Below, piece after piece: positions 1-64,000 of a DNA stretch of 64,000 nucleotides. Made by a program: the position numbers and the translations under genes. The DNA is from Terriglobales bacterium. Its GTDB lineage: Bacteria > Acidobacteriota > Terriglobia > Terriglobales > Acidobacteriaceae. Below the pieces are notes generated by a model. That model saw nothing but the letters and a program-made list of their open reading frames with translations. It was not told the origin of the DNA and ran no database searches. The stretch lies in NCBI GenBank assembly GCA_035484735.1, contig DATHOQ010000042.1:22460-86459 (forward strand). The letters are read 5' to 3'. The number at the start of each line of letters is the position of its first letter. The first letter of the stretch is position 1.

Positions 1-764
1 AAGGTGCGCCCACCAGCGTCACTGGATTCATGTCCGTGGCCGTCAAGGCTGCGGCCTGGGCCATGCTGCTGCGCATTTTGATCTGGGGGCTTTATCCGCT
101 GCGTCACGTTTACCTGCCATTGTTGATTTTCGTTTCCATTGTCACCATGACCGGCGCCAATCTCGCCGCGCTCACGCAGAATAATCTCAAGCGCCTGTTG
201 GCATATTCCTCGATTGCGCATGTGGGCTACATGCTGTTGGGACTGGTTGCATTTGCATCGGTTGAGTATCCTTCGCCAGCGATGACCGATGGCCTCAAGG
301 GCATTCTGCTCTATCTACTGGTCTACACCTTCATGAACTTGGGCGCGTTCGCGGTGGTCACATCGTTGCGCCAGCGTGACGTGATTGGGGATGAGATCGA
401 CGACATCGCCGGCCTATTCTTTCGCGCTCCCACCGAAGCGGTTCTCATGCTGATTTTTCTCTTGTCCCTCGCGGGCATTCCGCCTCTAGCCGGCTTCTAC
501 GGGAAGTACTTCATTTTCCTCAGCCTGATGGAAAGTGGGCACTATGTGCTCGCCAGCCTCGGCGTGCTCTACGCCGTGTTCGGCCTCTACTATTACATGC
601 GGATCGCTAACGCTATGTTCATGCGCGAAGCCACCGATAAGACTCGCTTGCCGATCAGCGTCGCCATGAAGTTAGCACTCGGCGTGAGCGCAGTCGCTAC
701 CGTCTACATAGGGATCTTCCCTGAGCGCTTCATCAAGCTGGTGACGTGGTCGACGGGATTCTGA
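1..764 (+). CDS. nuoN: NADH-quinone oxidoreductase subunit N, C-terminal part (5' end outside window)
   Basis: Frame is open to the window edge. Motif LAALTQNNLKRLLAYSSIAHVGYMLLGL and a multi-TM hydrophobic profile are typical of NuoN/ND2. Stop TGA at 762-764. Confidence 0.85.
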   Translation, partial: GAPTSVTGFMSVAVKAAAWAMLLRILIWGLYPLRHVYLPLLIFVSIVTMTGANLAALTQNNLKRLLAYSSIAHVGYMLLGLVAFASVEYPSPAMTDGLKGILLYLLVYTFMNLGAFAVVTSLRQRDVIGDEIDDIAGLFFRAPTEAVLMLIFLLSLAGIPPLAGFYGKYFIFLSLMESGHYVLASLGVLYAVFGLYYYMRIANAMFMREATDKTRLPISVAMKLALGVSAVATVYIGIFPERFIKLVTWSTGF

Positions 765-1283
765 AAACCCATCCAACCTTTTTAAATTCCTTATCTAGTT
801 GAGTTTGCAGAGTCTTGAATTGTCTTAGCGACTCAACCCGCAACGTCCGGTTCCGTCCTGAAACGTCCTGTTGGGCAGAAGTTGGGCACGGTTTTCCTAA
901 CTTGCAAACGGCACTTCCGGGCTCAATGAGTGAAATCGCGATGTTACGTAAAATGGGGTGTTCCGTACGGCAGGACTATTCGTCGATACGGACGGGTTAT
1001 GCAATAACTTGCATACAGGACGAGATTAAACACCGCCAGCAACGCCGATTTCAGCAGATTTTTCTGCCTTTTCTTCTGATAATCGCTATAAATAACATAA
1101 GATCACTCCCACTCCAAGGAGGAGCCGTGTTGAAACTTTTCGATTCGTAAGTGCGCCATCGATACATTTTTTGTAATGATGTTTTTGCGTATTTGTGGGG
1201 TCGCTGAGTCGCAGCAAGTCGTCGCAGTGCAAAAAAGCGCGGTCGATCTCTCTCAGATTGCTAAATAACGATTGGAGGAAACG

Positions 1284-2561
1284 ATGGCCTGCAAGTTCGC
1301 GCTCGTGGCTCTGACCCTTGGTGCTTTGGCTTGCACGCCTGCCTTCTGCCTCGACGGCAGCCGTTCCAAACCGGGCAGAAACGCCGGGCAACAAGCCGAC
1401 CTACTACCCTTGGACGGTCAGCAGTACAGCTTCTTCGGACAATCCATCGCGGTGAGCGGCGATACCGTCGTTGTGGGATCACCAGGATATAGCGACGGCA
1501 TGGGCAACGAGGTCCCAGGCTATGCGTACGTATTCGTCAAGCCGTCGACCGGCTGGATGAACATGATTCAAACTGCCGAACTCAAAGCATCCGATCAGGG
1601 CAATGAGGCGGGAAACGGCTTTGGAACCTCGGTGGCGATTGCCGGCGACACGATTGTTGTTGGCGCACCGGGCGTGTCTGAAGTGTATGTTTTCGTCAAG
1701 CCAGCCGGAGGTTGGGAAAATATGACAGAGACATCCATCGTCACAGACAATTTCAACGGGACCGATGCCTTCGGATGTGCAGTGGCGATCAATGCCAGCG
1801 GCAACATCATAGTCGTCGGTGCTGACGAAGCAGAAATGGCGCGCGGGGTTGCGTACCTCGCCGTCGAACCCAGTGACGGATGGCCATCGCTAGTCGCGCC
1901 CACCGCGTTTCTCACGGCTTCAGATGGGGTTCGAAATGATCTGTTCGGCAATGCTGTAGCAATCGATGGCCGTACTGTAGTTGTGGGAGCATTCGACAAG
2001 CCCTATCCCGAAAGCTATGGAGCCGTGTACGTATTCGTCGAACCTGCAACCGGTTGGACGGACATGACCCAAACCGCGGAACTCAACGCCGCAGTGCCGA
2101 TCCTGGGAGGTAGTCTCGGAACTTCTGTAGCGATTCTCGGAAATACCGTCGCCGCAGGCGCCTACGGCGGAACTAGATCGCAACCGGCCGGCAATGTTTA
2201 TGTATTTGTGGAACCAGGTGGTGGCTGGCAGAACATGACCGAGACTGCCCAGCTGACCGACGGAAACACGGTGGAGGATGATCTTGGATCCTCGGTGGCG
2301 ATGAATGATTATGGGATCCTTGCTGGCGCACCGCTCGACACAGTGAACGGAAATACGCAGCAGGGATCGGACTACGCGTTTCTGAAGCCGAAGGCAGGCT
2401 GGAAATCTACTTCGAAGTTTTCCCTGCGCTTGACTGCAACGTACGGAGCTATCGGCGATCGACTCGGTACGTCGGTCGCGATTGGTCCAGGCAACGTGGT
2501 AAGCGGAGCCCCGGGCGCTAATGGCGTTGGCGAAGCCTATGTGTTCTTCAGGAAACAATAA
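1284..2561 (+). CDS. Secreted FG-GAP/integrin-alpha-like repeat protein
   Basis: ATG 1284 is preceded by GGAGGA (1273-1278) and followed by the signal-like N-terminus MACKFALVALTLGALA. About seven ~60-aa repeats fit the pattern FG.SVAI.G.T.VVGAP...YVFV.P..GW.NMT.TAEL. Confidence 0.7.
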   Translation: MACKFALVALTLGALACTPAFCLDGSRSKPGRNAGQQADLLPLDGQQYSFFGQSIAVSGDTVVVGSPGYSDGMGNEVPGYAYVFVKPSTGWMNMIQTAELKASDQGNEAGNGFGTSVAIAGDTIVVGAPGVSEVYVFVKPAGGWENMTETSIVTDNFNGTDAFGCAVAINASGNIIVVGADEAEMARGVAYLAVEPSDGWPSLVAPTAFLTASDGVRNDLFGNAVAIDGRTVVVGAFDKPYPESYGAVYVFVEPATGWTDMTQTAELNAAVPILGGSLGTSVAILGNTVAAGAYGGTRSQPAGNVYVFVEPGGGWQNMTETAQLTDGNTVEDDLGSSVAMNDYGILAGAPLDTVNGNTQQGSDYAFLKPKAGWKSTSKFSLRLTATYGAIGDRLGTSVAIGPGNVVSGAPGANGVGEAYVFFRKQ

Positions 2562-2594
2562 AGAAGGCGAAAGTTTCTTATATGGAGATGTGTC

Positions 2595-3881
2595 ATGCAA
2601 TGCCTACAAATTCGTAACAAGCTGTTGGTGCTATTCGTCTTGATGGCGGCAGGGAGTGTGTTTTCCGTGGCGCAAAAGAAAACTATTCTTTACAATTTCA
2701 CGGATGGAAATGACGGCGGCTGGCCCTTCGCGGGAGTCACCCTCACATCATCGGGTGCTCTATACGGCACAGCTTCCAATGGCGGCGACGAGGGTTGCGC
2801 TGAGGCTGGTCCATATTGCGGAACCGTTTTCGAATTGACTCCGCCGGCCCAAAAGGGAGGCATGTGGACCAACAGCACAATCTATACGTTCGGGCAGAAT
2901 GAAGATGATTCTTCGACTCCGGAATCGGGGGTCGTCTTCGATTCAAAAGGCAACCTCTACGGCACGACGGCATTCGCTAACGCGATGTATCAATTGGTTC
3001 CACAGTCCGGAGGGGTATGGGCTTCGAACTGGTTGTATTCCGCGAGCTCCACGATCTTCCCCCCGCTGATCGACAAAGAAAACAACCTCTATGTATCCGA
3101 CCCCTCAGGCGGACAATATGGAACCATCCTGGAATTGATTCCAAATCCGGACGGCACGTTCACCACTGCGACTCTTTACAGCTTTGCCGGAGGTGCGGAT
3201 GGCCAGGCGCCGGGCGGAATCACCATGGATAACGCCGGCAGAATCTGGGGACTCACGAGCGAGGGAGGCAACTCGAGTTGTGAGCCTTTTGGATGCGGTA
3301 CTATCTTTGTCCTGTTGCCGCCCGCGCAATCGGGGGGGGCATGGACTCACCAAGTGCTCTATGATTTTCTCGGCGGGGCTCAAGGCACTGGCGGACTTTT
3401 TCCCATGGCCCGCGACTCGAAGGGAAACCTCTATGGCATCACTACCGGGGCCGGCTCGCCCGCCTGCTCGTCTAATGTGTGCGCGATCATGTTTGAGCTT
3501 TCACCGCCCGTGAAGCAGGGTGGACCCTGGACATATAACATCCTTCATACTTTCGCTGGGGGCAACGACGGATCCTACCCCCAGGGGTCGCCAGTGCTAG
3601 ACAGCCACGGCGCGCTCTACGGTACGACTGTTTGGGGCGGCGGCGGACCTTGCATTGAGAATGGCTCGGTGACGGGGTGTGGCACGATTTATCGCCTGAA
3701 TCCACCCTCACACATGGGCGGAGCGTGGACTGAAATCTTCCTTCATAGGTTTCAAGGTGGATCTGACGGAAAACTACCGTACGGCACCGTGTGGCTGGAT
3801 GAGAAAAACCTGGTGCTTTACGGCACTACTTCTTTTGGCGGGTCCTACAACTCCGGTACAGTTTTTGAGATCACTCCATAG
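2595..3881 (+). CDS. Gloeo_Verruco (GloVer) tandem-repeat secreted protein
   Basis: Signal-like N-terminus. Repeated units have the form LY.F.GG.DG..P.G....D..G.LYGTT..GG....CGT[IV]FEL.PP...GG.W, matching my memory of the TIGR03803 GloVer repeat. Confidence 0.7.
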   Translation: MQCLQIRNKLLVLFVLMAAGSVFSVAQKKTILYNFTDGNDGGWPFAGVTLTSSGALYGTASNGGDEGCAEAGPYCGTVFELTPPAQKGGMWTNSTIYTFGQNEDDSSTPESGVVFDSKGNLYGTTAFANAMYQLVPQSGGVWASNWLYSASSTIFPPLIDKENNLYVSDPSGGQYGTILELIPNPDGTFTTATLYSFAGGADGQAPGGITMDNAGRIWGLTSEGGNSSCEPFGCGTIFVLLPPAQSGGAWTHQVLYDFLGGAQGTGGLFPMARDSKGNLYGITTGAGSPACSSNVCAIMFELSPPVKQGGPWTYNILHTFAGGNDGSYPQGSPVLDSHGALYGTTVWGGGGPCIENGSVTGCGTIYRLNPPSHMGGAWTEIFLHRFQGGSDGKLPYGTVWLDEKNLVLYGTTSFGGSYNSGTVFEITP

Positions 3882-3970
3882 GCCGATCTTAGGTCAATCG
3901 TGACTTTGGAATGTCCCGCTTCCAAGACCTTTTTGGGGATCGCGAGTGCCTCCTCGGGCAATGGTTCTCA

Positions 3971-3997
3971 GTTGACACTATCAGGCGTTTACACTCA
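3971..3997 (+). repeat. Direct repeat copy 1 (GTTGACactaTCAGGCGTTTACACTCA)
   Basis: The core TCAGGCGTTTACACTCA is identical at 3981-3997 and 4293-4309, and GTTGAC is also shared 4 nt upstream. Confidence 0.8.
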
Positions 3998-4282
3998 AAA
4001 CCCCGTTCAGCGGTCCTCCAATTCCAAGTATTCGGGTTCCACCCAGATCGTGTGTTCCCAAGGCTCTTTGCCGATGACATGGCCTACATCAATTTCTCGC
4101 CAGAGGGAACGGAACACCCTCAAATGACTCCACAGCAGAAATCACGAACGACTTCCCCAAACACTTTTCAAACAGCGTGCGAGTTTGGAGTTCCTTATCA
4201 TCACGCACGTTTGGAGGTATGCCAATGAGCTTCGCAGTGTTACCCGGTTTCCTGTCGGTATTCTAGTTCGGGTTTCGGGACG

Positions 4283-4309
4283 GTTGACGAAATCAGGCGT
4301 TTACACTCA
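4283..4309 (+). repeat. Direct repeat copy 2 (GTTGACgaaaTCAGGCGTTTACACTCA)
   Basis: Second copy, 312 nt downstream of copy 1 and about 100 nt upstream of the atpZ start. Confidence 0.8.
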
Positions 4310-4406
4310 TTGAGCGCATTCCTGGCTCAACGGGAAAATCGTGAGAGCCTTGGATTAGAGAACCCGCGCAATCTGCGCAGCGTGATCGGATACAATCGGC
4401 GCATCG

Positions 4407-4652
4407 ATGCCCGAAGAGCCAAAAGAACCCCGCAATCCACCTAACGAGCGGAGGCTCATTACCTCGGCGGCGCGTTATTCAGAGATCGGCTTCATCATTC
4501 CCGCAGCCGTCATTATGGGTTTCTTTCTTGGCAAATTACTGGATTACTGGCTGCATACTCACTGGATTTATCTTGCCGGACTAATCTTCGGCGCGGTCGT
4601 AGGTTTCGTCCAGATGATTCGCATGGCTTTTGCGTCGATGAAGGACAAATAG
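4407..4652 (+). CDS. AtpZ/AtpI-family small membrane protein (putative F0F1-ATPase accessory subunit)
   Basis: An 81-aa protein with two TM helices (IGFIIPAAVIMGFFLGKLL, IYLAGLIFGAVVGFV), located directly upstream of the atp F0 genes. Confidence 0.6.
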   Translation: MPEEPKEPRNPPNERRLITSAARYSEIGFIIPAAVIMGFFLGKLLDYWLHTHWIYLAGLIFGAVVGFVQMIRMAFASMKDK

Positions 4653-5092
4653 TGGAACCGGATCCCCCACAGTCTTCCACCGCCAGCGCCGCTGCCGAGC
4701 AGTTCTATTCCGGAGCCATACGTCGCGTTCTAAGGATTCTGGCGGTTTTTGCCGTGGCACTTGTCGTTCCCGTCTGGCTGGCCTTCGGCATAGCCCCGGC
4801 GCTGGGATTCGCTGCTGGATCCGCTGCCTCCTGGCTCAATTTTCATTCGTTGTCGCGCGGGGTGGAGGGATTAGCCGATCGCATCGTCAACGCTCACAGT
4901 CAGGAACGCGGATCGATCGTGGTGGCGCGCTTCCTGCTTCGCTACCTGTTGGTGGGAATCGTTGCCTATGCTATATTCAAAGGTTCTTTTTACGCGTTTC
5001 GAGGCTTTCTGGCGGGCCTTTGCCTGCCAGTCGCGGCGATACTGAGCGAAGCGGCCTACGAAGCGTACGCTGCTTTTCATCGCGGATATTAG
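4652..5092 (+). CDS. atpI: ATP synthase protein I-like membrane protein
   Basis: GTG start overlaps the upstream stop (TAGTG). The 146-aa hydrophobic protein lies immediately before atpB, the canonical atpI position. Confidence 0.55.
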   Translation: MEPDPPQSSTASAAAEQFYSGAIRRVLRILAVFAVALVVPVWLAFGIAPALGFAAGSAASWLNFHSLSRGVEGLADRIVNAHSQERGSIVVARFLLRYLLVGIVAYAIFKGSFYAFRGFLAGLCLPVAAILSEAAYEAYAAFHRGY

Positions 5093-5120
5093 GCAGCGAA
5101 GTGTACCCGGTTTCTTCAAA

Positions 5121-5852
5121 ATGGAACAGCTTGCTTTTACTCAATTTCTGAACCACCTGTTTGGCGGGGCGGTGCTGGCGCTGCTGCAAATGCTGCACAT
5201 TCAGCCCAAGCATCCAGCCGCCCCCATCAGTGACAGTTTCGCCATGGAAGTTCTGGTGTTCCTGTTTCTGACATTGTTCTTTCTGGCGGCCCGCCTGCGT
5301 CTTTCCGTGGATTCCCCCGGCGCTGTGCAGCATGTGGTCGAGGGCATTGAAGGATTCATCGGCGACATGGGCGACGAAGTCATCGGCCATCACTATCGGC
5401 CATACTTGCCTTATCTGGTGGCACTGGGGCTGTTTATCCTGGTCGCGAACCTGATCGGGCTGATTCCCGGCCTCGAATCCCCCACCGGCGTGCCAATTGT
5501 TCCGCTGGGTTGTGCCATCACTACCTGGGTCTATTACAACTATCAGGGAGTTCGGCGGAACGGTGTGCTGGGGTATCTGAAGCACTTTGCGGGACCGGTC
5601 TGGTGGCTGGCACCGTTGATGTTTCCGATTGAAATCTTCAGCCATCTGGCGCGGGTGTTGTCGTTGACCATACGTCTTTTCGCCAATATGTTCGCCGGAG
5701 AAATGGTCACTCTGGTGTTCTTTTCGCTGGTGCCATTGTTTGTCCCCATCATCTTTCAGGGCCTTCACATCGGCGTGGCCGTGATTCAGACTTATATATT
5801 TGTGCTCCTTGCTTGCGTCTATCTGGGCGAGGCTACGGCACATGAGCACTAG
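5121..5852 (+). CDS. atpB: F0F1 ATP synthase subunit a
   Basis: A 243-aa polytopic protein with the conserved C-terminal region SLTIRLFANMFAGEMV (essential Arg of subunit a). It is followed by the c subunit. Confidence 0.9.
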   Translation: MEQLAFTQFLNHLFGGAVLALLQMLHIQPKHPAAPISDSFAMEVLVFLFLTLFFLAARLRLSVDSPGAVQHVVEGIEGFIGDMGDEVIGHHYRPYLPYLVALGLFILVANLIGLIPGLESPTGVPIVPLGCAITTWVYYNYQGVRRNGVLGYLKHFAGPVWWLAPLMFPIEIFSHLARVLSLTIRLFANMFAGEMVTLVFFSLVPLFVPIIFQGLHIGVAVIQTYIFVLLACVYLGEATAHEH

Positions 5853-5925
5853 GAAAACTTAGCGGGTAGTTAGCAGCTAGGGATATGCCTAGCCGCTAAC
5901 CACCAGTTACTGGGTACCCAGTGCT
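5845..5925 (+). repeat. Structured intercistronic element between atpB and atpE (nested hairpins)
   Basis: Outer pairing AGCACTaGG (5845-5853) with CCcAGTGCT (5917-5925). Inner hairpin GTTAGCAGCTAGG (5869-5881) with CCTAGCCGCTAAC (5888-5900), 13 bp with one mismatch. Palindrome ACTGGGTACCCAGT near 5908-5921. The left end overlaps the atpB stop. Confidence 0.7.
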
Positions 5926-6003
5926 GGTTTCTGTCAGCGTGAGGGCGTCTGCACGAGGATGACGTCAACCACCTCCTGGCGGAATTCATAAGGAGGATGC
6001 ACT

Positions 6004-6318
6004 ATGCGGAAAGTAGTAATCGTGATGTTCCTGCTGATGCTCTGCGCTCTGGTCGCTACTCCGGCTTTTGCGCAAACTGGTGAAACGGCTTCATCCGGTA
6101 CCAACTGGGTGGCCATCACCTCGGGCTTTGCCATGGCGTTTGCGGTAGGCCTGGCGGCGCTTGGGCAGTCGCGCGTGGCTGGGGCGGCCTGTGAGGGTAT
6201 GGCGCGCAATCCTGCGGCCCGTCCTGGAATTCAGCTGGCTTTGATCCTGGGTCTCGCGTTTATCGAGTCCCTGGTCCTGTTTACGCTGGTAATTATCTTT
6301 GTCAAGGTGGTCCGCTGA
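6004..6318 (+). CDS. atpE: F0F1 ATP synthase subunit c
   Basis: Motif GLAALGQSRVAGAACEGMARNPAARP...LILGLAFIESLVLFTLVI is a typical c-subunit hairpin with the carboxylate (E) in helix 2. Confidence 0.9.
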   Translation: MRKVVIVMFLLMLCALVATPAFAQTGETASSGTNWVAITSGFAMAFAVGLAALGQSRVAGAACEGMARNPAARPGIQLALILGLAFIESLVLFTLVIIFVKVVR

Positions 6319-6347
6319 CGGCTGATTAAGAGGAATATTTCACGGAG

Positions 6348-6379
6348 AGCCCTCGTCAAAATCGAGGGCTTTTCTTTTG
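6348..6379. terminator. Intrinsic terminator hairpin between convergent atpE and the PilZ gene
   Basis: AGCCCTCG (6348-6355), loop TCAAAAT, CGAGGGCT (6363-6370), followed by TTTCTTTTG. Confidence 0.75.
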
Positions 6380-6405
6380 CAGGAAGGTGTGACAACAAGC
6401 AGGGG

Positions 6406-9030
6406 CTAGAGCTTACGCTGACCGCGCCAATCGGCTTCTTTGGATTCAGGCGCGTGTTCCACCGTCTCCAGGAGCAGAGTGCGCAGGCGGTAGCGGCTCT
6501 CCAGATCCGTGTTGACCATCTCGAATCCTACTTCATTGACGCGTGCGCGCCGCAGCAGTACCTGCCCGCGAATGTGCCGTACGCCGATGGAAATGTCGAT
6601 GTTGGCTTCCGAGCCGACGCGTAGATTATCTTCTTTCGTTCCCATCCCACCACCCAGGCTCAACTCGCGAATCAGGATGCCGGACTTGCCCCAGGAACTG
6701 CTGATGTTCGCCGACAGCGCTTTGCGCAGCACGATGCGCTCATAACGGCGCTGCCGTACCCAGGGACAGGCTGGAGCCGCGTCCAGCGCAGCAATGGCCA
6801 GCTCTCCCGGCGACAGACCACTTTCCGAGAGCACCTGGCTGGCGTAGCGCGGATCAATCTTGGCCAGGGCCTGGGCTGCGGCAATACGCAACTCGCGATG
6901 GTGAATCCACTTCCACATCTTCTTGCCTTCGAGCAAAGCCCGCAGTACAGGTACCGATTCCGGTTCGCGCAACCTGCCCAGCGATTCCACCGCTTTCACT
7001 TGCACCAGAGGAGAACGGCCTTGGGCTTCGCCCGATTCCGCCATCACCATGAGAGGTGGAACAGTAGTGCGATCACCGCTCATTCCGATTTCATCGATGG
7101 CCTGGGGCAGCACCAGAGGATCGATGAGTTCCAGAATTTCCAGCAACGTGCGTCCGCGATCATGAGCGGCCCCGTAGGCAATTTGCCGTACCGCTACGTC
7201 GTGGTAGAAGCGGTTCCACTCCGGCAGACGCGTGGGCAACAGCTCCAACAGGGTGGGTACATCCAGGCGGCTCAGCAGGCCGATGACTGAAGTGGCGGCC
7301 CGCGGTTGCCCGGTCCGTAACATTTCCCGCATCTGTGCGGTTGCCTCGGCCCCCAGTTCCTTCACCAGGTCAACCATACGATCGCATTCCTCACGCCGCA
7401 TACAGCGGAAGAAGCGGTCGGCCATGTGTTCGATGGAAGCTTGCGAAGTGCGCCGCAGCACCGCCATCAAGTCACGGGGAACTTCGGGCAGGCGCAATGC
7501 CTCCTCGATGAATTCCGGGAGCCGGTTCTCGACTCCGATCCTGGGGCGTAGATCGTTCGCAGTAGCCGGTCTTTCTTTGGCGACCTCATCCAATGCAGTA
7601 CAGACTTGATTGAGGGCGCCGAAGTTCTTGCTATTGTTGGCCTCTGAACTCAGGCGCACGAAGGCCGCGCTGAGCAGGCTCTGCGCCTCTGCATCTGATT
7701 CCTTGATCAGCGCCTTGGCGACCTTGTGGATAGTAGATCCGATCAGGTCCACTCCGGGAACAGCGAACAAGTCGGCCAACTGGCTTAACCCGATGGCGGT
7801 CTTGCGGCGGGGCTCGGCATCCTTGGCAGTAAGACAGTTGCTATAGTTCTCGAGGATCTCGATGCAAGCAGCTTTTTCATCCCGTTCCAGCAGGACATCC
7901 ATGAACTGACGTATGTTGCGGGCTGGAACGCAGGGAGCTTCATTGGAGAGCAACACGCTCTTCTTGCCCGCCTCTGGAACCTCGGCCCAGAACATTCGGT
8001 CCAAAATGTCGGCATGGGATTCCACCAGGATGCCCGCCTTGCCCATTTTGTCTTCCTGCAATCGCAGAATGCGGCGCAGGGTGTCCATTTGGCGGCTCAT
8101 GTGCTCCAGCATTTGATGGACGGCGTTGACCTTAACGTCGCCCTTCTGGAAGCGCTCCATTGCGAAGCGAATCGCCATGTGTTCCGCCGCTTTCATCAGC
8201 ACCGGGGTATCGTTCTTCTCAGTGCTGCTGGTGGCTTTGCTGGCCAGGCTCCCCAGCAGTTGCTGCAGATTGATCTTGGTGTTTGGATCTACCTTGCTGA
8301 CTTCCTTCTGAAGCAACTCCGGTTCGATGGAGGGATCGGTTCCCGCTTCTCCAAACTTCGTGAGCAGGCGGATCGCCTGGATGACTTCTTCCTCTTGCAG
8401 CGGTACCACGCCCCCAGCCCATGCGCCTCCGGGGTTCACCAATCCTGGTTCACTACCGGTGACCTTGACGTTGGGAACGCTGCCCAATGGCGCTCCACCC
8501 GGCACGCCACCGCCGGAACGTGAGCCTTCCGCGGCCGCGATTAACTGCAACAGTTTCTGCGGATCGTTGAGCCATTGTTTGAACTCCGGCCCCAAAGTCT
8601 GTGCAGCAATTTGTGCCGCAACGCTGATTTCGCCCGTGGACGGGTCCGCTGCCACAAACTTCACTTCATTAATGCGGATGGTGGCCTGCTTGTTGTCTCC
8701 GAAAGTCTGCTTGATCTCTTTGACCACATCTTGCGCCTTAGAGCCACCCACGGCGAAGGCGCGGATCAGCTTGGCGAAGTCATCCAGCGTGACTTGATTA
8801 GAGAATTGAATGCTGGCAAGCCCAGCGGTGTTAAGAAACTGCGCAAAACTGCGCTCAGCTTGTCCGGTCTCGAGGGCGACTCCATCGAGAAGCAGGCGGT
8901 TTTCCGAAACTCCCAGGAGAAAGTTGCCATCCTTACCGTTCGGCAGGCCCTGCTGCAGTTCCTTCCAGGTGATTTCGAATTGCCCTTCGGTGCGCTTGTG
9001 ATTAAAACCATACAGGCGCACGTATTTCAC
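6406..9030 (-). CDS. Large HEAT-like repeat protein with C-terminal PilZ domain (putative c-di-GMP receptor)
   Basis: An 874-aa protein. The C-terminus carries RRYER (RxxxR) followed by IRELSLGGG (D/N.S..GG-like), the PilZ signature. HEAT-like segments such as VKAVESLGRLREPESVPVLRALLEGK are present. The start is an alternative codon (GTG) and is uncertain. Confidence 0.6.
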   Translation of the reverse strand: MKYVRLYGFNHKRTEGQFEITWKELQQGLPNGKDGNFLLGVSENRLLLDGVALETGQAERSFAQFLNTAGLASIQFSNQVTLDDFAKLIRAFAVGGSKAQDVVKEIKQTFGDNKQATIRINEVKFVAADPSTGEISVAAQIAAQTLGPEFKQWLNDPQKLLQLIAAAEGSRSGGGVPGGAPLGSVPNVKVTGSEPGLVNPGGAWAGGVVPLQEEEVIQAIRLLTKFGEAGTDPSIEPELLQKEVSKVDPNTKINLQQLLGSLASKATSSTEKNDTPVLMKAAEHMAIRFAMERFQKGDVKVNAVHQMLEHMSRQMDTLRRILRLQEDKMGKAGILVESHADILDRMFWAEVPEAGKKSVLLSNEAPCVPARNIRQFMDVLLERDEKAACIEILENYSNCLTAKDAEPRRKTAIGLSQLADLFAVPGVDLIGSTIHKVAKALIKESDAEAQSLLSAAFVRLSSEANNSKNFGALNQVCTALDEVAKERPATANDLRPRIGVENRLPEFIEEALRLPEVPRDLMAVLRRTSQASIEHMADRFFRCMRREECDRMVDLVKELGAEATAQMREMLRTGQPRAATSVIGLLSRLDVPTLLELLPTRLPEWNRFYHDVAVRQIAYGAAHDRGRTLLEILELIDPLVLPQAIDEIGMSGDRTTVPPLMVMAESGEAQGRSPLVQVKAVESLGRLREPESVPVLRALLEGKKMWKWIHHRELRIAAAQALAKIDPRYASQVLSESGLSPGELAIAALDAAPACPWVRQRRYERIVLRKALSANISSSWGKSGILIRELSLGGGMGTKEDNLRVGSEANIDISIGVRHIRGQVLLRRARVNEVGFEMVNTDLESRYRLRTLLLETVEHAPESKEADWRGQRKL

Positions 9031-9288
9031 CAGGATATTCAGACTGTGAATAAACGCCCGAGCGGACGCCGTCCTGTCATCACGCTTGGTTGTGGCGGCA
9101 GTATTAATACGCGACTCCTGCGACTACAAGGTTAGGGTAGTGCAGAAAGTAAGAGGATGCATGTTACGGAGGTAATAGAATCCGACGCAAATTAGGCTGG
9201 CATCGCCTGGTTGCAACAGTTTATAAGCCGCTTGAGCCCATTGCCCGGCCAGCATAAAGTTGTTTCCTGATGTAAGCTTTACGCACTT

Positions 9289-10743
9289 ATGTCTGCAAGT
9301 GCCATCGTAGCGTCGGCCAAAAGACCGTCAGCAACCACCGGCCTCGCCTTCTGGATGCAACGTGTATTAGAGGAATGCGCTCGCGCGAGCGTGGATTTTG
9401 CCCCTGATCCGGTTCACGATCTCCGCGTCGCCCTTCGCCGCTGTCGCTCCATTGCCGATGGTTTGCGGGCGCTCGATCCCGACCCCTCCTGGAAACAGAT
9501 GAAGAAGGCTGCCAAACGCCTTTTCGACCGCCTGGGTGAACTCCGTGACGTGCAGGTAACGGAGGAATGGGTGGCGCGGTTGGGAGCTCTCGACGATCCC
9601 GTGACTGTTTCTCTGCTTCAGTTTCTGGCCGGTCGCGAAAGCCAACTCAAGCTCGAGGCCGCGCAGGCGCTCACGCAATTCGACCACAAACACTGGCACG
9701 GGTGGGCCGCGTCACTTCCGCGTCGCGCTGCCCGGATGCGGCCGGGTAGCCCCATCTTTCAGCACCTGGCGCTCGAGCGCTGGACCGCGGCCTATGAACT
9801 GCATCATCGCGCCCTGCGTAATCGCTCTCAGGTGGCCTTTCACCGGCTGCGCGTCGGCTTGAAACGCTTCCGCTACATCGTGGAAAACTTTCTACCGATG
9901 CAACATGCGGCATGGAGCGGCGACCTCAAGCAACTCCAGGATATTCTGGGCGAAGTGCATGACCTCGACGTACTCTGGGCCACGGCTGTGCAGGTCAATG
10001 CATTTCCAGATGCTGATGCCCGCTCGCACTGGCGCATTAAGATACTTGAAGAACGCAGCCGTCGTATTGAAACCTATCGCGAAAAGATGCTAGGCAAGGC
10101 TTCACTCTGGAACACGTGGCGCAACCAACTTCCGCAGAGTGAGCAAGTGGAGTCAATCGCCCTGAGCCGCCTGCGCCTGTGGGCCTCACTGCTCGATCCC
10201 GACTTCAAGCACTCGCAACACGTAGCCCGGCTGGCTTTGCAACTTTACGATGGCTTGCCGGCAATGCCAACCGAGAGCAGGGAAGAGCGCAACACGCTGC
10301 AACTCGCGGCTCTCCTTCACGACGTAGGCTTGTCACGAAAAGATAAAGCGCATCACAAGACCAGCCAGAAGCTGATTATGCGCCTGGATCCTCCCTTGGG
10401 ATGGAGCCAGGAGAAAATGAGGATGGTGGCAGCGGTGGCTCGCTACCATCGTGGTGCTTTCCCTCGGGCAGGACAGAAAGTATTGGCGGGATTCACCGTG
10501 AGCCAGCGTCAAACCGCGATCCGGCTCGCCGCCGTGCTTCGCTTAGCGAATGCATTCGACGCTGATCGCGACGGACGAATCGAACGTATCGCTTGCGAGG
10601 GTAAGAATGGCTTCCTGCTCATTCGCGCTCAGGCCTACAACCCGCGTGACCGCATGGCTGAGACCATTGCTGGCTCACGCCACCTGCTCGAGACGGTTTA
10701 CCGCCGGCCCGTCCTGGTCAAGGCTCTGCGGAAGGCTGGCTAG
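9289..10743 (+). CDS. CHAD domain plus HD-domain protein
   Basis: The N-terminal half has CHAD-like motifs (VHDLRVALRRCRS, HRLRVGLKRFRY). The C-terminal part has LLHDVGL and YHRG, resembling the Ppx/GppA-associated HD domain. Confidence 0.6.
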   Translation: MSASAIVASAKRPSATTGLAFWMQRVLEECARASVDFAPDPVHDLRVALRRCRSIADGLRALDPDPSWKQMKKAAKRLFDRLGELRDVQVTEEWVARLGALDDPVTVSLLQFLAGRESQLKLEAAQALTQFDHKHWHGWAASLPRRAARMRPGSPIFQHLALERWTAAYELHHRALRNRSQVAFHRLRVGLKRFRYIVENFLPMQHAAWSGDLKQLQDILGEVHDLDVLWATAVQVNAFPDADARSHWRIKILEERSRRIETYREKMLGKASLWNTWRNQLPQSEQVESIALSRLRLWASLLDPDFKHSQHVARLALQLYDGLPAMPTESREERNTLQLAALLHDVGLSRKDKAHHKTSQKLIMRLDPPLGWSQEKMRMVAAVARYHRGAFPRAGQKVLAGFTVSQRQTAIRLAAVLRLANAFDADRDGRIERIACEGKNGFLLIRAQAYNPRDRMAETIAGSRHLLETVYRRPVLVKALRKAG

Positions 10744-10770
10744 TTCGGTCCAGAACAGTTCGCACGCAAT

Positions 10771-11370
10771 CTATAACTCCCGCCGTCCCTCGATCGACTT
10801 CAACATGGTGATTTCGTCGGCGTATTCAATGTCACTCCCCACTGGGATGCCCATCGCAATGCGCGTAACCCGCAGCCCAGAGCGTCGCAATTGTCCGGAA
10901 AGATAGGTGGCGGTGGCTTCGCCTTCCACCGTCGGATTGGTGGCCAGAATTACCTCGTCGACCTGACCGTCGTCTACGCGCCGCATCAGGTTTGCGATGC
11001 GCAACTGTTCGGGACCTATCCCGTGCAGGGGTGAAATCGATCCGTGCAGCACGTGGTACACCCCATTGAAGTGCTGGGTTTTTTCGATGGCGGCAATGTT
11101 TGTGGCCTCTTCCAGCACGCAAACCAGCCGCTGATTCCGTGTAGCGCTGGTGCAATACACGCAAGGGTCAACATCCGTGATATTGTTGCAGATGCTGCAC
11201 AGGCGCAGATTGGCTTTCACGTCTCGCACCGCGGCAGCCAAGGCTTCCGCGTCCTCGTCGTTGGTCCGCAGGATGTGAAACGCCAGCCGCTGGGCAGTCT
11301 TACTGCCAATTCCCGGCAGCTTCTTCAACTCATCGATCAACCGTACCATCGGTTCTGCAAATTTTGACAT
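10771..11370 (-). CDS. recR: Recombination protein RecR
   Basis: Motifs LIDELKKLPGIGSKTAQRLAFHIL (HhH), a C4 zinc finger CSICNNITDVDPCVYC, and a Toprim region. Confidence 0.92.
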   Translation of the reverse strand: MSKFAEPMVRLIDELKKLPGIGSKTAQRLAFHILRTNDEDAEALAAAVRDVKANLRLCSICNNITDVDPCVYCTSATRNQRLVCVLEEATNIAAIEKTQHFNGVYHVLHGSISPLHGIGPEQLRIANLMRRVDDGQVDEVILATNPTVEGEATATYLSGQLRRSGLRVTRIAMGIPVGSDIEYADEITMLKSIEGRREL

Positions 11371-11429
11371 GATGATTGTGCAATTCGGTGATTAGATAAT
11401 TGAAAACCTAACTCCAAACGAAAGAAGTT

Positions 11430-12155
11430 CTACTGTTCTGTCGCAACGAACTCTCTCACGACTTTTCCCGCTTCATCCAGAAATTGCAGCGTCGGTTTAC
11501 CGTTGGGCTGGACAGCCAAAACGATTCGCGCTTTGCCCTTTTCGTCACGAATCTCCAGGCCCACGGAACCGTCCGGAGATCGTCCGACCACCATTCGCTT
11601 TACATCATGACGATGGGTTGAAAAGAATTTGCTCCAGGCAGCATCCTGCTGGTCTGCCGGAAGTTTCCGAATCTCCTCATTGGCCTTTCTCTTTTCCTCG
11701 ATGGGGAAATCGCCTTGATCTGCGATGGTAATGCGTGAGAACTTGGCCTTGCCCTCCTGCCCGGCATCAATCGCAAAGATCTGATTCTCCTCATACTGGT
11801 CGAGACTCAGATGCCCATGATTTTCGATGGTGCCGTCCGGAAGCTGGTTTGCACCCCAGATCAGGCCCCCTTGCTCCGTGCCCTCTTCGCTCATAAATAA
11901 CATGCCTGCCGCTTCTGTGCGATCAGGCCGTGGGTATTCCTTCTTTCGATTCAAGGCGCCCGGGAAGTCGGCCCGGTTTGAGATGGTCAGACGCACGGTT
12001 CCATCAGGCTCGATGATGTTTATGCGTCGCGCAGTAACAATATCGAAGTTTGGGTTGCGCACCATCGTAGCGCCGCAAAGGACAACCACCGTGAAAACAA
12101 TCGTGAGGACCCCGGAATACACGGTCAGAAACTTCGGGTTCGAGAAGAAGTTCAT
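11430..12155 (-). CDS. Membrane-anchored hypothetical protein
   Basis: A 241-aa protein with one N-terminal TM (VYSGVLTIVFTVVVLCGA) and repeated PDG[TS]V.L.I segments. I recognise no family. It lies between ybaB and recR. Confidence 0.5.
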   Translation of the reverse strand: MNFFSNPKFLTVYSGVLTIVFTVVVLCGATMVRNPNFDIVTARRINIIEPDGTVRLTISNRADFPGALNRKKEYPRPDRTEAAGMLFMSEEGTEQGGLIWGANQLPDGTIENHGHLSLDQYEENQIFAIDAGQEGKAKFSRITIADQGDFPIEEKRKANEEIRKLPADQQDAAWSKFFSTHRHDVKRMVVGRSPDGSVGLEIRDEKGKARIVLAVQPNGKPTLQFLDEAGKVVREFVATEQ

Positions 12156-12227
12156 AGCTGCTCCTTAAGAACTTCACTAAGTTACGCTATTGCAACCCGA
12201 ATGGTTCAATCAACCAACGATTCGATT

Positions 12228-12533
12228 TCACAATCCCGGAATTCCCATTCCACCCAACATGCCGCCCATGGTGGATTGCATGGCCTCGTCTACCTTGCGG
12301 CCGGCGCCATTGATCGCAGCGGTCACCAGGTCCTGCAACATTTCCACGTCGCCGCTCTTTACCGCTTCAGGATCGATCTTGACGCTCAAAACCTGCTTGC
12401 GGCCATCCATCTTGACCACCACACTGCCGCCGCCCGAGGAACCTTCGACCACGGTCTCTTCCATCTTCTTCTGCAAGACTTCGTACTGCCGCTTGGCCTG
12501 CGACATCATTTCCTGCAAGTTAAATCCACTCAT
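12228..12533 (-). CDS. ybaB: Nucleoid-associated protein YbaB/EbfC
   Basis: A 101-aa protein with NLQEMMSQAKRQYEVLQKKMEE...V.V.MDG...V..V.IDPE, in the canonical position after dnaX. Confidence 0.88.
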   Translation of the reverse strand: MSGFNLQEMMSQAKRQYEVLQKKMEETVVEGSSGGGSVVVKMDGRKQVLSVKIDPEAVKSGDVEMLQDLVTAAINGAGRKVDEAMQSTMGGMLGGMGIPGL

Positions 12534-12545
12534 CGTGTCTCTTTC

Positions 12546-14318
12546 CTACTGCTTCTCCTTGTAATCAATGATCGTCCTGATCTCCGCCCCAAATTTCTCT
12601 TTCATCCGCCGCACCACCGGGTCTTGCTCCACTCGGCTGCGTCCACCACCGTTCGATCGCGCCGGTCCTGCCGTCCCTGGCGGTTTTCCACTCGGCACAA
12701 CTTTCAACTTCACCGGACGCCCCAGGACCCCGCAGGCCGTCGCGATCACTAATCGCCTAGCATCCGCTGCCAGCGACATCTCAATCACGCTTGCCGACGA
12801 CGACACCTTGATCACCAGCTCGTTGCCTTCAACGTTCCATTCTCCACTCTCCAGAAGCGCTAGCAGCATCGGTTGCCCCGCAAGCGCGTTCAGGACTGCG
12901 TTGCGTAAGTCGACGGGCTGGGACGTCGGCACTGCGGAAATCCCCAATTCTGACAACTCCTCGGGTTCCGGCTGAGGTACAACCGCAGGCGCTGCCGCGC
13001 CCATCACTACCCGGGTCCCGGTAGGGCCATCTTCGGTAGAAAGTTGCGGCTTAGAACCACCCTTCCGGGCCGAATCCGCCGCAAACGGAGAAACCTGGTT
13101 CGACGTCCGGGCCACCGGAGCAATCTCAGGTTTCCTGAGGTCCGGCACAACAGAGGGTTTTCCCACTGGTCGCGACCCACTCGGCGTCGCCGCTTCACTC
13201 AATAACTGTTCGATCGGGAGCAGCCGCTGAGCATGCGCCATCTTCAGCAATCCAAGCTCTAGATGAAAGCGCTGTTCTTGACGGTACCCCAGTTCGGCGT
13301 GAGTGCGCAGCATGATTTGCAGATGCCGTGCCAAATCTTCTTCGCTGAACAATTCCGCAACTCGTGCAACCCGCTGCCGCTCGTCCGTGGAAATCTGCAG
13401 CAGGGAAGACTCTCCGCCGGCAATCTTTGCGACTACTGTGTTGCGCAGAAACCGCACCATCTGGCGTGCAAAGTGTGTGGGACTGTGGCCTTCGCTGATG
13501 AGCCGGTCTACCAGCTTCAGCACTTCATCACTCGCGCTTCGCGCCACCGCCTGCATCACTTCTTCCAGTACACCCGCAGGCGCCGTCCCCACCAATTGCC
13601 GCACCGTTTCCGCGGTCAGCCGCCCGCCCGATGACGCGATCGCCTGATCCAGAATCGACAGCGCGTCCCGCATCGAGCCGTCCCCGGCTTCAGCCAGCAA
13701 GGCCAACGCGTCTTCGTCAGCTTCGATCTTTTCCCGCCCTGCCAGGTCTCTCAGCTGCCCCAGTATTTCTTCGAAACGGACCGCCCGAAAGCTGAAGTGT
13801 TGGCAGCGCGACCGAATGGTTTGTGGAATATCTTCAGGCTGCGTAGTGGCCAGCATGAAAACCACGTGCGACGGTGGCTCCTCCAGCGTTTTCAACAACG
13901 CATTGAACGCTGCGTCGGTGATCTGGTGAGCTTCATCCAGAATGTAAATCTTGAATGGATCCCGCGCCGGACGATAGCGGGCAGCTTCGCGCAACTCGCG
14001 AATCTCGTCAATCCCGCGATTGGTGGCGGCGTCAATCTCAATCACATCCACCGAATTGCCGGCGCGAATCTCGGTACACGATTCACACACACCACAAGGT
14101 TCCGTCACCGGCTTATCGGAGGAGCGGCAGTTGAGGGCCATCGCCAGAATGCGCGCCACCGTGGTCTTGCCGATGCCGCGGTGGCCGCTGAAAATGTATC
14201 CATGCGCGGTTCGACCCTGTTCCAGGGCGTTCTTTAGGGTGCGGGTTACGTGATCCTGCCCGATGACTTCGGAGAAGTTTTGCGGCCGGTATTTGCGCGC
14301 CAGGACTTGATAGCTCAT
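12546..14318 (-). CDS. dnaX: DNA polymerase III subunits gamma/tau
   Basis: MSYQVLARKYRPQNFSEVIGQDHV, Walker A GHRGIGKTT, zinc module CGVCESC, and DEAH. The start is placed at the internal Met (14318) rather than the ORF-track start at 14369. Confidence 0.9.
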   Translation of the reverse strand: MSYQVLARKYRPQNFSEVIGQDHVTRTLKNALEQGRTAHGYIFSGHRGIGKTTVARILAMALNCRSSDKPVTEPCGVCESCTEIRAGNSVDVIEIDAATNRGIDEIRELREAARYRPARDPFKIYILDEAHQITDAAFNALLKTLEEPPSHVVFMLATTQPEDIPQTIRSRCQHFSFRAVRFEEILGQLRDLAGREKIEADEDALALLAEAGDGSMRDALSILDQAIASSGGRLTAETVRQLVGTAPAGVLEEVMQAVARSASDEVLKLVDRLISEGHSPTHFARQMVRFLRNTVVAKIAGGESSLLQISTDERQRVARVAELFSEEDLARHLQIMLRTHAELGYRQEQRFHLELGLLKMAHAQRLLPIEQLLSEAATPSGSRPVGKPSVVPDLRKPEIAPVARTSNQVSPFAADSARKGGSKPQLSTEDGPTGTRVVMGAAAPAVVPQPEPEELSELGISAVPTSQPVDLRNAVLNALAGQPMLLALLESGEWNVEGNELVIKVSSSASVIEMSLAADARRLVIATACGVLGRPVKLKVVPSGKPPGTAGPARSNGGGRSRVEQDPVVRRMKEKFGAEIRTIIDYKEKQ

Positions 14319-14459
14319 GATGCGGAAGCCTTGATTATACGTGATGCTGGCCGGGCAGCGTGCCGCCAACGCGGCCTCGACTACCCACGAAGCCCTTGCT
14401 TAAATAGGTGTCCCAAGGTACGCTTCTCAGTTGGTTTTCTAGCTTGCAGGAGGCCCGGT

Positions 14460-14813
14460 TTGCAACTCAAGATAAGTACCCGGATCGTGGATGGCGTTCT
14501 GATTGTGGATTGTGCCGGACGCCTGGTGTTCGGGGAAGAATCCGCCTATCTTCGTGACACCGTCAAGAAGCTGATTGTGGAGCAAAGGCGGTTGGTCCTC
14601 AACTTGTCCGGTATCGTTTTTATCGATAGCGGTGGCTTGGGAACGCTCGTGGCCCTCTACACTACCGCGCACCACAACAACGGGCACATCAAGTTGGCTA
14701 ATTTGACAAAGCGCGTTATCGACTTGCTTCACTTGACCAAACTGGTGACGGTCTTTGAGGTTTACGACAGCGAGCAGCAAGCCGTGGATGCCTACAAAGG
14801 CACAGCGGCATAA
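14460..14813 (+). CDS. STAS-domain anti-sigma-factor antagonist
   Basis: TTG at 14460 lies 6 nt after GGAGG (14449-14453). Motifs GRLVFGEE...LVLNLSGIVFIDSGGLGTLV are present. The upstream part of the 187-aa track ORF overlaps dnaX and is not coding. Confidence 0.75.
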   Translation: MQLKISTRIVDGVLIVDCAGRLVFGEESAYLRDTVKKLIVEQRRLVLNLSGIVFIDSGGLGTLVALYTTAHHNNGHIKLANLTKRVIDLLHLTKLVTVFEVYDSEQQAVDAYKGTAA

Positions 14814-14864
14814 GGCTGGCGCGGCGCTGGCGCACTCGTCAGTGCCGCTTCTCACCAATCCCGA

Positions 14865-15788
14865 ATGATACCGAAAATCGTCTTCTTTCTCGGGCTGGTC
14901 GCAGCCGCCAGCGGATTCGCCTCGCCTCCGGTCGCGCTCGCGATGGGCCTCATCTTTGGACTGGCGTTTAAACATCCCTACAGCATGGGTGCCCGCAAGC
15001 TTTCCCGTTTTCTGCTGCAAGCCTCGGTGGTGGGCCTTGGTTTCGGCATGAACCTTCACGAGGTCATCCGCGTCGGCCGCAGCGGGTTTCTATACACTTT
15101 GCTGAGTATCAGTTTCACCATGCTTGCCGGTATGACATTGGCGGCGCTTTTCAAGGTGGAGCGAAGGCCGGCATTTCTGATTTCTACCGGCACTGCCATT
15201 TGTGGCGGAAGCGCCATCGCCGCTGTGGGACCGATCACCCACGCCAGCGACGAAGAAATGGCTATCTCTCTCGGCACCGTTTTTGTGCTCAATTCGGTGG
15301 CGCTGCTGACATTCCCTTTCCTCGGCGCCGCCTTTCATTTGACCCAGACCCAGTTCGGTTTGTGGGCTGCGCTGGCCATTCATGACACTAGTTCCGTGGT
15401 GGGTGCTGCGGCTAAGTACGGTGCCGTGGCCCTCGCGGTGGGCACCACGGTGAAACTGGCGCGCGCCTTGTGGATCGTCCCCGTCGCGCTGGCAACGGCG
15501 GTGGCGAAAGGTGCGAAGGCCAAGATTCAGTGGCCGTGGTTCATAGCTTTTTTCTGTCTGGCGGCGGTTTGCAACACTTATCTTCCAGTTGGCGCGCCCG
15601 CCTATGGATTGCTTACCAAACTCGCGAAAATCGGCCTGACCGTGACCCTTTACCTGATCGGCAGCGGCATTTCCATCGGTACCCTGAAAGAAGTGGGGCA
15701 TCGTCCGCTCTTGCAGGGAATCGTGCTATGGCTGTTGGTCTCGGTTGCATCGCTGTGGCTGATTCGAGTGGGATGGATCGCGCTGTGA
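14865..15788 (+). CDS. YeiH/UPF0324-family membrane protein (putative sulfate exporter family)
   Basis: A 307-aa polytopic protein with TAICGGSAIAA and IHDTSSVVGAA motifs typical of this family. Confidence 0.65.
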   Translation: MIPKIVFFLGLVAAASGFASPPVALAMGLIFGLAFKHPYSMGARKLSRFLLQASVVGLGFGMNLHEVIRVGRSGFLYTLLSISFTMLAGMTLAALFKVERRPAFLISTGTAICGGSAIAAVGPITHASDEEMAISLGTVFVLNSVALLTFPFLGAAFHLTQTQFGLWAALAIHDTSSVVGAAAKYGAVALAVGTTVKLARALWIVPVALATAVAKGAKAKIQWPWFIAFFCLAAVCNTYLPVGAPAYGLLTKLAKIGLTVTLYLIGSGISIGTLKEVGHRPLLQGIVLWLLVSVASLWLIRVGWIAL

Positions 15789-15799
15789 GTCCCGTGAGC

Positions 15800-16129
15800 A
15801 TGCAAACTCGCATCATCGCCGCCATCCGCAAAATCCCGAAAGGCAAGGTTTCCACCTACGGTGCCATTGCCCGCGCGGCGGGTTATCCCGGAGCTGCGAG
15901 GCGTGTGGCTTGGACCCTGCACCGCTCTTTCGGGCTCCCCTGGCAGCGTGTGCTCGGAGCGGGAGGAGCAATCAAGCTTCGTGGAGATTCCGCCATCGAA
16001 CAGCGGCTTCGGCTGGAAGCTGAGGGTGTGGTCTTCCGTGGTCGCCGCGTGGATATGAAGCGACACGAATTCAAGCCGGCCCAAATCAAAAAGTCAGTAG
16101 CCGCGAAACGAGGAGCGCCGAAGGCCTAA
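15800..16129 (+). CDS. atl: Alkyltransferase-like (ATL) protein, MGMT DNA-binding fold without the reactive Cys
   Basis: IPKGKVSTYGAIARAAG...PWQRVLGAGG: the canonical PCHRV active site reads PWQRV (Cys to Trp), the ATL hallmark. An alternative GTG start at 15785 overlaps the yeiH stop. Confidence 0.7.
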   Translation: MQTRIIAAIRKIPKGKVSTYGAIARAAGYPGAARRVAWTLHRSFGLPWQRVLGAGGAIKLRGDSAIEQRLRLEAEGVVFRGRRVDMKRHEFKPAQIKKSVAAKRGAPKA

Positions 16130-16526
16130 CGACCCGTTTTAAACTGCTCGTCAATCTCCACCTGATATCCCGCCACCAAGCGGTTGGTCTCGTTCGCCAT
16201 GCCGACCACCGCCATCAATTCTTTGAACATGGCGTCCGTCATGCCTTTCTTTTGCGCCGAGACGGTATGCGAAGCGATGCAGTAGTCACATTGATTGCTG
16301 ACGCTCACTGCCACATAAATCATTCTTTGGTCAGAGGATCAAGCGCTCCCGGGCCCATGATCTGCTTGATATCTTCCCAGGTCCGCTTGAGGGTTACCGG
16401 GTCATGCGCCAGCGCTTTCCAGAAATTGTTGATCCAATCCGTCTTGCGGGTGGCCATGATGTCGTCATAAACCGCCCGTACCTCCGGGCTGGCATTCTTG
16501 TATTCAATGAGTCCAAGTGTCGCCAT
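16126..16526 (-). pseudogene. Carboxymuconolactone decarboxylase (AhpD-like) family gene split by a 1-nt frameshift
   Basis: The two track ORFs (16320-16526 and 16126-16323) together give a colinear AhpD-like protein: ...GALDPLTKE* / MIYVAVSVSNQCDYCIASH... The junction reads AAAGAATGATTTAT. One extra nt after GAA would restore TKE-L/M-IYVAVS in a single frame. Confidence 0.7.
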
Positions 16527-16567
16527 TCATCTTCTCCTGGAGAATTGTGTGACGCAGCGCCGCCGTC

Positions 16568-16595
16568 CCTCTGTGATCCTCTGTGTCCCCTGTGA
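16568..16595. repeat. Short tandem repeat (CCTCTGTGA / CCTCTGTGT / CCCCTGTGA)
   Basis: Three consecutive 9-10-nt units in the gap between the cld-like gene and the AhpD-like gene. Confidence 0.6.
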
Positions 16596-16617
16596 TTAGG
16601 ATTTTGCTGGAGCTAAC

Positions 16618-17499
16618 TTATCGCTTCGCCGCATCGCCTTTGGGTGTTTGCCCGCTCAGCAATTTTCCCAGTTCGCTCGACAAGCAACGCAGTCCAACAT
16701 AGAAATGGCCAAACAAAGCGTACACCGCGCTGACCTCGTCAAAACGCATCTCGTAGATTAGCTTCTTGAAAACCAGCGGATCATCTGCAAATAAATCCAC
16801 GCCCCACTCCCAGTCATCGAATCCAATCGATCCGGTGATGATCTGCTTCACCTCACCCGCGTAGCGCCGGCCTACCAAGCCGTGCAGGTTCATTTGGCGG
16901 GCACGTTCTTCGATCGGCAGTCGGTACCAGTTCTGATCTTCTCCCCGCCTGCGATCCATGGGGTAAAAGGAAACGTAACGGTTCTGCGGGATCTGCGGAA
17001 ACAGCCGCGACCGCATTGCCTCCCGTTGCCGCGCCAGGGTATCGTTGATGGCCCGCTTCCATTCTTCCGAGTGCGGTTCCACGCCCTGTTCGACCAGTTC
17101 GTTGTAGGTCTTCACCGTGGATTCATACAGCCCCAGCTCAATCACCGACAAATACGAGGTCGTCGGCTCCAGATAATCGCTCAGCTTTAATTGTGCGATC
17201 TGGAGTTCGGCTTGGTTCAAGTCCGCAAACGACTCACGGAAATGAACGAACATTAAATCACCCTTGTGGCCCAACAACGAATAGAGTGCCGATTGTCCCG
17301 AGGCATTCTGCTCCATCTTCGCCAGCGCACCGCTGGCTTCGCGGATGATCTCTTTCTTCAGAGTGGAACGTAGAGGACGCCACGCCGGCCAGCGAAACCG
17401 CATCATCTGATGCAGCACGCTATAGCCTTCGATGGTCAACGGAACGGGCGGGATCTCAATCGAACCTGCTTGCCGGCCAATCGTGCGAGAAGAGGACAT
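16618..17499 (-). CDS. Chlorite dismutase-family protein (ChdC/HemQ-like)
   Basis: A 293-aa protein with EGYSVLHQMMRFRW, YVSFYPMDRRR, and ITGSIGFDDWEWGVDLFADDPLVFKKLIYEMRFDEVSA, characteristic of the Cld/HemQ fold. Confidence 0.75.
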   Translation of the reverse strand: MSSSRTIGRQAGSIEIPPVPLTIEGYSVLHQMMRFRWPAWRPLRSTLKKEIIREASGALAKMEQNASGQSALYSLLGHKGDLMFVHFRESFADLNQAELQIAQLKLSDYLEPTTSYLSVIELGLYESTVKTYNELVEQGVEPHSEEWKRAINDTLARQREAMRSRLFPQIPQNRYVSFYPMDRRRGEDQNWYRLPIEERARQMNLHGLVGRRYAGEVKQIITGSIGFDDWEWGVDLFADDPLVFKKLIYEMRFDEVSAVYALFGHFYVGLRCLSSELGKLLSGQTPKGDAAKR

Positions 17500-17545
17500 G
17501 GGCGAAGTACCTGCGCCCTATTGTAACCGCGACGGTGTTGAGAAA

Positions 17546-17584
17546 GAGCAGGTTCCCGGGACCCGAGCGCTCCGGGAACCGCTC
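17546..17584 (-). terminator. Hairpin terminator after the 56-aa ORF
   Basis: GGTTCCCGG (17551-17559) pairs with CCGGGAACC (17572-17580), extended by GAGC/GCTC with one bulge. On the minus strand it is followed by TTTCTC, and it starts 10 nt after the stop. Confidence 0.6.
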
Positions 17585-17593
17585 TTCGGCTGT

Positions 17594-17764
17594 TCAGTTC
17601 AGCCGATTCGTAGCCGCCGCCTGGGCATAGTCCAACAGGTCGGTGACGGTGATGCCAGCCACGAGCAAATCCACTACATCTTCTAGCGTCAGTCCCGCCG
17701 CTGAAGATACCTCCTGCAATACTTCAACCACAGGAGCCACGGGTGCTGCTTGTGCACCAATCAT
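17594..17764 (-). CDS. Small acidic protein, 56 aa, unknown function
   Basis: ATG 17764 lies 5 nt after a perfect GAGGAGG SD (17770-17776). The product is MIGAQAAPVAPVVEVLQEVSSAAGLTLEDVVDLLVAGITVTDLLDYAQAAATNRLN. A terminator follows. Confidence 0.55.
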   Translation of the reverse strand: MIGAQAAPVAPVVEVLQEVSSAAGLTLEDVVDLLVAGITVTDLLDYAQAAATNRLN

Positions 17765-17913
17765 TGTTGCCTCCTCTTTGGGAATTGAGTTGAAAAATGG
17801 GCAGCGCGACAAAAACGCAGGGCGTTCCCCTCAGACCGCCTGGCTTGTAGCCGCACTGCCCCTTCTTGCTCCAAAAAAATGGGAGCAAGCTTATGGCATG
17901 GCGCGGCGAAGCG

Positions 17914-18207
17914 TCAGCAACGAAGAGAAATCAACACCGAGAGAGAAGGCGATTGAGCAGAAAGCAGTGAGGAATCCCCGCCAGATTGTCGGATGTCCGG
18001 GGAAATAGCGACCTTGACTGGGACACTGATCGACAACAACGCAGGTCCAGAAGTGGTTCGCGCGTGAATCACCAGTGGAGCAGTCCCCCCCTGAAAGGCA
18101 GTATCTGGAAGGTCCCACTCGTCAGGAATTAGCACGATCAGAAGGATGGCTACGAGCACACTGGCTAGCACCAATACCTGCCACCGGGATATGCCCCAAC
18201 CCTTCAT
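17914..18207 (-). CDS. Small single-pass membrane protein, unknown function
   Basis: A 97-aa protein with N-terminal TM WQVLVLASVLVAILLIVLI followed by PDEWDLPDTAF. There is no clear SD, and the C-terminal half is low complexity, so coding status is uncertain. Confidence 0.35.
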   Translation of the reverse strand: MKGWGISRWQVLVLASVLVAILLIVLIPDEWDLPDTAFQGGTAPLVIHARTTSGPALLSISVPVKVAISPDIRQSGGDSSLLSAQSPSLSVLISLRC

Positions 18208-18307
18208 GCGGTTGAAGAATAACGGCTCGGCAGGCCCGTGTCAACGCCACCGACGGGCTATGCGGCCTACTTCTTGAGTCCCTGGAGCCAGTTCGCCGGC
18301 TCGTCAA

Positions 18308-19678
18308 TCACAGCGCCCGCAGTACCACCAGGCTGGCATCGTCCTGAAAGCGTCCGCCGCAGTGCTGCGACGCCGCTTGCATCAATGCATTCATCACTTC
18401 GGCTGCACCGGCGTTGGAATCTTGCGTCGCGACCTTAACCACATTGGCTTCGCCGAACGGTTCTTCATCCTGATCGCAGGCTTCGACCAGACCATCGGTG
18501 AACATCAGCAACTGGTCGCCGCGATTCAACTGCACGTCGCTCTGTTCGTAAACCCAATCGGGAAATTGCCCGAGCACCGCTCCCGCCGCATTCAACTCCT
18601 TCGATGTTCCGTTGGAGTGCACCAGCAGCGGAGGATTGTGACCGGCATTGCAGTAGGTCAGGGAATTCGTTTTGTCATCCAGCACTGCGTAGAAAAACGA
18701 GATGAACTTGTTCACCGGGGTCAAATCGCAAAGAATGCGGTTCAAACGACGGCACAACTCGCGCGGTGCCAGGTTTTGCCACATCAGCGGCTTCAGCGCA
18801 GCCTGCAAGCTCGACATCAAGAGCGCGGCTGGCATGCCTTTTCCGGCAACGTCGGCGATGCACAGCACTGTCTGGTGATCGCTGATGCGGACCACGTTGT
18901 AGTAATCCCCGCCAACGAACCGCACCGGCTGGGTCATGCCCGCAACCTCGTAGTCCGAAACCTGCGGCAGCTTTTTAGGCAGCAGATTGCTTTGCATCTC
19001 GCGGGCTTCCTGCAACTCATTCTCCCGACTCCGACCTGCCTGCCGTAGCCCCCGCACTCGTTCAACCTGAGCTTGAAGTTTTTCGAGCAGCTGGTTGTTC
19101 TGCCAAGGTTTCTGTACAAAGTCAGACGCGCCCCGCCGCATCGCCTCGACCGCCAGATCAACGCTACTCCACGCCGTCATCACTACAACAGGTAAGCTTT
19201 CATCCCGAGCCCGAATCTGGGAAACCAATTCCAATCCTTCGCCGCCCGCGGTGGTGTCGCGCGTGTAATTCAGGTCCAGCAGTACTGCGTCGAACTCGTT
19301 CGCCTCCAGCGCCTGTAGCACTAGAGCGGGATGCGTGGCTACTTCCGTCCGGTAGCCGTGCCCCTTGAGCAGCAATTGCAAGGCGTCCAGAACATGCGGA
19401 TAATCATCGGCAATCAACACACGTGCCGCTGTTGTGTCTACGGTTCCAAAGACTTGAGTTGTTGCCAGGGTTTCCATACTGGACAGAATTGCAACCTGCG
19501 GGCCAAAGGGTGAAGTGGCTACAACCACTGATTTCAGGAGGGTAAGACCTCTAATTGCAGATGCGGCGACATTGGTACTGTGCGCCAATGGAACCGTTTG
19601 TTCGGAAACGAACAGCTGCATTTCTGACAGGCGGGGCAGGGACGCTTTCGCGTCCCATGCCCCAATCCCCTTGATCAT
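18308..19678 (-). CDS. Response-regulator receiver fused to a PP2C/SpoIIE-type phosphatase (RsbU-like)
   Basis: REC motifs RVLIADDYPHV...DAVLLDLNY...VVVMTAW, then the PP2C region VGGDYYNV...CIADVAGKG...FTDGL. ATGA overlap with the upstream gene supports the start at 19678. Confidence 0.8.
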   Translation of the reverse strand: MIKGIGAWDAKASLPRLSEMQLFVSEQTVPLAHSTNVAASAIRGLTLLKSVVVATSPFGPQVAILSSMETLATTQVFGTVDTTAARVLIADDYPHVLDALQLLLKGHGYRTEVATHPALVLQALEANEFDAVLLDLNYTRDTTAGGEGLELVSQIRARDESLPVVVMTAWSSVDLAVEAMRRGASDFVQKPWQNNQLLEKLQAQVERVRGLRQAGRSRENELQEAREMQSNLLPKKLPQVSDYEVAGMTQPVRFVGGDYYNVVRISDHQTVLCIADVAGKGMPAALLMSSLQAALKPLMWQNLAPRELCRRLNRILCDLTPVNKFISFFYAVLDDKTNSLTYCNAGHNPPLLVHSNGTSKELNAAGAVLGQFPDWVYEQSDVQLNRGDQLLMFTDGLVEACDQDEEPFGEANVVKVATQDSNAGAAEVMNALMQAASQHCGGRFQDDASLVVLRAL

Positions 19679-21243
19679 TGGATGGTAAGCGTCACCGGCG
19701 TGGAGTGAGTGATTCCTCCCGACGTGCCGTTTACCATGACGGTCACAGTTTGCTTAGTAGTCGCCATGGTCGATGAGGTTGATCCGCCTCCGCAACCAAG
19801 CGCGACCAGGGCCAGGAGAATCACCATCCCCAACCCTGCAACCCACACAGTCTGTTTCCATCGCTTCGCTGTGCGCTTGTCGTTCTCTCGTCGGCCGGCA
19901 AAAAACACTCCGACCAGACCCAACCCAGAGAAAGGAATCCAGGCCATCGTCATCCCCGTCACGGTGTACCCCGATGGTGGCGTAACCGATACCGCCGAGA
20001 TGGTCAGAGTGGAACTCATTCCCGGCGTGATGCTGTTGGAGGAGAAGTTGCAGGTCAAGCCCGTGGGTGCGTTCGGACAAGACAAGGTGATGGCGCTGCT
20101 GAAGCCGGCCACCGGACTTGCCCCTACCGTCAGCATCGCAGACCCTCCCGGGGTTATGGTTGCTTTCTGCGCGGAGAGTGTCAGCGAGAAATTCGCTTGT
20201 CCCGCAACCGCCGCTGGCGTCAGTGTGGCGAACAGCCCACTCGTCTGATTGCTGCCGCCCGCAGTGAAATACAGAGTGTTCGGATCGCCCGTGCCGCCCG
20301 CACCGAAAACCAGGTCCCACAAGCCGGGATTCACGATTGTCTTATTGTTTGTGTCCATAACCTGGCCCAGAAACTTTCCGCTAGCCGTATCAAATGCGTT
20401 GATCGTGCCATCTCCGAAATTTCCCACCAGAATCGCATTCGAGAACGTCCCGAACGACGCGGATGCCGTGACGACTCCCCAGGGAGCATTCAAGGTTCCG
20501 CCGGTGGCGAAGGTCTTCACAAAGTTTCCGTTCTGGTCAAAGATGTCAATGACTCCGCTGCCCGCTCCGGGCGTGGGATCGTGCTTGGCGGCGTCCTGCA
20601 TGGCATAAGCCACGTACACTTGATTGCCAATCACGTGCACTCCATGAGGCGCCATTCCCGCCGGAAGATTGGGATCGGTAAACGATCCCGCCAGCGCGGT
20701 CACCAGAAAGTTCCTGTCCAATACATCGATCTTTCCGGTGCGGAAGTTTGCCGCCAGCAGGAAGTTTCCCGTTCCATTGTTCAGCAGCGCCAGCCCTTTG
20801 TACACGGCCTGAGCCGCCGAATTATCAAATGCTACCGCGGCGTTGGTACCGTCAACCCAACTGGCCACAATGCCATCTTCGGTATCAAAGATAAAATTGC
20901 TCCCCTCAAAATCCGCGCTAGTGTTGGCCACGGTTCCTGTCGGGCAGGCCGGGCTGCAAGGGTTAACCGCCGCAACCGGTATGGTGACTACTAAACTATT
21001 CTTGTTGCCCTGGGAGTCGTAGAGCGTGGACGTTCCGCCATTATTATTCGAGATCCAGAATGGCCCGCCCGGAACGAACGAGATGCCCCAGGGATTGGAA
21101 AGTTGCGGGTCGGTATGGTTGGCCACACCCGCCACATTGGCCACCAAGTTAGTTTGAGCGTAGCCCGTTGTCTGACCTAGCAGGTTGGATGTACTGCCCA
21201 CCGTCGTGCACAAGCCGAGAAACAAAAGTGCAAATTTCTTCAT
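19675..21243 (-). CDS. TIGR03118-family secreted protein with Ig-like region and a C-terminal double-TM segment
   Basis: ATG 21243 follows AAAGGAGAAGG, with signal peptide MKKFALLFLGLCTTVGS. YAQTNLVANVAGVANHTDPQLSNPWGISF matches my memory of the TIGR03118 family. Two hydrophobic helices lie near the C-terminus (IPFSGLGLVGVFFAG, VWVAGLGMVILLALVAL). Confidence 0.65.
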   Translation of the reverse strand: MKKFALLFLGLCTTVGSTSNLLGQTTGYAQTNLVANVAGVANHTDPQLSNPWGISFVPGGPFWISNNNGGTSTLYDSQGNKNSLVVTIPVAAVNPCSPACPTGTVANTSADFEGSNFIFDTEDGIVASWVDGTNAAVAFDNSAAQAVYKGLALLNNGTGNFLLAANFRTGKIDVLDRNFLVTALAGSFTDPNLPAGMAPHGVHVIGNQVYVAYAMQDAAKHDPTPGAGSGVIDIFDQNGNFVKTFATGGTLNAPWGVVTASASFGTFSNAILVGNFGDGTINAFDTASGKFLGQVMDTNNKTIVNPGLWDLVFGAGGTGDPNTLYFTAGGSNQTSGLFATLTPAAVAGQANFSLTLSAQKATITPGGSAMLTVGASPVAGFSSAITLSCPNAPTGLTCNFSSNSITPGMSSTLTISAVSVTPPSGYTVTGMTMAWIPFSGLGLVGVFFAGRRENDKRTAKRWKQTVWVAGLGMVILLALVALGCGGGSTSSTMATTKQTVTVMVNGTSGGITHSTPVTLTIQ

Positions 21244-21517
21244 GTTCCTTCTCCTTTCGCGAATCACTCGGGATCGGCTTCCGACACTTCAGCCCCGATG
21301 GTTCCGTGTTTCTGGCCCGCGTCCTTACTGCAATCCGCTATGTTCGCAGCGTATCTTCCTTGAGCAAAGGGAGTGTCAGCGGCAGGTCTGGCAGATGTAA
21401 AAAGTTATTTACAAAGTAAATGCGAGGTAAGGACGGATTACTCCGGTAATAACAAGGTCTGCAACGGTCTTGTTTGATTCGCAGCAGCAGCCGCAAACTA
21501 CTAGCGGGGAGAAAACT

Positions 21518-21790
21518 TTGCCGCCGTCCAATCCATCTGCTTTCAAAGCGACGTTGACGGGGAAGTCAGTGATCGTAAAGATTTCTCTCTTCAGCCGCGC
21601 TTTCTCCGGCACCATCATCGCCGTAGACGAGATCGGCTTCTGCTTCGTCAGCGAAGCTATGATCGCGGCCTTGCGCGAAACCACCGGCAGCGCCATGGCC
21701 AACCTGGACGCACCCAGCGTCTACCTTACTTTCGCCAGTTTAGAATGGCTGGTTTCTTCCCAGCCTAAGGCCGCGGCCGCGTCAGCCTGA
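21518..21790 (+). CDS. Hypothetical small protein
   Basis: Strong third-position G/C bias in this frame, versus the antisense track ORF. In-frame TTG at 21518 lies 6 nt after GGGGAG. No family recognised. Confidence 0.4.
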   Translation: MPPSNPSAFKATLTGKSVIVKISLFSRAFSGTIIAVDEIGFCFVSEAMIAALRETTGSAMANLDAPSVYLTFASLEWLVSSQPKAAAASA

Positions 21791-21979
21791 CTGAAGATTG
21801 AGAGATCTAGTCTGCTAACCCTCAAGTGGAAAATTGAGAGAATGTTTACTAGCCTCTTACCCTGCCTAAAGCATCCAATCCACAGAAGCTTTTCGAGTTT
21901 CCAAGGGTTACAGTATTCGAGGTCAGTATGCTTTATTTCTTGTTCAGCGGCGACCAGGCTTCCCACCAAGGAGACCAGA

Positions 21980-22585
21980 ATGAAACCTTGTGACACGCGA
22001 CGGTTTATGTGTGCTTTGTTAGTACTGGGCGCGCTTTTCTCGACGACGTGTACTAACGCCTCTGCAGCCGACTTCAATCCTTATTCGCAAGCAAAAGTGG
22101 TCGCTCACTTGCCGCTGTCTGGGGCCGGAGCGACACAGATGTTCTTGCGGCAAGAAGGCAAAACCCGCTACCTCTACCTGCAGCGATCTTCCCAGCAAGG
22201 GTTCACCGTTATCAACGTCACCAAGCCGGAACGGCCAAAGGTGGTCAGTCGGGTGCCACTGGAGACCCGAACCATTATGGGCTCCGGGCTGGTAATCACA
22301 GAAACTCCTGACCTTTCGGCGACCGTGAGAGCTTCCGGAGCGACTCGAAATGGGGATGGAAACCTGGTACCTGAGTCGATCCATGTGCTCGAGGTACGCG
22401 ATTCTGAACACTCGCGGACAGTTCAAACCTTTAACGGCGTCACTGGCATCTTGCAAGACTCGGCGCGCAATTTGATCTACGTGGTAAACGGCGATGGGGT
22501 CTGGATCCTGTCACGCCGGCAAACGTCGTACAAGCGTAAGTGCAGCTCGTCGGATGCCATCTCATCGATTCCCGACTGCGATTAG
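21980..22585 (+). CDS. Secreted hypothetical protein
   Basis: ATG 21980 follows AAGGAG (21968-21973), with signal peptide MKPCDTRRFMCALLVLGALFSTTCTNASA. The upstream part of the track ORF lacks coding character. Confidence 0.55.
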   Translation: MKPCDTRRFMCALLVLGALFSTTCTNASAADFNPYSQAKVVAHLPLSGAGATQMFLRQEGKTRYLYLQRSSQQGFTVINVTKPERPKVVSRVPLETRTIMGSGLVITETPDLSATVRASGATRNGDGNLVPESIHVLEVRDSEHSRTVQTFNGVTGILQDSARNLIYVVNGDGVWILSRRQTSYKRKCSSSDAISSIPDCD

Positions 22586-22777
22586 CGCTTCACGATCCCC
22601 CGCTCCTGGGCCCCACAAGCAACCCGTGTTGTGTTTAGCCAGATCCCCGTATAACTGTTGACGAGATGCTGGCTTCTTGAAAGAATGCATCGCCTAGATG
22701 TTGCGGATTAAAGACGCGGGGATTCAGGCCACCAGAGCCCGAATCCATGGGGCGACTTTAAAATCTTGGGGGAGTTG

Positions 22778-23449
22778 ATGCACAAGCTGTCAAGGTTCAT
22801 CATTTCGGTTTGCCTTTTGATATTCGCTGCAATCGTTGTATTTGCTCAGACCAACAAGGACGCAGTTGTCACCATCAACGGCGGCAGCAGGACGCTTTTT
22901 CTCAAACCGCCTTCACGAATCCTTGTTCCCGATGCTCCACTACCAGCGGGAGTTGTCACCATCTACAGCAACCTCGGCAAGGGCGACCAAGCCTACAATC
23001 CGAACGCGGGAGTCGGCATTGTTGGGAAGGACGCTGGTCAACCTCTCCCGCAGTGGGTAGGCATTGCATTCACTCCCCAAGCAGATCATCTAGTGCAGGC
23101 CATTCGCGTGGGTGCCACCTACGTGAGCGGTAGCAACGAAATGGCATTGTTGTTGGACGCGGATGACAATGGTGTTCCGGGCGCGATGTTGCATGCCTGG
23201 AAATTATCTGATCTGCCGGAGTTCGGATCTTGCTGTCTTCTCCAGACTCGGGAATATGTGACTGGAGTCCCGGTGAAAGCCGGCATTCAGTACTGGGTCG
23301 TTCTCCGAACCATGCCGCAAGGCACGGACACCTATGGAGTCTGGGATGACAACTTCAAAGAGACGCAAGGCACTTGGGCCAATGACACCGGACAAGGCTG
23401 GCACACCAGCTACCAAGTGCTTCCCGCAGTTGGAGTCTACGGGCAGTAG
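22778..23449 (+). CDS. Secreted hypothetical protein
   Basis: ATG 22778 follows GGGGGAG, with signal peptide MHKLSRFIISVCLLIFAAIVVFA. No family recognised. Confidence 0.55.
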   Translation: MHKLSRFIISVCLLIFAAIVVFAQTNKDAVVTINGGSRTLFLKPPSRILVPDAPLPAGVVTIYSNLGKGDQAYNPNAGVGIVGKDAGQPLPQWVGIAFTPQADHLVQAIRVGATYVSGSNEMALLLDADDNGVPGAMLHAWKLSDLPEFGSCCLLQTREYVTGVPVKAGIQYWVVLRTMPQGTDTYGVWDDNFKETQGTWANDTGQGWHTSYQVLPAVGVYGQ

Positions 23450-23518
23450 GGAGGGCTGAGCGTCACTGCTCAGATCAGCTCCCATCTGCGGATCGATTGA
23501 CCGTGCGACCGCGACTGC

Positions 23519-24937
23519 TTACGGCTGCGGTTGAGCCTGCGAAGACGGCTTCTTCTGCGGCTGAGTGCGACTCTGAGGCGCAGGCTTCTGCTGAGGGGTC
23601 GGCTGATTTCCCGCGGGTCGATTCGGGGCCGTCGGTTTCGCTTGGCCGGGCGCTGTTGGCTGGCTTGGGCGCGGCTGGTTCGGATTACTGGGCTTGGGTG
23701 GTTGCGTCGACGGACGGTCCGGTGTCGTCGGTTTCGTTGTCGGTGGTGTTGTCGGTCGACCTGGGGCTGGTTGGTTCGGTGCTCCAGGCTTGGACGGTTG
23801 GGTGGTCGGCGGTTTCGGAGTTGGCTTCGGCTGCCCTGGCGTTGTCGGTCGACCCGCACCTGGTTGGTTCGGGGTACCAGGCCTAGACGGTTTGGTGGGC
23901 GGTCGATTCGGCGTCGTCGGTTTCGTTGGCGGCGTTGTTGGGCGGCCCGGAGCTGGCCGGTTGGGTGCACCGGGCTTCGGTTGCGGTGCTGGCGGTCGAT
24001 TGCCCCCTGGCTGATTTCCAGGACGGTTGTAGCCCGGACGATTGTTCGGTCCGTAAGGCGGACGACTGTAGCCGGGGCGGCTCCCCGGATAATTCGGAGG
24101 CCGGTAGCCATGTGGACGATAGCCCCAATTGCCGCCGTATCCTGGCCGGTTGGCATACACTACGGGTCGCGGACGATACCAAATGTGTGGCGGGCGATAG
24201 GGATTCGACCACCCGCCCCAATAGACGTGGTTGTAATAGGCGCGGCGCGCGCCCCAGTTCCATCCCCAGCCACCCCACCCCCATGGCCGATTGTCAACGA
24301 TTAGCGCCCCGATCCCGATCCCCACTCCGAAAGTGATGACCGGAGTTGCCACAACCACATTCGGAGCTGGTCGCACATAAACGACAGTAGGATCGTAAAC
24401 CGGCACATAGACTACTTGCGGGTTTGCCGGTTGGATCACATAGATCGTCTGACCTGCGGGCTGCTGCACTTCCACCTTTTGTTGTTCATTGCTGCGCAAC
24501 GTGCCGGCTTCGTACGCTTGCGCCCGCAACCGCTGAATCGAGGCAGCGACCGCTTCCTGATCGGACGAAAACGCATGCCCGATAGCAGCGTAGTCGTCGA
24601 TATGCTGCGCCATCATCTCCAGCACTTGCGGAAAATTTACCAGCGCGATGAATGCAGGATCGAATCCCTGCTTCTCCGCTGCGTCGGTCAGTTCGGTGCC
24701 CTTTAGCTCAGGGTTTTGCTGCAACCAGTTATCAACGTCAAGGACTTCCTGCGGATTCGTCGAGGCAGTGGTGATCTGGGAGAGCAGGGAATCAGGATAA
24801 AGCGCGACCGGGGAAAGCAACTGATCCAGTTCTTCCGGTGTAGGGGACGCTGTCTGCGCCTGGAGTAAAGGACCGAAGTCCTGAAACACCAGCACTACCA
24901 GTAGCAGGATTGCGGTAAAACTTGGACTTCGTCGCAT
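23519..24937 (-). CDS. DUF3300-domain protein with long Pro-rich C-terminal tail
   Basis: ATG 24937 follows GGAGGAG, with signal MRRSPSFTAILLLVVLVF. LDQLLSPVALYPDSLLSQITTAST is the DUF3300 signature. The C-terminal ~200 aa are P/T/N/G-rich. Confidence 0.75.
   Translation of the reverse strand: MRRSPSFTAILLLVVLVFQDFGPLLQAQTASPTPEELDQLLSPVALYPDSLLSQITTASTNPQEVLDVDNWLQQNPELKGTELTDAAEKQGFDPAFIALVNFPQVLEMMAQHIDDYAAIGHAFSSDQEAVAASIQRLRAQAYEAGTLRSNEQQKVEVQQPAGQTIYVIQPANPQVVYVPVYDPTVVYVRPAPNVVVATPVITFGVGIGIGALIVDNRPWGWGGWGWNWGARRAYYNHVYWGGWSNPYRPPHIWYRPRPVVYANRPGYGGNWGYRPHGYRPPNYPGSRPGYSRPPYGPNNRPGYNRPGNQPGGNRPPAPQPKPGAPNRPAPGRPTTPPTKPTTPNRPPTKPSRPGTPNQPGAGRPTTPGQPKPTPKPPTTQPSKPGAPNQPAPGRPTTPPTTKPTTPDRPSTQPPKPSNPNQPRPSQPTAPGQAKPTAPNRPAGNQPTPQQKPAPQSRTQPQKKPSSQAQPQP
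23721..23985. repeat. Imperfect tandem duplication inside the Pro-rich coding tail
   Basis: Segments starting at 23721 and 23910 align over about 70 nt (GGYGTCGTCGGTTTCGTTGKCGG...) with one 3-nt indel. They encode KPGAPN[QR]PAPGRPTTPPT(T)KPTTP[DN]RP twice. Confidence 0.7.
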
Positions 24938-25047
24938 GGACTCCTCCGCACTGCGGTTAGTGGTGAGGGGTAGGGGGATTATAGCATCAGATAACCGCGA
25001 GGATTCTATCTCTCCAAGCCAAAAGCTAACAGCCAGGAGCGGTTTAT

Positions 25048-25072
25048 TGGTGGAGGCGACGGGAGTCGAGCC
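25048..25072 (-). other. Orphan copy of the ssrA 3' end (candidate att site remnant)
   Basis: TGGTGGAGGCGaCGGGAGTCGAgCC versus ssrA 32407-32431 TGGTGGAGGCGgCGGGAGTCGAaCC: 23 of 25 identical, same orientation. No tRNA or tmRNA body is attached. Confidence 0.7.
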
Positions 25073-25248
25073 TTCCATCCCCATTTGGAATCTGTAACTA
25101 CTGATTCTACAAAAGGACGCCGCACGCTATTTTCACAATCTACGATAATTGAAAATAGACGACTCGGTGTTGGCCGGCGTAGAGCAAACCACCAACGGTT
25201 TCTAGGGGCAGCCACAGGAATTGCTACAAAGATACTATGGAGTTGTGC

Positions 25249-25268
25249 AGTATAGTCCCCTATGCTAT
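25249..25268. promoter_or_regulatory. Candidate RcnR/CsoR-family operator 1 (AGTATAG-TCCC-CTATgCT)
   Basis: An AT-rich inverted repeat flanking a C4 tract, 13 nt upstream of the regulator ATG. It lies between possible TTGTGC (-35) and TATGCT (-10) hexamers. Confidence 0.55.
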
Positions 25269-25280
25269 GCTGCCCCGAAT

Positions 25281-25559
25281 ATGAGTCATGCTGCCAAGAA
25301 CAAGGAAAAGCTAATCGTCCGAGCTCGCCGCATTCGCGGGCAAATAGAAGCGCTTGAACGGGCCCTGACCGAGGAACAAGACTGTGGCGATATCCTGCGG
25401 CTAATCACGTCCGCTCGCGGCGCCATGAACTCGCTAATGGTGGAGTTGCTTGAAGACCAGATCCGATTTCACGTCCTCGATCCCAATCGAAAACCAAGTT
25501 CTGAACAGTCCGAAGCGGCAGATGGCCTCGTTGAAACCATTAAGTCCTACCTGAAGTGA
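25281..25559 (+). CDS. CsoR/RcnR/FrmR-family metal-sensing transcriptional repressor
   Basis: A 92-aa protein with KEKLIVRARRIRGQIEALERAL...CGDILRLITSARGAMNSLMVELLEDQI. It has N-terminal Met-Ser-His and a single Cys, so it lacks the CsoR Cu(I) C-H-C triad. Confidence 0.8.
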   Translation: MSHAAKNKEKLIVRARRIRGQIEALERALTEEQDCGDILRLITSARGAMNSLMVELLEDQIRFHVLDPNRKPSSEQSEAADGLVETIKSYLK

Positions 25560-25688
25560 AACCCTCATCCCGCGGGCGCCGGCCGCGCGCCACGTGCCCC
25601 TGTTGACACCCATCGCTCTGCGAGTTTTGCAACCTCGGACCTCCGCTCCCCGCTGCCACCGAACTTTTCTTCATTTTTCCCTTGCTAC

Positions 25689-25706
25689 AGTATAGTCCCC
25701 TATACT
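25689..25706. promoter_or_regulatory. Candidate RcnR/CsoR-family operator 2 (AGTATAG-TCCC-CTATACT)
   Basis: A perfect 7-bp inverted repeat around TCCC. The 21-nt block CAGTATAGTCCCCTATRCTAT is shared with operator 1. It sits between TTGCTA and TATAAG hexamers, about 175 nt upstream of the efflux operon ATG. Confidence 0.6.
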
Positions 25707-25881
25707 ATAAGATTTGGTCGGAAGCTACGTAACACCATCCAGTGACAGGTTTGGTAGGCGGCGGGCTTGTAACAGTCCCGTAACTTGCCAGTGCCATCAT
25801 TATAGATTTGCAAGATGCTGGCGAAAGGAAGTATCCGACCCGGGCGCGAGACCTTGTGGGGAAAGAGACGTGGAGGATTTC

Positions 25882-27141
25882 ATGCGGCGGAACTTGAGGG
25901 TTTTGTTCAGCTGGTTGTTGCTTATCGTCGCCTTGGGGGAGATCGGTCTCGCCCAAAAGGCGCTGACTTGGCAGGAAGTTCGTGGCAAGTTCGAAGCGGC
26001 AAACCCAACTCTACGAGCCGGACAAATTGGCATCGATGAATCACGAGCACAAGAAATCACGGCGAATCTCCGTCCGAACCCGAACTTAGCCATTCTTGCC
26101 GACCAGATCGATCCTTTCAGCGGCGGTCCGTCTCATGGGCCTTTCGCCTACCTCTTGTCCTCGGGAACAGTGAGCCAACTATGGGAACGTCAGCACAAAC
26201 GCGGGCTTCGGCTGGAGAGCGCCCAGAAGGCTACCTCAATTGCAACCTCCGGGCAAGCCGATTTGGAGCGAAATCTGTTGTTTAATCTCCGCGGGGCATT
26301 CGTCGAGACGCTTCAGGAGAAAGCGATCCTAAGTCTCGCCAAGGAAAACTTGGCTTACTACGACCACGTATTGGATGTGAATCGTGAGCGATACAAAGCC
26401 GGCGGAATAGCCCAAGTGGATCTGAAGCGCCTGGAATTGCAAAGAGTTCAATATCTATCTGACTTGCAGACTGCCGAAGTGAATCTTCGCGTCGCAAAGA
26501 TTCAACTGCTCATGCTCCTGAACGATCAGACTCCGGTCGAACAATTCGATGTCATCGGCCCGTTTGATTTTGCGGAACAGATTCCTCCCCTCAACGACGT
26601 TCGTCAAGCCGCCGTCGATACGCGCCCTGATCTAAGGGCGGCGTTGCAGTCAGTCGATAAGGCAAAGACCGACTACCGGCTCGCTGTGGCCAATGGATCG
26701 ACTGATCCGGTCCTTGGTTTCGATGTCGGGCGAAATCCCCCAATCGATCAGTACATTGGTTTCAGCGTGAGTATTCCTCTGCGGATTTTCGATCGCAATC
26801 AGGGTGAAAAACGCCGCACCCAACTGGATATTGATCGCAATGACAGTCTCGCAGCCGCAGCACGGGCGCAAGTTTTCAACGATGTTGATTCTGCCTACGC
26901 CACGGTCGATAGTGCAGTAGTTCTTCTCAAACCGTATAAGGACCAGTACCTGGAAGAGGCTTCCAGTGTAAGGGACACAATCTCCTTTTCGTACCAACAC
27001 GGGGCGGCATCGCTGCTCGATTTTCTCAACGCTCAGGCTGACTACCGGAGCGTGCAGGTGAACTATTTGAATCTGGTTGCCTCTTATCTGAATGCGGCCA
27101 GCCAACTGAATCTTGCTGTCGGACGCGAGGTGATCCAATGA
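25882..27141 (+). CDS. czcC: TolC-family outer-membrane factor of an RND efflux system (CzcC-like)
   Basis: ATG 25882 follows TGGAGGA, with signal MRRNLRVLFSWLLLIVALGEIGLA. Two OEP-type repeats are present, and an ATGA overlap links it to the next gene. Confidence 0.8.
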   Translation: MRRNLRVLFSWLLLIVALGEIGLAQKALTWQEVRGKFEAANPTLRAGQIGIDESRAQEITANLRPNPNLAILADQIDPFSGGPSHGPFAYLLSSGTVSQLWERQHKRGLRLESAQKATSIATSGQADLERNLLFNLRGAFVETLQEKAILSLAKENLAYYDHVLDVNRERYKAGGIAQVDLKRLELQRVQYLSDLQTAEVNLRVAKIQLLMLLNDQTPVEQFDVIGPFDFAEQIPPLNDVRQAAVDTRPDLRAALQSVDKAKTDYRLAVANGSTDPVLGFDVGRNPPIDQYIGFSVSIPLRIFDRNQGEKRRTQLDIDRNDSLAAAARAQVFNDVDSAYATVDSAVVLLKPYKDQYLEEASSVRDTISFSYQHGAASLLDFLNAQADYRSVQVNYLNLVASYLNAASQLNLAVGREVIQ

Positions 27142-28277
27142 ACCGCAGGGATTTTGCAATCTTGTCATTCCCTCTGATAATGGCTCTGTTTTCCACGGGC
27201 TGTAGCGGCGGGAAAAGTGATCCCCAGGCGGAAGCTCCGCCACCGCTCAAAGTCGAACGCGTGGAGGACCGCAACGTGTTTCAAGTGGACCATCCCGAGC
27301 GCTTCCAGTTGACGCAAGCAGTGGAGCACATTGCGACGCATCAGTTGAAAGTCACAGGCACCGTGACCCCGGACATTTCGCGTGCTGTTCCGGTGATTTC
27401 CATCGCCAGCGGACGCGTTGTGGAGGTTGACGCGCGCCTGGGCGACACGGTTAAGAAGGGCCAATTGTTGCTGAAGCTGCAGAGCGCCGACATCTCCGGT
27501 GCCTTTTCTGACTATCAAAAAGCAGTGGCCGATGAAAAGCTCGCCGCTACTCAATTGGAGCGCGCCAAGCTGCTTTATGACAAGGGTGCGATCTCACTGA
27601 ACGATCTTCAGATCGCTCAGGACTCGGAAGACAAAGCCAAGGTCGACGTTGAAACCGCGGCCGCGAAGCTTCGAGTGCTGGGAAATCAAACGCTGGATCG
27701 CCCGACCGGCATTGTGGAGATTCGCGCGCCGATTTCCGGCATCATCACCGATCAGCAGGTTGCCAATGCTGCCGGCATCGCCGGGCTTGGCTCTCCGAAT
27801 GCGTTCACCATTTCTGACCTCGCCTACGTCTGGGTGCTTTGTGACGTATACGAAAACGACCTGGGCAACGTGCGACTGGGCCAAAAGGCGGATATCCGTC
27901 TGAACGCTTATCCTGACCAAGCTTTTTCCGGAATCATCGGCAATATTGGACCGGTATTGGACCCGAACATTCGCACGGCGAAGGTGCGCATCGAAATGCA
28001 AAATCCTGGCCTCATGCGTCCCGGCATGTTTGTAACTGCTACCTTTCACAGCCAAAAGAAGGAAACGCGAGCCGCTGTGCCGGCCACAGCAATTTTGCAC
28101 TTGCATGATCGTGACTGGATCTACGTGCCGATGCAGAAGGGTCAGTTCAGAAGGACCGAAGTTGTCGGGGGCGACATGTTGCCCGACAACATGCAGGAGG
28201 TTGTTTCAGGAATCGCACCCGGCCAACAGGTCGTCGCCAATGCGCTGGAATTCCAGAATTCGGCGGAGTCGCAATGA
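27138..28277 (+). CDS. czcB: RND efflux periplasmic adaptor subunit (CzcB/HlyD-like)
   Basis: Lipoprotein-like N-terminus LFSTGCSG and the biotinyl-lipoyl-like motif G.V..V....GD.VKKGQLL. It overlaps both neighbouring genes by 4 nt. Confidence 0.85.
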   Translation: MNRRDFAILSFPLIMALFSTGCSGGKSDPQAEAPPPLKVERVEDRNVFQVDHPERFQLTQAVEHIATHQLKVTGTVTPDISRAVPVISIASGRVVEVDARLGDTVKKGQLLLKLQSADISGAFSDYQKAVADEKLAATQLERAKLLYDKGAISLNDLQIAQDSEDKAKVDVETAAAKLRVLGNQTLDRPTGIVEIRAPISGIITDQQVANAAGIAGLGSPNAFTISDLAYVWVLCDVYENDLGNVRLGQKADIRLNAYPDQAFSGIIGNIGPVLDPNIRTAKVRIEMQNPGLMRPGMFVTATFHSQKKETRAAVPATAILHLHDRDWIYVPMQKGQFRRTEVVGGDMLPDNMQEVVSGIAPGQQVVANALEFQNSAESQ

Positions 28278-31200
28278 TTCGCGCCATCGTCGATTTTGCC
28301 CTTAACAACCGGGTGGTCGTGCTCAGCGCGGCATTGCTGCTCTTTATTTGGGGGATGGTCTCTTTTCACAACCTGCCGGTCGAAGCCTATCCGGACGTGG
28401 CCAACACCTGGGTGCAGGTCATTACCCAGTGGCCCGGCCGGGCCGCGGAAGAGGTCGAGCAACAGGTCACGATTCCCATCGAAATCCAGATGAATGGCAT
28501 TCCGCACCTTCAGCATGTGCGCTCCGCCTCCTTAGCCGGACTCTCCGTCGTGAATCTTATTTTCGACGACGATTCCGACAACGATTGGGACCGCCAGAAA
28601 GCCCTGGAGCGGCTTGCGCAAGTAACCCTCCCCCCGGGAGTCGCCGGAGGCATCGGCCCCGATTTCAGCCCGATCGGCTCGGTCTATTGGTACACCCTGA
28701 AGAGTACCAACCCTGCCTACGATTTGATGGACCTGAAGTCTCTCCAGGACTGGGTCATCAGCAAGTACATCCGCTCGGTTCCAAACGTGGTCGATGATTC
28801 CTCGTTTGGTGGCGTAACTCGTGAATATCAGGTCCGGGTGGACCCGGAAAAACTGATCTCCTATGGCTTGAGCCTGGCTCAGGTTGAGCAACAACTAACA
28901 AATAGCAACGCCAACGTAGGCGGCAGTTTTATCGAGCAAGGTTCACAACAGATCAACGTGCGCGGACTAGGCCTGGTCGGCAATGTGAGCGATATCGAGA
29001 AGACCGTGATCAAAGCGCAAAACGGCACTCCCCTGCGCATCCGAGATATCGCAGTGGTCACCCAGGGGCCCAAGATTCGCCTCGGCCAGATCGGAAGAGC
29101 CTACCATCGGGTGGACGGAGTGGTCGAGGATGATGACGACGTCGTCGAAGGCATTGTCTTCCTCCGCAAAGGGGCGGATACCGCCACCATGCTGGAATCT
29201 CTCCACGCCATGGTCAACCGGCTGAATGATCACATCCTGCCTCCCGGCGTCAAAATCGTTCCCTACCTCGACCGCGACGATCTGGTGCATTACACCACCC
29301 ATACCGTCCTGCACAACCTCGCGGAAGGAATGATTCTCGTCGTAATTATCCTGTTCATTTTCCTCGGCAATGCCCGGGGCGCCATCATCGTCTCATTGAC
29401 CATTCCTTTTGCGTTGCTCTTTGCCTCCATCTGCCTGGGCTTACGGGGTATTTCTGCAAATCTGCTTTCGTTGGGCGCCCTGGACTTCGGCATGGTTGTA
29501 GACGGGGCCGTGGTCATGGTCGAAAACATCGTGCGCCATCTCAATCGTCCTGAGGAAGCTCCCCTCACCCTGCTGGAGCGCATCCGCAAAGCGGTCCACG
29601 AGGTGCAGCGGCCCGTTTTTTATGCCATCGCCATCATCGTTACCGCATATCTTCCCATCTTTACTTTGCAACGGGTCGAAGGGAAGCTGTTCAAACCCAT
29701 GGCCTGGACCGTCGCCTTTGCCCTGCTTGGTGCGTTGATGTTCTCCATGCTGATTGCTCCCGCTTTGGCGAGCCTGCTTTTCCCCAGGGGCGCAACCCAA
29801 TGGCAAAACCCGGTGATGACATTTCTTATCGCGCGCTACCGAAATGCGGTTCGTTGGGCCATTCGCAACCGCTGGATAACTGTGGGCGGGGCTGTGGTTG
29901 TGCTTATGGTTTCGGCATTTCTTGTCTTTAGCGGAGTGATTGGCTCGGAATTTCTGCCCCATCTGGATGAAGGCGCGATCTGGGTCCGCGGAACCCTGGC
30001 TCCCAGCACCGGGCCCACCGAAAGCGCCCGCATTGCGGAGAGGGCCCGTGAAATCCTGTGCTCGTTTCCCGAGGTCCCGCAGGTGGTCAACCAGATCGGC
30101 CGCCCGGATGATGGAACCGACACCACCGGCTTCTTTGATACGGAATTCTTTGTCGATCTGTTGCCCAAGGAGAAATGGCGGCCGGTCTTTCACCAGGACA
30201 AAGAGCGTCTGATCGCGGCCATGGACCGCGAACTGGAGAAGATTCCCGGGGTGCTCTGGGGGTTCTCCCAACCCATTTCCGACAATCTTGAGGAAGCGGT
30301 CAGCGGCGTAAAAGGCGCGCTCGCGGTAAAAATCTATGGTGACGATCTGAAGACTCTTGAAGGCGAGGCGGATGAGATCGTCACCGCCATGCGACCCATT
30401 CGCGGTGTGGAGGACCTTGGCGTCTTTCGCGTGATCGGCCAGCCCAATCTCAACTTCACGGTGGACCGCGACCAAGCCTCACGCTATGGCATCAATGTCT
30501 CCGACGTTCAAGACGCCATCCAGACCGCCGTCGGAGGCAATGCCCTGACTCAGGTGCTCATCGGCGAACAGCGCTACGATCTCGTCCTGCGTTATTTGCC
30601 GCAATATCGGGATACCCGGGAGGCGATCGAGAAGGTACGTTTGCTGGCGCCTTCTGGTGAGCGTGTCTCTTTGGCCCAGCTGACAAGAGTAAAAGTACTC
30701 GATGGAGGCTCAGAGATTTACCGGGAAGAAAACTCCCGGTACGTGGCGGTCAAGTTCAGCGTGCGCGACCACGATCTCGGCAGCACCGTCGAGGAAGCAA
30801 TCAAAAAGGTCAATGCTTCGGTTAAGCTGCCCACGGGCTACACCCTTGACTGGGCAGGCGAGTATGAGAGCGCGAAGCGTTCCCAGCGGCGCTTGCTGAT
30901 CGTGCTGCCACTGACCATTCTTCTCATCTTCAGCATTCTCTATACCATGTTCAAGTCGGTGAAATGGGGCCTCCTGATCATGACGAACATCGCTATGGCT
31001 CCCAGCGGCGGCCTGCTTGCGCTGCTGGTCACCGGGACCAACTTCAGCGTGTCATCAGGGGTCGGCTTTCTCGCCTTGTTCGGCGTATCGGTACAGATCG
31101 GTGTCATCATGCTGGAATATATCAATCAGCTTCGGGCCCGCGGGTATGACATTGAGGACGCTGCCGTCGAGGGGGCCGTCTTGCGGCTTCGACCCATCAT

Positions 31201-31411
31201 GATGACCATGCTGGTGGCAACCCTGGGCCTGTTGCCCGCCGCGCTCTCTCATGGCATCGGATCGGATTCTCAGCGTCCTTTTGCCATCGTCATTGTTGGC
31301 GGCCTGATTGCCGACTTGATCATCAGTATCATCCTGTTGCCGACCTTGTACGCCTGGTTTGCACGCAGTTCCGATCGGCTGCCCGAGGCTGACCCGAACG
31401 AAGCCGTGTAA
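28274..31411 (+). CDS. czcA: Heavy-metal efflux RND transporter, CzcA/CusA family (divalent-cation type)
   Basis: A 1045-aa, 12-TM RND protein. TM4 contains DFGMVVDGAVVMVEN, matching the DFG..DGA..VEN signature I recall for divalent-cation HME-RND pumps rather than the Cus type. Confidence 0.88.
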   Translation: MIRAIVDFALNNRVVVLSAALLLFIWGMVSFHNLPVEAYPDVANTWVQVITQWPGRAAEEVEQQVTIPIEIQMNGIPHLQHVRSASLAGLSVVNLIFDDDSDNDWDRQKALERLAQVTLPPGVAGGIGPDFSPIGSVYWYTLKSTNPAYDLMDLKSLQDWVISKYIRSVPNVVDDSSFGGVTREYQVRVDPEKLISYGLSLAQVEQQLTNSNANVGGSFIEQGSQQINVRGLGLVGNVSDIEKTVIKAQNGTPLRIRDIAVVTQGPKIRLGQIGRAYHRVDGVVEDDDDVVEGIVFLRKGADTATMLESLHAMVNRLNDHILPPGVKIVPYLDRDDLVHYTTHTVLHNLAEGMILVVIILFIFLGNARGAIIVSLTIPFALLFASICLGLRGISANLLSLGALDFGMVVDGAVVMVENIVRHLNRPEEAPLTLLERIRKAVHEVQRPVFYAIAIIVTAYLPIFTLQRVEGKLFKPMAWTVAFALLGALMFSMLIAPALASLLFPRGATQWQNPVMTFLIARYRNAVRWAIRNRWITVGGAVVVLMVSAFLVFSGVIGSEFLPHLDEGAIWVRGTLAPSTGPTESARIAERAREILCSFPEVPQVVNQIGRPDDGTDTTGFFDTEFFVDLLPKEKWRPVFHQDKERLIAAMDRELEKIPGVLWGFSQPISDNLEEAVSGVKGALAVKIYGDDLKTLEGEADEIVTAMRPIRGVEDLGVFRVIGQPNLNFTVDRDQASRYGINVSDVQDAIQTAVGGNALTQVLIGEQRYDLVLRYLPQYRDTREAIEKVRLLAPSGERVSLAQLTRVKVLDGGSEIYREENSRYVAVKFSVRDHDLGSTVEEAIKKVNASVKLPTGYTLDWAGEYESAKRSQRRLLIVLPLTILLIFSILYTMFKSVKWGLLIMTNIAMAPSGGLLALLVTGTNFSVSSGVGFLALFGVSVQIGVIMLEYINQLRARGYDIEDAAVEGAVLRLRPIMMTMLVATLGLLPAALSHGIGSDSQRPFAIVIVGGLIADLIISIILLPTLYAWFARSSDRLPEADPNEAV

Positions 31412-31460
31412 GTGCTGTCTTTGAGAATGAGTGTGCTTAATGCACCGGAGGGATTCGACC

Positions 31461-32171
31461 ATGACCAAAGACGAAGTCTGCTCGCGAATTCGAGAAATTG
31501 CCATCATTCCTGCCATCAGGGTCTCATCGGGTACTGATGCACATTTCGCGGCCGAGGCCGTAACGGGCGGTGGCATACCGATCGTGGAAATCACGATGAC
31601 CGTACCCGGAGCGGTGGAATTGATGGCCCACTTGATTCGTTCGGATCCCAAGCTCATCGTTGGCGCGGGCACCGTGCTCGATACCGACGTGGCGCGCCTG
31701 TGCGTGGATGCGGGCGTGAGTTTTGTCACCGCTCCCTCACTGAATCCTGCGATCCTGGAATTCGCGGCCAAGCAGAATGTAGCGGTGCTTCCGGGCGCCT
31801 TGACGCCGACTGAAGTGGTCACGGCATGGAGCGCTGGCGCCGATTTCGTTAAGGTGTTTCCGTGTGGTCCGATCGGTGGGGAGAGGTATATCAAGGCGCT
31901 GCATGATTCCTTGCCGCAGATTCCATTAATTGCCGCGGGAGGAGTGAATCAGCAGACAGCGGCCAGTTTCATTTTGTCGGGGGCGATCGCCATCGGGGTT
32001 GGCACGGAATTGATTCCGACCGAAGCGATTGCAAGAAGACAATCGAAGCGCATTCACGAATTGGCCCGCCGGTTCACAAAACTCGTGAAAGATGCGCGCG
32101 AACAGATCGAAACCTGGAAACGCAGCCAGGTCGTTAAGGAATTCACAGGAACCGAAAAGTGTGAAAAGTAG
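31461..32171 (+). CDS. eda: KDPG / 4-hydroxy-2-oxoglutarate aldolase
   Basis: ATG 31461 follows GGAGGGA. Motifs IIPAIR, GGIPIVEITMT, VGAGTVLD, PGALTPTEV and ADFVKVFPC include the Schiff-base Lys region. Confidence 0.8.
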   Translation: MTKDEVCSRIREIAIIPAIRVSSGTDAHFAAEAVTGGGIPIVEITMTVPGAVELMAHLIRSDPKLIVGAGTVLDTDVARLCVDAGVSFVTAPSLNPAILEFAAKQNVAVLPGALTPTEVVTAWSAGADFVKVFPCGPIGGERYIKALHDSLPQIPLIAAGGVNQQTAASFILSGAIAIGVGTELIPTEAIARRQSKRIHELARRFTKLVKDAREQIETWKRSQVVKEFTGTEKCEK

Positions 32172-32406
32172 CGAGTTCGCTCGACGCGCATAACTTTGAC
32201 CACGGACAGTCGCCGATCAGTAGGTCCTCCGAATGAAGACCATTCCTGATTTCTCCCCAACTATTGCTGCCGGAATAATCGGTCGTTCGATCGGTTCGTA
32301 ATCAGCGAGAAGGAAAACGAGAAGCCCGGCGGATGATCCGCGCTGCTGGAAGTTATTGTGCGATATCAAAATATGTCAGTAAGCCTTTGACAGTGAATGA
32401 GTTATT

Positions 32407-32775
32407 TGGTGGAGGCGGCGGGAGTCGAACCCGCGTCCGAAAATGTTACTGGTCAAGAGCCTACATGCTTATTCCAGTTCATGCCCCAGGCATTACCCTG
32501 GGACGTTCGCGGCCCCCGCTCAGAACGGACAAGAAACGGTTGCCGCTAGCCTGATGATCTCATCCGCCCTACTCAGACGTGGCAGGGAAGACCAGCCCGC
32601 TGTGTGACGTCCGCTCGCAGCCCACGGGCGAAGCTGCGGAAGACGGCAACTTAATTAATTAAGCTGCGTATGCCATCTGTTGATTGGCAATTATCATTTT
32701 GTCCACGATTACGGGTGTGAACACCCCGGCATGCCTCTTGGCCGCAAGCATCTCCGTCGAAGCCGTGACGCCCCC
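32407..32775 (-). ncRNA. ssrA: tmRNA (SsrA)
   Basis: The 5' end GGGGGCGTCACGGCTTCGACGG pairs with the 3' end GGACGCGGGTTCGACTCCCGCCGCCTCCACCA, giving an acceptor stem with G3:U and T-arm GCGGG/TTCGACT/CCCGC. The tag reading frame GCC AAT CAA CAG ATG GCA TAC GCA GCT TAA (32659-32688) encodes ANQQMAYAA. Confidence 0.93.
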
Positions 32776-32846
32776 ACTGGTGGGATTTGGCCTATAAAGA
32801 ACTGCTTCCATTCTACAAGAAGGGAAGTCAGACAGTTGGTTAGATG

Positions 32847-32865
32847 CCTAAACCGATGGTTTAGG
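32847..32865 (-). terminator. Hairpin downstream of the Y-family polymerase gene
   Basis: CCTAAACC-gat-GGTTTAGG, a perfect 8-bp stem 27 nt after the stop. There is no clear U tract, so function is uncertain. Confidence 0.35.
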
Positions 32866-32891
32866 TACATCAGTGCAAGCAAGCGGCAATT

Positions 32892-34166
32892 CTAAAAATC
32901 CGCCAATTCCGGCACGCTGAAAAACGGGATACGGGTGGGAGCAGCATCTCCCAAGCCATGCAGCCCGCCTAAGTACACCATGTGTTGTCCGTAACGTTTA
33001 TTGATCTCATCCATGGTGCTGCTTACGATTTCACGTTTTGGGTCATCGAAAAAGCCCAGAGTGTGCAACTCATCGGGGATCAAATCGAACAGCCACACGC
33101 CGACATGCACCGGAGTGTGAGACGGGCAGTCTTTCCATAGCGCGCGAAAATGATCTTGCAGGGTCATGGTGTCGCGGCAGGCGGAAACATTTCTGTGAGC
33201 ATTCCATCCGGAAGGAATATCGCTATTTTTTATTTCTTTCCCCCAGTGGGTAAATGCGATTGTAATGCCGATACCGCGTGCCCACAGATTCAAGCGCCGC
33301 AGTTTGATGGCGGCATTGCTTAATAGTTTAAGCGCCACATTGTAGGCCTGTTCCCGGGTCCGGTACTTTGGCGCCAGCACATGTTGCTTGCCGATGCTTC
33401 TACGCGGGGAGTCGGGTTTTTCTTTCCAGTCCTCGCCACGCAGCCAGTACCACATGGTTTCTCCCAGTACGCTGCCCCAGATCTCCCGCATTTTTTGCGA
33501 CGACAACAGGCAAAGTTGTTCGACCGTGGTAATGCCGTGTTTATGCAGCCGCTGCTCCATGGCATGGCTGATGCCCACGATATCGCGCAATTTCATGCAA
33601 TGCAGAGCACGGGGAAGGTCCGACTTTAGCAGGATGGTCAAGCCATCGGGCTTACAGAGGTCAGCGGCAGTTTTGGCTAGATAGCAGTTGGGTGCAAGAC
33701 CAATGGAACATCGCAAGGCCACCCCAAGATTACGAATCGATTGCTTGATTCTGTACCCCAGGATTGTGGCGTTGGGTAGGAACTGTTCGCGGCCCATGAG
33801 TTGACATGCCATCTCATCCACCGAAAAAGCCTTATAAACGGGCAGGTTTTCTTCCATGGCCCCGATAATTTTCTTTTGATATTCCACATACAGTTTGGGG
33901 CGGGCGACCACAAGGTTTATATGGGGACACAGAATTTTAGCGTCTTTCACCGAGGTGCCGGTTTTGACACTGTACGCTTTGGCCTCATAACTCGCTGCCA
34001 GGCAACACGTGGAATCGGTGTTCACCGCTACTACGCCGACCGGCCTTCCCCGCAATTCCGGACGATCTTGTTGCTCCACCGAAGCGAAGTAAGAATTCAG
34101 GTCTAAAAAAAGCCAGCCCACGCGCGGATGTTCTCTTTCGGCGTAGGCTGGCAAAGAAGCATTCAT
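32892..34166 (-). CDS. Y-family DNA polymerase (DinB/UmuC-like)
   Basis: WLFLDLNSYFASVEQQDRPELRGRPVGVV carries the catalytic D..SF.ASVE motif. FSVDEMAC and the HhH region GISHAMEQRLHKHGITTVEQL are also present. Confidence 0.8.
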   Translation of the reverse strand: MNASLPAYAEREHPRVGWLFLDLNSYFASVEQQDRPELRGRPVGVVAVNTDSTCCLAASYEAKAYSVKTGTSVKDAKILCPHINLVVARPKLYVEYQKKIIGAMEENLPVYKAFSVDEMACQLMGREQFLPNATILGYRIKQSIRNLGVALRCSIGLAPNCYLAKTAADLCKPDGLTILLKSDLPRALHCMKLRDIVGISHAMEQRLHKHGITTVEQLCLLSSQKMREIWGSVLGETMWYWLRGEDWKEKPDSPRRSIGKQHVLAPKYRTREQAYNVALKLLSNAAIKLRRLNLWARGIGITIAFTHWGKEIKNSDIPSGWNAHRNVSACRDTMTLQDHFRALWKDCPSHTPVHVGVWLFDLIPDELHTLGFFDDPKREIVSSTMDEINKRYGQHMVYLGGLHGLGDAAPTRIPFFSVPELADF

Positions 34167-34228
34167 TGACGCGAAAACAAGATAGCAAATAGGCGAACAA
34201 AAAGCAAAACTAAACTACTCGACACAAA

Positions 34229-34256
34229 ATGCATAATATGCAAGAATAGCATGCAT
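34229..34256. promoter_or_regulatory. Cluster of ATGCA(T) half-sites in the divergent promoter region
   Basis: ATGCATAATATGCAAGAATAGCATGCAT contains the near-palindrome TGCATAATATGCA (34230-34242) and ATGCAT (34251-34256), 11-38 nt upstream of the 34267 ATG. Confidence 0.4.
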
Positions 34257-34266
34257 AGAGAGGCCT

Positions 34267-34701
34267 ATGAGTGTTGCAATCACGCGTTCTGATTCGGATC
34301 TCGTCCGCCAACATGTTGCCGAGCTTTATCTTCTCACCGCCCGACGTCACGGCAACCGGACCTTTTCGGTGAATGTCGGTGCTGTTCACAAAGCTTTGGG
34401 ATTGAACAACCGCGTCCCATTGGTGTGTGCCGCCCTAACTTCCAAGAAATTTCTGGTCCAGAATGGACTCAAGCTGATTTCGAAAACCGGACCGCCATCC
34501 GGGCAAAGCACGACCGTCACTTACACCTATGAGTTTGTCGATCGCGATGAACAAGACTCGACTCTCGCCGACCCCTGGCTAAAGGTTCGCGGCATCGCTA
34601 AGGACGTGTTCGCGGCGCTGGGTGGCGGGGAAGCCTTTATCCGCGAAGAACGAGCAAACTTCTACGGCTCCGGCAGTGACGAGTCCGGTAAGAGGCGTTG
34701 A
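34267..34701 (+). CDS. Hypothetical protein, putative atypical antitoxin of the downstream PIN toxin
   Basis: A 144-aa protein whose stop lies 3 nt before the PIN gene ATG (tight coupling). No known antitoxin family recognised. Confidence 0.45.
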   Translation: MSVAITRSDSDLVRQHVAELYLLTARRHGNRTFSVNVGAVHKALGLNNRVPLVCAALTSKKFLVQNGLKLISKTGPPSGQSTTVTYTYEFVDRDEQDSTLADPWLKVRGIAKDVFAALGGGEAFIREERANFYGSGSDESGKRR

Positions 34702-34704
34702 AAC

Positions 34705-35130
34705 ATGAGCCGGATCTATTGGGACACGATGTTATTTGTCTACTGGCTGGAAGATCATCCGCGTTACGCCAAGCGGGTGCGCCAACTGCTTGAAAAGATG
34801 AGGCAGCGGCAGGACCAGCTTTACACGAGTTCCTTTACTGTCGGTGAAACCTTGGTAGGCTTCTACAAAACGGGTTCTGACGAAGCCGCCAGGGAGGTTC
34901 GAGAGATCTTCCGATCGCCTGTTGTGGAAGTGATACCTTACACCTTGGAGACGGCAGACTTTTTTGCGCGGATTCGTGCTAAAGAAAAAGTTTCGCCGGT
35001 TGATGCGATCCATCTCGCCTGCGCCGCACAGGCGCACATTGATTTGTTCCTGACCAATGACACCGCACTCGTCGGCAAAGTGATTCCGGGAATTCAATTC
35101 ATCGCCGGCATCGATCCAAATATTATCTGA
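34705..35130 (+). CDS. vapC: PIN-domain toxin (VapC family)
   Basis: A 141-aa protein with acidic residues placed as in PIN domains (YWDTMLFVYWLED, TVGE, DAIHLACA, LTND). Confidence 0.75.
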   Translation: MSRIYWDTMLFVYWLEDHPRYAKRVRQLLEKMRQRQDQLYTSSFTVGETLVGFYKTGSDEAAREVREIFRSPVVEVIPYTLETADFFARIRAKEKVSPVDAIHLACAAQAHIDLFLTNDTALVGKVIPGIQFIAGIDPNII

Positions 35131-35734
35131 GCGGTTTGACCGCGTGGGCAAGCCTTTCTTCTAGTTTCTTTTTCACCTCCGGCCACTCACTGTCCAGAAT
35201 GCTGAAGTACACCGTATCGCGTACCCGTCCCGTCCACGTCACCAGATGCCTGCGCAGCGTGCCTTCTTCTTTGGCCCCAATCCGTAAGATGGCATTGCGC
35301 GACTTCTCATTCAGCGCGTCGGTTTTCAGTTCGACTCGGATGCATTTCCACTCCTCGAAGGCGTGGCGCAGCATCAGATATTTGGCCTCCGTGTTAATCG
35401 CTGATCGTTGCCACGCTGGCGCAATCCAAGTTGATCCAATTTCCACGCGCTGGTTCGCGCGATCAATATTCATGAACCGAGTGCTTCCAATGAGCCTGCC
35501 GGATGTGCGTTCAGCCGTTACAAACACCAGCGACTCGCCGCCGGCTTGTTCATGAAAAGCTTTCTCCGACCATTTCTCAAAATTGTCGGAGGTTCGCATG
35601 GGGTAGGGAATCCAGCGAAAGATGTCTTCCGCCGATTCTTTTGCCACCTCCCACAATGGCTTCCACTGTTCTCGCCGGATCGGCTCCAGCCGCACCGCGT
35701 TTCCTTCCAGAGTTACGGTTTGAATATTCATCAT
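35123..35734 (-). CDS. GNAT-family N-acetyltransferase (RimJ/RimL-like)
   Basis: Motifs VRLEPIRREQW, IGSTWIAPAWQRSAINTEAKYLMLRHAFEEW and VELKTDALNEKSRNAILRIGAKEEG. The start is placed at the MMNIQ Met pair (35734). Confidence 0.8.
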   Translation of the reverse strand: MMNIQTVTLEGNAVRLEPIRREQWKPLWEVAKESAEDIFRWIPYPMRTSDNFEKWSEKAFHEQAGGESLVFVTAERTSGRLIGSTRFMNIDRANQRVEIGSTWIAPAWQRSAINTEAKYLMLRHAFEEWKCIRVELKTDALNEKSRNAILRIGAKEEGTLRRHLVTWTGRVRDTVYFSILDSEWPEVKKKLEERLAHAVKPLR

Positions 35735-35775
35735 GGAATCGTCGCACTTGCGCCACGCATCCAGCATAATAAACT

Positions 35776-37083
35776 GTGGCTGATTTCCTGAAGTTCGTAG
35801 TGTTCGCCCTGCTGGCGGTCCCACTGCCGCAAACCAGTGAGCCTGCTCGCATTCCTACTTTCTACCGCGACGTTCGTCCCATCTTGCAGCAGCACTGCCA
35901 GAGCTGTCATCGACCCGGTGAAATCGGGCCCATGCTGCTTATGACTTACCCACAAGCCCGCGCCTGGGCGACGCAGATTCGCGACACCGTCCGCTCCAGA
36001 TCCATGCCGCCGTGGTTTGCCGATCCTTGCTGCGGCCACTTCGCCGACGATCCTTCACTCACCGCTGACGAGATTGCCACACTTTCCGCTTGGGCCAACA
36101 CTCACGCTCTCGCTGGCAATCCCCACGACGCTTTACCACCGCACTGGACGCCAGGCTGGAATATTCCCCAGCCCGATGCTGTGGTGAGCATGTCGAAAGA
36201 CGTAACCATTCCTGCTCACGGCGACGTCGAATACACTTACGAAATCGTCCCTACGAATTTCGCGGAAGGCAAATGGGTGCAGATGTCGGAGATTCGTCCT
36301 TCTAGCCGCGCCCACGTTCATCACGCGGTCGTCTATGTCCGGCCGCCCGGTTCGGACTGGCTGCGGGCTGCGCCTCTCAACCAGCCGTTTACCGCATCCA
36401 CCCTGCACGATGAGCATCTCCGCCACCAGGCTCACGAAACCACCAGCGATCTGCTGCTGGTGTACGCTCCGGGCAGTTCACCCGACCGCTGGCCGGATGG
36501 CATGGCAAAATTCATCCCTGCGCACTCCGATCTGGTTTTCCAGATGCACTACACCACCAACGGCAACGCTGACACTGATCGCACCAGCATCGGTCTCGTC
36601 TTCGCGAAACAGCCGCCGGCGCAGCGCGTCATCACTCTGCAACTCGCCAACGACCACGACACCATCCCGATTCCGCCCAACACCGACGACTATCGCGTCG
36701 AGGTTCACGGAACACTGCCGAACGATTGTGTTCTGCTCAGCTTCTTTCCTCACATGCACCTGCGCGGCAAGCGCTTCGAATACAACATCGTTCACCCCGA
36801 CAGAGATAGCCTCGGCAAAAACGTAGAAACCCTTCTCCGCGTGAACTACGATTTCTACTGGCAACTCAGCTATCGCCTGGCCGAGCCCCGTTTCCTAAAG
36901 GCTGGAACCGAACTACAGGCTGTGGCTTGGTATGACAATTCGCGCAATAATCACCATAATCCTGACCCGGATAGCGCCGTCACCTGGGGCGACCAGACTT
37001 ACAACGAAATGATGGTGGGATTTTTCGACGTGGCGGTTCCCGCTCGCATGGATAAAGCGCAATTTTTCGTTCGAAAGAAGTAA
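35776..37083 (+). CDS. PHM/DBH-like two-copper monooxygenase domain protein with N-terminal CxxCH heme-binding motif
   Basis: FYRDVRPILQQHCQSCHRPGE (CxxCH at 35895-35910, PSCyt-like). Candidate copper ligands are VHHAVVY, QMHYTTNG, FPHMHLRGK (HxH) and YNEMMVGF (Met). Confidence 0.6.
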   Translation: MADFLKFVVFALLAVPLPQTSEPARIPTFYRDVRPILQQHCQSCHRPGEIGPMLLMTYPQARAWATQIRDTVRSRSMPPWFADPCCGHFADDPSLTADEIATLSAWANTHALAGNPHDALPPHWTPGWNIPQPDAVVSMSKDVTIPAHGDVEYTYEIVPTNFAEGKWVQMSEIRPSSRAHVHHAVVYVRPPGSDWLRAAPLNQPFTASTLHDEHLRHQAHETTSDLLLVYAPGSSPDRWPDGMAKFIPAHSDLVFQMHYTTNGNADTDRTSIGLVFAKQPPAQRVITLQLANDHDTIPIPPNTDDYRVEVHGTLPNDCVLLSFFPHMHLRGKRFEYNIVHPDRDSLGKNVETLLRVNYDFYWQLSYRLAEPRFLKAGTELQAVAWYDNSRNNHHNPDPDSAVTWGDQTYNEMMVGFFDVAVPARMDKAQFFVRKK

Positions 37084-37156
37084 GACTCGCGTAGGGGCAA
37101 ACGCCCTCGCCTGTCCAGGCCGAGCGAAGCTCGGCGGTTGCCTGTACTTCCGCTCT

Positions 37157-38875
37157 CTACGGCGTGACGGTGAATGTACTCGAACTGATGGCAGTCCCAC
37201 CTAGCGTCTCAATGCCGAGCGGACCGGTTTTTGCGCCCTTCGGGACGGTTGCTGTCACTTGCGTATCGGAATTCACGGTGAAGTTTGCGGGAGTATAGTC
37301 TCCAAAGCCAACCCTTATAGCTTGCGTGAGGCTTTTGCCCGTGATGATCACCTGAGTGCCGACCGGCCCGCTGGGCGGATAAAAACTGAGAATCGCGGGC
37401 GTTACACGGAACGGTACATTGCTGGTTAGAGTCCCACTCGGAGTGGCCACGGTGACAGGGCCCGTCATCGCACCGGGAGGAACCGTCGCCATCAAGTAAG
37501 TATCCGATTTGACGGTAAAGGTTCCTGGGGTTCCGTTGTAAGACACGCTTGTGGTTCCGGTGAATCCTTGTCCAAGAATGCCGCTGGTCTGTCCGACCTT
37601 GCCCGAGCTCCGCGCCAAGCTCACGAAGGGGCCAAGTCCCGTTGACGAGCTAAAAAGCGTGCCGCACCCGGAACCATCACCATCGTCACATTTAGAATAC
37701 GTGCCGCCGATGGCCGTTGCTCCATAAAAAATCCCGTTGGTGGCTTGGAGTAGGCTGCTTGCAGGGTCGCCTCCGTCCGTCAAGTCGAAATTGTGCAATG
37801 TGGTTAGTACGCCGCTAGGGGTGACCTCAAAGGCCGTACCCCAGCCATTGGCGCCGCCGAGGCTCGTCGTCCCATAGAGGTTGCCGTCCGTGGCCTGGAT
37901 CAACCCTGCTGCTGGCTGGGAACCGTCCGCGCAGCCCACCTGCATACAAAAAGAGTAGAGAGTCGTCAGCGTGCCGGCCGGGGTAATCTTGAACACGGTG
38001 CCAAAGCCATTGGCTCCCCCCTCAACCGTTGTCCCGTAGAAGTTTCCATCCGCGGCTTGAATCAGTCTTCCCCGAGGCTCGGTGCCATCCGGGCAGCCGC
38101 TTTGCAGGCAGAAGATATACAGCAACGCGTACCCTCCGTCGGCGGTGATTCTGAACACCGTCGCGCACTCGCTGGTGCACGAGTTGCCGGCATCGCCCGA
38201 AGTTGTCCCGTAGAAGTTCCCGTCGGTGGCCTGAATTAGGCCGCCCATTGGGGCTGCGCCCCAGCCGTCATATATATCGAAGGTGTGCAGAGTAGTCAGG
38301 GTGCCGTCCGGGGTGATTTTGAACACCGTGCCACACCCGTTTCCGCAGGCGCCACCGTCGCCGCCCCGCATAGTCGTCCCGTAAAAATTCCCGTCGCGAC
38401 CTTGAATCAAGCCGCCTTGTGGCCACAGCCCGTCCGACCCCAATGGACAAAAGGTGAAGATCGTTGTGAGTTTACCCACAGGACTCATCTTGAAGATGGT
38501 GCCGCAGGACTGGGGACTACCTCCGTTCATGGTTGTCCCGTAGAAGTTTCCGTCGGTAGCTTGAAATAGGGGTGCCTGTGGGTCGAAGCCATCAGTGCAC
38601 TCAGGTTGGGAGCAAAATTTGTAGAGCGTGGTCAGGGTGCCCCCCGGGGTCACTCTAAATACCGTACCGCAGTCCGCGTCGCACATCCCTCCACCACTGG
38701 CTGTTCCGTAAAAGTTCCCGTCGCGTCCCTGAATGAGAACGGAGATCGGCTCGGCACCGTTGGTCTGGTCGAAGCTTACAAGACTATCGAAGGTTTGCGC
38801 GGACACCGCAATCGCCATCGCGCCACAGAGCAGTAGCGCAAAGGGAACATGTTTCCAGCCGCTTGGTTTCGTCAT
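37157..38875 (-). CDS. GloVer tandem-repeat protein with two C-terminal IPT/TIG-like domains
   Basis: ATG 38875 follows GGAGGA, with signal MTKPSGWKHVPFALLLCGAMAIAVSA. About ten units have the form GNFYGTT..GG...CGTVFKITP.GTLTTL. The C-terminus has two segments of the form G.TG.T.V..NG......V.SDT.....VP.GA.TGP..V.TP.G. Confidence 0.7.
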   Translation of the reverse strand: MTKPSGWKHVPFALLLCGAMAIAVSAQTFDSLVSFDQTNGAEPISVLIQGRDGNFYGTASGGGMCDADCGTVFRVTPGGTLTTLYKFCSQPECTDGFDPQAPLFQATDGNFYGTTMNGGSPQSCGTIFKMSPVGKLTTIFTFCPLGSDGLWPQGGLIQGRDGNFYGTTMRGGDGGACGNGCGTVFKITPDGTLTTLHTFDIYDGWGAAPMGGLIQATDGNFYGTTSGDAGNSCTSECATVFRITADGGYALLYIFCLQSGCPDGTEPRGRLIQAADGNFYGTTVEGGANGFGTVFKITPAGTLTTLYSFCMQVGCADGSQPAAGLIQATDGNLYGTTSLGGANGWGTAFEVTPSGVLTTLHNFDLTDGGDPASSLLQATNGIFYGATAIGGTYSKCDDGDGSGCGTLFSSSTGLGPFVSLARSSGKVGQTSGILGQGFTGTTSVSYNGTPGTFTVKSDTYLMATVPPGAMTGPVTVATPSGTLTSNVPFRVTPAILSFYPPSGPVGTQVIITGKSLTQAIRVGFGDYTPANFTVNSDTQVTATVPKGAKTGPLGIETLGGTAISSSTFTVTP

Positions 38876-39089
38876 CGAAAATCCTCCGTGGCACAAGATT
38901 CGGAATCGCGGCCTACTCACGCGAGAAATGGGGCCCAGCTCGGCTGAGAGCCGCACGGGGGAGTGCGTTGCGGCGTTCCGAGTGGAAACAATTATGTTCC
39001 TCCGCCCGTCGAAGGTCAAGCGGCAAGCGCACGAAGCTCGTTGCCATTAGCCCCGTGCTACACTGGCCCGTTTTCCGAGGACGATTCCT

Positions 39090-40478
39090 GTGCGCAAGTT
39101 TTCTATTTTCATTTTGATCGTTGCTCTCTGCTCCTCCGCCATCGCCCAAACCATTTCTCCTGACCTGCGTCAGAAAATCGACTCCGTCGCGACTGATGTC
39201 CTGTCCAAAACTGGCGTCCCCAGCGCTTCAATCGCTTTAGTTCAAGACGGCAAGATCGCTTACGTACAGGCCTACGGAGACGCGCGCCTCGATCCCCGCA
39301 CTCCAGCCCGGCCTGAGATGCGCTATAGCATCGGCTCCGTCAGCAAGCAGTTCACTACCGCCGCGATTCTGCTTTTGCAGGAGCAAGGCAAGCTTTCGCT
39401 CGACGACAAAGTTGGCAAATTTATCCCCAGCCTCACTCGCGCCAACGAAGTCAGCATTCGCCAACTGCTTTCCCATACTTCCGGTTATCAAGACTATTGG
39501 CCGCAGGATTACGTGATGCCTATGATGCTTCAGCCGGTCACGGCAGAGAAGATCATGGATGGCTGGGCGCGCAAGCCACTCGACTTCGATCCCGGCACCG
39601 AATGGCAATACAGCAATACCAATTATGTGATCGCGGGTGTGATCGTCGAAAAAGCCAGCGGCATGCCGCTGCTGCAGTTTCTGCGGGAGAAGGTTTTCAC
39701 TCCGCTCGGCATGAAGAGCGTCGCCAACATTGATCAGGACAACCTCGCCATCACCGACCCCGTGGGATATATGCGCTATGCGCTCGGGCCGTTGCGCCCC
39801 GCGCCCAAAGAAGGGAAGGGCTGGCTATTCGCCGCCGGGGAATTGGCCATGCCCGCCGAAGACCTCGCACGCTGGGATATTTCCGTAATGAATCAAACGT
39901 TGTTGAAGCCGTCCTCCTACCGCCAGATGGAAACTGAAGTCGTATTGAGCAATGGAGTAGGAACGAAGTACGGTTTGGGAATGGACATTGCGTCTGAAGA
40001 CGGTCGTCGCTCCCTCGCGCATTCCGGCGAAGTCTCAGGGTTCACAGCACAGAATGTGGTCTTTCCGGACGACCATTCCGCCATCGTTGTACTTACCAAT
40101 CAGGATGCAGTGAACGCCTCTGGGGAGATCGCGCGTGGCATTGCGCCTCTTCTTTTCGCCACGGCTGATGCCGCAACCCCACAAAAGCTCGCTCAGGCAC
40201 AGAAGATATTTGACGGCTTGCAGCATGGCATGATTGATCGTTCACTATTCACTGCCAATGCTAACTTCTATTTCAGCGATGCGGCCTTGAAGGACTTCGC
40301 AACTGGACTGGCCCCTTTGGGATCGCCTCAGGAATTCAGCCAGACTAGTCAGGAGCTCCGCGGCGGAATGATCTTGCGCAGATATCGCGTGAAGTTTGCT
40401 CAGAAAACCTTGCGAGCGTGGACCTTCGAAATGCCAGACGGCAAGCTCGAGCAGTATCAGATCGCGGTGCAGCAATAA
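39090..40478 (+). CDS. Serine hydrolase, beta-lactamase/PBP4*-like family
   Basis: Signal MRKFSIFILIVALCSSAIA, the S-x-x-K motif SIGSVSKQF, and YSNTNY (Y-x-N). Confidence 0.75.
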   Translation: MRKFSIFILIVALCSSAIAQTISPDLRQKIDSVATDVLSKTGVPSASIALVQDGKIAYVQAYGDARLDPRTPARPEMRYSIGSVSKQFTTAAILLLQEQGKLSLDDKVGKFIPSLTRANEVSIRQLLSHTSGYQDYWPQDYVMPMMLQPVTAEKIMDGWARKPLDFDPGTEWQYSNTNYVIAGVIVEKASGMPLLQFLREKVFTPLGMKSVANIDQDNLAITDPVGYMRYALGPLRPAPKEGKGWLFAAGELAMPAEDLARWDISVMNQTLLKPSSYRQMETEVVLSNGVGTKYGLGMDIASEDGRRSLAHSGEVSGFTAQNVVFPDDHSAIVVLTNQDAVNASGEIARGIAPLLFATADAATPQKLAQAQKIFDGLQHGMIDRSLFTANANFYFSDAALKDFATGLAPLGSPQEFSQTSQELRGGMILRRYRVKFAQKTLRAWTFEMPDGKLEQYQIAVQQ

Positions 40479-40491
40479 CCGTCCGGAGGCA

Positions 40492-41607
40492 TCAACCGAT
40501 CTTCGCTGTCTTTGACCGCATCTCGGTCGATTCCTCAATCGGCAGCTGGCGTGTCCAGCGGGGATGCTCGCGATAACCCCGTCGCAGTTTCCCGACCACC
40601 GACCCGATGGCGGCGCTACCCATCGCCACATGCTCGATCTTTACCACTCCCAACCGCATCGTCTTCACCAAATGTAAACCGCTGCTGATCGCACACCCGC
40701 ACTGCGAGCAGTCGGGATTTCCCCCAAAGATGCAGGGTTCCACCCGGGTTTTCAAGTCGGCGGAAAAGTTGGTGGACATTCGCGCGAACATGCAGTCGTC
40801 CGGATCTCGTGGAGGAGTGAGAATGGCTTCGGCAAGCCCCGGAGTCATCAGCAGCTTGGGATGCCGCACTCTCGCTTTCAGCAACTCTTGCACGACGACA
40901 TGGCGGTCCCGGACAGACAACATTTCCGCGCTATTCTCGCCCTTTTGCGGAGTGTACAGGCTGACCCAAATCCTGGCCACCTCCGGCCGTGCGCTCCAAT
41001 AAGCTATATATTCCTCGATATATCCTGCCCGTTCCAGCATTGGCCGCGTGATGGTGCCGTGGATATTGATGGTACAGCCGGCGATGTTTTTCAAGATGCG
41101 TTCGTAGGTAGCTGGTTTACGCCGTACGTCGTGATGCTCGGGGAGCCCGTCTACCGAAACCGCTACGTGCGCCCGGCGAATCCTCATCCACTCCGGTGGG
41201 ATGGGAATTACCGCGCTGGTTACGACCATGGTGTGCACTCCCATCCGGCTCAGCAGCGGCAGCACACGGCTGAGTTCGCGATGACGAACCAGGGGCTCTC
41301 CACCCACCAGAGAAACATGCAGGGGCCGGTATTGCCGCACCAGGCCGAGAATGCCCTCAACCAGCGCATCCCCACGATAGTCGCTCAGGCTGCGCAGCGT
41401 AGCCGCTCCTCCCAGGTGATCTTCTCCGTAGGCGTAACAGCCGGGACAGCTCAACGGGCATTCACGCGTGATCTCGATCGACATCATGGGCGCGCTACCG
41501 CCCAGGATCGACTTCCACGCCGACAACAATTCCAAAAGCCGAATTCCGGGTTTGCCCTTACCTTCACTCACAAACACCTCAAGTGAAATGGATGCGGCAC
41601 TCGTCAA
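40492..41607 (-). CDS. Radical SAM protein with HpnH-like architecture
   Basis: CPLSCPGC (CX3CX2C), GGEPL, VSVDGLPEHHD (compare Hpn[13 protein letters not shown]), and a C-terminal Cys cluster EPCIFGGNPDCSQCGC. The TTG start is uncertain. Confidence 0.65.
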   Translation of the reverse strand: MTSAASISLEVFVSEGKGKPGIRLLELLSAWKSILGGSAPMMSIEITRECPLSCPGCYAYGEDHLGGAATLRSLSDYRGDALVEGILGLVRQYRPLHVSLVGGEPLVRHRELSRVLPLLSRMGVHTMVVTSAVIPIPPEWMRIRRAHVAVSVDGLPEHHDVRRKPATYERILKNIAGCTINIHGTITRPMLERAGYIEEYIAYWSARPEVARIWVSLYTPQKGENSAEMLSVRDRHVVVQELLKARVRHPKLLMTPGLAEAILTPPRDPDDCMFARMSTNFSADLKTRVEPCIFGGNPDCSQCGCAISSGLHLVKTMRLGVVKIEHVAMGSAAIGSVVGKLRRGYREHPRWTRQLPIEESTEMRSKTAKIG

Positions 41608-41692
41608 ATGGTTGCACTTGTAAATACACAGGTAGGATTATGAGGGGTTTGCGCGGACGTCGAATCCGATGAGCTGGCAAATACATTCTGGC

Positions 41693-42235
41693 TCACATGA
41701 ATTTGATTCTCTTGTTCCGCGAAGAAAAATCCATCAACTTTTCCAGCCGCTTCAGTTGCGTCTCTTCCTTCTTTGCGCTGGCAACCCATGCCACGGTCAT
41801 CCGACGGTAGAACGGTGGGAAGGCTTGAAAGTTGTCCCAGGCGGTCGCACGCTTCTGAAACGCTTTCTTCAAGCGTTCGGGAAGTTCCGTGGGATGAGTC
41901 CCGGTTTTTCGCTCTGGCCGAAAAGTCTGCATGCCGGTTGCAGTCATCTTTCCCTCTGCGATCAGCTTTCGTGCTCTCCTTATGTTGATTTCCGACCAGC
42001 GGCTGGCCGGTAGGCGTGGCGTAAATCTCTGCACATAACGTTCGGCGTCGAGCTTTCTGGTCCGTCCGTCGATCCAGCCAAAGCACAGAGCCTCTTCGAC
42101 CGCGTCATCATAGGGGATGCGCACTTTACCCGAATGCTTTTTGGGGTAGATGAGCCATATTTCCCCGGCCTGCTGGCCATGTTTTGCCAGCCACGCGCGC
42201 CACTGTTTGCGGTCTTTAACGTAGAGGGTTTTCAT
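41693..42235 (-). CDS. YdeI/OmpD-associated family protein
   Basis: Motifs WRAWLAKHGQQAGEIWLIYPKK and AVEEALCFGWIDG are typical of the YdeI (DUF1905/bacteriocin-protection) family. Confidence 0.6.
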   Translation of the reverse strand: MKTLYVKDRKQWRAWLAKHGQQAGEIWLIYPKKHSGKVRIPYDDAVEEALCFGWIDGRTRKLDAERYVQRFTPRLPASRWSEINIRRARKLIAEGKMTATGMQTFRPERKTGTHPTELPERLKKAFQKRATAWDNFQAFPPFYRRMTVAWVASAKKEETQLKRLEKLMDFSSRNKRIKFM

Positions 42236-42303
42236 GCCTCAATTCATCGGCCTATTACCTAAGATATCTTGTGTGTCCGCTCGCCTCGCGTAATCCTCAC
42301 CAC

Positions 42304-42756
42304 ATGAGCCCCAAATCGAAGTTGCTGCGTTCTTTGCGCCCAAGTATTTTACTGTGTGCCCTACTGCTGCTCATTACGGCCGTTTCCGGATGCGCTCAGA
42401 ATAGCTTGCCCTTCGAAGTTTCTAACCCCGCCAAGAAGAAATGGTCTCCAGCGGAAGCCGCACGCATTTACGATTCTGCCTGCGATCTCCTGGCCCGCAC
42501 CATTCGTCCCGAGAAACCTCCGGTTCTGCGGCCTAAATTCCGTCTGGTGCTGGGCGCGGAGAGCGATCAATTCGTGAACGAAGGCGGCGTAACTGAGGTT
42601 CAACTGAAATCCTGGAATCCGGAGAAATTCGCTGAAGGCGTGGTGGTCGTTGCGGTTCGTGACGTGCTGCGGGGGGATGAACTAGCCCGAGTGGTGCATC
42701 AATCCGTATCTCTCGCAGCCTCTACCATCAATGTGCACGAGTTGGGCCGGCAATAA
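42304..42756 (+). CDS. Putative lipoprotein, unknown function
   Basis: ATG 42304 with the lipobox-like LLLITAVSGC. No family recognised. Confidence 0.45.
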   Translation: MSPKSKLLRSLRPSILLCALLLLITAVSGCAQNSLPFEVSNPAKKKWSPAEAARIYDSACDLLARTIRPEKPPVLRPKFRLVLGAESDQFVNEGGVTEVQLKSWNPEKFAEGVVVVAVRDVLRGDELARVVHQSVSLAASTINVHELGRQ

Positions 42757-43504
42757 CTGAGGCTTGAACCGCTGGCGACAACTTCGACTGGATGAGCGTT
42801 TCTATCTGGTTCCACACCTTTGGATCACACTCAATTTCAGTATGGGGCCTGATCAAAAACCGGTTGAACCAGGGATATCCGTCGCAACTGATCGGCTTCT
42901 CGCTGTAGTCGTAACGGAAATTCCCTACGATTTCAGTCTGTTCGGGATCCGCCGCGCGGATTTTAGGCCGGCCGTGGACCAACCCGTGTGGCTGATAATA
43001 ATTAACCGCCTGAGACACATTGGCGGGGATGAGGGCGTCGTTCTCGCCACCCTTTGAAACACTGTCCACTTGAATCGTAAGCAGAACTGGAATCTCATCC
43101 TTTTCCAGTTTGCGGGCAAGTGTCACTGTCTCTGACGCGCCCCAACTGTGGCCGAAGATGATGATTCGTGCCTGTCGTTTTTCTTCCGGCGACAACTTCC
43201 CATCATTGTCGGAATCCAAGTGTCGCAAAAGTTCCCGATAGGCCTGATCTCCGTGATGGTTCTCAAAGACTTTTATGTACACGCCTGCGGGATATAAATT
43301 GCGTAGACGCTCTGCCAACTGCACAGTGCTGTGGACATGAGCGTCAGGTTTCACGAAGCCGCCCACGAATCCAATTACGGTTGCCGGAAGGACTGGGACC
43401 GTCGCCGTGCCGGCAGTAGGGCCCGGCGACTCCGCTGCTCTCAGGACCAGGGCAACCCCGAGAAAGAAGAAAAGAAAGCCTGCCGAAATACGCGTGTTGC
43501 GCAT
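42728..43504 (-). CDS. Secreted alpha/beta-hydrolase-like protein with an EF-hand-like loop
   Basis: Signal MRNTRISAGFLFFFLGVALVLRA, DSDNDGKLSPEE (Ca-binding loop pattern), and GHSWGAS (GxSxG nucleophile elbow). Confidence 0.55.
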   Translation of the reverse strand: MRNTRISAGFLFFFLGVALVLRAAESPGPTAGTATVPVLPATVIGFVGGFVKPDAHVHSTVQLAERLRNLYPAGVYIKVFENHHGDQAYRELLRHLDSDNDGKLSPEEKRQARIIIFGHSWGASETVTLARKLEKDEIPVLLTIQVDSVSKGGENDALIPANVSQAVNYYQPHGLVHGRPKIRAADPEQTEIVGNFRYDYSEKPISCDGYPWFNRFLIRPHTEIECDPKVWNQIETLIQSKLSPAVQASVIAGPTRAH

Positions 43505-43535
43505 AAACGGAAGGAAATCATATCAAATAGATCGG

Positions 43536-43814
43536 TCAAGAGGTAGAGCCTAACTTCTGTGTCCCGATTGGCCCTAGTAGTCTTTCCTTGGCCGATTTCC
43601 TAGGTCTGACGGGCTCAGCCGGTTCCTGTGGTTCGCCGCTATGTTCGGGATTTTCACCCGGTTCCGGAAAATCGGTATCCGCCGCTTTCAGCATGGGGTC
43701 CTGATCGCGATGGCCCAATTGTCCCCGCATGGATGTGTTACCGTGTTGGTCTTTTTCTTCCTGCTCCAGCGCACCTTTGAGACGATCCTGGTCTTCGCTA
43801 TGGATATGGGTCAT
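43536..43814 (-). CDS. Hydrophilic acidic hypothetical protein
   Basis: A 92-aa protein, E/D/Q/P-rich with no TM. AGGAG lies 9 nt upstream of the ATG. No family recognised. Confidence 0.4.
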   Translation of the reverse strand: MTHIHSEDQDRLKGALEQEEKDQHGNTSMRGQLGHRDQDPMLKAADTDFPEPGENPEHSGEPQEPAEPVRPRKSAKERLLGPIGTQKLGSTS

Positions 43815-43924
43815 AGATGAGAGCTCCTGCTACAGCCTATCGTGAAATCTGTCTAATGCAACCGCTTTTGTATTGTATCGAGCAAGGGAAAATCCTATAT
43901 TGACCGTTAAGGGGGAGCGCATTT

Positions 43925-44083
43925 ATGAAGCGGCTTTTTCGGCTGGTGTTAGGGGTTCTGGTGTTCGGGGCGACCTTGGTGCCGCAGGCTGCGTGGGCGA
44001 GGCCGGCAAAGAACAAACACCACGTGCAGCACCATAAGGCACGACATGTGAAACGCCATCATGCTCATCGGACCGGAGCCTAA
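43925..44083 (+). CDS. His-rich secreted mini-protein (52 aa), not in the ORF track
   Basis: GGGGGAG (43911-43917) lies 7 nt before ATG 43925. The product is MKRLFRLVLGVLVFGATLVPQAAWA / RPAKNKHHVQHHKARHVKRHHAHRTGA, with stop TAA at 44081-44083. The predicted mature part has 9 His in 27 residues. Confidence 0.5.
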   Translation: MKRLFRLVLGVLVFGATLVPQAAWARPAKNKHHVQHHKARHVKRHHAHRTGA

Positions 44084-44148
44084 TTTCCGTCCGTACAGCT
44101 ACCTCGTTTTTTCCGAAACTGCCGGGACCACCCTACAATGTCTGCAGC

Positions 44149-44481
44149 ATGACTGCTCCGTCCATTCTCTACCGGCCATTTACCCGCCTGATAAAAATTA
44201 CCGTTCGAGGCAGGCAGTTCGAGGTTCCTGAAAACAACGCACTTTTGCGCTGCCTGCAATATCTGGCGCCGAACGATGTCTCCTACGGACGCTTCTGCTG
44301 GAATGAAGATTGCCAGTACTGCCGCGTCACTTTCGATTTGGGAGGCGGCACTCCCGAGCGCGCAGCCCTCGCCTGCAAGCTGATGGTGCAGGAAGGCATG
44401 CGGGTGAAGGAAGTGACGACGGAAATCCGGTACTGTTTGAGAAACGTGGAGTCAGCGGAAAAAGGCCCTACGCATAGCTGA
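44149..44481 (+). CDS. (2Fe-2S)-binding domain protein
   Basis: ITVRGRQFEVPENNALL...FCWNEDCQYCRVTF...ACKLMVQEGMRV shows Cys spacing and flanks resembling the Fer2_4-type 2Fe-2S domain. Confidence 0.5.
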   Translation: MTAPSILYRPFTRLIKITVRGRQFEVPENNALLRCLQYLAPNDVSYGRFCWNEDCQYCRVTFDLGGGTPERAALACKLMVQEGMRVKEVTTEIRYCLRNVESAEKGPTHS

Positions 44482-44583
44482 AAGCAAGAAAACATTTAGC
44501 TGATTTTCACTCAGCCGGTGGTTTCTTCTGAGCCGGAGCCACCTAGGTCTCATCTCGCGCTCGGACGGTGCTTCGCGGGACCG

Positions 44584-45432
44584 CTACTGGCGTGCGCCTT
44601 CTTTGGCGGGAAACGCCAGCTTGCGCAGCCTTTCCCGTGCCTGCATGGCCTCATTCGAGTGAGGGTAGCGCTGCGTCACATGTTTCAGCTCGGCGATGCC
44701 GTCTTCCTTCTGCCCAAGTTCGATCAGTGACAAACCTTTCTTCAGATCGGCGGAAGGCGCTTTGTTACCGGTAGGAAAGTTCTGCAGCACCTGATCGTAG
44801 TTCTTGACGGCGTTCTGGAAATTGCCCTGCTTGTAGTTGATCTCCGCCAGATAGAAGTATGCATTGCCAGCCAGATCGGTCGAGGGATAGAACTTGAGGT
44901 AGTCGGAAAATTCCTGTGACGCCAAATCGTTTTTCCCGGCGTTGTAGTCGCGCAACGCGTTGTTGTACAGAACGTCGGGCGGTGGAGCCTGTGCCAGAGC
45001 CTGCTGTTGGGCCTGCTGCGCGGCTTGCGCCGCTGCCTGATTCTGCTGACCTGCCTGGAGGTCATCCAGTTGCTTGCTGACTTTTGCCAGCCGAGCTTTC
45101 AGTTCGTCGACCGAGTCATTTAGCGACTGGATTTGGCCGGACAGTTGTTCCGTCCTGCCGCTCCCATCGGTCTGCACCTTTTCCAAGCTAACTTGCAATG
45201 CAGTGATGGCCGCAGTCACTTTATTCATGCTGTCGGTGTTCTGGTCCATCAGGTTTTTCATGACGCCCATGCGCTCATTGAACGACTGCTGCATTTGCGT
45301 CATCTGGTCTTGCAACGCCTGCACCTGGGTCTGCAATTGAATCATTTCCTTGCTGGCCCCGCCAACCGGCAGGACGCCAAGCGAGAGAACGATAAAAAGG
45401 ACAACAAATACCGAAACCTGCTGTTTTTTCAT
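44584..45432 (-). CDS. ybgF: Tol-Pal system protein YbgF/CpoB
   Basis: ATG 45432 with signal MKKQQVSVFVVLFIVLSLGVLP, a coiled-coil (LQTQVQALQDQMTQMQQ), and C-terminal TPRs (YNNALRDYNAGK, YFYLAEINYKQGNFQNAVKNY). It is the last gene of the tol-pal cluster. Confidence 0.8.
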   Translation of the reverse strand: MKKQQVSVFVVLFIVLSLGVLPVGGASKEMIQLQTQVQALQDQMTQMQQSFNERMGVMKNLMDQNTDSMNKVTAAITALQVSLEKVQTDGSGRTEQLSGQIQSLNDSVDELKARLAKVSKQLDDLQAGQQNQAAAQAAQQAQQQALAQAPPPDVLYNNALRDYNAGKNDLASQEFSDYLKFYPSTDLAGNAYFYLAEINYKQGNFQNAVKNYDQVLQNFPTGNKAPSADLKKGLSLIELGQKEDGIAELKHVTQRYPHSNEAMQARERLRKLAFPAKEGARQ

Positions 45433-45582
45433 GGTTGGTTCCATTTGCCAACGAAGTTCGAATCCCATGTCCAGTTTGAAAAACCGGATCACGAGAGCAC
45501 TATTGTGCAGGATAGCGCGTTCCGGACACAGTTGTTTTACCGGGTCCGACAGTCGTTGCCGTGTAACCAGAACAAATTGTGC

Positions 45583-45604
45583 GCGGGGCAGTTTCCTGCC
45601 CCGC
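45583..45604 (-). terminator. Strong hairpin between pal and ybgF (attenuator/terminator candidate)
   Basis: Minus strand GCGGGGCAG-gaaa-CTGCCCCGC, a perfect 9-bp stem 12 nt after the pal stop, with only a weak T-rich tail. Confidence 0.5.
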
Positions 45605-45615
45605 ACTTGGCAGAA

Positions 45616-46350
45616 TTACTTTTGATAGACGAAATGACCACGCCGGTTCTGCTGCCAGCAAGCCTCGTTGGATTCGGTGCAGAACGGTTTTTCCTTGCCG
45701 TAGCTGATCGTCTTGATGTTGCCGGCGCTAATGCCGCCGCGTGTCAAGGCGTTCTTTACGGCATTGGCACGATTGTCGCCCAGGCCCAGGTTGTATTCGG
45801 TCGAACCGCGTTCGTCGCAGTGTCCCTCCACCGTGAAGTGGATATCGGGATGCTGCTTCAGGAAATCAATATCTCCCTGGAGCGCAGTTTGCTGGTCGGC
45901 ACGAATGTCGCCTTTGTCATAGTCGAAGTAAATGTCCTGCACATTTTGTGCGAACAGTTCTTCTTCCGTGGGCCCAGCCACTGGTGCTGGAGGCGGAGGC
46001 GGCACGGTCACGGTAACGCGCGCAGTAGCGGTTTGACTTCCGCCTGCGCCCTTTGCCGTCAACGTATAGGTGGTGGAATCGGCTGGAGTCACTTGCTGAG
46101 AGCCAGTGGGCTGCACAGCCCCGATGCCATTGATGCTTACATCGGTGGCATTGCTGGTCTCCCAGGAAAGGGTCGTGGACTGACCGGTCTGAATTGAGTT
46201 TGGATTTGCGGACAACGAAGCCGTTGGCGCTGCCGGTGGTGGTGGCGGCGGTGGCGGCGGCGGTGGGGTTTTCTTGTGGCAGGCGCCCAGGAACAGCACG
46301 GCACCCAACGTGAATATGAGTGTGATCCACTTCAATCGTTGCTGCTTCAC
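45616..46350 (-). CDS. pal: Peptidoglycan-associated lipoprotein Pal (OmpA-like) with poly-Pro linker and inserted Ig-like module
   Basis: Lipobox LFLGAC, P11 tract, then about 90 aa of beta-rich sequence (LSANPNSIQTGQSTTLSWETSNATDVSINGIG...YTLTAKG). The OmpA_C region follows: FDYDKGDIR...VEGHCDERGSTEYNLGLGDNRANAV. Confidence 0.85.
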   Translation of the reverse strand: MKQQRLKWITLIFTLGAVLFLGACHKKTPPPPPPPPPPPAAPTASLSANPNSIQTGQSTTLSWETSNATDVSINGIGAVQPTGSQQVTPADSTTYTLTAKGAGGSQTATARVTVTVPPPPPAPVAGPTEEELFAQNVQDIYFDYDKGDIRADQQTALQGDIDFLKQHPDIHFTVEGHCDERGSTEYNLGLGDNRANAVKNALTRGGISAGNIKTISYGKEKPFCTESNEACWQQNRRGHFVYQK

Positions 46351-46475
46351 TTTTCCTCCCTGCGTTGTCGCGCTAGTGGCGCGCGTTGAATCCGAGCTGG
46401 CGGACGAGCCGCCTCCCCTTTGGTTCCCATTACAGAAAACAGCGCTAAAACTAAGAATCCTATACTACTAATCTA

Positions 46476-47828
46476 CTACTTCCAGCTCCAATTCGGTTGC
46501 GTATTGCTGCCCGTGGTAGTTAATTGCTTTTGATTACTTCCATCCGCCAGCATGCTCCAGATTTGCTCGCCGCCGGAACGGCTCGACTGGAAAACTATAT
46601 GCCGCCCGTCCGGCGACCATGACGGAAAGTCATTGCGGCCGCCGTCGTGAGTCAACTGCACCCACTGCTTGCTGGCGATATCCATGATGTAAATATCCTG
46701 CGCTCCCGGTGCGCCCGGTCCATAGTGGCGAATCCAGGCGAACACCAGAAACTGTCCGTTGGGCGACCACGCCGGAGAGACGGCGTATCCCTGGTCCGTC
46801 ATTTTCTGGACGTTGGTTCCATCGCTTTCCATGGTGTAGATCTGCGGTAGATCAGTGCGGCCGCTGACCCAGGCAATCTGCGCTCCCGTCTTGCGATTCC
46901 ACACCGGCGAAACATCGGGCATTTTGGAAACCGTCAAACGTTTCAGATTTCCGCCCGATTGATCCACCACGTAGATTTCCGGATCACCCCCGCGAGACGA
47001 AGAGAACGCCAATCTGGCTCCGTCCGGCGACCATGCCGGAGAAAGATTGGTGCCGCCAAATCTAGGAAATGAAAGCAGGCGGTTCAGGTCCATCGAATAC
47101 ACGAGGATGTCCCAGCCGGATTTGGTTAGCGAACTGAAAGCCAGGCGCGTGCCATCGGGAGAAATCCGGGGCGACAATGAAATGGTCCCTAGATGCGTAA
47201 TCTGATGCTGATTGGCGCCATCGTAGTCCATCGCCCAAATTTCTTTGTTGCCTCTTCCGCCGCTCCTGACGAAGAACAGCTGGCTCTCAGCGATTCCTGC
47301 GATGCCACCGCCCAAACGAAAAATGATTTCGTCGGCAAACTTATGGGCCGTGCGGCGCGCGGCGTCCGCTGTAGCCGCGTCGGTGTACTGCTTGCCGAGG
47401 ACTTGAGGCGACGTAATGTTCTTCACGTCATAGAGCCAGCCCTGCACTTTCAGATTGTTGCCAGAAGCACCCAGATTCCCGAATGCGAGCATGGCGGCAT
47501 TCGGCGGAGGCGAATTCCACGCATCGAAGCGTACGTCGGGCGGATTCCCCGGCACAGCTAACGGATAGAAACTCTTCGACACCATCTCGAAGATTCCCGC
47601 GCTGTCCAGGTCATTCCACAAAGTATCGTTGAAGACCTTGAGGAGTTCAGGGTTCTGGGGATCCTGCGTGGAAGCGGCGAAATCGGGCGCCGCCAGGCGA
47701 ACTTTCTCCATGCCCAAGCCGGTGCCGGTACGGATCCAGTCCTGCGCGAAAGCCGGAATCGCCAGCAACACGAAGACCGCAAGAAGTACGTACGAGGTCT
47801 TTGATCTACCTGATTGCATGATTCTCAT
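46476..47828 (-). CDS. tolB: Tol-Pal system beta-propeller protein TolB
   Basis: A signal peptide and repeated PAWSPDG..LAF/VF WD40-like blades. It lies between the tolA-like gene and pal. Confidence 0.9.
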   Translation of the reverse strand: MRIMQSGRSKTSYVLLAVFVLLAIPAFAQDWIRTGTGLGMEKVRLAAPDFAASTQDPQNPELLKVFNDTLWNDLDSAGIFEMVSKSFYPLAVPGNPPDVRFDAWNSPPPNAAMLAFGNLGASGNNLKVQGWLYDVKNITSPQVLGKQYTDAATADAARRTAHKFADEIIFRLGGGIAGIAESQLFFVRSGGRGNKEIWAMDYDGANQHQITHLGTISLSPRISPDGTRLAFSSLTKSGWDILVYSMDLNRLLSFPRFGGTNLSPAWSPDGARLAFSSSRGGDPEIYVVDQSGGNLKRLTVSKMPDVSPVWNRKTGAQIAWVSGRTDLPQIYTMESDGTNVQKMTDQGYAVSPAWSPNGQFLVFAWIRHYGPGAPGAQDIYIMDIASKQWVQLTHDGGRNDFPSWSPDGRHIVFQSSRSGGEQIWSMLADGSNQKQLTTTGSNTQPNWSWK

Positions 47829-47864
47829 GTGTTAAACCCAGAGCTAATAGCCAAGTGCCAAAAG

Positions 47865-48647
47865 CTATCTTTTGTAATCAAACCAGAATTCTACCGAAAC
47901 CTTGTTGCCGGGATAATCCGAGGGCAAAGGGCCGAACGTATCAATACGCTGCAAAGCCCGCACCGCAGATTGATCGAGCGACGGCACACCGCTCGATTGC
48001 TCCACGACTTCGTTACTGGGCCGGCCGTCGCGGGTGATGTCAAACGTAAGATAAACCCTGCGCGCTTCGGTCACTCCGGGATCCACTTCGTACTTCAGCC
48101 AATTCTCCGAAACCTTTTGTTGCACAACCCGCACGTACCAAGCGAAGCGAGTGCCGAAATCTCCTCCGCCGCCGGTGAAGCCGAATCCGCCTTTCGCCCC
48201 ACCAGCGCTGAAGATTCCGTAGGGCCCGCTGACCGGTCCGCCCTCTCCGAAAGGGACCACGTTACTCGCTTCTTCCTCTGGTTCCGGTTGTGGCTTGCGG
48301 CGGGTCGAACTCGTCTTAGGCTTTATCTTGGTCGTCTTGTCCGGAATTGGAATTGCCTCTGGCTCTTTTTCCTCGGCCTTTGGCAGCGACTGCGTGATTC
48401 CCTTCGAGTCATTTGCCAGCACGTTTTGCGTCTCGGTCGGATTGGCGGGCAGTGGAACGGTGTTGACCAGCGTCACCCCCATTGCTTCCCCAGTCCCGCC
48501 GATTCCCCAGGTTTCGCGACGCCCGCCGGTGACTACAGCGGCATACAGCACGATGCAGCCCGCCACCGCGAGATGCAGTCCCACCGACCAGGCCACGTTG
48601 TGGCCCCAGCGGTCGTGTTCAAAGAAAATCTCAGTGTTGGGTTCCAT
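47865..48647 (-). CDS. tolA: TonB/TolA-family energy transducer
   Basis: N-terminal TM (VGLHLAVAGCIVLYAAVV), a Pro/Lys/Glu-rich linker, and a C-terminal TonB_C-like fold (VYLTFDITRDGRPSNEVVEQSSGVPSLDQSAVRAL). The position after tolR supports this call. Confidence 0.7.
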   Translation of the reverse strand: MEPNTEIFFEHDRWGHNVAWSVGLHLAVAGCIVLYAAVVTGGRRETWGIGGTGEAMGVTLVNTVPLPANPTETQNVLANDSKGITQSLPKAEEKEPEAIPIPDKTTKIKPKTSSTRRKPQPEPEEEASNVVPFGEGGPVSGPYGIFSAGGAKGGFGFTGGGGDFGTRFAWYVRVVQQKVSENWLKYEVDPGVTEARRVYLTFDITRDGRPSNEVVEQSSGVPSLDQSAVRALQRIDTFGPLPSDYPGNKVSVEFWFDYKR

Positions 48648-49059
48648 TGCTTGCCAGTGGCTGGGTCACAATGCTGACGTTCGTGATTCCTGATTGCTTT
48701 ACTGCATCCATCACTGTGGCGAAGACGCCAAACGGCACGTCTTGGTCGGCGCGGATAAAGATTGGTTGATGCTGCGGATCGCGAATCTTGGCCCGCAGTT
48801 GGGTTGCAATTTCATTGATGTTAATCGGGCTGTTGCCCAGGAAGACGCGCTGCTGCTTGTCGATGCTGAGGACAAGCCGTTCCTCGGTAATTTCTTTCAC
48901 CGTGCGGGTCTTGGGGACATTGACCTCAATTCCAGATTGCAGAACCGGCGCCGTGATCATGAAGATGATCAGCAGCACCAGTACCACGTCTACCAGCGGC
49001 GTAATGTTGATTTCAGAGAGCGAAGTCTGAGTGCGTCCGTTGGCGGCGGTGAAGGCCAT
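48631..49059 (-). CDS. tolR: ExbD/TolR biopolymer transport protein
   Basis: Internal Met at 49059 (TAATG overlap with the tolQ stop). Motif SEINITPLVDVVLVLLIIFMITAP. The track ORF extends upstream in a non-coding overlap. Confidence 0.85.
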   Translation of the reverse strand: MAFTAANGRTQTSLSEINITPLVDVVLVLLIIFMITAPVLQSGIEVNVPKTRTVKEITEERLVLSIDKQQRVFLGNSPININEIATQLRAKIRDPQHQPIFIRADQDVPFGVFATVMDAVKQSGITNVSIVTQPLASNGTQH

Positions 49060-49763
49060 TACCTGCGTACCTCGACGGATTGCTGGGGGCGCTCGATGGC
49101 ATTCAGCATTTCGAGCGAGAAATCGTCTCCGCGCGCGGCGAATACCCGAATCGAGCTGCCGATTAAGTTGTAAGCAATCACCGCGGGAATGGCCGCAACC
49201 AGGCCAGCCGCCGTAGTGATCAGGGCCTCGGAGATTCCTGGCGCGACCGCGCGCAAAGTCGCGGCTCCGGCTGTGCCCAAACCGTGGAATGCATCGATGA
49301 TTCCCCACACGGTTCCGAACAAGCCGATAAAAGGCGTTACCGCACCCGTGATCGCAAGCCACGGCAGGTTGCGTTCGAAGCGAGTTAGTTCTTCCGAAGC
49401 AGCGATTTGCATGGCGCGTTGTACGGCTACAGGATTCTTGACAACGCCGCCGGAAGTTCCGCCCTGCCGCCGGTATTCCTCGAAGCCGCCGGCAAACACG
49501 GCCACCAGTGGGCTGGGTTTGAATTGCTCGGCTACCGTGGCGACATCTTGCAGCCGCTGGGCTTTACGAAACGCCCGCACAAAGCGCCCGCTCTGTACGC
49601 GTGCCCGCCGCAACAGGCTCCACTTGGAAAGGATGATGGCCCAGGAAATCACGCTAAACAGCAAGAGAAGAAGAATTACAACTTTAGCGACCGGACCGGT
49701 TTGCCCGAGAAGGTCAACGATGTCGCCACCGATCAATGCTGCCAGCAATGAGGAGAAATGCAT
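49059..49763 (-). CDS. tolQ: MotA/TolQ/ExbB proton-channel protein
   Basis: A 234-aa, three-TM protein with LPWLAITGAVTPFIGLFGTVWGII and ALITTAAGLVAAIPAV. Confidence 0.88.
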   Translation of the reverse strand: MHFSSLLAALIGGDIVDLLGQTGPVAKVVILLLLLFSVISWAIILSKWSLLRRARVQSGRFVRAFRKAQRLQDVATVAEQFKPSPLVAVFAGGFEEYRRQGGTSGGVVKNPVAVQRAMQIAASEELTRFERNLPWLAITGAVTPFIGLFGTVWGIIDAFHGLGTAGAATLRAVAPGISEALITTAAGLVAAIPAVIAYNLIGSSIRVFAARGDDFSLEMLNAIERPQQSVEVRR

Positions 49764-49975
49764 TTTTTCTTATGAGAAGGGACGCCCCCAATTATAGACG
49801 ATCATTCTTAGTTCTCCGGTTGCTTCGCTGAAGCGTATCTCATGCATTAACGGGTTTTTCCTGTATGTGCTGCCGGATAGAGCGCTGGCGCTTTCTGGGT
49901 TCACCGGCCCGATATAGTCTTGAGGAAAGTGTTTCATGCTATGCTGCGCTCAACTCCTGCATCCTAGGACCAACC

Positions 49976-51670
49976 GTGCTCGCCGAACTGCGGCTCGAAA
50001 ATTACGCCGTGATCGACAATGTGGTGGTGGAGTTCGCCGCCGGCCTCAACCTGCTGACTGGTGAAACCGGAGCAGGAAAATCCATCCTGATTGACGCTCT
50101 CGCGCTTCTTTTGGGCGATAAGGCTTCCACCGACGTAATCCGCACTGGAGCCGAGCGCGCCGTGATCTCGGCAGTATTTGAAATCGATGGCGCAGCGGAG
50201 AAGACCGTCGCCCGCATTCTGGAAACCAACGGGATCGACGCCGATGAAGGCCCGGTCATCTTGCGTCGGGAAATCGCCCTGGGTGGTAAGGGCCGTGTCT
50301 TCGTCAATAATCAACCCGCTACGGTGGGAGTGCTGCGGCAACTGTCGCCCTATCTGGCGACCATCCACGCCCAGAACGAATCGATACATTCCTTCGACGC
50401 CAACGCGCGTTTGGAATTGCTGGACGCGTATGCCGGGACTCAGTTGTCATCGACGGCGGAAGCATTTACTCGCTGGAAGGGCATCGTCAATCGAATTGAC
50501 GAACTCGAACACGGCGAGCAAGACCGCCTGCGGTTGCTGGATCTCTGGACGTTCCAGAAACGCGAGATCGACGAAGCCAAACTGCACCCCGGCGAAGACG
50601 AACGGCTGGAAGGCGAGAAACGTGTGCTGGCCAACGCGGAAAAGATTTACAGCGCGGCCATGAACGCTTTCGACTTGCTTTACGAAGGGCCCGCGTCAAC
50701 CTCGTCTTCTCTGCGCACCGCGCAGAAGCACATCGAAGAACTGTCGCGCTACGAGCCGAAATTCCGCGAAGCCTTGGCGGCGATTGAGACGGCACGCATC
50801 AGTGTTGAAGATGTTGGCGCGACGCTGCGCGATTATGCCGGAGGCATTCAAGCTTCGCCCGAACGCCTGGCGGAGATCGAAGACCGGCTGGCGCTGCTCG
50901 ATCGGCTCAAGCGCAAATACGGACCTGCGCTCGACGACGTGATTCGAAACGGCGAGGAAGTCAGCCGCAAACTCTCCGAGATGGAGAACAAAGATGAAAT
51001 CCTGGGCCAGCTTCGTGGTGAGCTGAAGCATGCTGTGCAGGAATATCTTGCGGCGGCGCGGGAGATTTCTAGGAAACGCTATGACGCAGCCCGCAAGCTG
51101 GAGAAGTTGGTCGAAAGTGAAATCAACGATCTGGCGATGAAATCCACCTTCCAGATAGAAGTCAGCGGAGCAGACGAGGAAGGGAACTGGACGGCTTCAG
51201 GTTTCGATCAAGTCTTGTATTTAATCACGACCAATCCCGGTGAACCGATGCGGCCACTGGAGCAGATTGCCTCCGGCGGCGAGTTGTCTCGGGTGATGCT
51301 GGCGTTGAAAGCAAGCGTCGAGGCTGGATCGGCCGGTAAGAAGGCGAAGCCGGCTGCCCAAAGAACGATGGTTTTCGACGAGATCGATACGGGCATCGGC
51401 GGACGTGCCGCGGAAGCTGTCGGCAAGAAGCTGAAGACTTTGTCGAGGGCGAATCAAGTTCTCTGCGTGACTCACCTGCCGCAGATCGCGACCTTTGCAG
51501 ACCATCATTACGTGATTGAGAAGCGCGTCTCCGGTGAACGGACCAAGACCACAGTCCGTCTGATTACCGGAGATGAACGTACTGAGGAAGTGGCCCGCAT
51601 GCTGAGCGGCGCCAAGCTGACGGAAACTTCGCGCAAGCATGCTGAGCAGATGCTAAAGGCGAATGGGTAA
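49976..51670 (+). CDS. recN: DNA repair protein RecN
   Basis: GTG 49976 gives (M)LAELRLENYAVIDN...LNLLTGETGAGKSI (Walker A). A long coiled-coil and the C-terminal SGGELSRVMLALK...MVFDEIDTGIGG follow. The track ORF's 5' extension is unlikely to be coding. Confidence 0.9.
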   Translation: MLAELRLENYAVIDNVVVEFAAGLNLLTGETGAGKSILIDALALLLGDKASTDVIRTGAERAVISAVFEIDGAAEKTVARILETNGIDADEGPVILRREIALGGKGRVFVNNQPATVGVLRQLSPYLATIHAQNESIHSFDANARLELLDAYAGTQLSSTAEAFTRWKGIVNRIDELEHGEQDRLRLLDLWTFQKREIDEAKLHPGEDERLEGEKRVLANAEKIYSAAMNAFDLLYEGPASTSSSLRTAQKHIEELSRYEPKFREALAAIETARISVEDVGATLRDYAGGIQASPERLAEIEDRLALLDRLKRKYGPALDDVIRNGEEVSRKLSEMENKDEILGQLRGELKHAVQEYLAAAREISRKRYDAARKLEKLVESEINDLAMKSTFQIEVSGADEEGNWTASGFDQVLYLITTNPGEPMRPLEQIASGGELSRVMLALKASVEAGSAGKKAKPAAQRTMVFDEIDTGIGGRAAEAVGKKLKTLSRANQVLCVTHLPQIATFADHHYVIEKRVSGERTKTTVRLITGDERTEEVARMLSGAKLTETSRKHAEQMLKANG

Positions 51671-51702
51671 GGCCGATGCTGACTGAAGGGGGACGCTCGT
51701 GT

Positions 51703-51993
51703 CTACGGGGACGGTTGTTGCTCAACAACGTGAGGGAACGGCCGCACTATCGGCTGCCTGTTCTTGCTAGCCCGCCAGAGATCGTACTGGGCCTGCATGT
51801 TCATCCAGAGGTCTGGAGAAGTCCCCAAAGCGGCCGCCAGCCGAAGAGCCATGTTCGCAGAGATTCCGGACTTGCCATTGAGCACTCGTGACAGGGTCAC
51901 GCGGGTGACACGCAGATGCTCTGCCGCCGCGGACACGGCCATGCCTCCGAGGTATTCTCGAAGTACCAAGCCTGGCACGGGTGGTTTGTGCAT
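51703..51993 (-). CDS. higA: HigA-family antitoxin (XRE-type HTH), no adjacent HigB
   Basis: MHKPPVPGLVLREYL...AEHLRVTRVTLSRVLNGKSGISANMALRLAAALGTSPDLWMNMQAQYDL matches the HigA pattern. Only about 80 nt of non-coding sequence lies upstream. Confidence 0.75.
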   Translation of the reverse strand: MHKPPVPGLVLREYLGGMAVSAAAEHLRVTRVTLSRVLNGKSGISANMALRLAAALGTSPDLWMNMQAQYDLWRASKNRQPIVRPFPHVVEQQPSP

Positions 51994-52076
51994 GCGTATA
52001 GTGTAACGATACAAGCTTCATTCGTCGAGAGACTGGATCGAATCCCGTGAAAAGATCGGTATTGCACCCCGAGTTG

Positions 52077-52104
52077 ATATTAGCTAACATAAGTTAGCTA
52101 ATAT
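52077..52104. promoter_or_regulatory. Perfect 12-bp inverted repeat (ATATTAGCTAAC-ataa-GTTAGCTAATAT), candidate TA operator
   Basis: Read directly from the sequence. The right arm overlaps the ATG (52103) of the Phd/YefM antitoxin gene. Confidence 0.65.
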
Positions 52105-52333
52105 GACGACCATAACAATTCATAAGGCCAAGACCAACCTTTCCCGACTGATTAAGAAGGCCTGCCAAGGGGAAGAAGTTGTCATTGCGCGCGGATCCGA
52201 GCCGGTCGTGCGCCTGGTTCCCATCACCGGCGCACGCGGTGACCGCAAGCCGGGAGCTTTGAAGGGCAAGCTCAAGGTCGGCCCCGAGTTCTTCGAACCT
52301 CTACCGCCGGAAGAACTGAAATTTTGGGAGTGA
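52103..52333 (+). CDS. Phd/YefM-family antitoxin
   Basis: MTTITIHKAKTNLSRLIKKACQGEEVVIARGSEPVVRLVPI is typical of the Phd/YefM N-terminal domain. Confidence 0.8.
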   Translation: MTTITIHKAKTNLSRLIKKACQGEEVVIARGSEPVVRLVPITGARGDRKPGALKGKLKVGPEFFEPLPPEELKFWE

Positions 52334-52339
52334 GTTCCT

Positions 52340-52726
52340 TTGCGCCTCCTGTTGGATACACATGCGCTGCTCTGGTGGTTGAATGACCATAATTTGCTGC
52401 CTGCTACTGCTCGGAAGGTAATTGGGCGGGAGGGCAATGAAGTTTTAGTGAGTGCAGCGTCTGCTTGGGAGATTGCGACGAAGGTCCGTCTGGGGCGGCT
52501 GGAAAGCGGTGCTGACCTAGCCCTAGACTTCACTGGGCACCTAAGCCGCGCGCGTTTCGTAGAACTGCCGGTGTCGGTGGAGCACGCCGTCCGGGCAGGT
52601 CTTCTGCCCGGACCACATAAGGACCCCTTTGATCGCATGCTGATTGCCCAGGCCCAAGCGGAGAATGTTCCCATTGTCAGCAACGATGCCGCGCTCGATG
52701 GGTATGGCGTGCGCCGAGTGTGGTAG
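52340..52726 (+). CDS. vapC: PIN-domain toxin VapC
   Basis: TTG start 6 nt after the antitoxin stop. Motifs LLLDTHALLWWLND, SAASAWEIATK, PFDRMLIAQA and IVSND. Confidence 0.8.
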   Translation: MRLLLDTHALLWWLNDHNLLPATARKVIGREGNEVLVSAASAWEIATKVRLGRLESGADLALDFTGHLSRARFVELPVSVEHAVRAGLLPGPHKDPFDRMLIAQAQAENVPIVSNDAALDGYGVRRVW

Positions 52727-52843
52727 GTTTCCCATTCGCCCTCCGATTTTCCCCAATCGCTGCTAATCCTTGCCTGTCAGTCGCTTACGTTGACCAAGAT
52801 GGTTCTTTCGGGTAAGCTTTAGCAATACAAACATAGTGGGAAA

Positions 52844-53845
52844 GTGTACCCTTACAGGAACTTAATCGTGCCTAATCAAGACGGCAAAACGCTGCTTTTA
52901 TTGAAGCCCCGGGGGTTCTGCGCCGGGGTGGTTCGAGCCATTGATATCGTCCGCATTGCCTTGGAAGCCTTTGGACCGCCGATTTACGTGCGCAAAGAGA
53001 TCGTCCACAACCGCTTCGTGGTGGAAGAGCTCCAGGCCAAGGGTGCCATCTTTGTGGACAGCGTGGACGAAGTTCCGAACGGCGAGCGCGTGATTTATAG
53101 CGCCCATGGGGTCTCGCCCGAAGTGCGTGAAGCGAGCCAGACCCGCGGGCTGCGTGTGATCGACGCCACTTGTCCTCTGGTAACCAAGGTCCACGTGGAA
53201 GCGGTGAAGTTCGCCAAGGAGGGATATTCCCTCATCCTGATCGGCCACCGCGATCACGACGAAGTAATTGGCACCTTGGGCGAAGCTCCTCTAGTCACCC
53301 AAGTCGTGGGATCGCCCGAGGAAGTCGAGTCGCTGACTCTGCCCGACCCCAACCGCGTGGCGTATCTTACCCAGACCACTCTGAGTCTCGACGAGACCAA
53401 AGACATCATTGCCGCACTGCGCCGCAAGTTCCCGCACATTCAGGGTCCGCACGCGCAGGACATCTGTTATGCCACGGAAAACCGCCAGGTAGCGGTGAAA
53501 CATGTGGCGTCCGATGCTGACCTGCTGCTGGTCGTCGGCTCCGATAATAGTTCTAATTCCAATCGTCTCGTGGAAGTCGCGCGTAACTTGGGCACAGGTT
53601 CGCATCTGATCGATAGCTACCGAAACATTCGGCCAGAGTGGTTGGAAGGCGTCAAGACCATTGCTCTGACCGCCGGCGCCTCGGCACCGGAGTGCCTCGT
53701 GGAAGAGGTTGTTAAGTTCCTGGCGACCAAAGGATTCAATAACGTCAATGAAGTGGAAGTAATGCCTGAAAACGTGCGTTTTGGCTTGCCTCCCGAGATT
53801 GTGGAGGCCATAGCCAGCGCCCCTGCGGGAGTAACTGCGGAGTAA
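52844..53845 (+). CDS. ispH: 4-hydroxy-3-methylbut-2-enyl diphosphate reductase
   Basis: Motifs KPRGFCAGVVRAIDIV, SAHGVSP, DATCPLVTKVH, VVGSDNSSNSNRL and GASAPE (three cluster Cys). The exact start (GTG 52844) is uncertain. Confidence 0.88.
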   Translation: MYPYRNLIVPNQDGKTLLLLKPRGFCAGVVRAIDIVRIALEAFGPPIYVRKEIVHNRFVVEELQAKGAIFVDSVDEVPNGERVIYSAHGVSPEVREASQTRGLRVIDATCPLVTKVHVEAVKFAKEGYSLILIGHRDHDEVIGTLGEAPLVTQVVGSPEEVESLTLPDPNRVAYLTQTTLSLDETKDIIAALRRKFPHIQGPHAQDICYATENRQVAVKHVASDADLLLVVGSDNSSNSNRLVEVARNLGTGSHLIDSYRNIRPEWLEGVKTIALTAGASAPECLVEEVVKFLATKGFNNVNEVEVMPENVRFGLPPEIVEAIASAPAGVTAE

Positions 53846-53854
53846 GCAATCTTC

Positions 53855-55840
53855 ATGGACGAAACCCCCTCTTCGCCATTAGTGCCGGCCTCAGCGGCGC
53901 CGCAACTGCGTTTCGGAAAGATCGACGATCTGGCCAGCCGGGTCGCGGCTGCCGTCGACGGTGCCCGCAAATTCCTCTTCTCTCAGCAACACGAGGAGGG
54001 CTACTGGTGCGGCGAACTGGAAGCTGACACCACGCTGGAATCGGATTACATCCTGCTGCAAACCTTGCTGGGGACTGGGAATCCCGCGCGTTTCCGGAAA
54101 TGCTGCAATTGGATCCTTCAGCACCAGAATGAGGACGGTGGCTGGGGAATCTACGCCGACGCTCCCTCAAACATCAGCGCTTCTGTGAAGGCTTATTTTG
54201 CGTTGAAGCTATCTGGATACATGCCTGATCATCCCGCGCTGGTTCGAGCCCGCAAGAAGATCCTCGAAATGGGTGGAGTGACCGAGGCCAATACTTTTAC
54301 CAAGATTTATTTGTGTTTCCTAGGGCAGTACGATTATGACGCGGTGCCCGCCATCCCGCCGGAAATCGTACTGTTTCCCAATTGGTTCTGGTTCAACATT
54401 TACGAGATTTCGTCGTGGTCCCGCGCCATCCTGGTGCCGCTTTCCATCTGCTACGCCAAGAAGCCGCTGAAGAAAATTCCGGCGGAACAGGGCGTGGATG
54501 AATTGTTCGTCGGGGGTCGCGACAAGTCACGCATGCGGCTGCATTGGAGTCAGAAGCTGGTTTCCTGGCGAAACTTCTTTCTGGTTCTGGACCGGATGAT
54601 TCATTGGTTCGAAGCGATCCACATTCGTCCGCTACGCTGGCTGGCGCTCAAACGGGCGGAGCAGTGGATGCTCGAACGTTTCGAGATGAGCGATGGTTTG
54701 GGAGCGATTTTTCCCTCTATGCTGAATGCCATCATCGCGCTACGCTGTCTGGGTTATTCGCTCGATGATCCTCAGGTGATCCGCGCTGTCGATGAACTGG
54801 AAAAGCTGGGTATTGAAGAAGGCGACACTTTCCGCATGCAGCCCTGCAAGCCGCCGATATGGGACACGGCCTACGCTCTTTTTGCCCTGGGTGAAGCCGG
54901 AGTTCCCCCCAACGATCCGCGAATGGTGAAGTGCGCAGACTGGGTGCTGCAGAAGCAAGTTCGCAACGTGGGCGACTGGAAAGTGAAAAATCCAAAGGGA
55001 CAGCCGGGCGGGTGGTACTTCGAGTTCAACAACGAGTTCTATCCGGACGTGGACGACAGCGCCATGGTCTGCCTGGGGTTGAGCCGTGTGGAGCATCCCA
55101 ACGGACGCTATCAGCGCGAGTCGGTGCAGCGCGCGATCGACTGGATTTTCTCCATGCAATGTAAGAATGGTGGCTGGGGTTCTTTCGATAAAGACAACGA
55201 CAAGATGGTGTTCCAGCACATTCCGTTCGCCGACCACAACGCCATGCTGGATCCGCCGACCGTCGACATCACTGGCCGCATCCTCGAAATGCTGGCTACG
55301 TACGGATACGACCGGAACCATCCCCGGGTGAAGAAGGCGCTCAAGTTTATTCGCGCGGAGCAGGAACCGGACGGTTCCTGGTTTGGCCGCTGGGGTGTGA
55401 ACTATATCTACGGCACTATGCAGGTACTGCGCGGGCTCGAAGCCATGGGCGTGGATCACCATGAGCCTTACGTTCAGCAGGGGGCGGAGTGGCTGCGCAT
55501 GTTTCAGAATTCTGATGGCGGTTGGGGAGAGACATGCGGCTCATACGACGACCCCACCACCAAGGGAGTCGGCCCAAGTACGCCGTCGCAGACTGCTTGG
55601 GCAGTCATGGGCTTGCTCGCCGCCAGTGATACGCGCAGTGACAGCGTGGCTCGCGGCATTGCTTACCTGTTGCGCACGCAGAAGAAAGATGGCTCCTGGG
55701 ATGAGCCTCAGTTCACAGGGACCGGTTTTCCTCGCGTGTTCTATTTGCTGTATCACATGTACCGGCAGTATTTTCCGTTGATTGCGCTGACCACGTACGG
55801 CAAGGTGATGGCGGGAAATGGACGACTAACGAGCACTTAG
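53855..55840 (+). CDS. shc: Squalene-hopene cyclase
   Basis: A 661-aa protein with QQHEEGYWCGELEADTTLESDYILL, several QW motifs (QNEDGGWG, QCKNGGWG, QNSDGGWGE, QKKDGSW), and the catalytic DVDDSAMV (DxDD). Confidence 0.93.
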   Translation: MDETPSSPLVPASAAPQLRFGKIDDLASRVAAAVDGARKFLFSQQHEEGYWCGELEADTTLESDYILLQTLLGTGNPARFRKCCNWILQHQNEDGGWGIYADAPSNISASVKAYFALKLSGYMPDHPALVRARKKILEMGGVTEANTFTKIYLCFLGQYDYDAVPAIPPEIVLFPNWFWFNIYEISSWSRAILVPLSICYAKKPLKKIPAEQGVDELFVGGRDKSRMRLHWSQKLVSWRNFFLVLDRMIHWFEAIHIRPLRWLALKRAEQWMLERFEMSDGLGAIFPSMLNAIIALRCLGYSLDDPQVIRAVDELEKLGIEEGDTFRMQPCKPPIWDTAYALFALGEAGVPPNDPRMVKCADWVLQKQVRNVGDWKVKNPKGQPGGWYFEFNNEFYPDVDDSAMVCLGLSRVEHPNGRYQRESVQRAIDWIFSMQCKNGGWGSFDKDNDKMVFQHIPFADHNAMLDPPTVDITGRILEMLATYGYDRNHPRVKKALKFIRAEQEPDGSWFGRWGVNYIYGTMQVLRGLEAMGVDHHEPYVQQGAEWLRMFQNSDGGWGETCGSYDDPTTKGVGPSTPSQTAWAVMGLLAASDTRSDSVARGIAYLLRTQKKDGSWDEPQFTGTGFPRVFYLLYHMYRQYFPLIALTTYGKVMAGNGRLTST

Positions 55841-55920
55841 CACTTAGAATTTGGTCGACACCGGTTTTGTTTGGGCACCACCACTAGCAGTTCATGGCTA
55901 AATGCCAATTGCTAAGTGCT
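55832..55920 (+). repeat. Intercistronic long-hairpin element, copy A (shc | hpnH)
   Basis: The left arm AGCACTTAGCACTTAGAATTTGGTC (overlapping the shc stop) pairs with the right arm ATGGCTAAATGCCAATTGCTAAGTGCT, about 25 bp with 3 mismatches. The right arm is near-identical to 57574-57600. Confidence 0.75.
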
Positions 55921-55963
55921 AAAGGCTGGCAACGGATCGGAAGTCTGGATCGGATAAACAACT

Positions 55964-57085
55964 ATGGCAGTACCTATTTCACAGATGTGGACGGTGGCGA
56001 CGTACGTCATCCGGCAAAAGCTCAAGGGACGTAAGCAATACCCGCTGGTGCTGATGCTCGAGCCGCTATTCCGTTGCAATCTGGCCTGCGCCGGATGCGG
56101 CAAGATCCAGTATCCCGCCCATGTCCTAAAGATGCAGCTCACGCCCGAGGAATGTTTCCGCGCGGTGGATGATTGCGGTGCACCGGCGGTGTCCATTCCT
56201 GGTGGAGAGCCGCTGCTGCACCCGCAAATCGGTGAAATCGTCGAAGGCCTGGTCGCACGCAAGAAGTACATCTATCTCTGCACCAACGCACTGCTTCTGA
56301 AGCAGAAAATCGACCTGTTCAAGCCCAGCAAATATCTGACCTTCTCCGTCCACATGGACGGCCAACGTGAGCACCATGACTTTTCGGTCTGCCTGGAGGG
56401 TGGCTACGAGAAGGCGCGTGAAGGCATGAAAGAGGCGCTGGATCGCGGCTTTAGAGTCACGACCAACACTACGCTGTTCGACGGTGCCGATCCCAAAAGC
56501 GTGCGTGCATTCTTCGACGAAATGATGGATCTCGGCGTCGAAGGCATGATGCTTTCGCCGGGGTACTCTTATGAGAAAGCGCCCGATCAAAGCCATTTTC
56601 TGGGACGCGCCCGCACCCGCCGGTTATTCCGTGGCATCCTGTCGAACCGCAAAGCCAGTTGGCAGTTCAACATGTCGCCTCTGTTTCTCGAATTCCTGAT
56701 GGGCAAGCGCGATTATCCCTGCACTCCCTGGGGTATGCCGACGTTCAATGTTTTCGGATGGCAGAAGCCTTGTTACCTTTTGCAGGACGGGTACGCTGAC
56801 ACCTTCGCCGAGCTTCTCGCCACCACCGAGTGGGAAAAGTACGGCACCGAGTCGGGAAATCCCAAGTGCGCGAATTGCATGGTGCACAGTGGCTACGAAG
56901 CCTCGGCAGTGAATGAGACCTTCGGATCGTTGCAGGGTTTGTGGCATACCGCGAAGGCGACGCTGTTCGGCAAGTACGACGACCCGTCGGCGCTCAGTTT
57001 GCTCGACGAACCGGTTCGTCCCGTGCATGCTTTCAATCCACTGGTGCAGATCGAGTCACCCGCCGCTGAGGAGACACGCGTGTGA
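55964..57085 (+). CDS. hpnH: Adenosyl-hopene transferase, radical SAM protein HpnH
   Basis: Motifs [22 protein letters not shown] (CX3CX2C), GGEPLLHP, and the C-terminal DUF3463-like region [21 protein letters not shown]...[11 protein letters not shown]. It lies next to shc and hpnG. Confidence 0.88.
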
Positions 57086-57531
57086 GCGGGCGCGAATCAG
57101 GCCGAACCCCAGCGGCCCCACATGCCGTCATGGCTGATCCCGACGTTCTGGAAGTCGCACCGGGAGCGGCACGAGAGAAGCTCCAAGGCTCTGTTCCCCA
57201 GCTTGCGACTCCAGACGATCTGCGCGCGGCTCTAGAGCAAGCCTTTGACTACCGTGGAGATGTGCTCATCACACGTAAGGACGGCGCGAGCATTGAAGGC
57301 TACGTCTTCGATCGCCGTGGCGGCAAAACGCTGGAGGATTCCGTGGTGCGGCTGTTGCCGAAAGACGGAGGCGGAAAAGTTTCCGTCCGCTACGCCGACA
57401 TTGCGGCGCTCGCCTTTACGGGACGCGATATGGCCGCGGGCAACAGTTGGGAATCGTGGATCCGCCAATACTGGACCAAGAAGTCGGCCGGCGAAAGCGA
57501 TATTTCGTTACAGCCGGAGAATTTGGAGTAG
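57082..57531 (+). CDS. Hypothetical protein inside the hopanoid operon
   Basis: GTG overlaps the hpnH stop (GTGA). An alternative ATG at 57130 gives MADPDVLEV. The 133-149-aa soluble protein has no family that I recognise. Confidence 0.5.
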
Positions 57532-57600
57532 CACTTAGCATTAGCACTTGGCATTTGGTCTTTGAAAAGTGTGATGGCTAAATGCCAATTGCTAAATGCT
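57530..57600 (+). repeat. Intercistronic long-hairpin element, copy B (orf | hpnA)
   Basis: AGCACTTGGCATTTGGTC (57543-57560) pairs with GATGGCTAAATGCCAATTGCT (57573-57593), 18 bp with 1 mismatch and 2 G:U. An extra AGCACTTAGCA lies at 57530-57540. The element ends within the hpnA start codon region (ATG 57596). Confidence 0.75.
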
Positions 57601-58582
57601 TGCTTTCGTCACTGGCGCGACCGGATTCGTTGGCAGTCATGTGGCCCGCGTTCTCGCCGAGCAGGGTGCCGATCTGCGATTGCTGGTTCGGGTTGGCAGC
57701 AATACCCAAAACATTGATGGCCTGAATTCGGAAAGAGTAGTCGGTGACCTGCGTGATCCGCCCTCGATTGAACGGGCGATGTCAGGCTGTGACACCGTGT
57801 TTCACGTAGCTGCCGACTATCGTCTCTGGGTGCGCGATCCCGAGCAGATGTACCAGGCTAACGTCGAAGGCACAAGAGCGATTCTGCAAGCTGCCCGCAA
57901 GAACGGAGTGCGGCGGGTAGTGCATACCTCGAGCGTCGCGACCATGGGATTCACCTCGAACGGTCATCTGGCGGACGAGGATTCGCCGGTCAAATTGGAA
58001 AGCATGATCGGCCCCTACAAACGATCGAAATTCATGTCTGAAGATTTAGCCCTGAAAGCGGGCAGAAGAGGTATGGACGTAGTCGTGGTGAATCCGACCA
58101 CGCCGGTGGGTGAGCAGGACATTCGGCCCACCCCAACAGGTCGAATCGTTGTGGATTTTCTCAAGAAGAAGTTTCCCGCCTACGTAGACACAGGCTTGAA
58201 TCTTGTAGACGTGCGGGAATGTGCCCGCGGGCATCTAATAGCTTTAGAGAAGGGAAGGGCCGGGGAAAGATATATTCTGGGTGGCGAGAATCTCACTCTA
58301 AAGCAGATTCTCGACAAGTTGGCTGCGATTACCGGTCTGCCGTCGCCCAGGATCAAAGTTCCTTACGTGATGGCCCTAGCCACCGGAGTAGTCGATGAAA
58401 TGGTCACCGGACGCATCCTGGGCCGGGAACCCCGTGCGACTATCGACGCTGTGCGCATGGGCCGCAAGAAGATGTTTGTGTCATCCGCCAAAGCGGAACG
58501 CGAATTGGGATGGAAACCATCGCCCGTAGACGGCGCGCTCCGTCGCGCCGTGGAATGGTTCCAAACTCATAAGTACGCATAA
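57596..58582 (+). CDS. hpnA: Hopanoid-associated NAD-dependent sugar epimerase/dehydratase-family protein HpnA
   Basis: MLAFVTGATGFVGSHVARVL (Rossmann GxxGxxG) and YKRSK (YxxxK), an SDR extended fold, located within the hpn cluster. Confidence 0.8.
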   Translation: MLAFVTGATGFVGSHVARVLAEQGADLRLLVRVGSNTQNIDGLNSERVVGDLRDPPSIERAMSGCDTVFHVAADYRLWVRDPEQMYQANVEGTRAILQAARKNGVRRVVHTSSVATMGFTSNGHLADEDSPVKLESMIGPYKRSKFMSEDLALKAGRRGMDVVVVNPTTPVGEQDIRPTPTGRIVVDFLKKKFPAYVDTGLNLVDVRECARGHLIALEKGRAGERYILGGENLTLKQILDKLAAITGLPSPRIKVPYVMALATGVVDEMVTGRILGREPRATIDAVRMGRKKMFVSSAKAERELGWKPSPVDGALRRAVEWFQTHKYA

Positions 58583-58592
58583 GGACGCAGAC

Positions 58593-59270
58593 TTGTCAGA
58601 ATCGTGCAAAGTCGGAATCGTGGCCGCGCTCGAGCGCGAGGTGTGGCCGCTGGTGAAAGATTGGTCGGTGGCCAACCAGCGACACGACGGCCGCAGTTTC
58701 AAGTTCTTCGAGCACGAGAACGCAGTACTGGTCTGCGGAGGAATCGGAGCCGAGGCCGCGCGTCGTGCAGCCGAAGCCATCATCGTGCTATATAAACCCG
58801 CGCTGGTTATTTCGGCGGGGTTTGCTGGCGGCCTTGATCCGGCTCTCAGAGCCGGCCACGCGCTGACTCCACGCCTGGTCATTGATGCCGGCGACGGCAG
58901 CCGTACCGACTCGGGCACCGGTGAAGGCGTATTGGTGAGCTTTGCCGCAGTCGCTGACTCTGAGCAAAAGACGAGTCTGGCCAGGGCTTACGGGGCCGAT
59001 GTGGTGGACATGGAGGCGGCGGCGGTTTCTCGTTGCGCTCAGGCACATGGAATTCAGTTCACAGCCTGTAAGGTGGTTTCCGATTCGCGCGATCAGCGGC
59101 TGCCTCCGGTTGCCCGTTTTGTGGCTTCGGACGGGACATTTCAGTCGTTCCGCTTCCTGGCGCATGTGGCTGTGCGTCCCTGGCTATGGGCCGGGGTGGG
59201 ACAGTTGGCGAGGAATAGTTCCATCGCCGCGCGGTCACTTTGCGAAAGACTGGCGCTGAGTACACAATAA
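58593..59270 (+). CDS. hpnG: Hopanoid-associated phosphorylase/nucleosidase HpnG
   Basis: TTG 58593 lies 7 nt after AAGGA. PNP_UDP-like motifs VGIVAALEREVWPL, VCGGIGAEAA, ISAGFAGGL and DMEAAAV. It lies within the hpn cluster. Confidence 0.8.
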   Translation: MSESCKVGIVAALEREVWPLVKDWSVANQRHDGRSFKFFEHENAVLVCGGIGAEAARRAAEAIIVLYKPALVISAGFAGGLDPALRAGHALTPRLVIDAGDGSRTDSGTGEGVLVSFAAVADSEQKTSLARAYGADVVDMEAAAVSRCAQAHGIQFTACKVVSDSRDQRLPPVARFVASDGTFQSFRFLAHVAVRPWLWAGVGQLARNSSIAARSLCERLALSTQ

Positions 59271-59280
59271 GATTGAGCAC

Positions 59281-60405
59281 GTGATTATGGCTACGGGACT
59301 ATTAACTCCGAATCAGACCAAAGCGATTCCCACCACCATGCAGGCGGCGGTGTATCGCGGCGTCGGCGACGTCCGCATTGAGACCGTCCCAGTTCCTCGG
59401 ATCGGTGCCGGAGAACTTCTCCTTAGAGTGCACACCTGCGGTATCTGCGGGACGGACCTCAAGAAGATTGCCACGGGATCGCACTCCGCGCCCCGCATCT
59501 TTGGTCATGAAACGTCGGGTGTGGTGGCTGCGGTTGGCACTGATGTGACCCAGTTCAAACCCGGCGATCGAGTGGTGGTCTTTCACCACATCCCGTGCCG
59601 GCAATGTTTCTACTGCCTGCATAGGACCTTTGCCCAGTGCGAGACTTATAAGAAAGTCGGATGCACCGCCGGATTCGAGCCTGCGGGTGGGGGATTTGCG
59701 GAATACGTGCGTGTAATGGACTGGATAGTCCGCGAGGGAACTGTCGCCATCCCGGACGGCGTCTCCTTTGAGCAGGCCTGTTTCGTGGAGCCGGTGAATA
59801 CCTGCATGAAAGGCATCGATACTTTGCAACTTTCGCCGGACGAGAGTGTTCTGGTTATTGGGCAGGGACCGATCGGTATCATATTGAGCGTATTGGCCAA
59901 ACGGGCGGGAGCTAGGGTAATTACTTCCGATTTGTATCCCCAGAGGCTTACAATATCTACATCACTCGGTTTACAGCACATGATTGATGCTTCGCGTGCC
60001 GATACCGTGCAAGCGGCGCGAGAATTCACCGCGGGCCGGGGCGCTGACGTGGCGATACTTGCGGTCGGGGGAAATGCCTTGATCCGGACTGCGATGGATG
60101 CCGTGCGTCCAGGCGGCCGGGTACTGTTGTTTGCGCAGACAACGCGCGGTGAGGCCACTATTGATCCGGCTGCCGTCTGCGTGGATGAGAAGACTTTGTT
60201 GGGATCTTATAGCGCTTCTGTCGATCTCCAAGAGGAGTCGGTGCAATTCGTGATGAACCGTGAAATGGACTTGGAACGCTTGATCAGCCACCGCTTTCCT
60301 TTGTCCCGCAGTGTGGAAGCTTTGCACTTGGCCGCCCATCCCCAATCGGATTCGATGAAAATTGTGATCCAAACGGGCAGCGGCTGGGGAGGAAGTACAG
60401 AGTGA
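59281..60405 (+). CDS. Zn-dependent medium-chain dehydrogenase/reductase (polyol/threonine dehydrogenase-like), copy 1
   Basis: Motifs CGICGTDLK, GHETSG (catalytic Zn), CRQCFYC...C (structural Zn), and VIGQGPIG (Rossmann). The start is uncertain (GTG 59281, ATG 59287 or ATG 59338). Confidence 0.8.
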   Translation: MIMATGLLTPNQTKAIPTTMQAAVYRGVGDVRIETVPVPRIGAGELLLRVHTCGICGTDLKKIATGSHSAPRIFGHETSGVVAAVGTDVTQFKPGDRVVVFHHIPCRQCFYCLHRTFAQCETYKKVGCTAGFEPAGGGFAEYVRVMDWIVREGTVAIPDGVSFEQACFVEPVNTCMKGIDTLQLSPDESVLVIGQGPIGIILSVLAKRAGARVITSDLYPQRLTISTSLGLQHMIDASRADTVQAAREFTAGRGADVAILAVGGNALIRTAMDAVRPGGRVLLFAQTTRGEATIDPAAVCVDEKTLLGSYSASVDLQEESVQFVMNREMDLERLISHRFPLSRSVEALHLAAHPQSDSMKIVIQTGSGWGGSTE

Positions 60406-61451
60406 ACGGTAAGATGACGGCAGCTGTCCTCTACGGTAAAGAGGACGTAAAGATTGAAAGAGTGCCTATCCCTCGCCTGGGCGAAGGCGAAGTACTGGTC
60501 AAGGTCGAAGTTGCTCTGACCTGCGGTACTGATCTCAAGGTCTACCAGCGCGGTTATCATGCCCGCATGATCGTTCCTCCAGCTCTGTTCGGACACGAAC
60601 TGGCAGGAGTCATCGAAGAAGTCGGTCCCGGCGTGCGTAGCTTCCGTAAGGGAATGCGCGTGGTGGCTCTCAACTCGGCCCCTTGTCAGATGTGTTTCTA
60701 CTGTTCCCGCCATCAGGAAAATCTTTGCGAGGACTTGCTTTTCAACAACGGGGCTTATGCGGAATACATCCGCATTCCGCGGCGGATCGTCGAGACCAAT
60801 ATGCTGGCGATGCCCTCCGGCGTGACCTTTGAAGACGCTGCCATGGTCGAGCCGCTGGCCTGCGTGTTGCGTGGTTTGCACGAAACCGGAGTAGAGATCG
60901 GAGATACCGTGGCCATCATCGGCGGCGGTCCCATTGGGTTGATGTTCGTGCAGGTCGCAACCGCCGTGGGCTGCAAGGTCATTTCCGTGGTGAAGCGCGA
61001 TTCACAAGTGACCGCAGCCAAGCAAATGGGCGCCAAGGAAGTGGTGCAGATCACCAAGGTCAAGGATCCGGTGGACGCGGTGCGAATGTTGTCCCCGGAA
61101 AAGCGTGGCGGAGACGTCGTGATTGAAGCGGTTGGCCGTCCCGAGGCATGGGAATGGGCCATCGACATGGTACGTAAAGGCGGCACCGTGAACTTTTTCG
61201 GAGGGTGCGCCAGCGGTACCAAAGTCCAGCTTGATACCAACCGGTTGCACTATTCCGAAGTTACGCTGAAAGCCACGTTCCATCACACACCGGAAACCGT
61301 GCGCAAGGCATTCGCGTTAATTGCGGAGAAAAAGATTCGTTCCACTGACTACATCACCGGCGAGGCGCCACTCTCCCGGTTGCAGCAGGTGCTTCGCCAC
61401 ATGCTGAACCGCAATGGCGACATCAAGACCGCCATTATCCCCGGTCACTAA
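60402..61451 (+). CDS. Zn-dependent medium-chain dehydrogenase/reductase, copy 2
   Basis: GTG 60402 overlaps the upstream stop (GTGA), 8 nt after GGAGGA. Motifs CGTDLK, GHELAG, CQMCFYC...C and IIGGGPIG. Confidence 0.8.
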   Translation: MNGKMTAAVLYGKEDVKIERVPIPRLGEGEVLVKVEVALTCGTDLKVYQRGYHARMIVPPALFGHELAGVIEEVGPGVRSFRKGMRVVALNSAPCQMCFYCSRHQENLCEDLLFNNGAYAEYIRIPRRIVETNMLAMPSGVTFEDAAMVEPLACVLRGLHETGVEIGDTVAIIGGGPIGLMFVQVATAVGCKVISVVKRDSQVTAAKQMGAKEVVQITKVKDPVDAVRMLSPEKRGGDVVIEAVGRPEAWEWAIDMVRKGGTVNFFGGCASGTKVQLDTNRLHYSEVTLKATFHHTPETVRKAFALIAEKKIRSTDYITGEAPLSRLQQVLRHMLNRNGDIKTAIIPGH

Positions 61452-61499
61452 GGCGGGTTTCCGATTGGCTTTTGAATCAGCCCGGGGACGAAACTGACC

Positions 61500-62456
61500 A
61501 TGGCAGTCATCGCAAGCAACGACTCTAGGACCGCTGTTCCGGCCAGCCTGGCGGGCTGGAGCCGGCTTCCGCCGGGCTATGCCATCCCCCAAAACGCTCC
61601 GACAGAGGTGGAGGCACAGGAATATTGCCGTCGTCTGGCGCGCAGCCATTACGAGAACTTTTCGGTGGCGAGTTGGTTTCTGCCGCAGCGCTTGCGGCAA
61701 CACTTTTTCAACGTCTACGCTTACTGCCGCATATCGGACGATCTGGGCGACGAAGTCGGCGATCCGGCCGCGTCACTGCAATTACTCGATCAATGGCAGG
61801 CCGAGCTGGATGCGTGTTATTCGGGCAATCCCCGGCACCCGGTGTTCGTAGCCCTGGCCGCTACCGTCCGCAAGTTCGACATTCCTAAGCAGACTTTTGC
61901 CGACCTGCTGACTGCGTTTCGACAGGACCAGACCGTTACCCGCTATCCAACGTTCGACGACTTACTGGGCTACTGCCACAATTCCGCGAATCCCGTGGGC
62001 AGGCTCGTGCTATACCTTTGCGGCTATCGCGACGCCGAGCGTCAACAGCTTTCTGATTTCACCTGCACCGCGTTGCAACTCGCCAACTTCTGGCAAGATG
62101 TCAGCGTCGACTTCGCCAAAGGCCGCATTTATCTGCCACTCGATGACATGCGGCGTTTTGGGGTTAGTGAGGACGATCTTGCGGCGCAGAGAAACACTGC
62201 GGCGTTCTGCCATCTGATGCGCTTTGAAGTCGCGCGTGCGCGCGAATGGTTCCAGCAGGGCTGGCCACTGGCTGCACAGGTAGATCGTGAACTGGCCCTC
62301 GACATCGAGCTATTCAGCCGCGGTGGCCAGGAGATTCTCCGCGCTATCGAGCGTCAGGGATACGGTGTGTTGGGCCGTAGGCCGTCAATTTCCAAATCCC
62401 GCAAGCTTGCGTTGGTGGCCCGCGCCGCTTGGAGCAAGCTTGGTGGAGCAAACTAG
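61500..62456 (+). CDS. hpnC: Squalene synthase-like HpnC (hydroxysqualene synthase)
   Basis: HYENFSVASWFLPQRLRQHFFNVYAYCRISDDLGDE, then NFWQDVSVDFAKGRIYLP. A SQS/PSY fold with both Asp-rich regions, first of the hpnCDE triplet. Confidence 0.8.
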   Translation: MAVIASNDSRTAVPASLAGWSRLPPGYAIPQNAPTEVEAQEYCRRLARSHYENFSVASWFLPQRLRQHFFNVYAYCRISDDLGDEVGDPAASLQLLDQWQAELDACYSGNPRHPVFVALAATVRKFDIPKQTFADLLTAFRQDQTVTRYPTFDDLLGYCHNSANPVGRLVLYLCGYRDAERQQLSDFTCTALQLANFWQDVSVDFAKGRIYLPLDDMRRFGVSEDDLAAQRNTAAFCHLMRFEVARAREWFQQGWPLAAQVDRELALDIELFSRGGQEILRAIERQGYGVLGRRPSISKSRKLALVARAAWSKLGGAN

Positions 62457-62470
62457 GTGGGCGAACCGGG

Positions 62471-63412
62471 ATGAGCGCCGCCGTGCAACCAGCTCCCACA
62501 CCTTTCGTGGCCACTGAATCGCAACTCGCGGTTGCGTATTCCGTCTGCCGCAGCATCACGCGCTCAGCCGCCAGGAATTTTTACTACGCATTTATCGTGT
62601 TGCCCCGGCCCAAGCGTCAGGCATTGTGCGCAGTGTACGCATTCATGCGGCGCTGTGACGACATTGCAGACGATGCAGCGTTGCCCGCTCACGAGCGGCG
62701 GCAGAAGCTGGCTTCCTGGCTGGACGCCGCCCACCGGGCGCTGGCTGGCCACGCCACCGACGAACCCGTCTTGCTCGCTTTGACCGACGCTCAACGACGC
62801 TACAACATTCCAGTCGAGTTGCTCGATCAGTTGGCTTTCGGTACGGAAATGGACGTTGAAGGCGAAGACCTGTTGCTGTGCGAGACTGCGGAGCCCGGCA
62901 TAATTCGTTACCGGACATTCGAAGATCTGCGCGTTTACTGTCACCGCGTGGCTTCGGTGGTCGGGCTGGTATGCATTCGCATTTTCGGTTATCGCGACCC
63001 CGCTGCGGAGCCGCTGGCTGAGAAATGCGGTCTGGCCTTCCAACTCACTAACATCATTCGCGATGTAAAAGAAGACGCTGCCATGGGTCGCGTCTATCTG
63101 CCGGAAGAAGACTTGGCCAAGTTTGGCATCTCGCCCGCGGAGCTTAGCGCTGCCGTAGATCCGGCCAGATTTCGTCCTTTGCTCGCCATGGAAGCGGATC
63201 GCGCGCGCCAGTATTACCGCGCGGGGGACGATCTCATTCCCTTGATTGACGAAGACAGCCAGCCCGCACTCTGGGTCTTGATTACCATCTATCGGCGTCT
63301 GCTGGAAGAGATCGCGCATGCCAATTATGACGTCTTCAGCGGCAAAATCACCCTCACAGTCAGAGAGAAACTCACCGTCCTGGCCAAGGGCTTCATGAAG
63401 CGTATGGCGTGA
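62471..63412 (+). CDS. hpnD: Presqualene diphosphate synthase HpnD
   Basis: ATG 62471. Motifs ARNFYYAFIVLPRPKRQALCAVYAFMRRCDDIADD and NIIRDVKEDAAMGRVYLP. Second SQS/PSY paralog. Confidence 0.8.
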   Translation: MSAAVQPAPTPFVATESQLAVAYSVCRSITRSAARNFYYAFIVLPRPKRQALCAVYAFMRRCDDIADDAALPAHERRQKLASWLDAAHRALAGHATDEPVLLALTDAQRRYNIPVELLDQLAFGTEMDVEGEDLLLCETAEPGIIRYRTFEDLRVYCHRVASVVGLVCIRIFGYRDPAAEPLAEKCGLAFQLTNIIRDVKEDAAMGRVYLPEEDLAKFGISPAELSAAVDPARFRPLLAMEADRARQYYRAGDDLIPLIDEDSQPALWVLITIYRRLLEEIAHANYDVFSGKITLTVREKLTVLAKGFMKRMA

Positions 63413-64000
63413 TGACCTCACCCGCACCCCGGAATGCCAAGGTTGCTGTTGTCGGCGGTGGACTGGCCGGATTAGCCGCCGGTTGCGCTCTCGCCGACAG
63501 TGACTTTCAGGTGACCGTATTTGAGCGCCGCCCTTTTCTCGGTGGACGAGCTTCTTCCTATCAGCATCCCGGCACCGGCGAAGTAGTGGATAACTGCCAG
63601 CACGTCTTGCTCGGGTGCTGCACTAATCTCATCGATTTTTATGCGCGTCTTGGCGTCGAAGACAAGATCCGCTGGTACGATGCCCTGACTTTTCTTGAGC
63701 CTGGAGGACGGGTCTCGGTCATCGGCTCGTCCTCGCTGCCAGCCCCGTTTCATACCGCCCCTGCATTCTTTGGTGCGCCGTGTTTGGGTCTTAAGGATAA
63801 GTTTGCCATTGGGGCTGCAATGGCCTCTTTGGTCCAGAGCATCCCTGCCGACAATGGCGAAACGTTCTTGAGCTGGCTACAGCGCCATGGTCAAACCACG
63901 ATGGCCATCGAACGTTTTTGGAAGACTATCCTGATCAGTGCCTTGAACGAAGACCTTGATCGGATGTCCGTCTCGTACGCAGCTCAGGTGGTTCGTGAGT
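63412..64000 (+). CDS. hpnE: Hydroxysqualene dehydroxylase HpnE (FAD-dependent amine-oxidase family), N-terminal part, runs off the window
   Basis: ATG 63412 overlaps the hpnD stop (TGATG). My translation gives MTSPAPRNAKVAVVGGGLAGLAAGCALADSDFQVTVFERRPFLGGRASSY...DNCQHVLLGC, open to the window end. It is absent from the ORF track because there is no stop. Confidence 0.8.
   Translation, partial: MTSPAPRNAKVAVVGGGLAGLAAGCALADSDFQVTVFERRPFLGGRASSYQHPGTGEVVDNCQHVLLGCCTNLIDFYARLGVEDKIRWYDALTFLEPGGRVSVIGSSSLPAPFHTAPAFFGAPCLGLKDKFAIGAAMASLVQSIPADNGETFLSWLQRHGQTTMAIERFWKTILISALNEDLDRMSVSYAAQVVRE

What the first reader, a model, noticed from the sequence alone, without database searches (positions are those of the whole stretch)
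59281..61451. Two coupled Zn-dehydrogenases between hpnG and hpnC: candidates for the unassigned ribosylhopane to bacteriohopanetetrol reduction
Seen in sequence: two paralogous medium-chain dehydrogenases lie on the same strand directly after hpnH (55964-57085), hpnA and hpnG (58593-59270). Each has a GHE catalytic-Zn motif, a CxxCxxC...C structural-Zn motif and a GxGxxG Rossmann motif. The first begins 11 nt after the hpnG stop. The second overlaps the first by GTGA with a GGAGGA SD. hpnC-hpnD-hpnE follow 48 nt later. Established knowledge: HpnH forms adenosylhopane and HpnG releases adenine to give ribosylhopane. To my knowledge the NAD(P)H-dependent reduction of open-chain ribosylhopane to bacteriohopanetetrol has been observed biochemically but has no gene assigned. 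Inference: polyol/aldose-reducing MDR enzymes are chemically the right catalysts, and this operon position is where that step would sit. The presence of two paralogs might reflect a heteromer or two different side-chain redox steps.
Basis: partly seen in the sequence, partly recalled or inferred. Interest (0 to 1): 0.78.

Follow-up and report, generated by a model that had tools for sequence, protein, structure and literature searches.

The report
Paired zinc dehydrogenases inside hopanoid operon
Two adjacent zinc-dependent dehydrogenase genes, one predicted to use NAD and the other NADP, sit inside the hopanoid lipid operon of this soil acidobacterium, which makes them testable but lineage-restricted candidates for the unassigned step that turns ribosylhopane into bacteriohopanetetrol.

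Summary
ADH1 (59281-60405) and ADH2 (60402-61451) are intact zinc-dependent medium-chain dehydrogenases (MDRs). They share 32% identity and overlap by GTGA. They lie between hpnG and hpnC in a tightly packed ispH-shc-hpnH-ORF-hpnA-hpnG-ADH1-ADH2-hpnC-hpnD-hpnE array.

The placement is not chance. ADH1-ADH2-hpnC is kept in every informative Terriglobales locus (74/74 genomes, 44/44 metagenome contigs). It is also kept in a deeper lineage at 56-61% identity (9/9) and next to hpnCDE in one Armatimonadota MAG.

Three points limit the interpretation:
- The association was already published in 2017 as the unknown genes ug1 and ug2.
- The tightest linkage is to hpnCDE, not hpnG. About 17 of 78 genomes have a rearrangement breakpoint exactly between hpnG and ADH1.
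- The same ADH1-type/ADH2-type pair occurs without hopanoid genes in Armatimonadota, Actinomycetota and other bacteria, sometimes near carbohydrate enzymes. According to the literature it is absent from alphaproteobacterial hopanoid clusters and from the BHT producer Chloracidobacterium.

ADH1 carries an NAD-type Asp. ADH2 carries an NADP-type [V/G][K/R]R motif. All zinc ligands are invariant.

Best reading: a sugar/polyol-type redox pair recruited to process the ribosyl side chain, with ADH2 as the likely NADPH-dependent reductase. This is plausible and unproven.

The parts
52844..53845 (+). ispH (LytB), the first gene of the isoprenoid/hopanoid array
   Evidence: ORF. Its orthologue in related locus L092 carries Pfam LYTB. 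It is 79-93% identical across 66 related loci.
53855..55840 (+). shc (squalene-hopene cyclase)
   Evidence: 661-aa ORF. Orthologues in L092 carry the SQHop_cyclase_N and SQHop_cyclase_C domains. It is conserved upstream in 69 of 80 loci.
55964..57085 (+). hpnH (adenosylhopane synthase, radical SAM)
   Evidence: NCBIfam TIGR03470 HpnH scores 540 bits against a cut-off of 225. Pfam finds Radical_SAM and DUF3463.
57082..57531 (+). 149-aa ORF of unknown function that overlaps the hpnH stop codon ('ug3' of Sinninghe Damste 2017)
   Evidence: No Pfam or NCBIfam match. It is present in all 17 loci that hold hpnH, at 62-80% identity.
57596..58582 (+). hpnA (hopanoid-associated SDR 'sugar epimerase')
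   Evidence: NCBIfam TIGR03466 HpnA scores 503 bits against a cut-off of 368.
58593..59270 (+). hpnG (divergent adenosylhopane nucleosidase/phosphorylase)
   Evidence: Pfam PNP_UDP_1. Its best NCBIfam model is HpnG, but at 101 bits it is below the 187 cut-off. It is only 37-71% identical among Terriglobales.
59281..60405 (+). ADH1 (= ug1): zinc MDR dehydrogenase, predicted NAD(H)-type
   Evidence: Pfam ADH_N and ADH_zinc_N. The zinc ligands Cys56/His76/Glu77/Glu170 and Cys106/109/112/120 are invariant in 151 relatives. Asp217 aligns with Asp203 of human sorbitol dehydrogenase, and this position is Asp or Glu in 151/151 relatives. The AlphaFold2 model has pLDDT 88.
60388..60393 (+). GGAGGA Shine-Dalgarno sequence for ADH2, inside the 3' end of ADH1
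   Evidence: Read directly from the sequence. It lies 8 nt upstream of the GTG at 60402.
60402..61451 (+). ADH2 (= ug2): zinc MDR dehydrogenase, predicted NADP(H)-type
   Evidence: Pfam ADH_N and ADH_zinc_N. All zinc ligands are invariant in 172 relatives. V197-K198-R199 sit where the NADP-dependent ketose reductase 1e3j has A-R-S and sorbitol dehydrogenase has Asp203. The invariant FHHTP motif aligns with the F297-R298-Y299 motif of sorbitol dehydrogenase. The AlphaFold2 model has pLDDT 94. It is 83-93% identical across Terriglobales.
61500..62456 (+). hpnC (hydroxysqualene synthase)
   Evidence: NCBIfam TIGR03464 scores 363 bits against a cut-off of 250. It lies directly downstream of ADH2 in 74/74 genome loci.
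62429..63412 (+). hpnD (presqualene diphosphate synthase); overlaps hpnC by 28 nt
   Evidence: Its best NCBIfam model is TIGR03465 HpnD at 257 bits, against a cut-off of 279.
63412..64000 (+). hpnE, 5' part (FAD amine-oxidase family); runs off the end of the window
   Evidence: tblastn with the L001 HpnE gives 76% identity. The start codon at 63412 is visible in the translation. The L001 orthologue carries Pfam Amino_oxidase.

Best explanation
ADH1 and ADH2 are the two halves of an old, co-inherited two-gene module of zinc-dependent MDR oxidoreductases of the sugar/polyol-dehydrogenase type. ADH1-type proteins are predicted to use NAD and ADH2-type proteins NADP. Both keep a complete catalytic and structural zinc site.

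The module occurs in several phyla. In Acidobacteriota, and in at least one Armatimonadota lineage, it has been built into the hopanoid operon between hpnG and hpnCDE and appears to be co-transcribed and translationally coupled there.

Proposed mechanism (inferred, not shown):
1. HpnH makes adenosylhopane.
2. HpnG removes adenine and leaves the ribose hemiacetal of ribosylhopane.
3. ADH2 uses NADPH to reduce the open-chain C-35 aldehyde, giving bacteriohopanetetrol.
4. ADH1 is either a partner subunit of ADH2 or carries out an NAD-linked oxidation of a side-chain hydroxyl or of the hemiacetal.

Shown here: gene structure, family, intact active sites, cofactor-type motifs, and conserved synteny. 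Inferred: the substrate, the direction of each reaction, and any heteromer.
For: Gene structure in the window:
- Spacers are 10 nt (hpnG to ADH1), -4 nt (ADH1 to ADH2) and 48 nt (ADH2 to hpnC).
- No terminator-like site lies in these spacers.

Conserved synteny:
- ADH1-ADH2-hpnC-hpnD is kept in all informative loci of 80 Terriglobales genomes, and hpnG lies directly upstream on the same strand in 61 of 78.
- In metagenome contigs, the Terriglobales-like class has hpnC downstream in 44/44 and ADH1 upstream in 41/41. A deeper class at 56-61% identity has 9/9 and 9/9.
- In L150 from that deeper class, shc-hpnH-hpnA-hpnG-ADH1-ADH2-hpnC form one overlapping operon.
- A lineage at 61% identity has the same order.
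- Another class has hpnA-hpnG-ADH2-hpnC, with ADH2 directly after hpnG.

The pair as a unit:
- The ADH1 and ADH2 trees are largely congruent, so the pair is inherited together.

Active sites and cofactors:
- Zinc ligands are invariant. Position 217 of ADH1 is Asp or Glu in 151/151 relatives. About 169 of 172 ADH2 relatives carry [V/G][K/R]R.

Substrate type:
- Outside hopanoid loci the pair sometimes lies near carbohydrate-active genes: heparinase, a GH141/beta-helix protein, aldose epimerase and GFO/IDH/MocA. This fits a sugar-like substrate.

State of the field:
- The step has no assigned enzyme in the literature I searched, up to August 2026.
- NADPH dependence of the cell-free reduction is my recollection of Bodlenner et al. 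2015, which I could not read here.
Against: - The strongest linkage is to hpnCDE, not hpnG. In about 17 of 78 Terriglobales genomes an inversion breakpoint falls exactly between hpnG and ADH1, while ADH1-ADH2-hpnCD stay together.
- The Armatimonadota locus has the pair plus hpnCDE but no hpnG, hpnH or shc within 10 kb.
- The pair occurs without any hopanoid gene nearby in Chthonomonas, an Actinomycetota MAG, a Planctomycetota-like genome and marine and soil contigs. Its ancestral substrate is therefore not a hopanoid.
- Some BHT producers lack it. No candidate gene was found near the hpn clusters of 48 Alphaproteobacteria, and C. thermophilum lacks ug2.
- The nearest characterised enzymes are only 30% identical or less. 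They oxidise secondary alcohols or reduce ketoses rather than aldoses.
- One reduction does not need two enzymes.
- HpnA, an SDR in the same operon, is a competing candidate that others have already proposed.
Confidence: 0.38

Rival explanations
1. The pair tailors the hopanoid side chain in some other way than the aldehyde reduction. ADH1 could oxidise a secondary hydroxyl of BHT with NAD, as sorbitol dehydrogenase does at the carbon next to the primary alcohol, and ADH2 could reduce the product with NADPH. Together this would give an epimer, a keto-BHP or a lactone (ribonylhopane). Alternatively the pair makes a sugar or polyol head-group precursor for composite hopanoids.
For: - The closest relatives are polyol dehydrogenases and ketose reductases.
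- The opposite cofactor types, NAD for ADH1 and NADP for ADH2, are what an oxidise-then-reduce pair would have.
- In L150 the same operon continues with an HddA-like sugar kinase and a sugar-1-phosphate nucleotidylyltransferase.
- In P0150 an ADH1-like MDR is fused to a sugar-1-phosphate nucleotidylyltransferase.
- Hopanoids of SD1 Acidobacteria were profiled only after Rohmer degradation, which hides such side-chain differences.
Against: - No keto-, epimeric or lactone BHP is documented for Terriglobales in the papers I could search.
- One lineage keeps only ADH2 in the cluster.
- The F-R-Y substrate motif of sorbitol dehydrogenase is replaced in both proteins.
Confidence: 0.17
2. The pair is a general sugar, polyol or small-metabolite redox module that does not touch hopanoids. 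It is only co-transcribed with hpnCDE, for example for co-regulation under membrane stress or for redox balance.
For: - The same module, with the same gene order and often the same 4-nt overlap, is found without hopanoid neighbours in several phyla.
- Hopanoid linkage is 0/6 in the class with less than 56% identity.
- A low-specificity threonine aldolase lies directly upstream in the Armatimonadota locus.
Against: - The position in the middle of the hopanoid operon is held across lineages in which ADH2 has diverged to 58% identity and Shc to 48%.
- Start and stop codons overlap those of hpnG and hpnC in L150 and L092.
- The rearrangements that occur never separate the pair from hpnCDE.
Confidence: 0.25
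3. The pair works with HpnC, HpnD and HpnE in squalene synthesis, for example by acting on hydroxysqualene or on a farnesyl-derived alcohol or aldehyde.
For: - ADH2-hpnC adjacency is the most constant feature: 74/74 genome loci, 44/44 and 9/9 metagenome loci, and the Armatimonadota locus.
- The 2017 paper grouped ug2 with hpnCDE.
Against: - From my own knowledge of Pan et al. 2015, as cited: HpnC, HpnD and HpnE alone make squalene in E. coli, so the pathway has no gap.
- The 2017 authors themselves concluded that ug2 is not essential for squalene synthesis.
- The neighbours of the pair in other phyla point to sugars, not isoprenoids.
Confidence: 0.08

Closest known systems
ug1 and ug2, the 'unknown genes' of acidobacterial hopanoid clusters (Sinninghe Damste et al. 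2017, PMC5462960)
   Same: These are the same genes. ug1 follows hpnA-hpnG. ug2 is a Zn-binding alcohol dehydrogenase of about 350 aa that precedes hpnC-hpnD-hpnE. ug3 follows hpnH.
   Different: - The paper assigned them no function and suggested HpnA for the ribosylhopane reduction.
- It treated ug1 and ug2 as belonging to separate clusters. Here they turn out to be one co-inherited pair that is also found outside hopanoid loci and outside Acidobacteria.
Sorbitol dehydrogenase / polyol dehydrogenase subfamily of MDRs (human SDH 1PL6, sheep 3QE3)
   Same: - The fold matches, with TM-scores of about 0.8-0.88.
- The Cys-His-Glu catalytic zinc site with the second-sphere Glu is present.
- ADH1 has the NAD-type Asp equivalent to Asp203.
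   Different: - Identity is only 25-26%.
- Both proteins keep the structural-zinc cysteines.
- The F297-R298-Y299 motif is F-H-H in ADH2 and Y-S-A in ADH1.
- No NCBIfam equivalog cut-off is reached.
NADP(H)-dependent ketose reductase of the silverleaf whitefly (1E3J)
   Same: It is the second-best PDB match of ADH2 by sequence (134 bits) and by fold. ADH2 has V-K-R where this enzyme has A-R-S, in place of the NAD-type Asp.
   Different: It is 27% identical, a eukaryotic enzyme acting on free fructose and sorbitol, and not part of a two-gene pair.
The polyol pathway (NADPH aldose reductase followed by NAD sorbitol dehydrogenase); named from my own knowledge
   Same: It has the same logic of one NADPH-type and one NAD-type enzyme acting in turn on a sugar chain.
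   Different: The aldose reductase of that pathway belongs to the aldo-keto reductase family, not the MDRs. Nothing here shows that ADH1 and ADH2 act in sequence.
Putative zinc-binding dehydrogenase of Sinorhizobium meliloti (4EJ6/4EJM) and Thermus TADH (4CPD)
   Same: These are the best PDB matches by sequence and fold.
   Different: They are about 30% identical. The first has no known substrate and the second is a broad-range alcohol dehydrogenase. Neither says anything about the substrate here.

Membership tests
Zinc-dependent medium-chain dehydrogenase/reductase (MDR) superfamily | GroES-like catalytic domain plus a Rossmann domain with GxGxxG | tested here: met
   Pfam ADH_N (89 and 86 bits) and ADH_zinc_N (73 and 89 bits), all above their cut-offs. 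The GxGxxG glycines are invariant. The AlphaFold2 models match MDR structures with TM-scores of 0.8-0.9.
Zinc-dependent medium-chain dehydrogenase/reductase (MDR) superfamily | Catalytic zinc ligands (Cys, His, Glu) and four structural-zinc cysteines | tested here: met
   ADH1: C56/H76/E77 with E170, and C106/C109/C112/C120. ADH2: C41/H65/E66 with E150, and C95/C98/C101/C109. These are invariant in 151 and 172 relatives.
Sorbitol / polyol dehydrogenase subfamily | Polyol-binding motif equivalent to F297-R298-Y299 of human SDH, and a score above a curated equivalog cut-off | tested here: not met
   The motif is F-H-H in ADH2 and Y-S-A in ADH1. The IolM, GatD and IdnD models score 110-165 bits against cut-offs of 450-550.
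L-threonine 3-dehydrogenase (TIGR00692 / NF003808) | Score above the equivalog cut-off | tested here: not met
   Scores are 153-164 bits against cut-offs of 380-458.
Hopanoid-cluster genes ug1/ug2 of Acidobacteria | ug1 directly after hpnA-hpnG; ug2, a Zn-ADH of about 350 aa, directly before hpnC-hpnD-hpnE | tested here: met
   The window has this order. The description comes from PMC5462960. The order is conserved in loci L001-L080.
Ribosylhopane reductase (a function only; no sequence family is defined) | Co-localised with hpnG and hpnH | tested here: inconclusive
   hpnG lies directly upstream in 61 of 78 Terriglobales genomes and in deeper lineages. However, the pair is separable from hpnG and never from hpnCDE. 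hpnH is in the locus in only 17 of 80 genomes.
Ribosylhopane reductase (a function only; no sequence family is defined) | Present in all BHT producers | tested here: not met
   From the literature: no candidate gene lies near the hpn clusters of 48 Alphaproteobacteria, and C. thermophilum makes BHT without ug2. I could not scan those genomes myself.
Ribosylhopane reductase (a function only; no sequence family is defined) | NADPH-dependent reduction of ribosylhopane to BHT | not testable with these tools
   Only the NADP-type motif of ADH2 can be read from the sequence. Enzyme assays are needed.
Heteromeric MDR complex | Physical association of ADH1 and ADH2 | not testable with these tools
   The indirect evidence is constant gene order, a frequent 4-nt overlap and largely congruent trees across phyla. 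The one apparent fusion protein (P0013) looks like an assembly frameshift.

The most novel reading that the evidence does not exclude
ADH1 and ADH2 form an obligate two-cofactor MDR enzyme pair, one NAD-type and one NADP-type. In Acidobacteria the pair supplies the missing enzymatic route from ribosylhopane to bacteriohopanetetrol, possibly with a further NAD-linked side-chain oxidation. The same widespread module in other phyla would act on free pentoses or 5-substituted riboses. This would give the first gene assignment for that step. It would also show that different hopanoid producers solve the step with unrelated enzymes.
Probability: 0.25. Interest if true: 0.75.

Novelty: new member of a known kind. 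Interest (0 to 1): 0.55.

Why it matters
Bacteriohopanepolyols are major bacterial membrane lipids and the source of the hopane fossils used in geochemistry. One core step of their synthesis, ribosylhopane to bacteriohopanetetrol, has had no gene for more than ten years, and a 2026 review still draws it as non-enzymatic.

Acidobacteria are among the most abundant soil bacteria and a likely major source of soil BHT. Concrete candidates that can be cloned now make the question directly testable in this phylum.

The work also shows that the candidates cannot be the universal answer, which is useful when reading hopanoid gene inventories. Separately, it defines a widespread, uncharacterised pair of NAD-type and NADP-type zinc dehydrogenases that deserves biochemical study in its own right.

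Tried and rejected
- **Curated families.** No NCBIfam equivalog is reached. The Tdh, IolM, GatD and IdnD models all score far below their cut-offs.
- **PDB by sequence and by fold.** Only generic MDR neighbours at 30% identity or less came back. They say nothing about the substrate.
- **Protein search with an alignment of distant ADH1-like proteins.** The result was swamped by Acidobacteria.
- **Cluster look-up for organism names.** It returned almost none.
- **Natural ADH1-ADH2 fusion as evidence of a complex.** P0013 (586 aa) reads through both genes, but both ends are truncated or frameshifted, so I treat it as an assembly error.
- **A link to the MEP pathway.** I first took the kinase and nucleotidyltransferase after hpnD in L150 for IspE and IspD. 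They are an HddA-like sugar kinase and a sugar-1-phosphate nucleotidylyltransferase.
- **A squalene-hopene cyclase near the Chthonomonas pair.** The match is 28 bits over about 80 residues, so it is not a cyclase.
- **Promoter and terminator scan.** Nothing above the shuffled background, and no site in the relevant spacers.
- **Primary papers on the reduction.** Bodlenner 2015 and Liu 2014 are not held in the library.
Full report
**1. Observation**

The window holds a tightly packed plus-strand array:

| Gene | Coordinates |
|---|---|
| ispH | 52844-53845 |
| shc | 53855-55840 |
| hpnH | 55964-57085 |
| 149-aa ORF | 57082-57531 |
| hpnA | 57596-58582 |
| hpnG | 58593-59270 |
| ADH1 | 59281-60405 |
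| ADH2 | 60402-61451 |
| hpnC | 61500-62456 |
| hpnD | 62429-63412 |
| hpnE (start) | 63412 onward |

The spacers around the two dehydrogenases are 10 nt, -4 nt (GTGA) and 48 nt. GGAGGA lies 8 nt upstream of the ADH2 start codon. No terminator-like site falls in these spacers.

NCBIfam confirms HpnH, HpnA and HpnC above their cut-offs. HpnD falls just under its cut-off. HpnG is well under (101 bits against 187), so it is a divergent HpnG.

Both dehydrogenases carry Pfam ADH_N and ADH_zinc_N. They are 32% identical to each other.

**2. What the two proteins are**

Neither protein reaches any curated equivalog model. The best matches, IolM and Tdh, score 150-165 bits against cut-offs of 380-458.

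The best PDB relatives by sequence and by predicted fold belong to the polyol-dehydrogenase/Tdh branch of the MDRs. They include human sorbitol dehydrogenase, the whitefly NADP ketose reductase, Thermus TADH and an uncharacterised Sinorhizobium enzyme. Identity is 30% or less and TM-scores are 0.8-0.9. The AlphaFold2 models are confident, with pLDDT 94 for ADH2 and 88 for ADH1.

Across them:
- All catalytic and structural zinc ligands and the GxGxxG glycines are invariant, so both proteins should be active enzymes.
- ADH1 has Asp217 at the position of Asp203 in sorbitol dehydrogenase. This position is Asp or Glu in 151/151 sequences, which is the NAD type.
- ADH2 has V-K-R at that position, and about 169 of 172 sequences carry [V/G][K/R]R. 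The NADP-dependent ketose reductase has A-R-S there.
- The F-R-Y motif of sorbitol dehydrogenase is replaced by an invariant F-H-H-T-P in ADH2 and by Y-S-[A/S] in ADH1.

Sequence alone therefore does not predict the substrate.

**3. Conservation of the neighbourhood**

*Genome scan.* A scan with an ADH1 alignment matched more than 583 places. The best 80 are all Terriglobales or Terriglobia at 72-85% identity. tblastn of the window's proteins against these loci shows:
- ADH1 is next to ADH2 in 79/79 loci.
- hpnC is directly after ADH2 in 74/74.
- hpnG is directly upstream on the same strand in 61 of 78.
- In the other 17, the ispH-shc-hpnA-hpnG block is inverted or missing from the flank, while ADH1-ADH2-hpnCD stay together.

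In L058 the gene directly upstream of ADH1 is a divergent recN, so the breakpoint lies exactly between hpnG and ADH1.

ADH2 has a median identity of 87%. This is as conserved as IspH or HpnH, and much more conserved than HpnG (55%) or HpnD (68%).

*Metagenome scan.* A scan with an ADH2 alignment, analysed, gives four classes by identity to ADH2:

| Class | Identity to ADH2 | hpnC downstream | ADH1 upstream | Notes |
|---|---|---|---|---|
| Terriglobales-like | 76% or more | 44/44 | 41/41 | |
| Deeper lineage | 56-61% | 9/9 | 9/9 | L150 is one overlapping operon, shc-hpnH-hpnA-hpnG-ADH1-ADH2-hpnC-hpnD |
| Intermediate | about 65% | 2/2 | 0/1 | Order is hpnA-hpnG-ADH2-hpnC |
| Distant | under 56% | 0/6 | 3/5 | No hopanoid genes nearby |

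A lineage at 61% identity to ADH1 (L092, L093) repeats the full order seen in the window.

**4. The pair outside hopanoid loci**

The search of protein-cluster representatives shows that full-length ADH1 relatives drop quickly to 40-50% identity. Their genomic contexts are:

| Source | Locus | Context |
|---|---|---|
| Armatimonadota MAG | L081 | Threonine aldolase, ADH1-like, ADH2-like, hpnC, hpnD, hpnE; no hpnG, hpnH or shc within 10 kb |
| Chthonomonas calidirosea | L176 | GH141/beta-helix protein, ADH1-like, ADH2-like |
| Planctomycetota-like genome, 6.1 Mb | L177 | Aldose epimerase and a GFO/IDH/MocA oxidoreductase divergent from the pair |
| Actinomycetota MAG | L178 | The pair, with no hopanoid genes |
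| Marine and soil contigs | L084, L087, L090, L095, L102 | Varied neighbours, including a QueF-like protein, heparinase and methyltransferases |

The gene order is always ADH1-type then ADH2-type, often with a 4-nt overlap. Each member is closer to its own type than to its partner. The two NJ trees are largely congruent.

This is an old two-gene module. The acidobacterial hopanoid-linked set forms one clade within it. The Armatimonadota hpnCDE-linked pair branches separately.

**5. Literature**

Sinninghe Damste et al. 2017 (PMC5462960) already described ug1 (after hpnG), ug2 (a Zn-binding alcohol dehydrogenase of about 350 aa before hpnC) and ug3 (after hpnH) as unknown genes in acidobacterial hopanoid clusters. 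They noted that ug2 is absent from C. thermophilum, which makes BHT. They suggested HpnA for the ribosylhopane reduction.

A 2025 study of 48 Alphaproteobacteria found no further candidate genes near the hpn clusters and states that the enzyme is not established. An August 2026 review draws the step as non-enzymatic. No paper in the library links these dehydrogenases to the step.

**6. Interpretation**

The constant position inside the operon, across lineages in which Shc has diverged to 48% identity, argues that the pair works in the hopanoid pathway in these bacteria. The polyol-dehydrogenase relationships, together with the sugar-related neighbours seen beside some copies in other phyla, argue that it acts on a sugar-like moiety. 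In this pathway that moiety is the ribose left by HpnG.

ADH2 is the better candidate for the aldehyde reduction. It has the NADP-type motif, it is the more conserved of the two, and it is the member retained in the lineage that lacks ADH1 in the cluster.

Several points count against a confident assignment:
- The linkage to hpnCDE is tighter than the linkage to hpnG.
- The module is widespread without hopanoid genes.
- It is absent from other BHT producers.
- There are two enzymes for one reduction.
- HpnA competes as a candidate.

I put the side-chain reductase reading at about 0.38. Another side-chain tailoring role gets 0.17. An unrelated co-transcribed function gets 0.25. A role in squalene synthesis gets 0.08.

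**7. Verdict**

The gene association itself has been known since 2017. The proposed function is new to the searchable literature, plausible and directly testable, but at most lineage-specific. The proteins are new, uncharacterised members of a well-known enzyme superfamily. Interest is 0.55.

Noticed in passing
window 57082-57531 (+): A 149-aa ORF overlaps the hpnH stop codon by 4 nt. It has no Pfam or NCBIfam match. It occurs in all 17 related loci that hold hpnH, at 62-80% identity, and a 142-aa counterpart follows hpnH in L092 and L093. It corresponds to 'ug3' of the 2017 paper. Its function is unknown.
   Followed up: partly
window 58593-59270; loci L001-L080: HpnG evolves much faster than its neighbours. 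It is 37-71% identical among Terriglobales, against 72-93% for IspH, Shc, HpnH and the two dehydrogenases. It scores below the NCBIfam HpnG cut-off (101 bits against 187).
   Followed up: partly
L031, L034, L037, L039, L043, L052, L054, L057, L058, L063, L066, L067, L069-L071, L073, L080: A recurrent rearrangement has its breakpoint exactly between hpnG and ADH1. The ispH-shc-hpnA-hpnG block is inverted or missing from the 10-kb upstream flank. In L058, a divergent recN lies directly upstream of ADH1.
   Followed up: partly
L159 and L169 (hpnG 1036-1950, ADH2 1957-3000, hpnC 3040-4167 in L169): One lineage has hpnA-hpnG-ADH2-hpnC with no ADH1 in the cluster, so ADH1 is dispensable there or encoded elsewhere.
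   Followed up: partly
L150 12827-16195: In the deeper hopanoid-linked lineage the operon continues after hpnD with three genes: an HddA-like GHMP sugar kinase, a sugar-1-phosphate nucleotidylyltransferase and a 514-aa protein with no family match. This may be a sugar-activation branch for composite hopanoids.
   Followed up: partly
L018 8115-8801, and 13 other loci with a 620-813 nt gap between hpnG and ADH1: In L018 an extra ORF with one hydrophobic helix is inserted between hpnG and ADH1. The other 13 loci have gaps of the same size but were not inspected. The window has no such ORF.
   Followed up: no
window 51703-52726; L092 6601-7268 and 8438-9134: Toxin-antitoxin genes sit at or inside the hopanoid array. 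In the window, a HigA antitoxin and a PIN/VapC-like ORF lie between recN and ispH. In L092 and L093, PIN and RelE/HTH pairs are inserted between hopanoid genes without disturbing the dehydrogenase pair.
   Followed up: no
P0150 (602 aa; representative): This protein is a natural fusion of a sugar-1-phosphate nucleotidylyltransferase domain to an ADH1-like MDR (38% identity). It is reminiscent of enzyme pairs that activate polyol phosphates.
   Followed up: partly
L001 17519-19006 (-), beyond the window's end in the equivalent region: [quoted passage not shown]
   Followed up: no
window 25714-31411 and 37157-39019: A CusA/CzcA-type heavy-metal RND efflux operon (permease at 937 bits) and a 620-aa protein full of GloVer 'choice-of-anchor' repeats. 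Neither is related to the finding.
   Followed up: no
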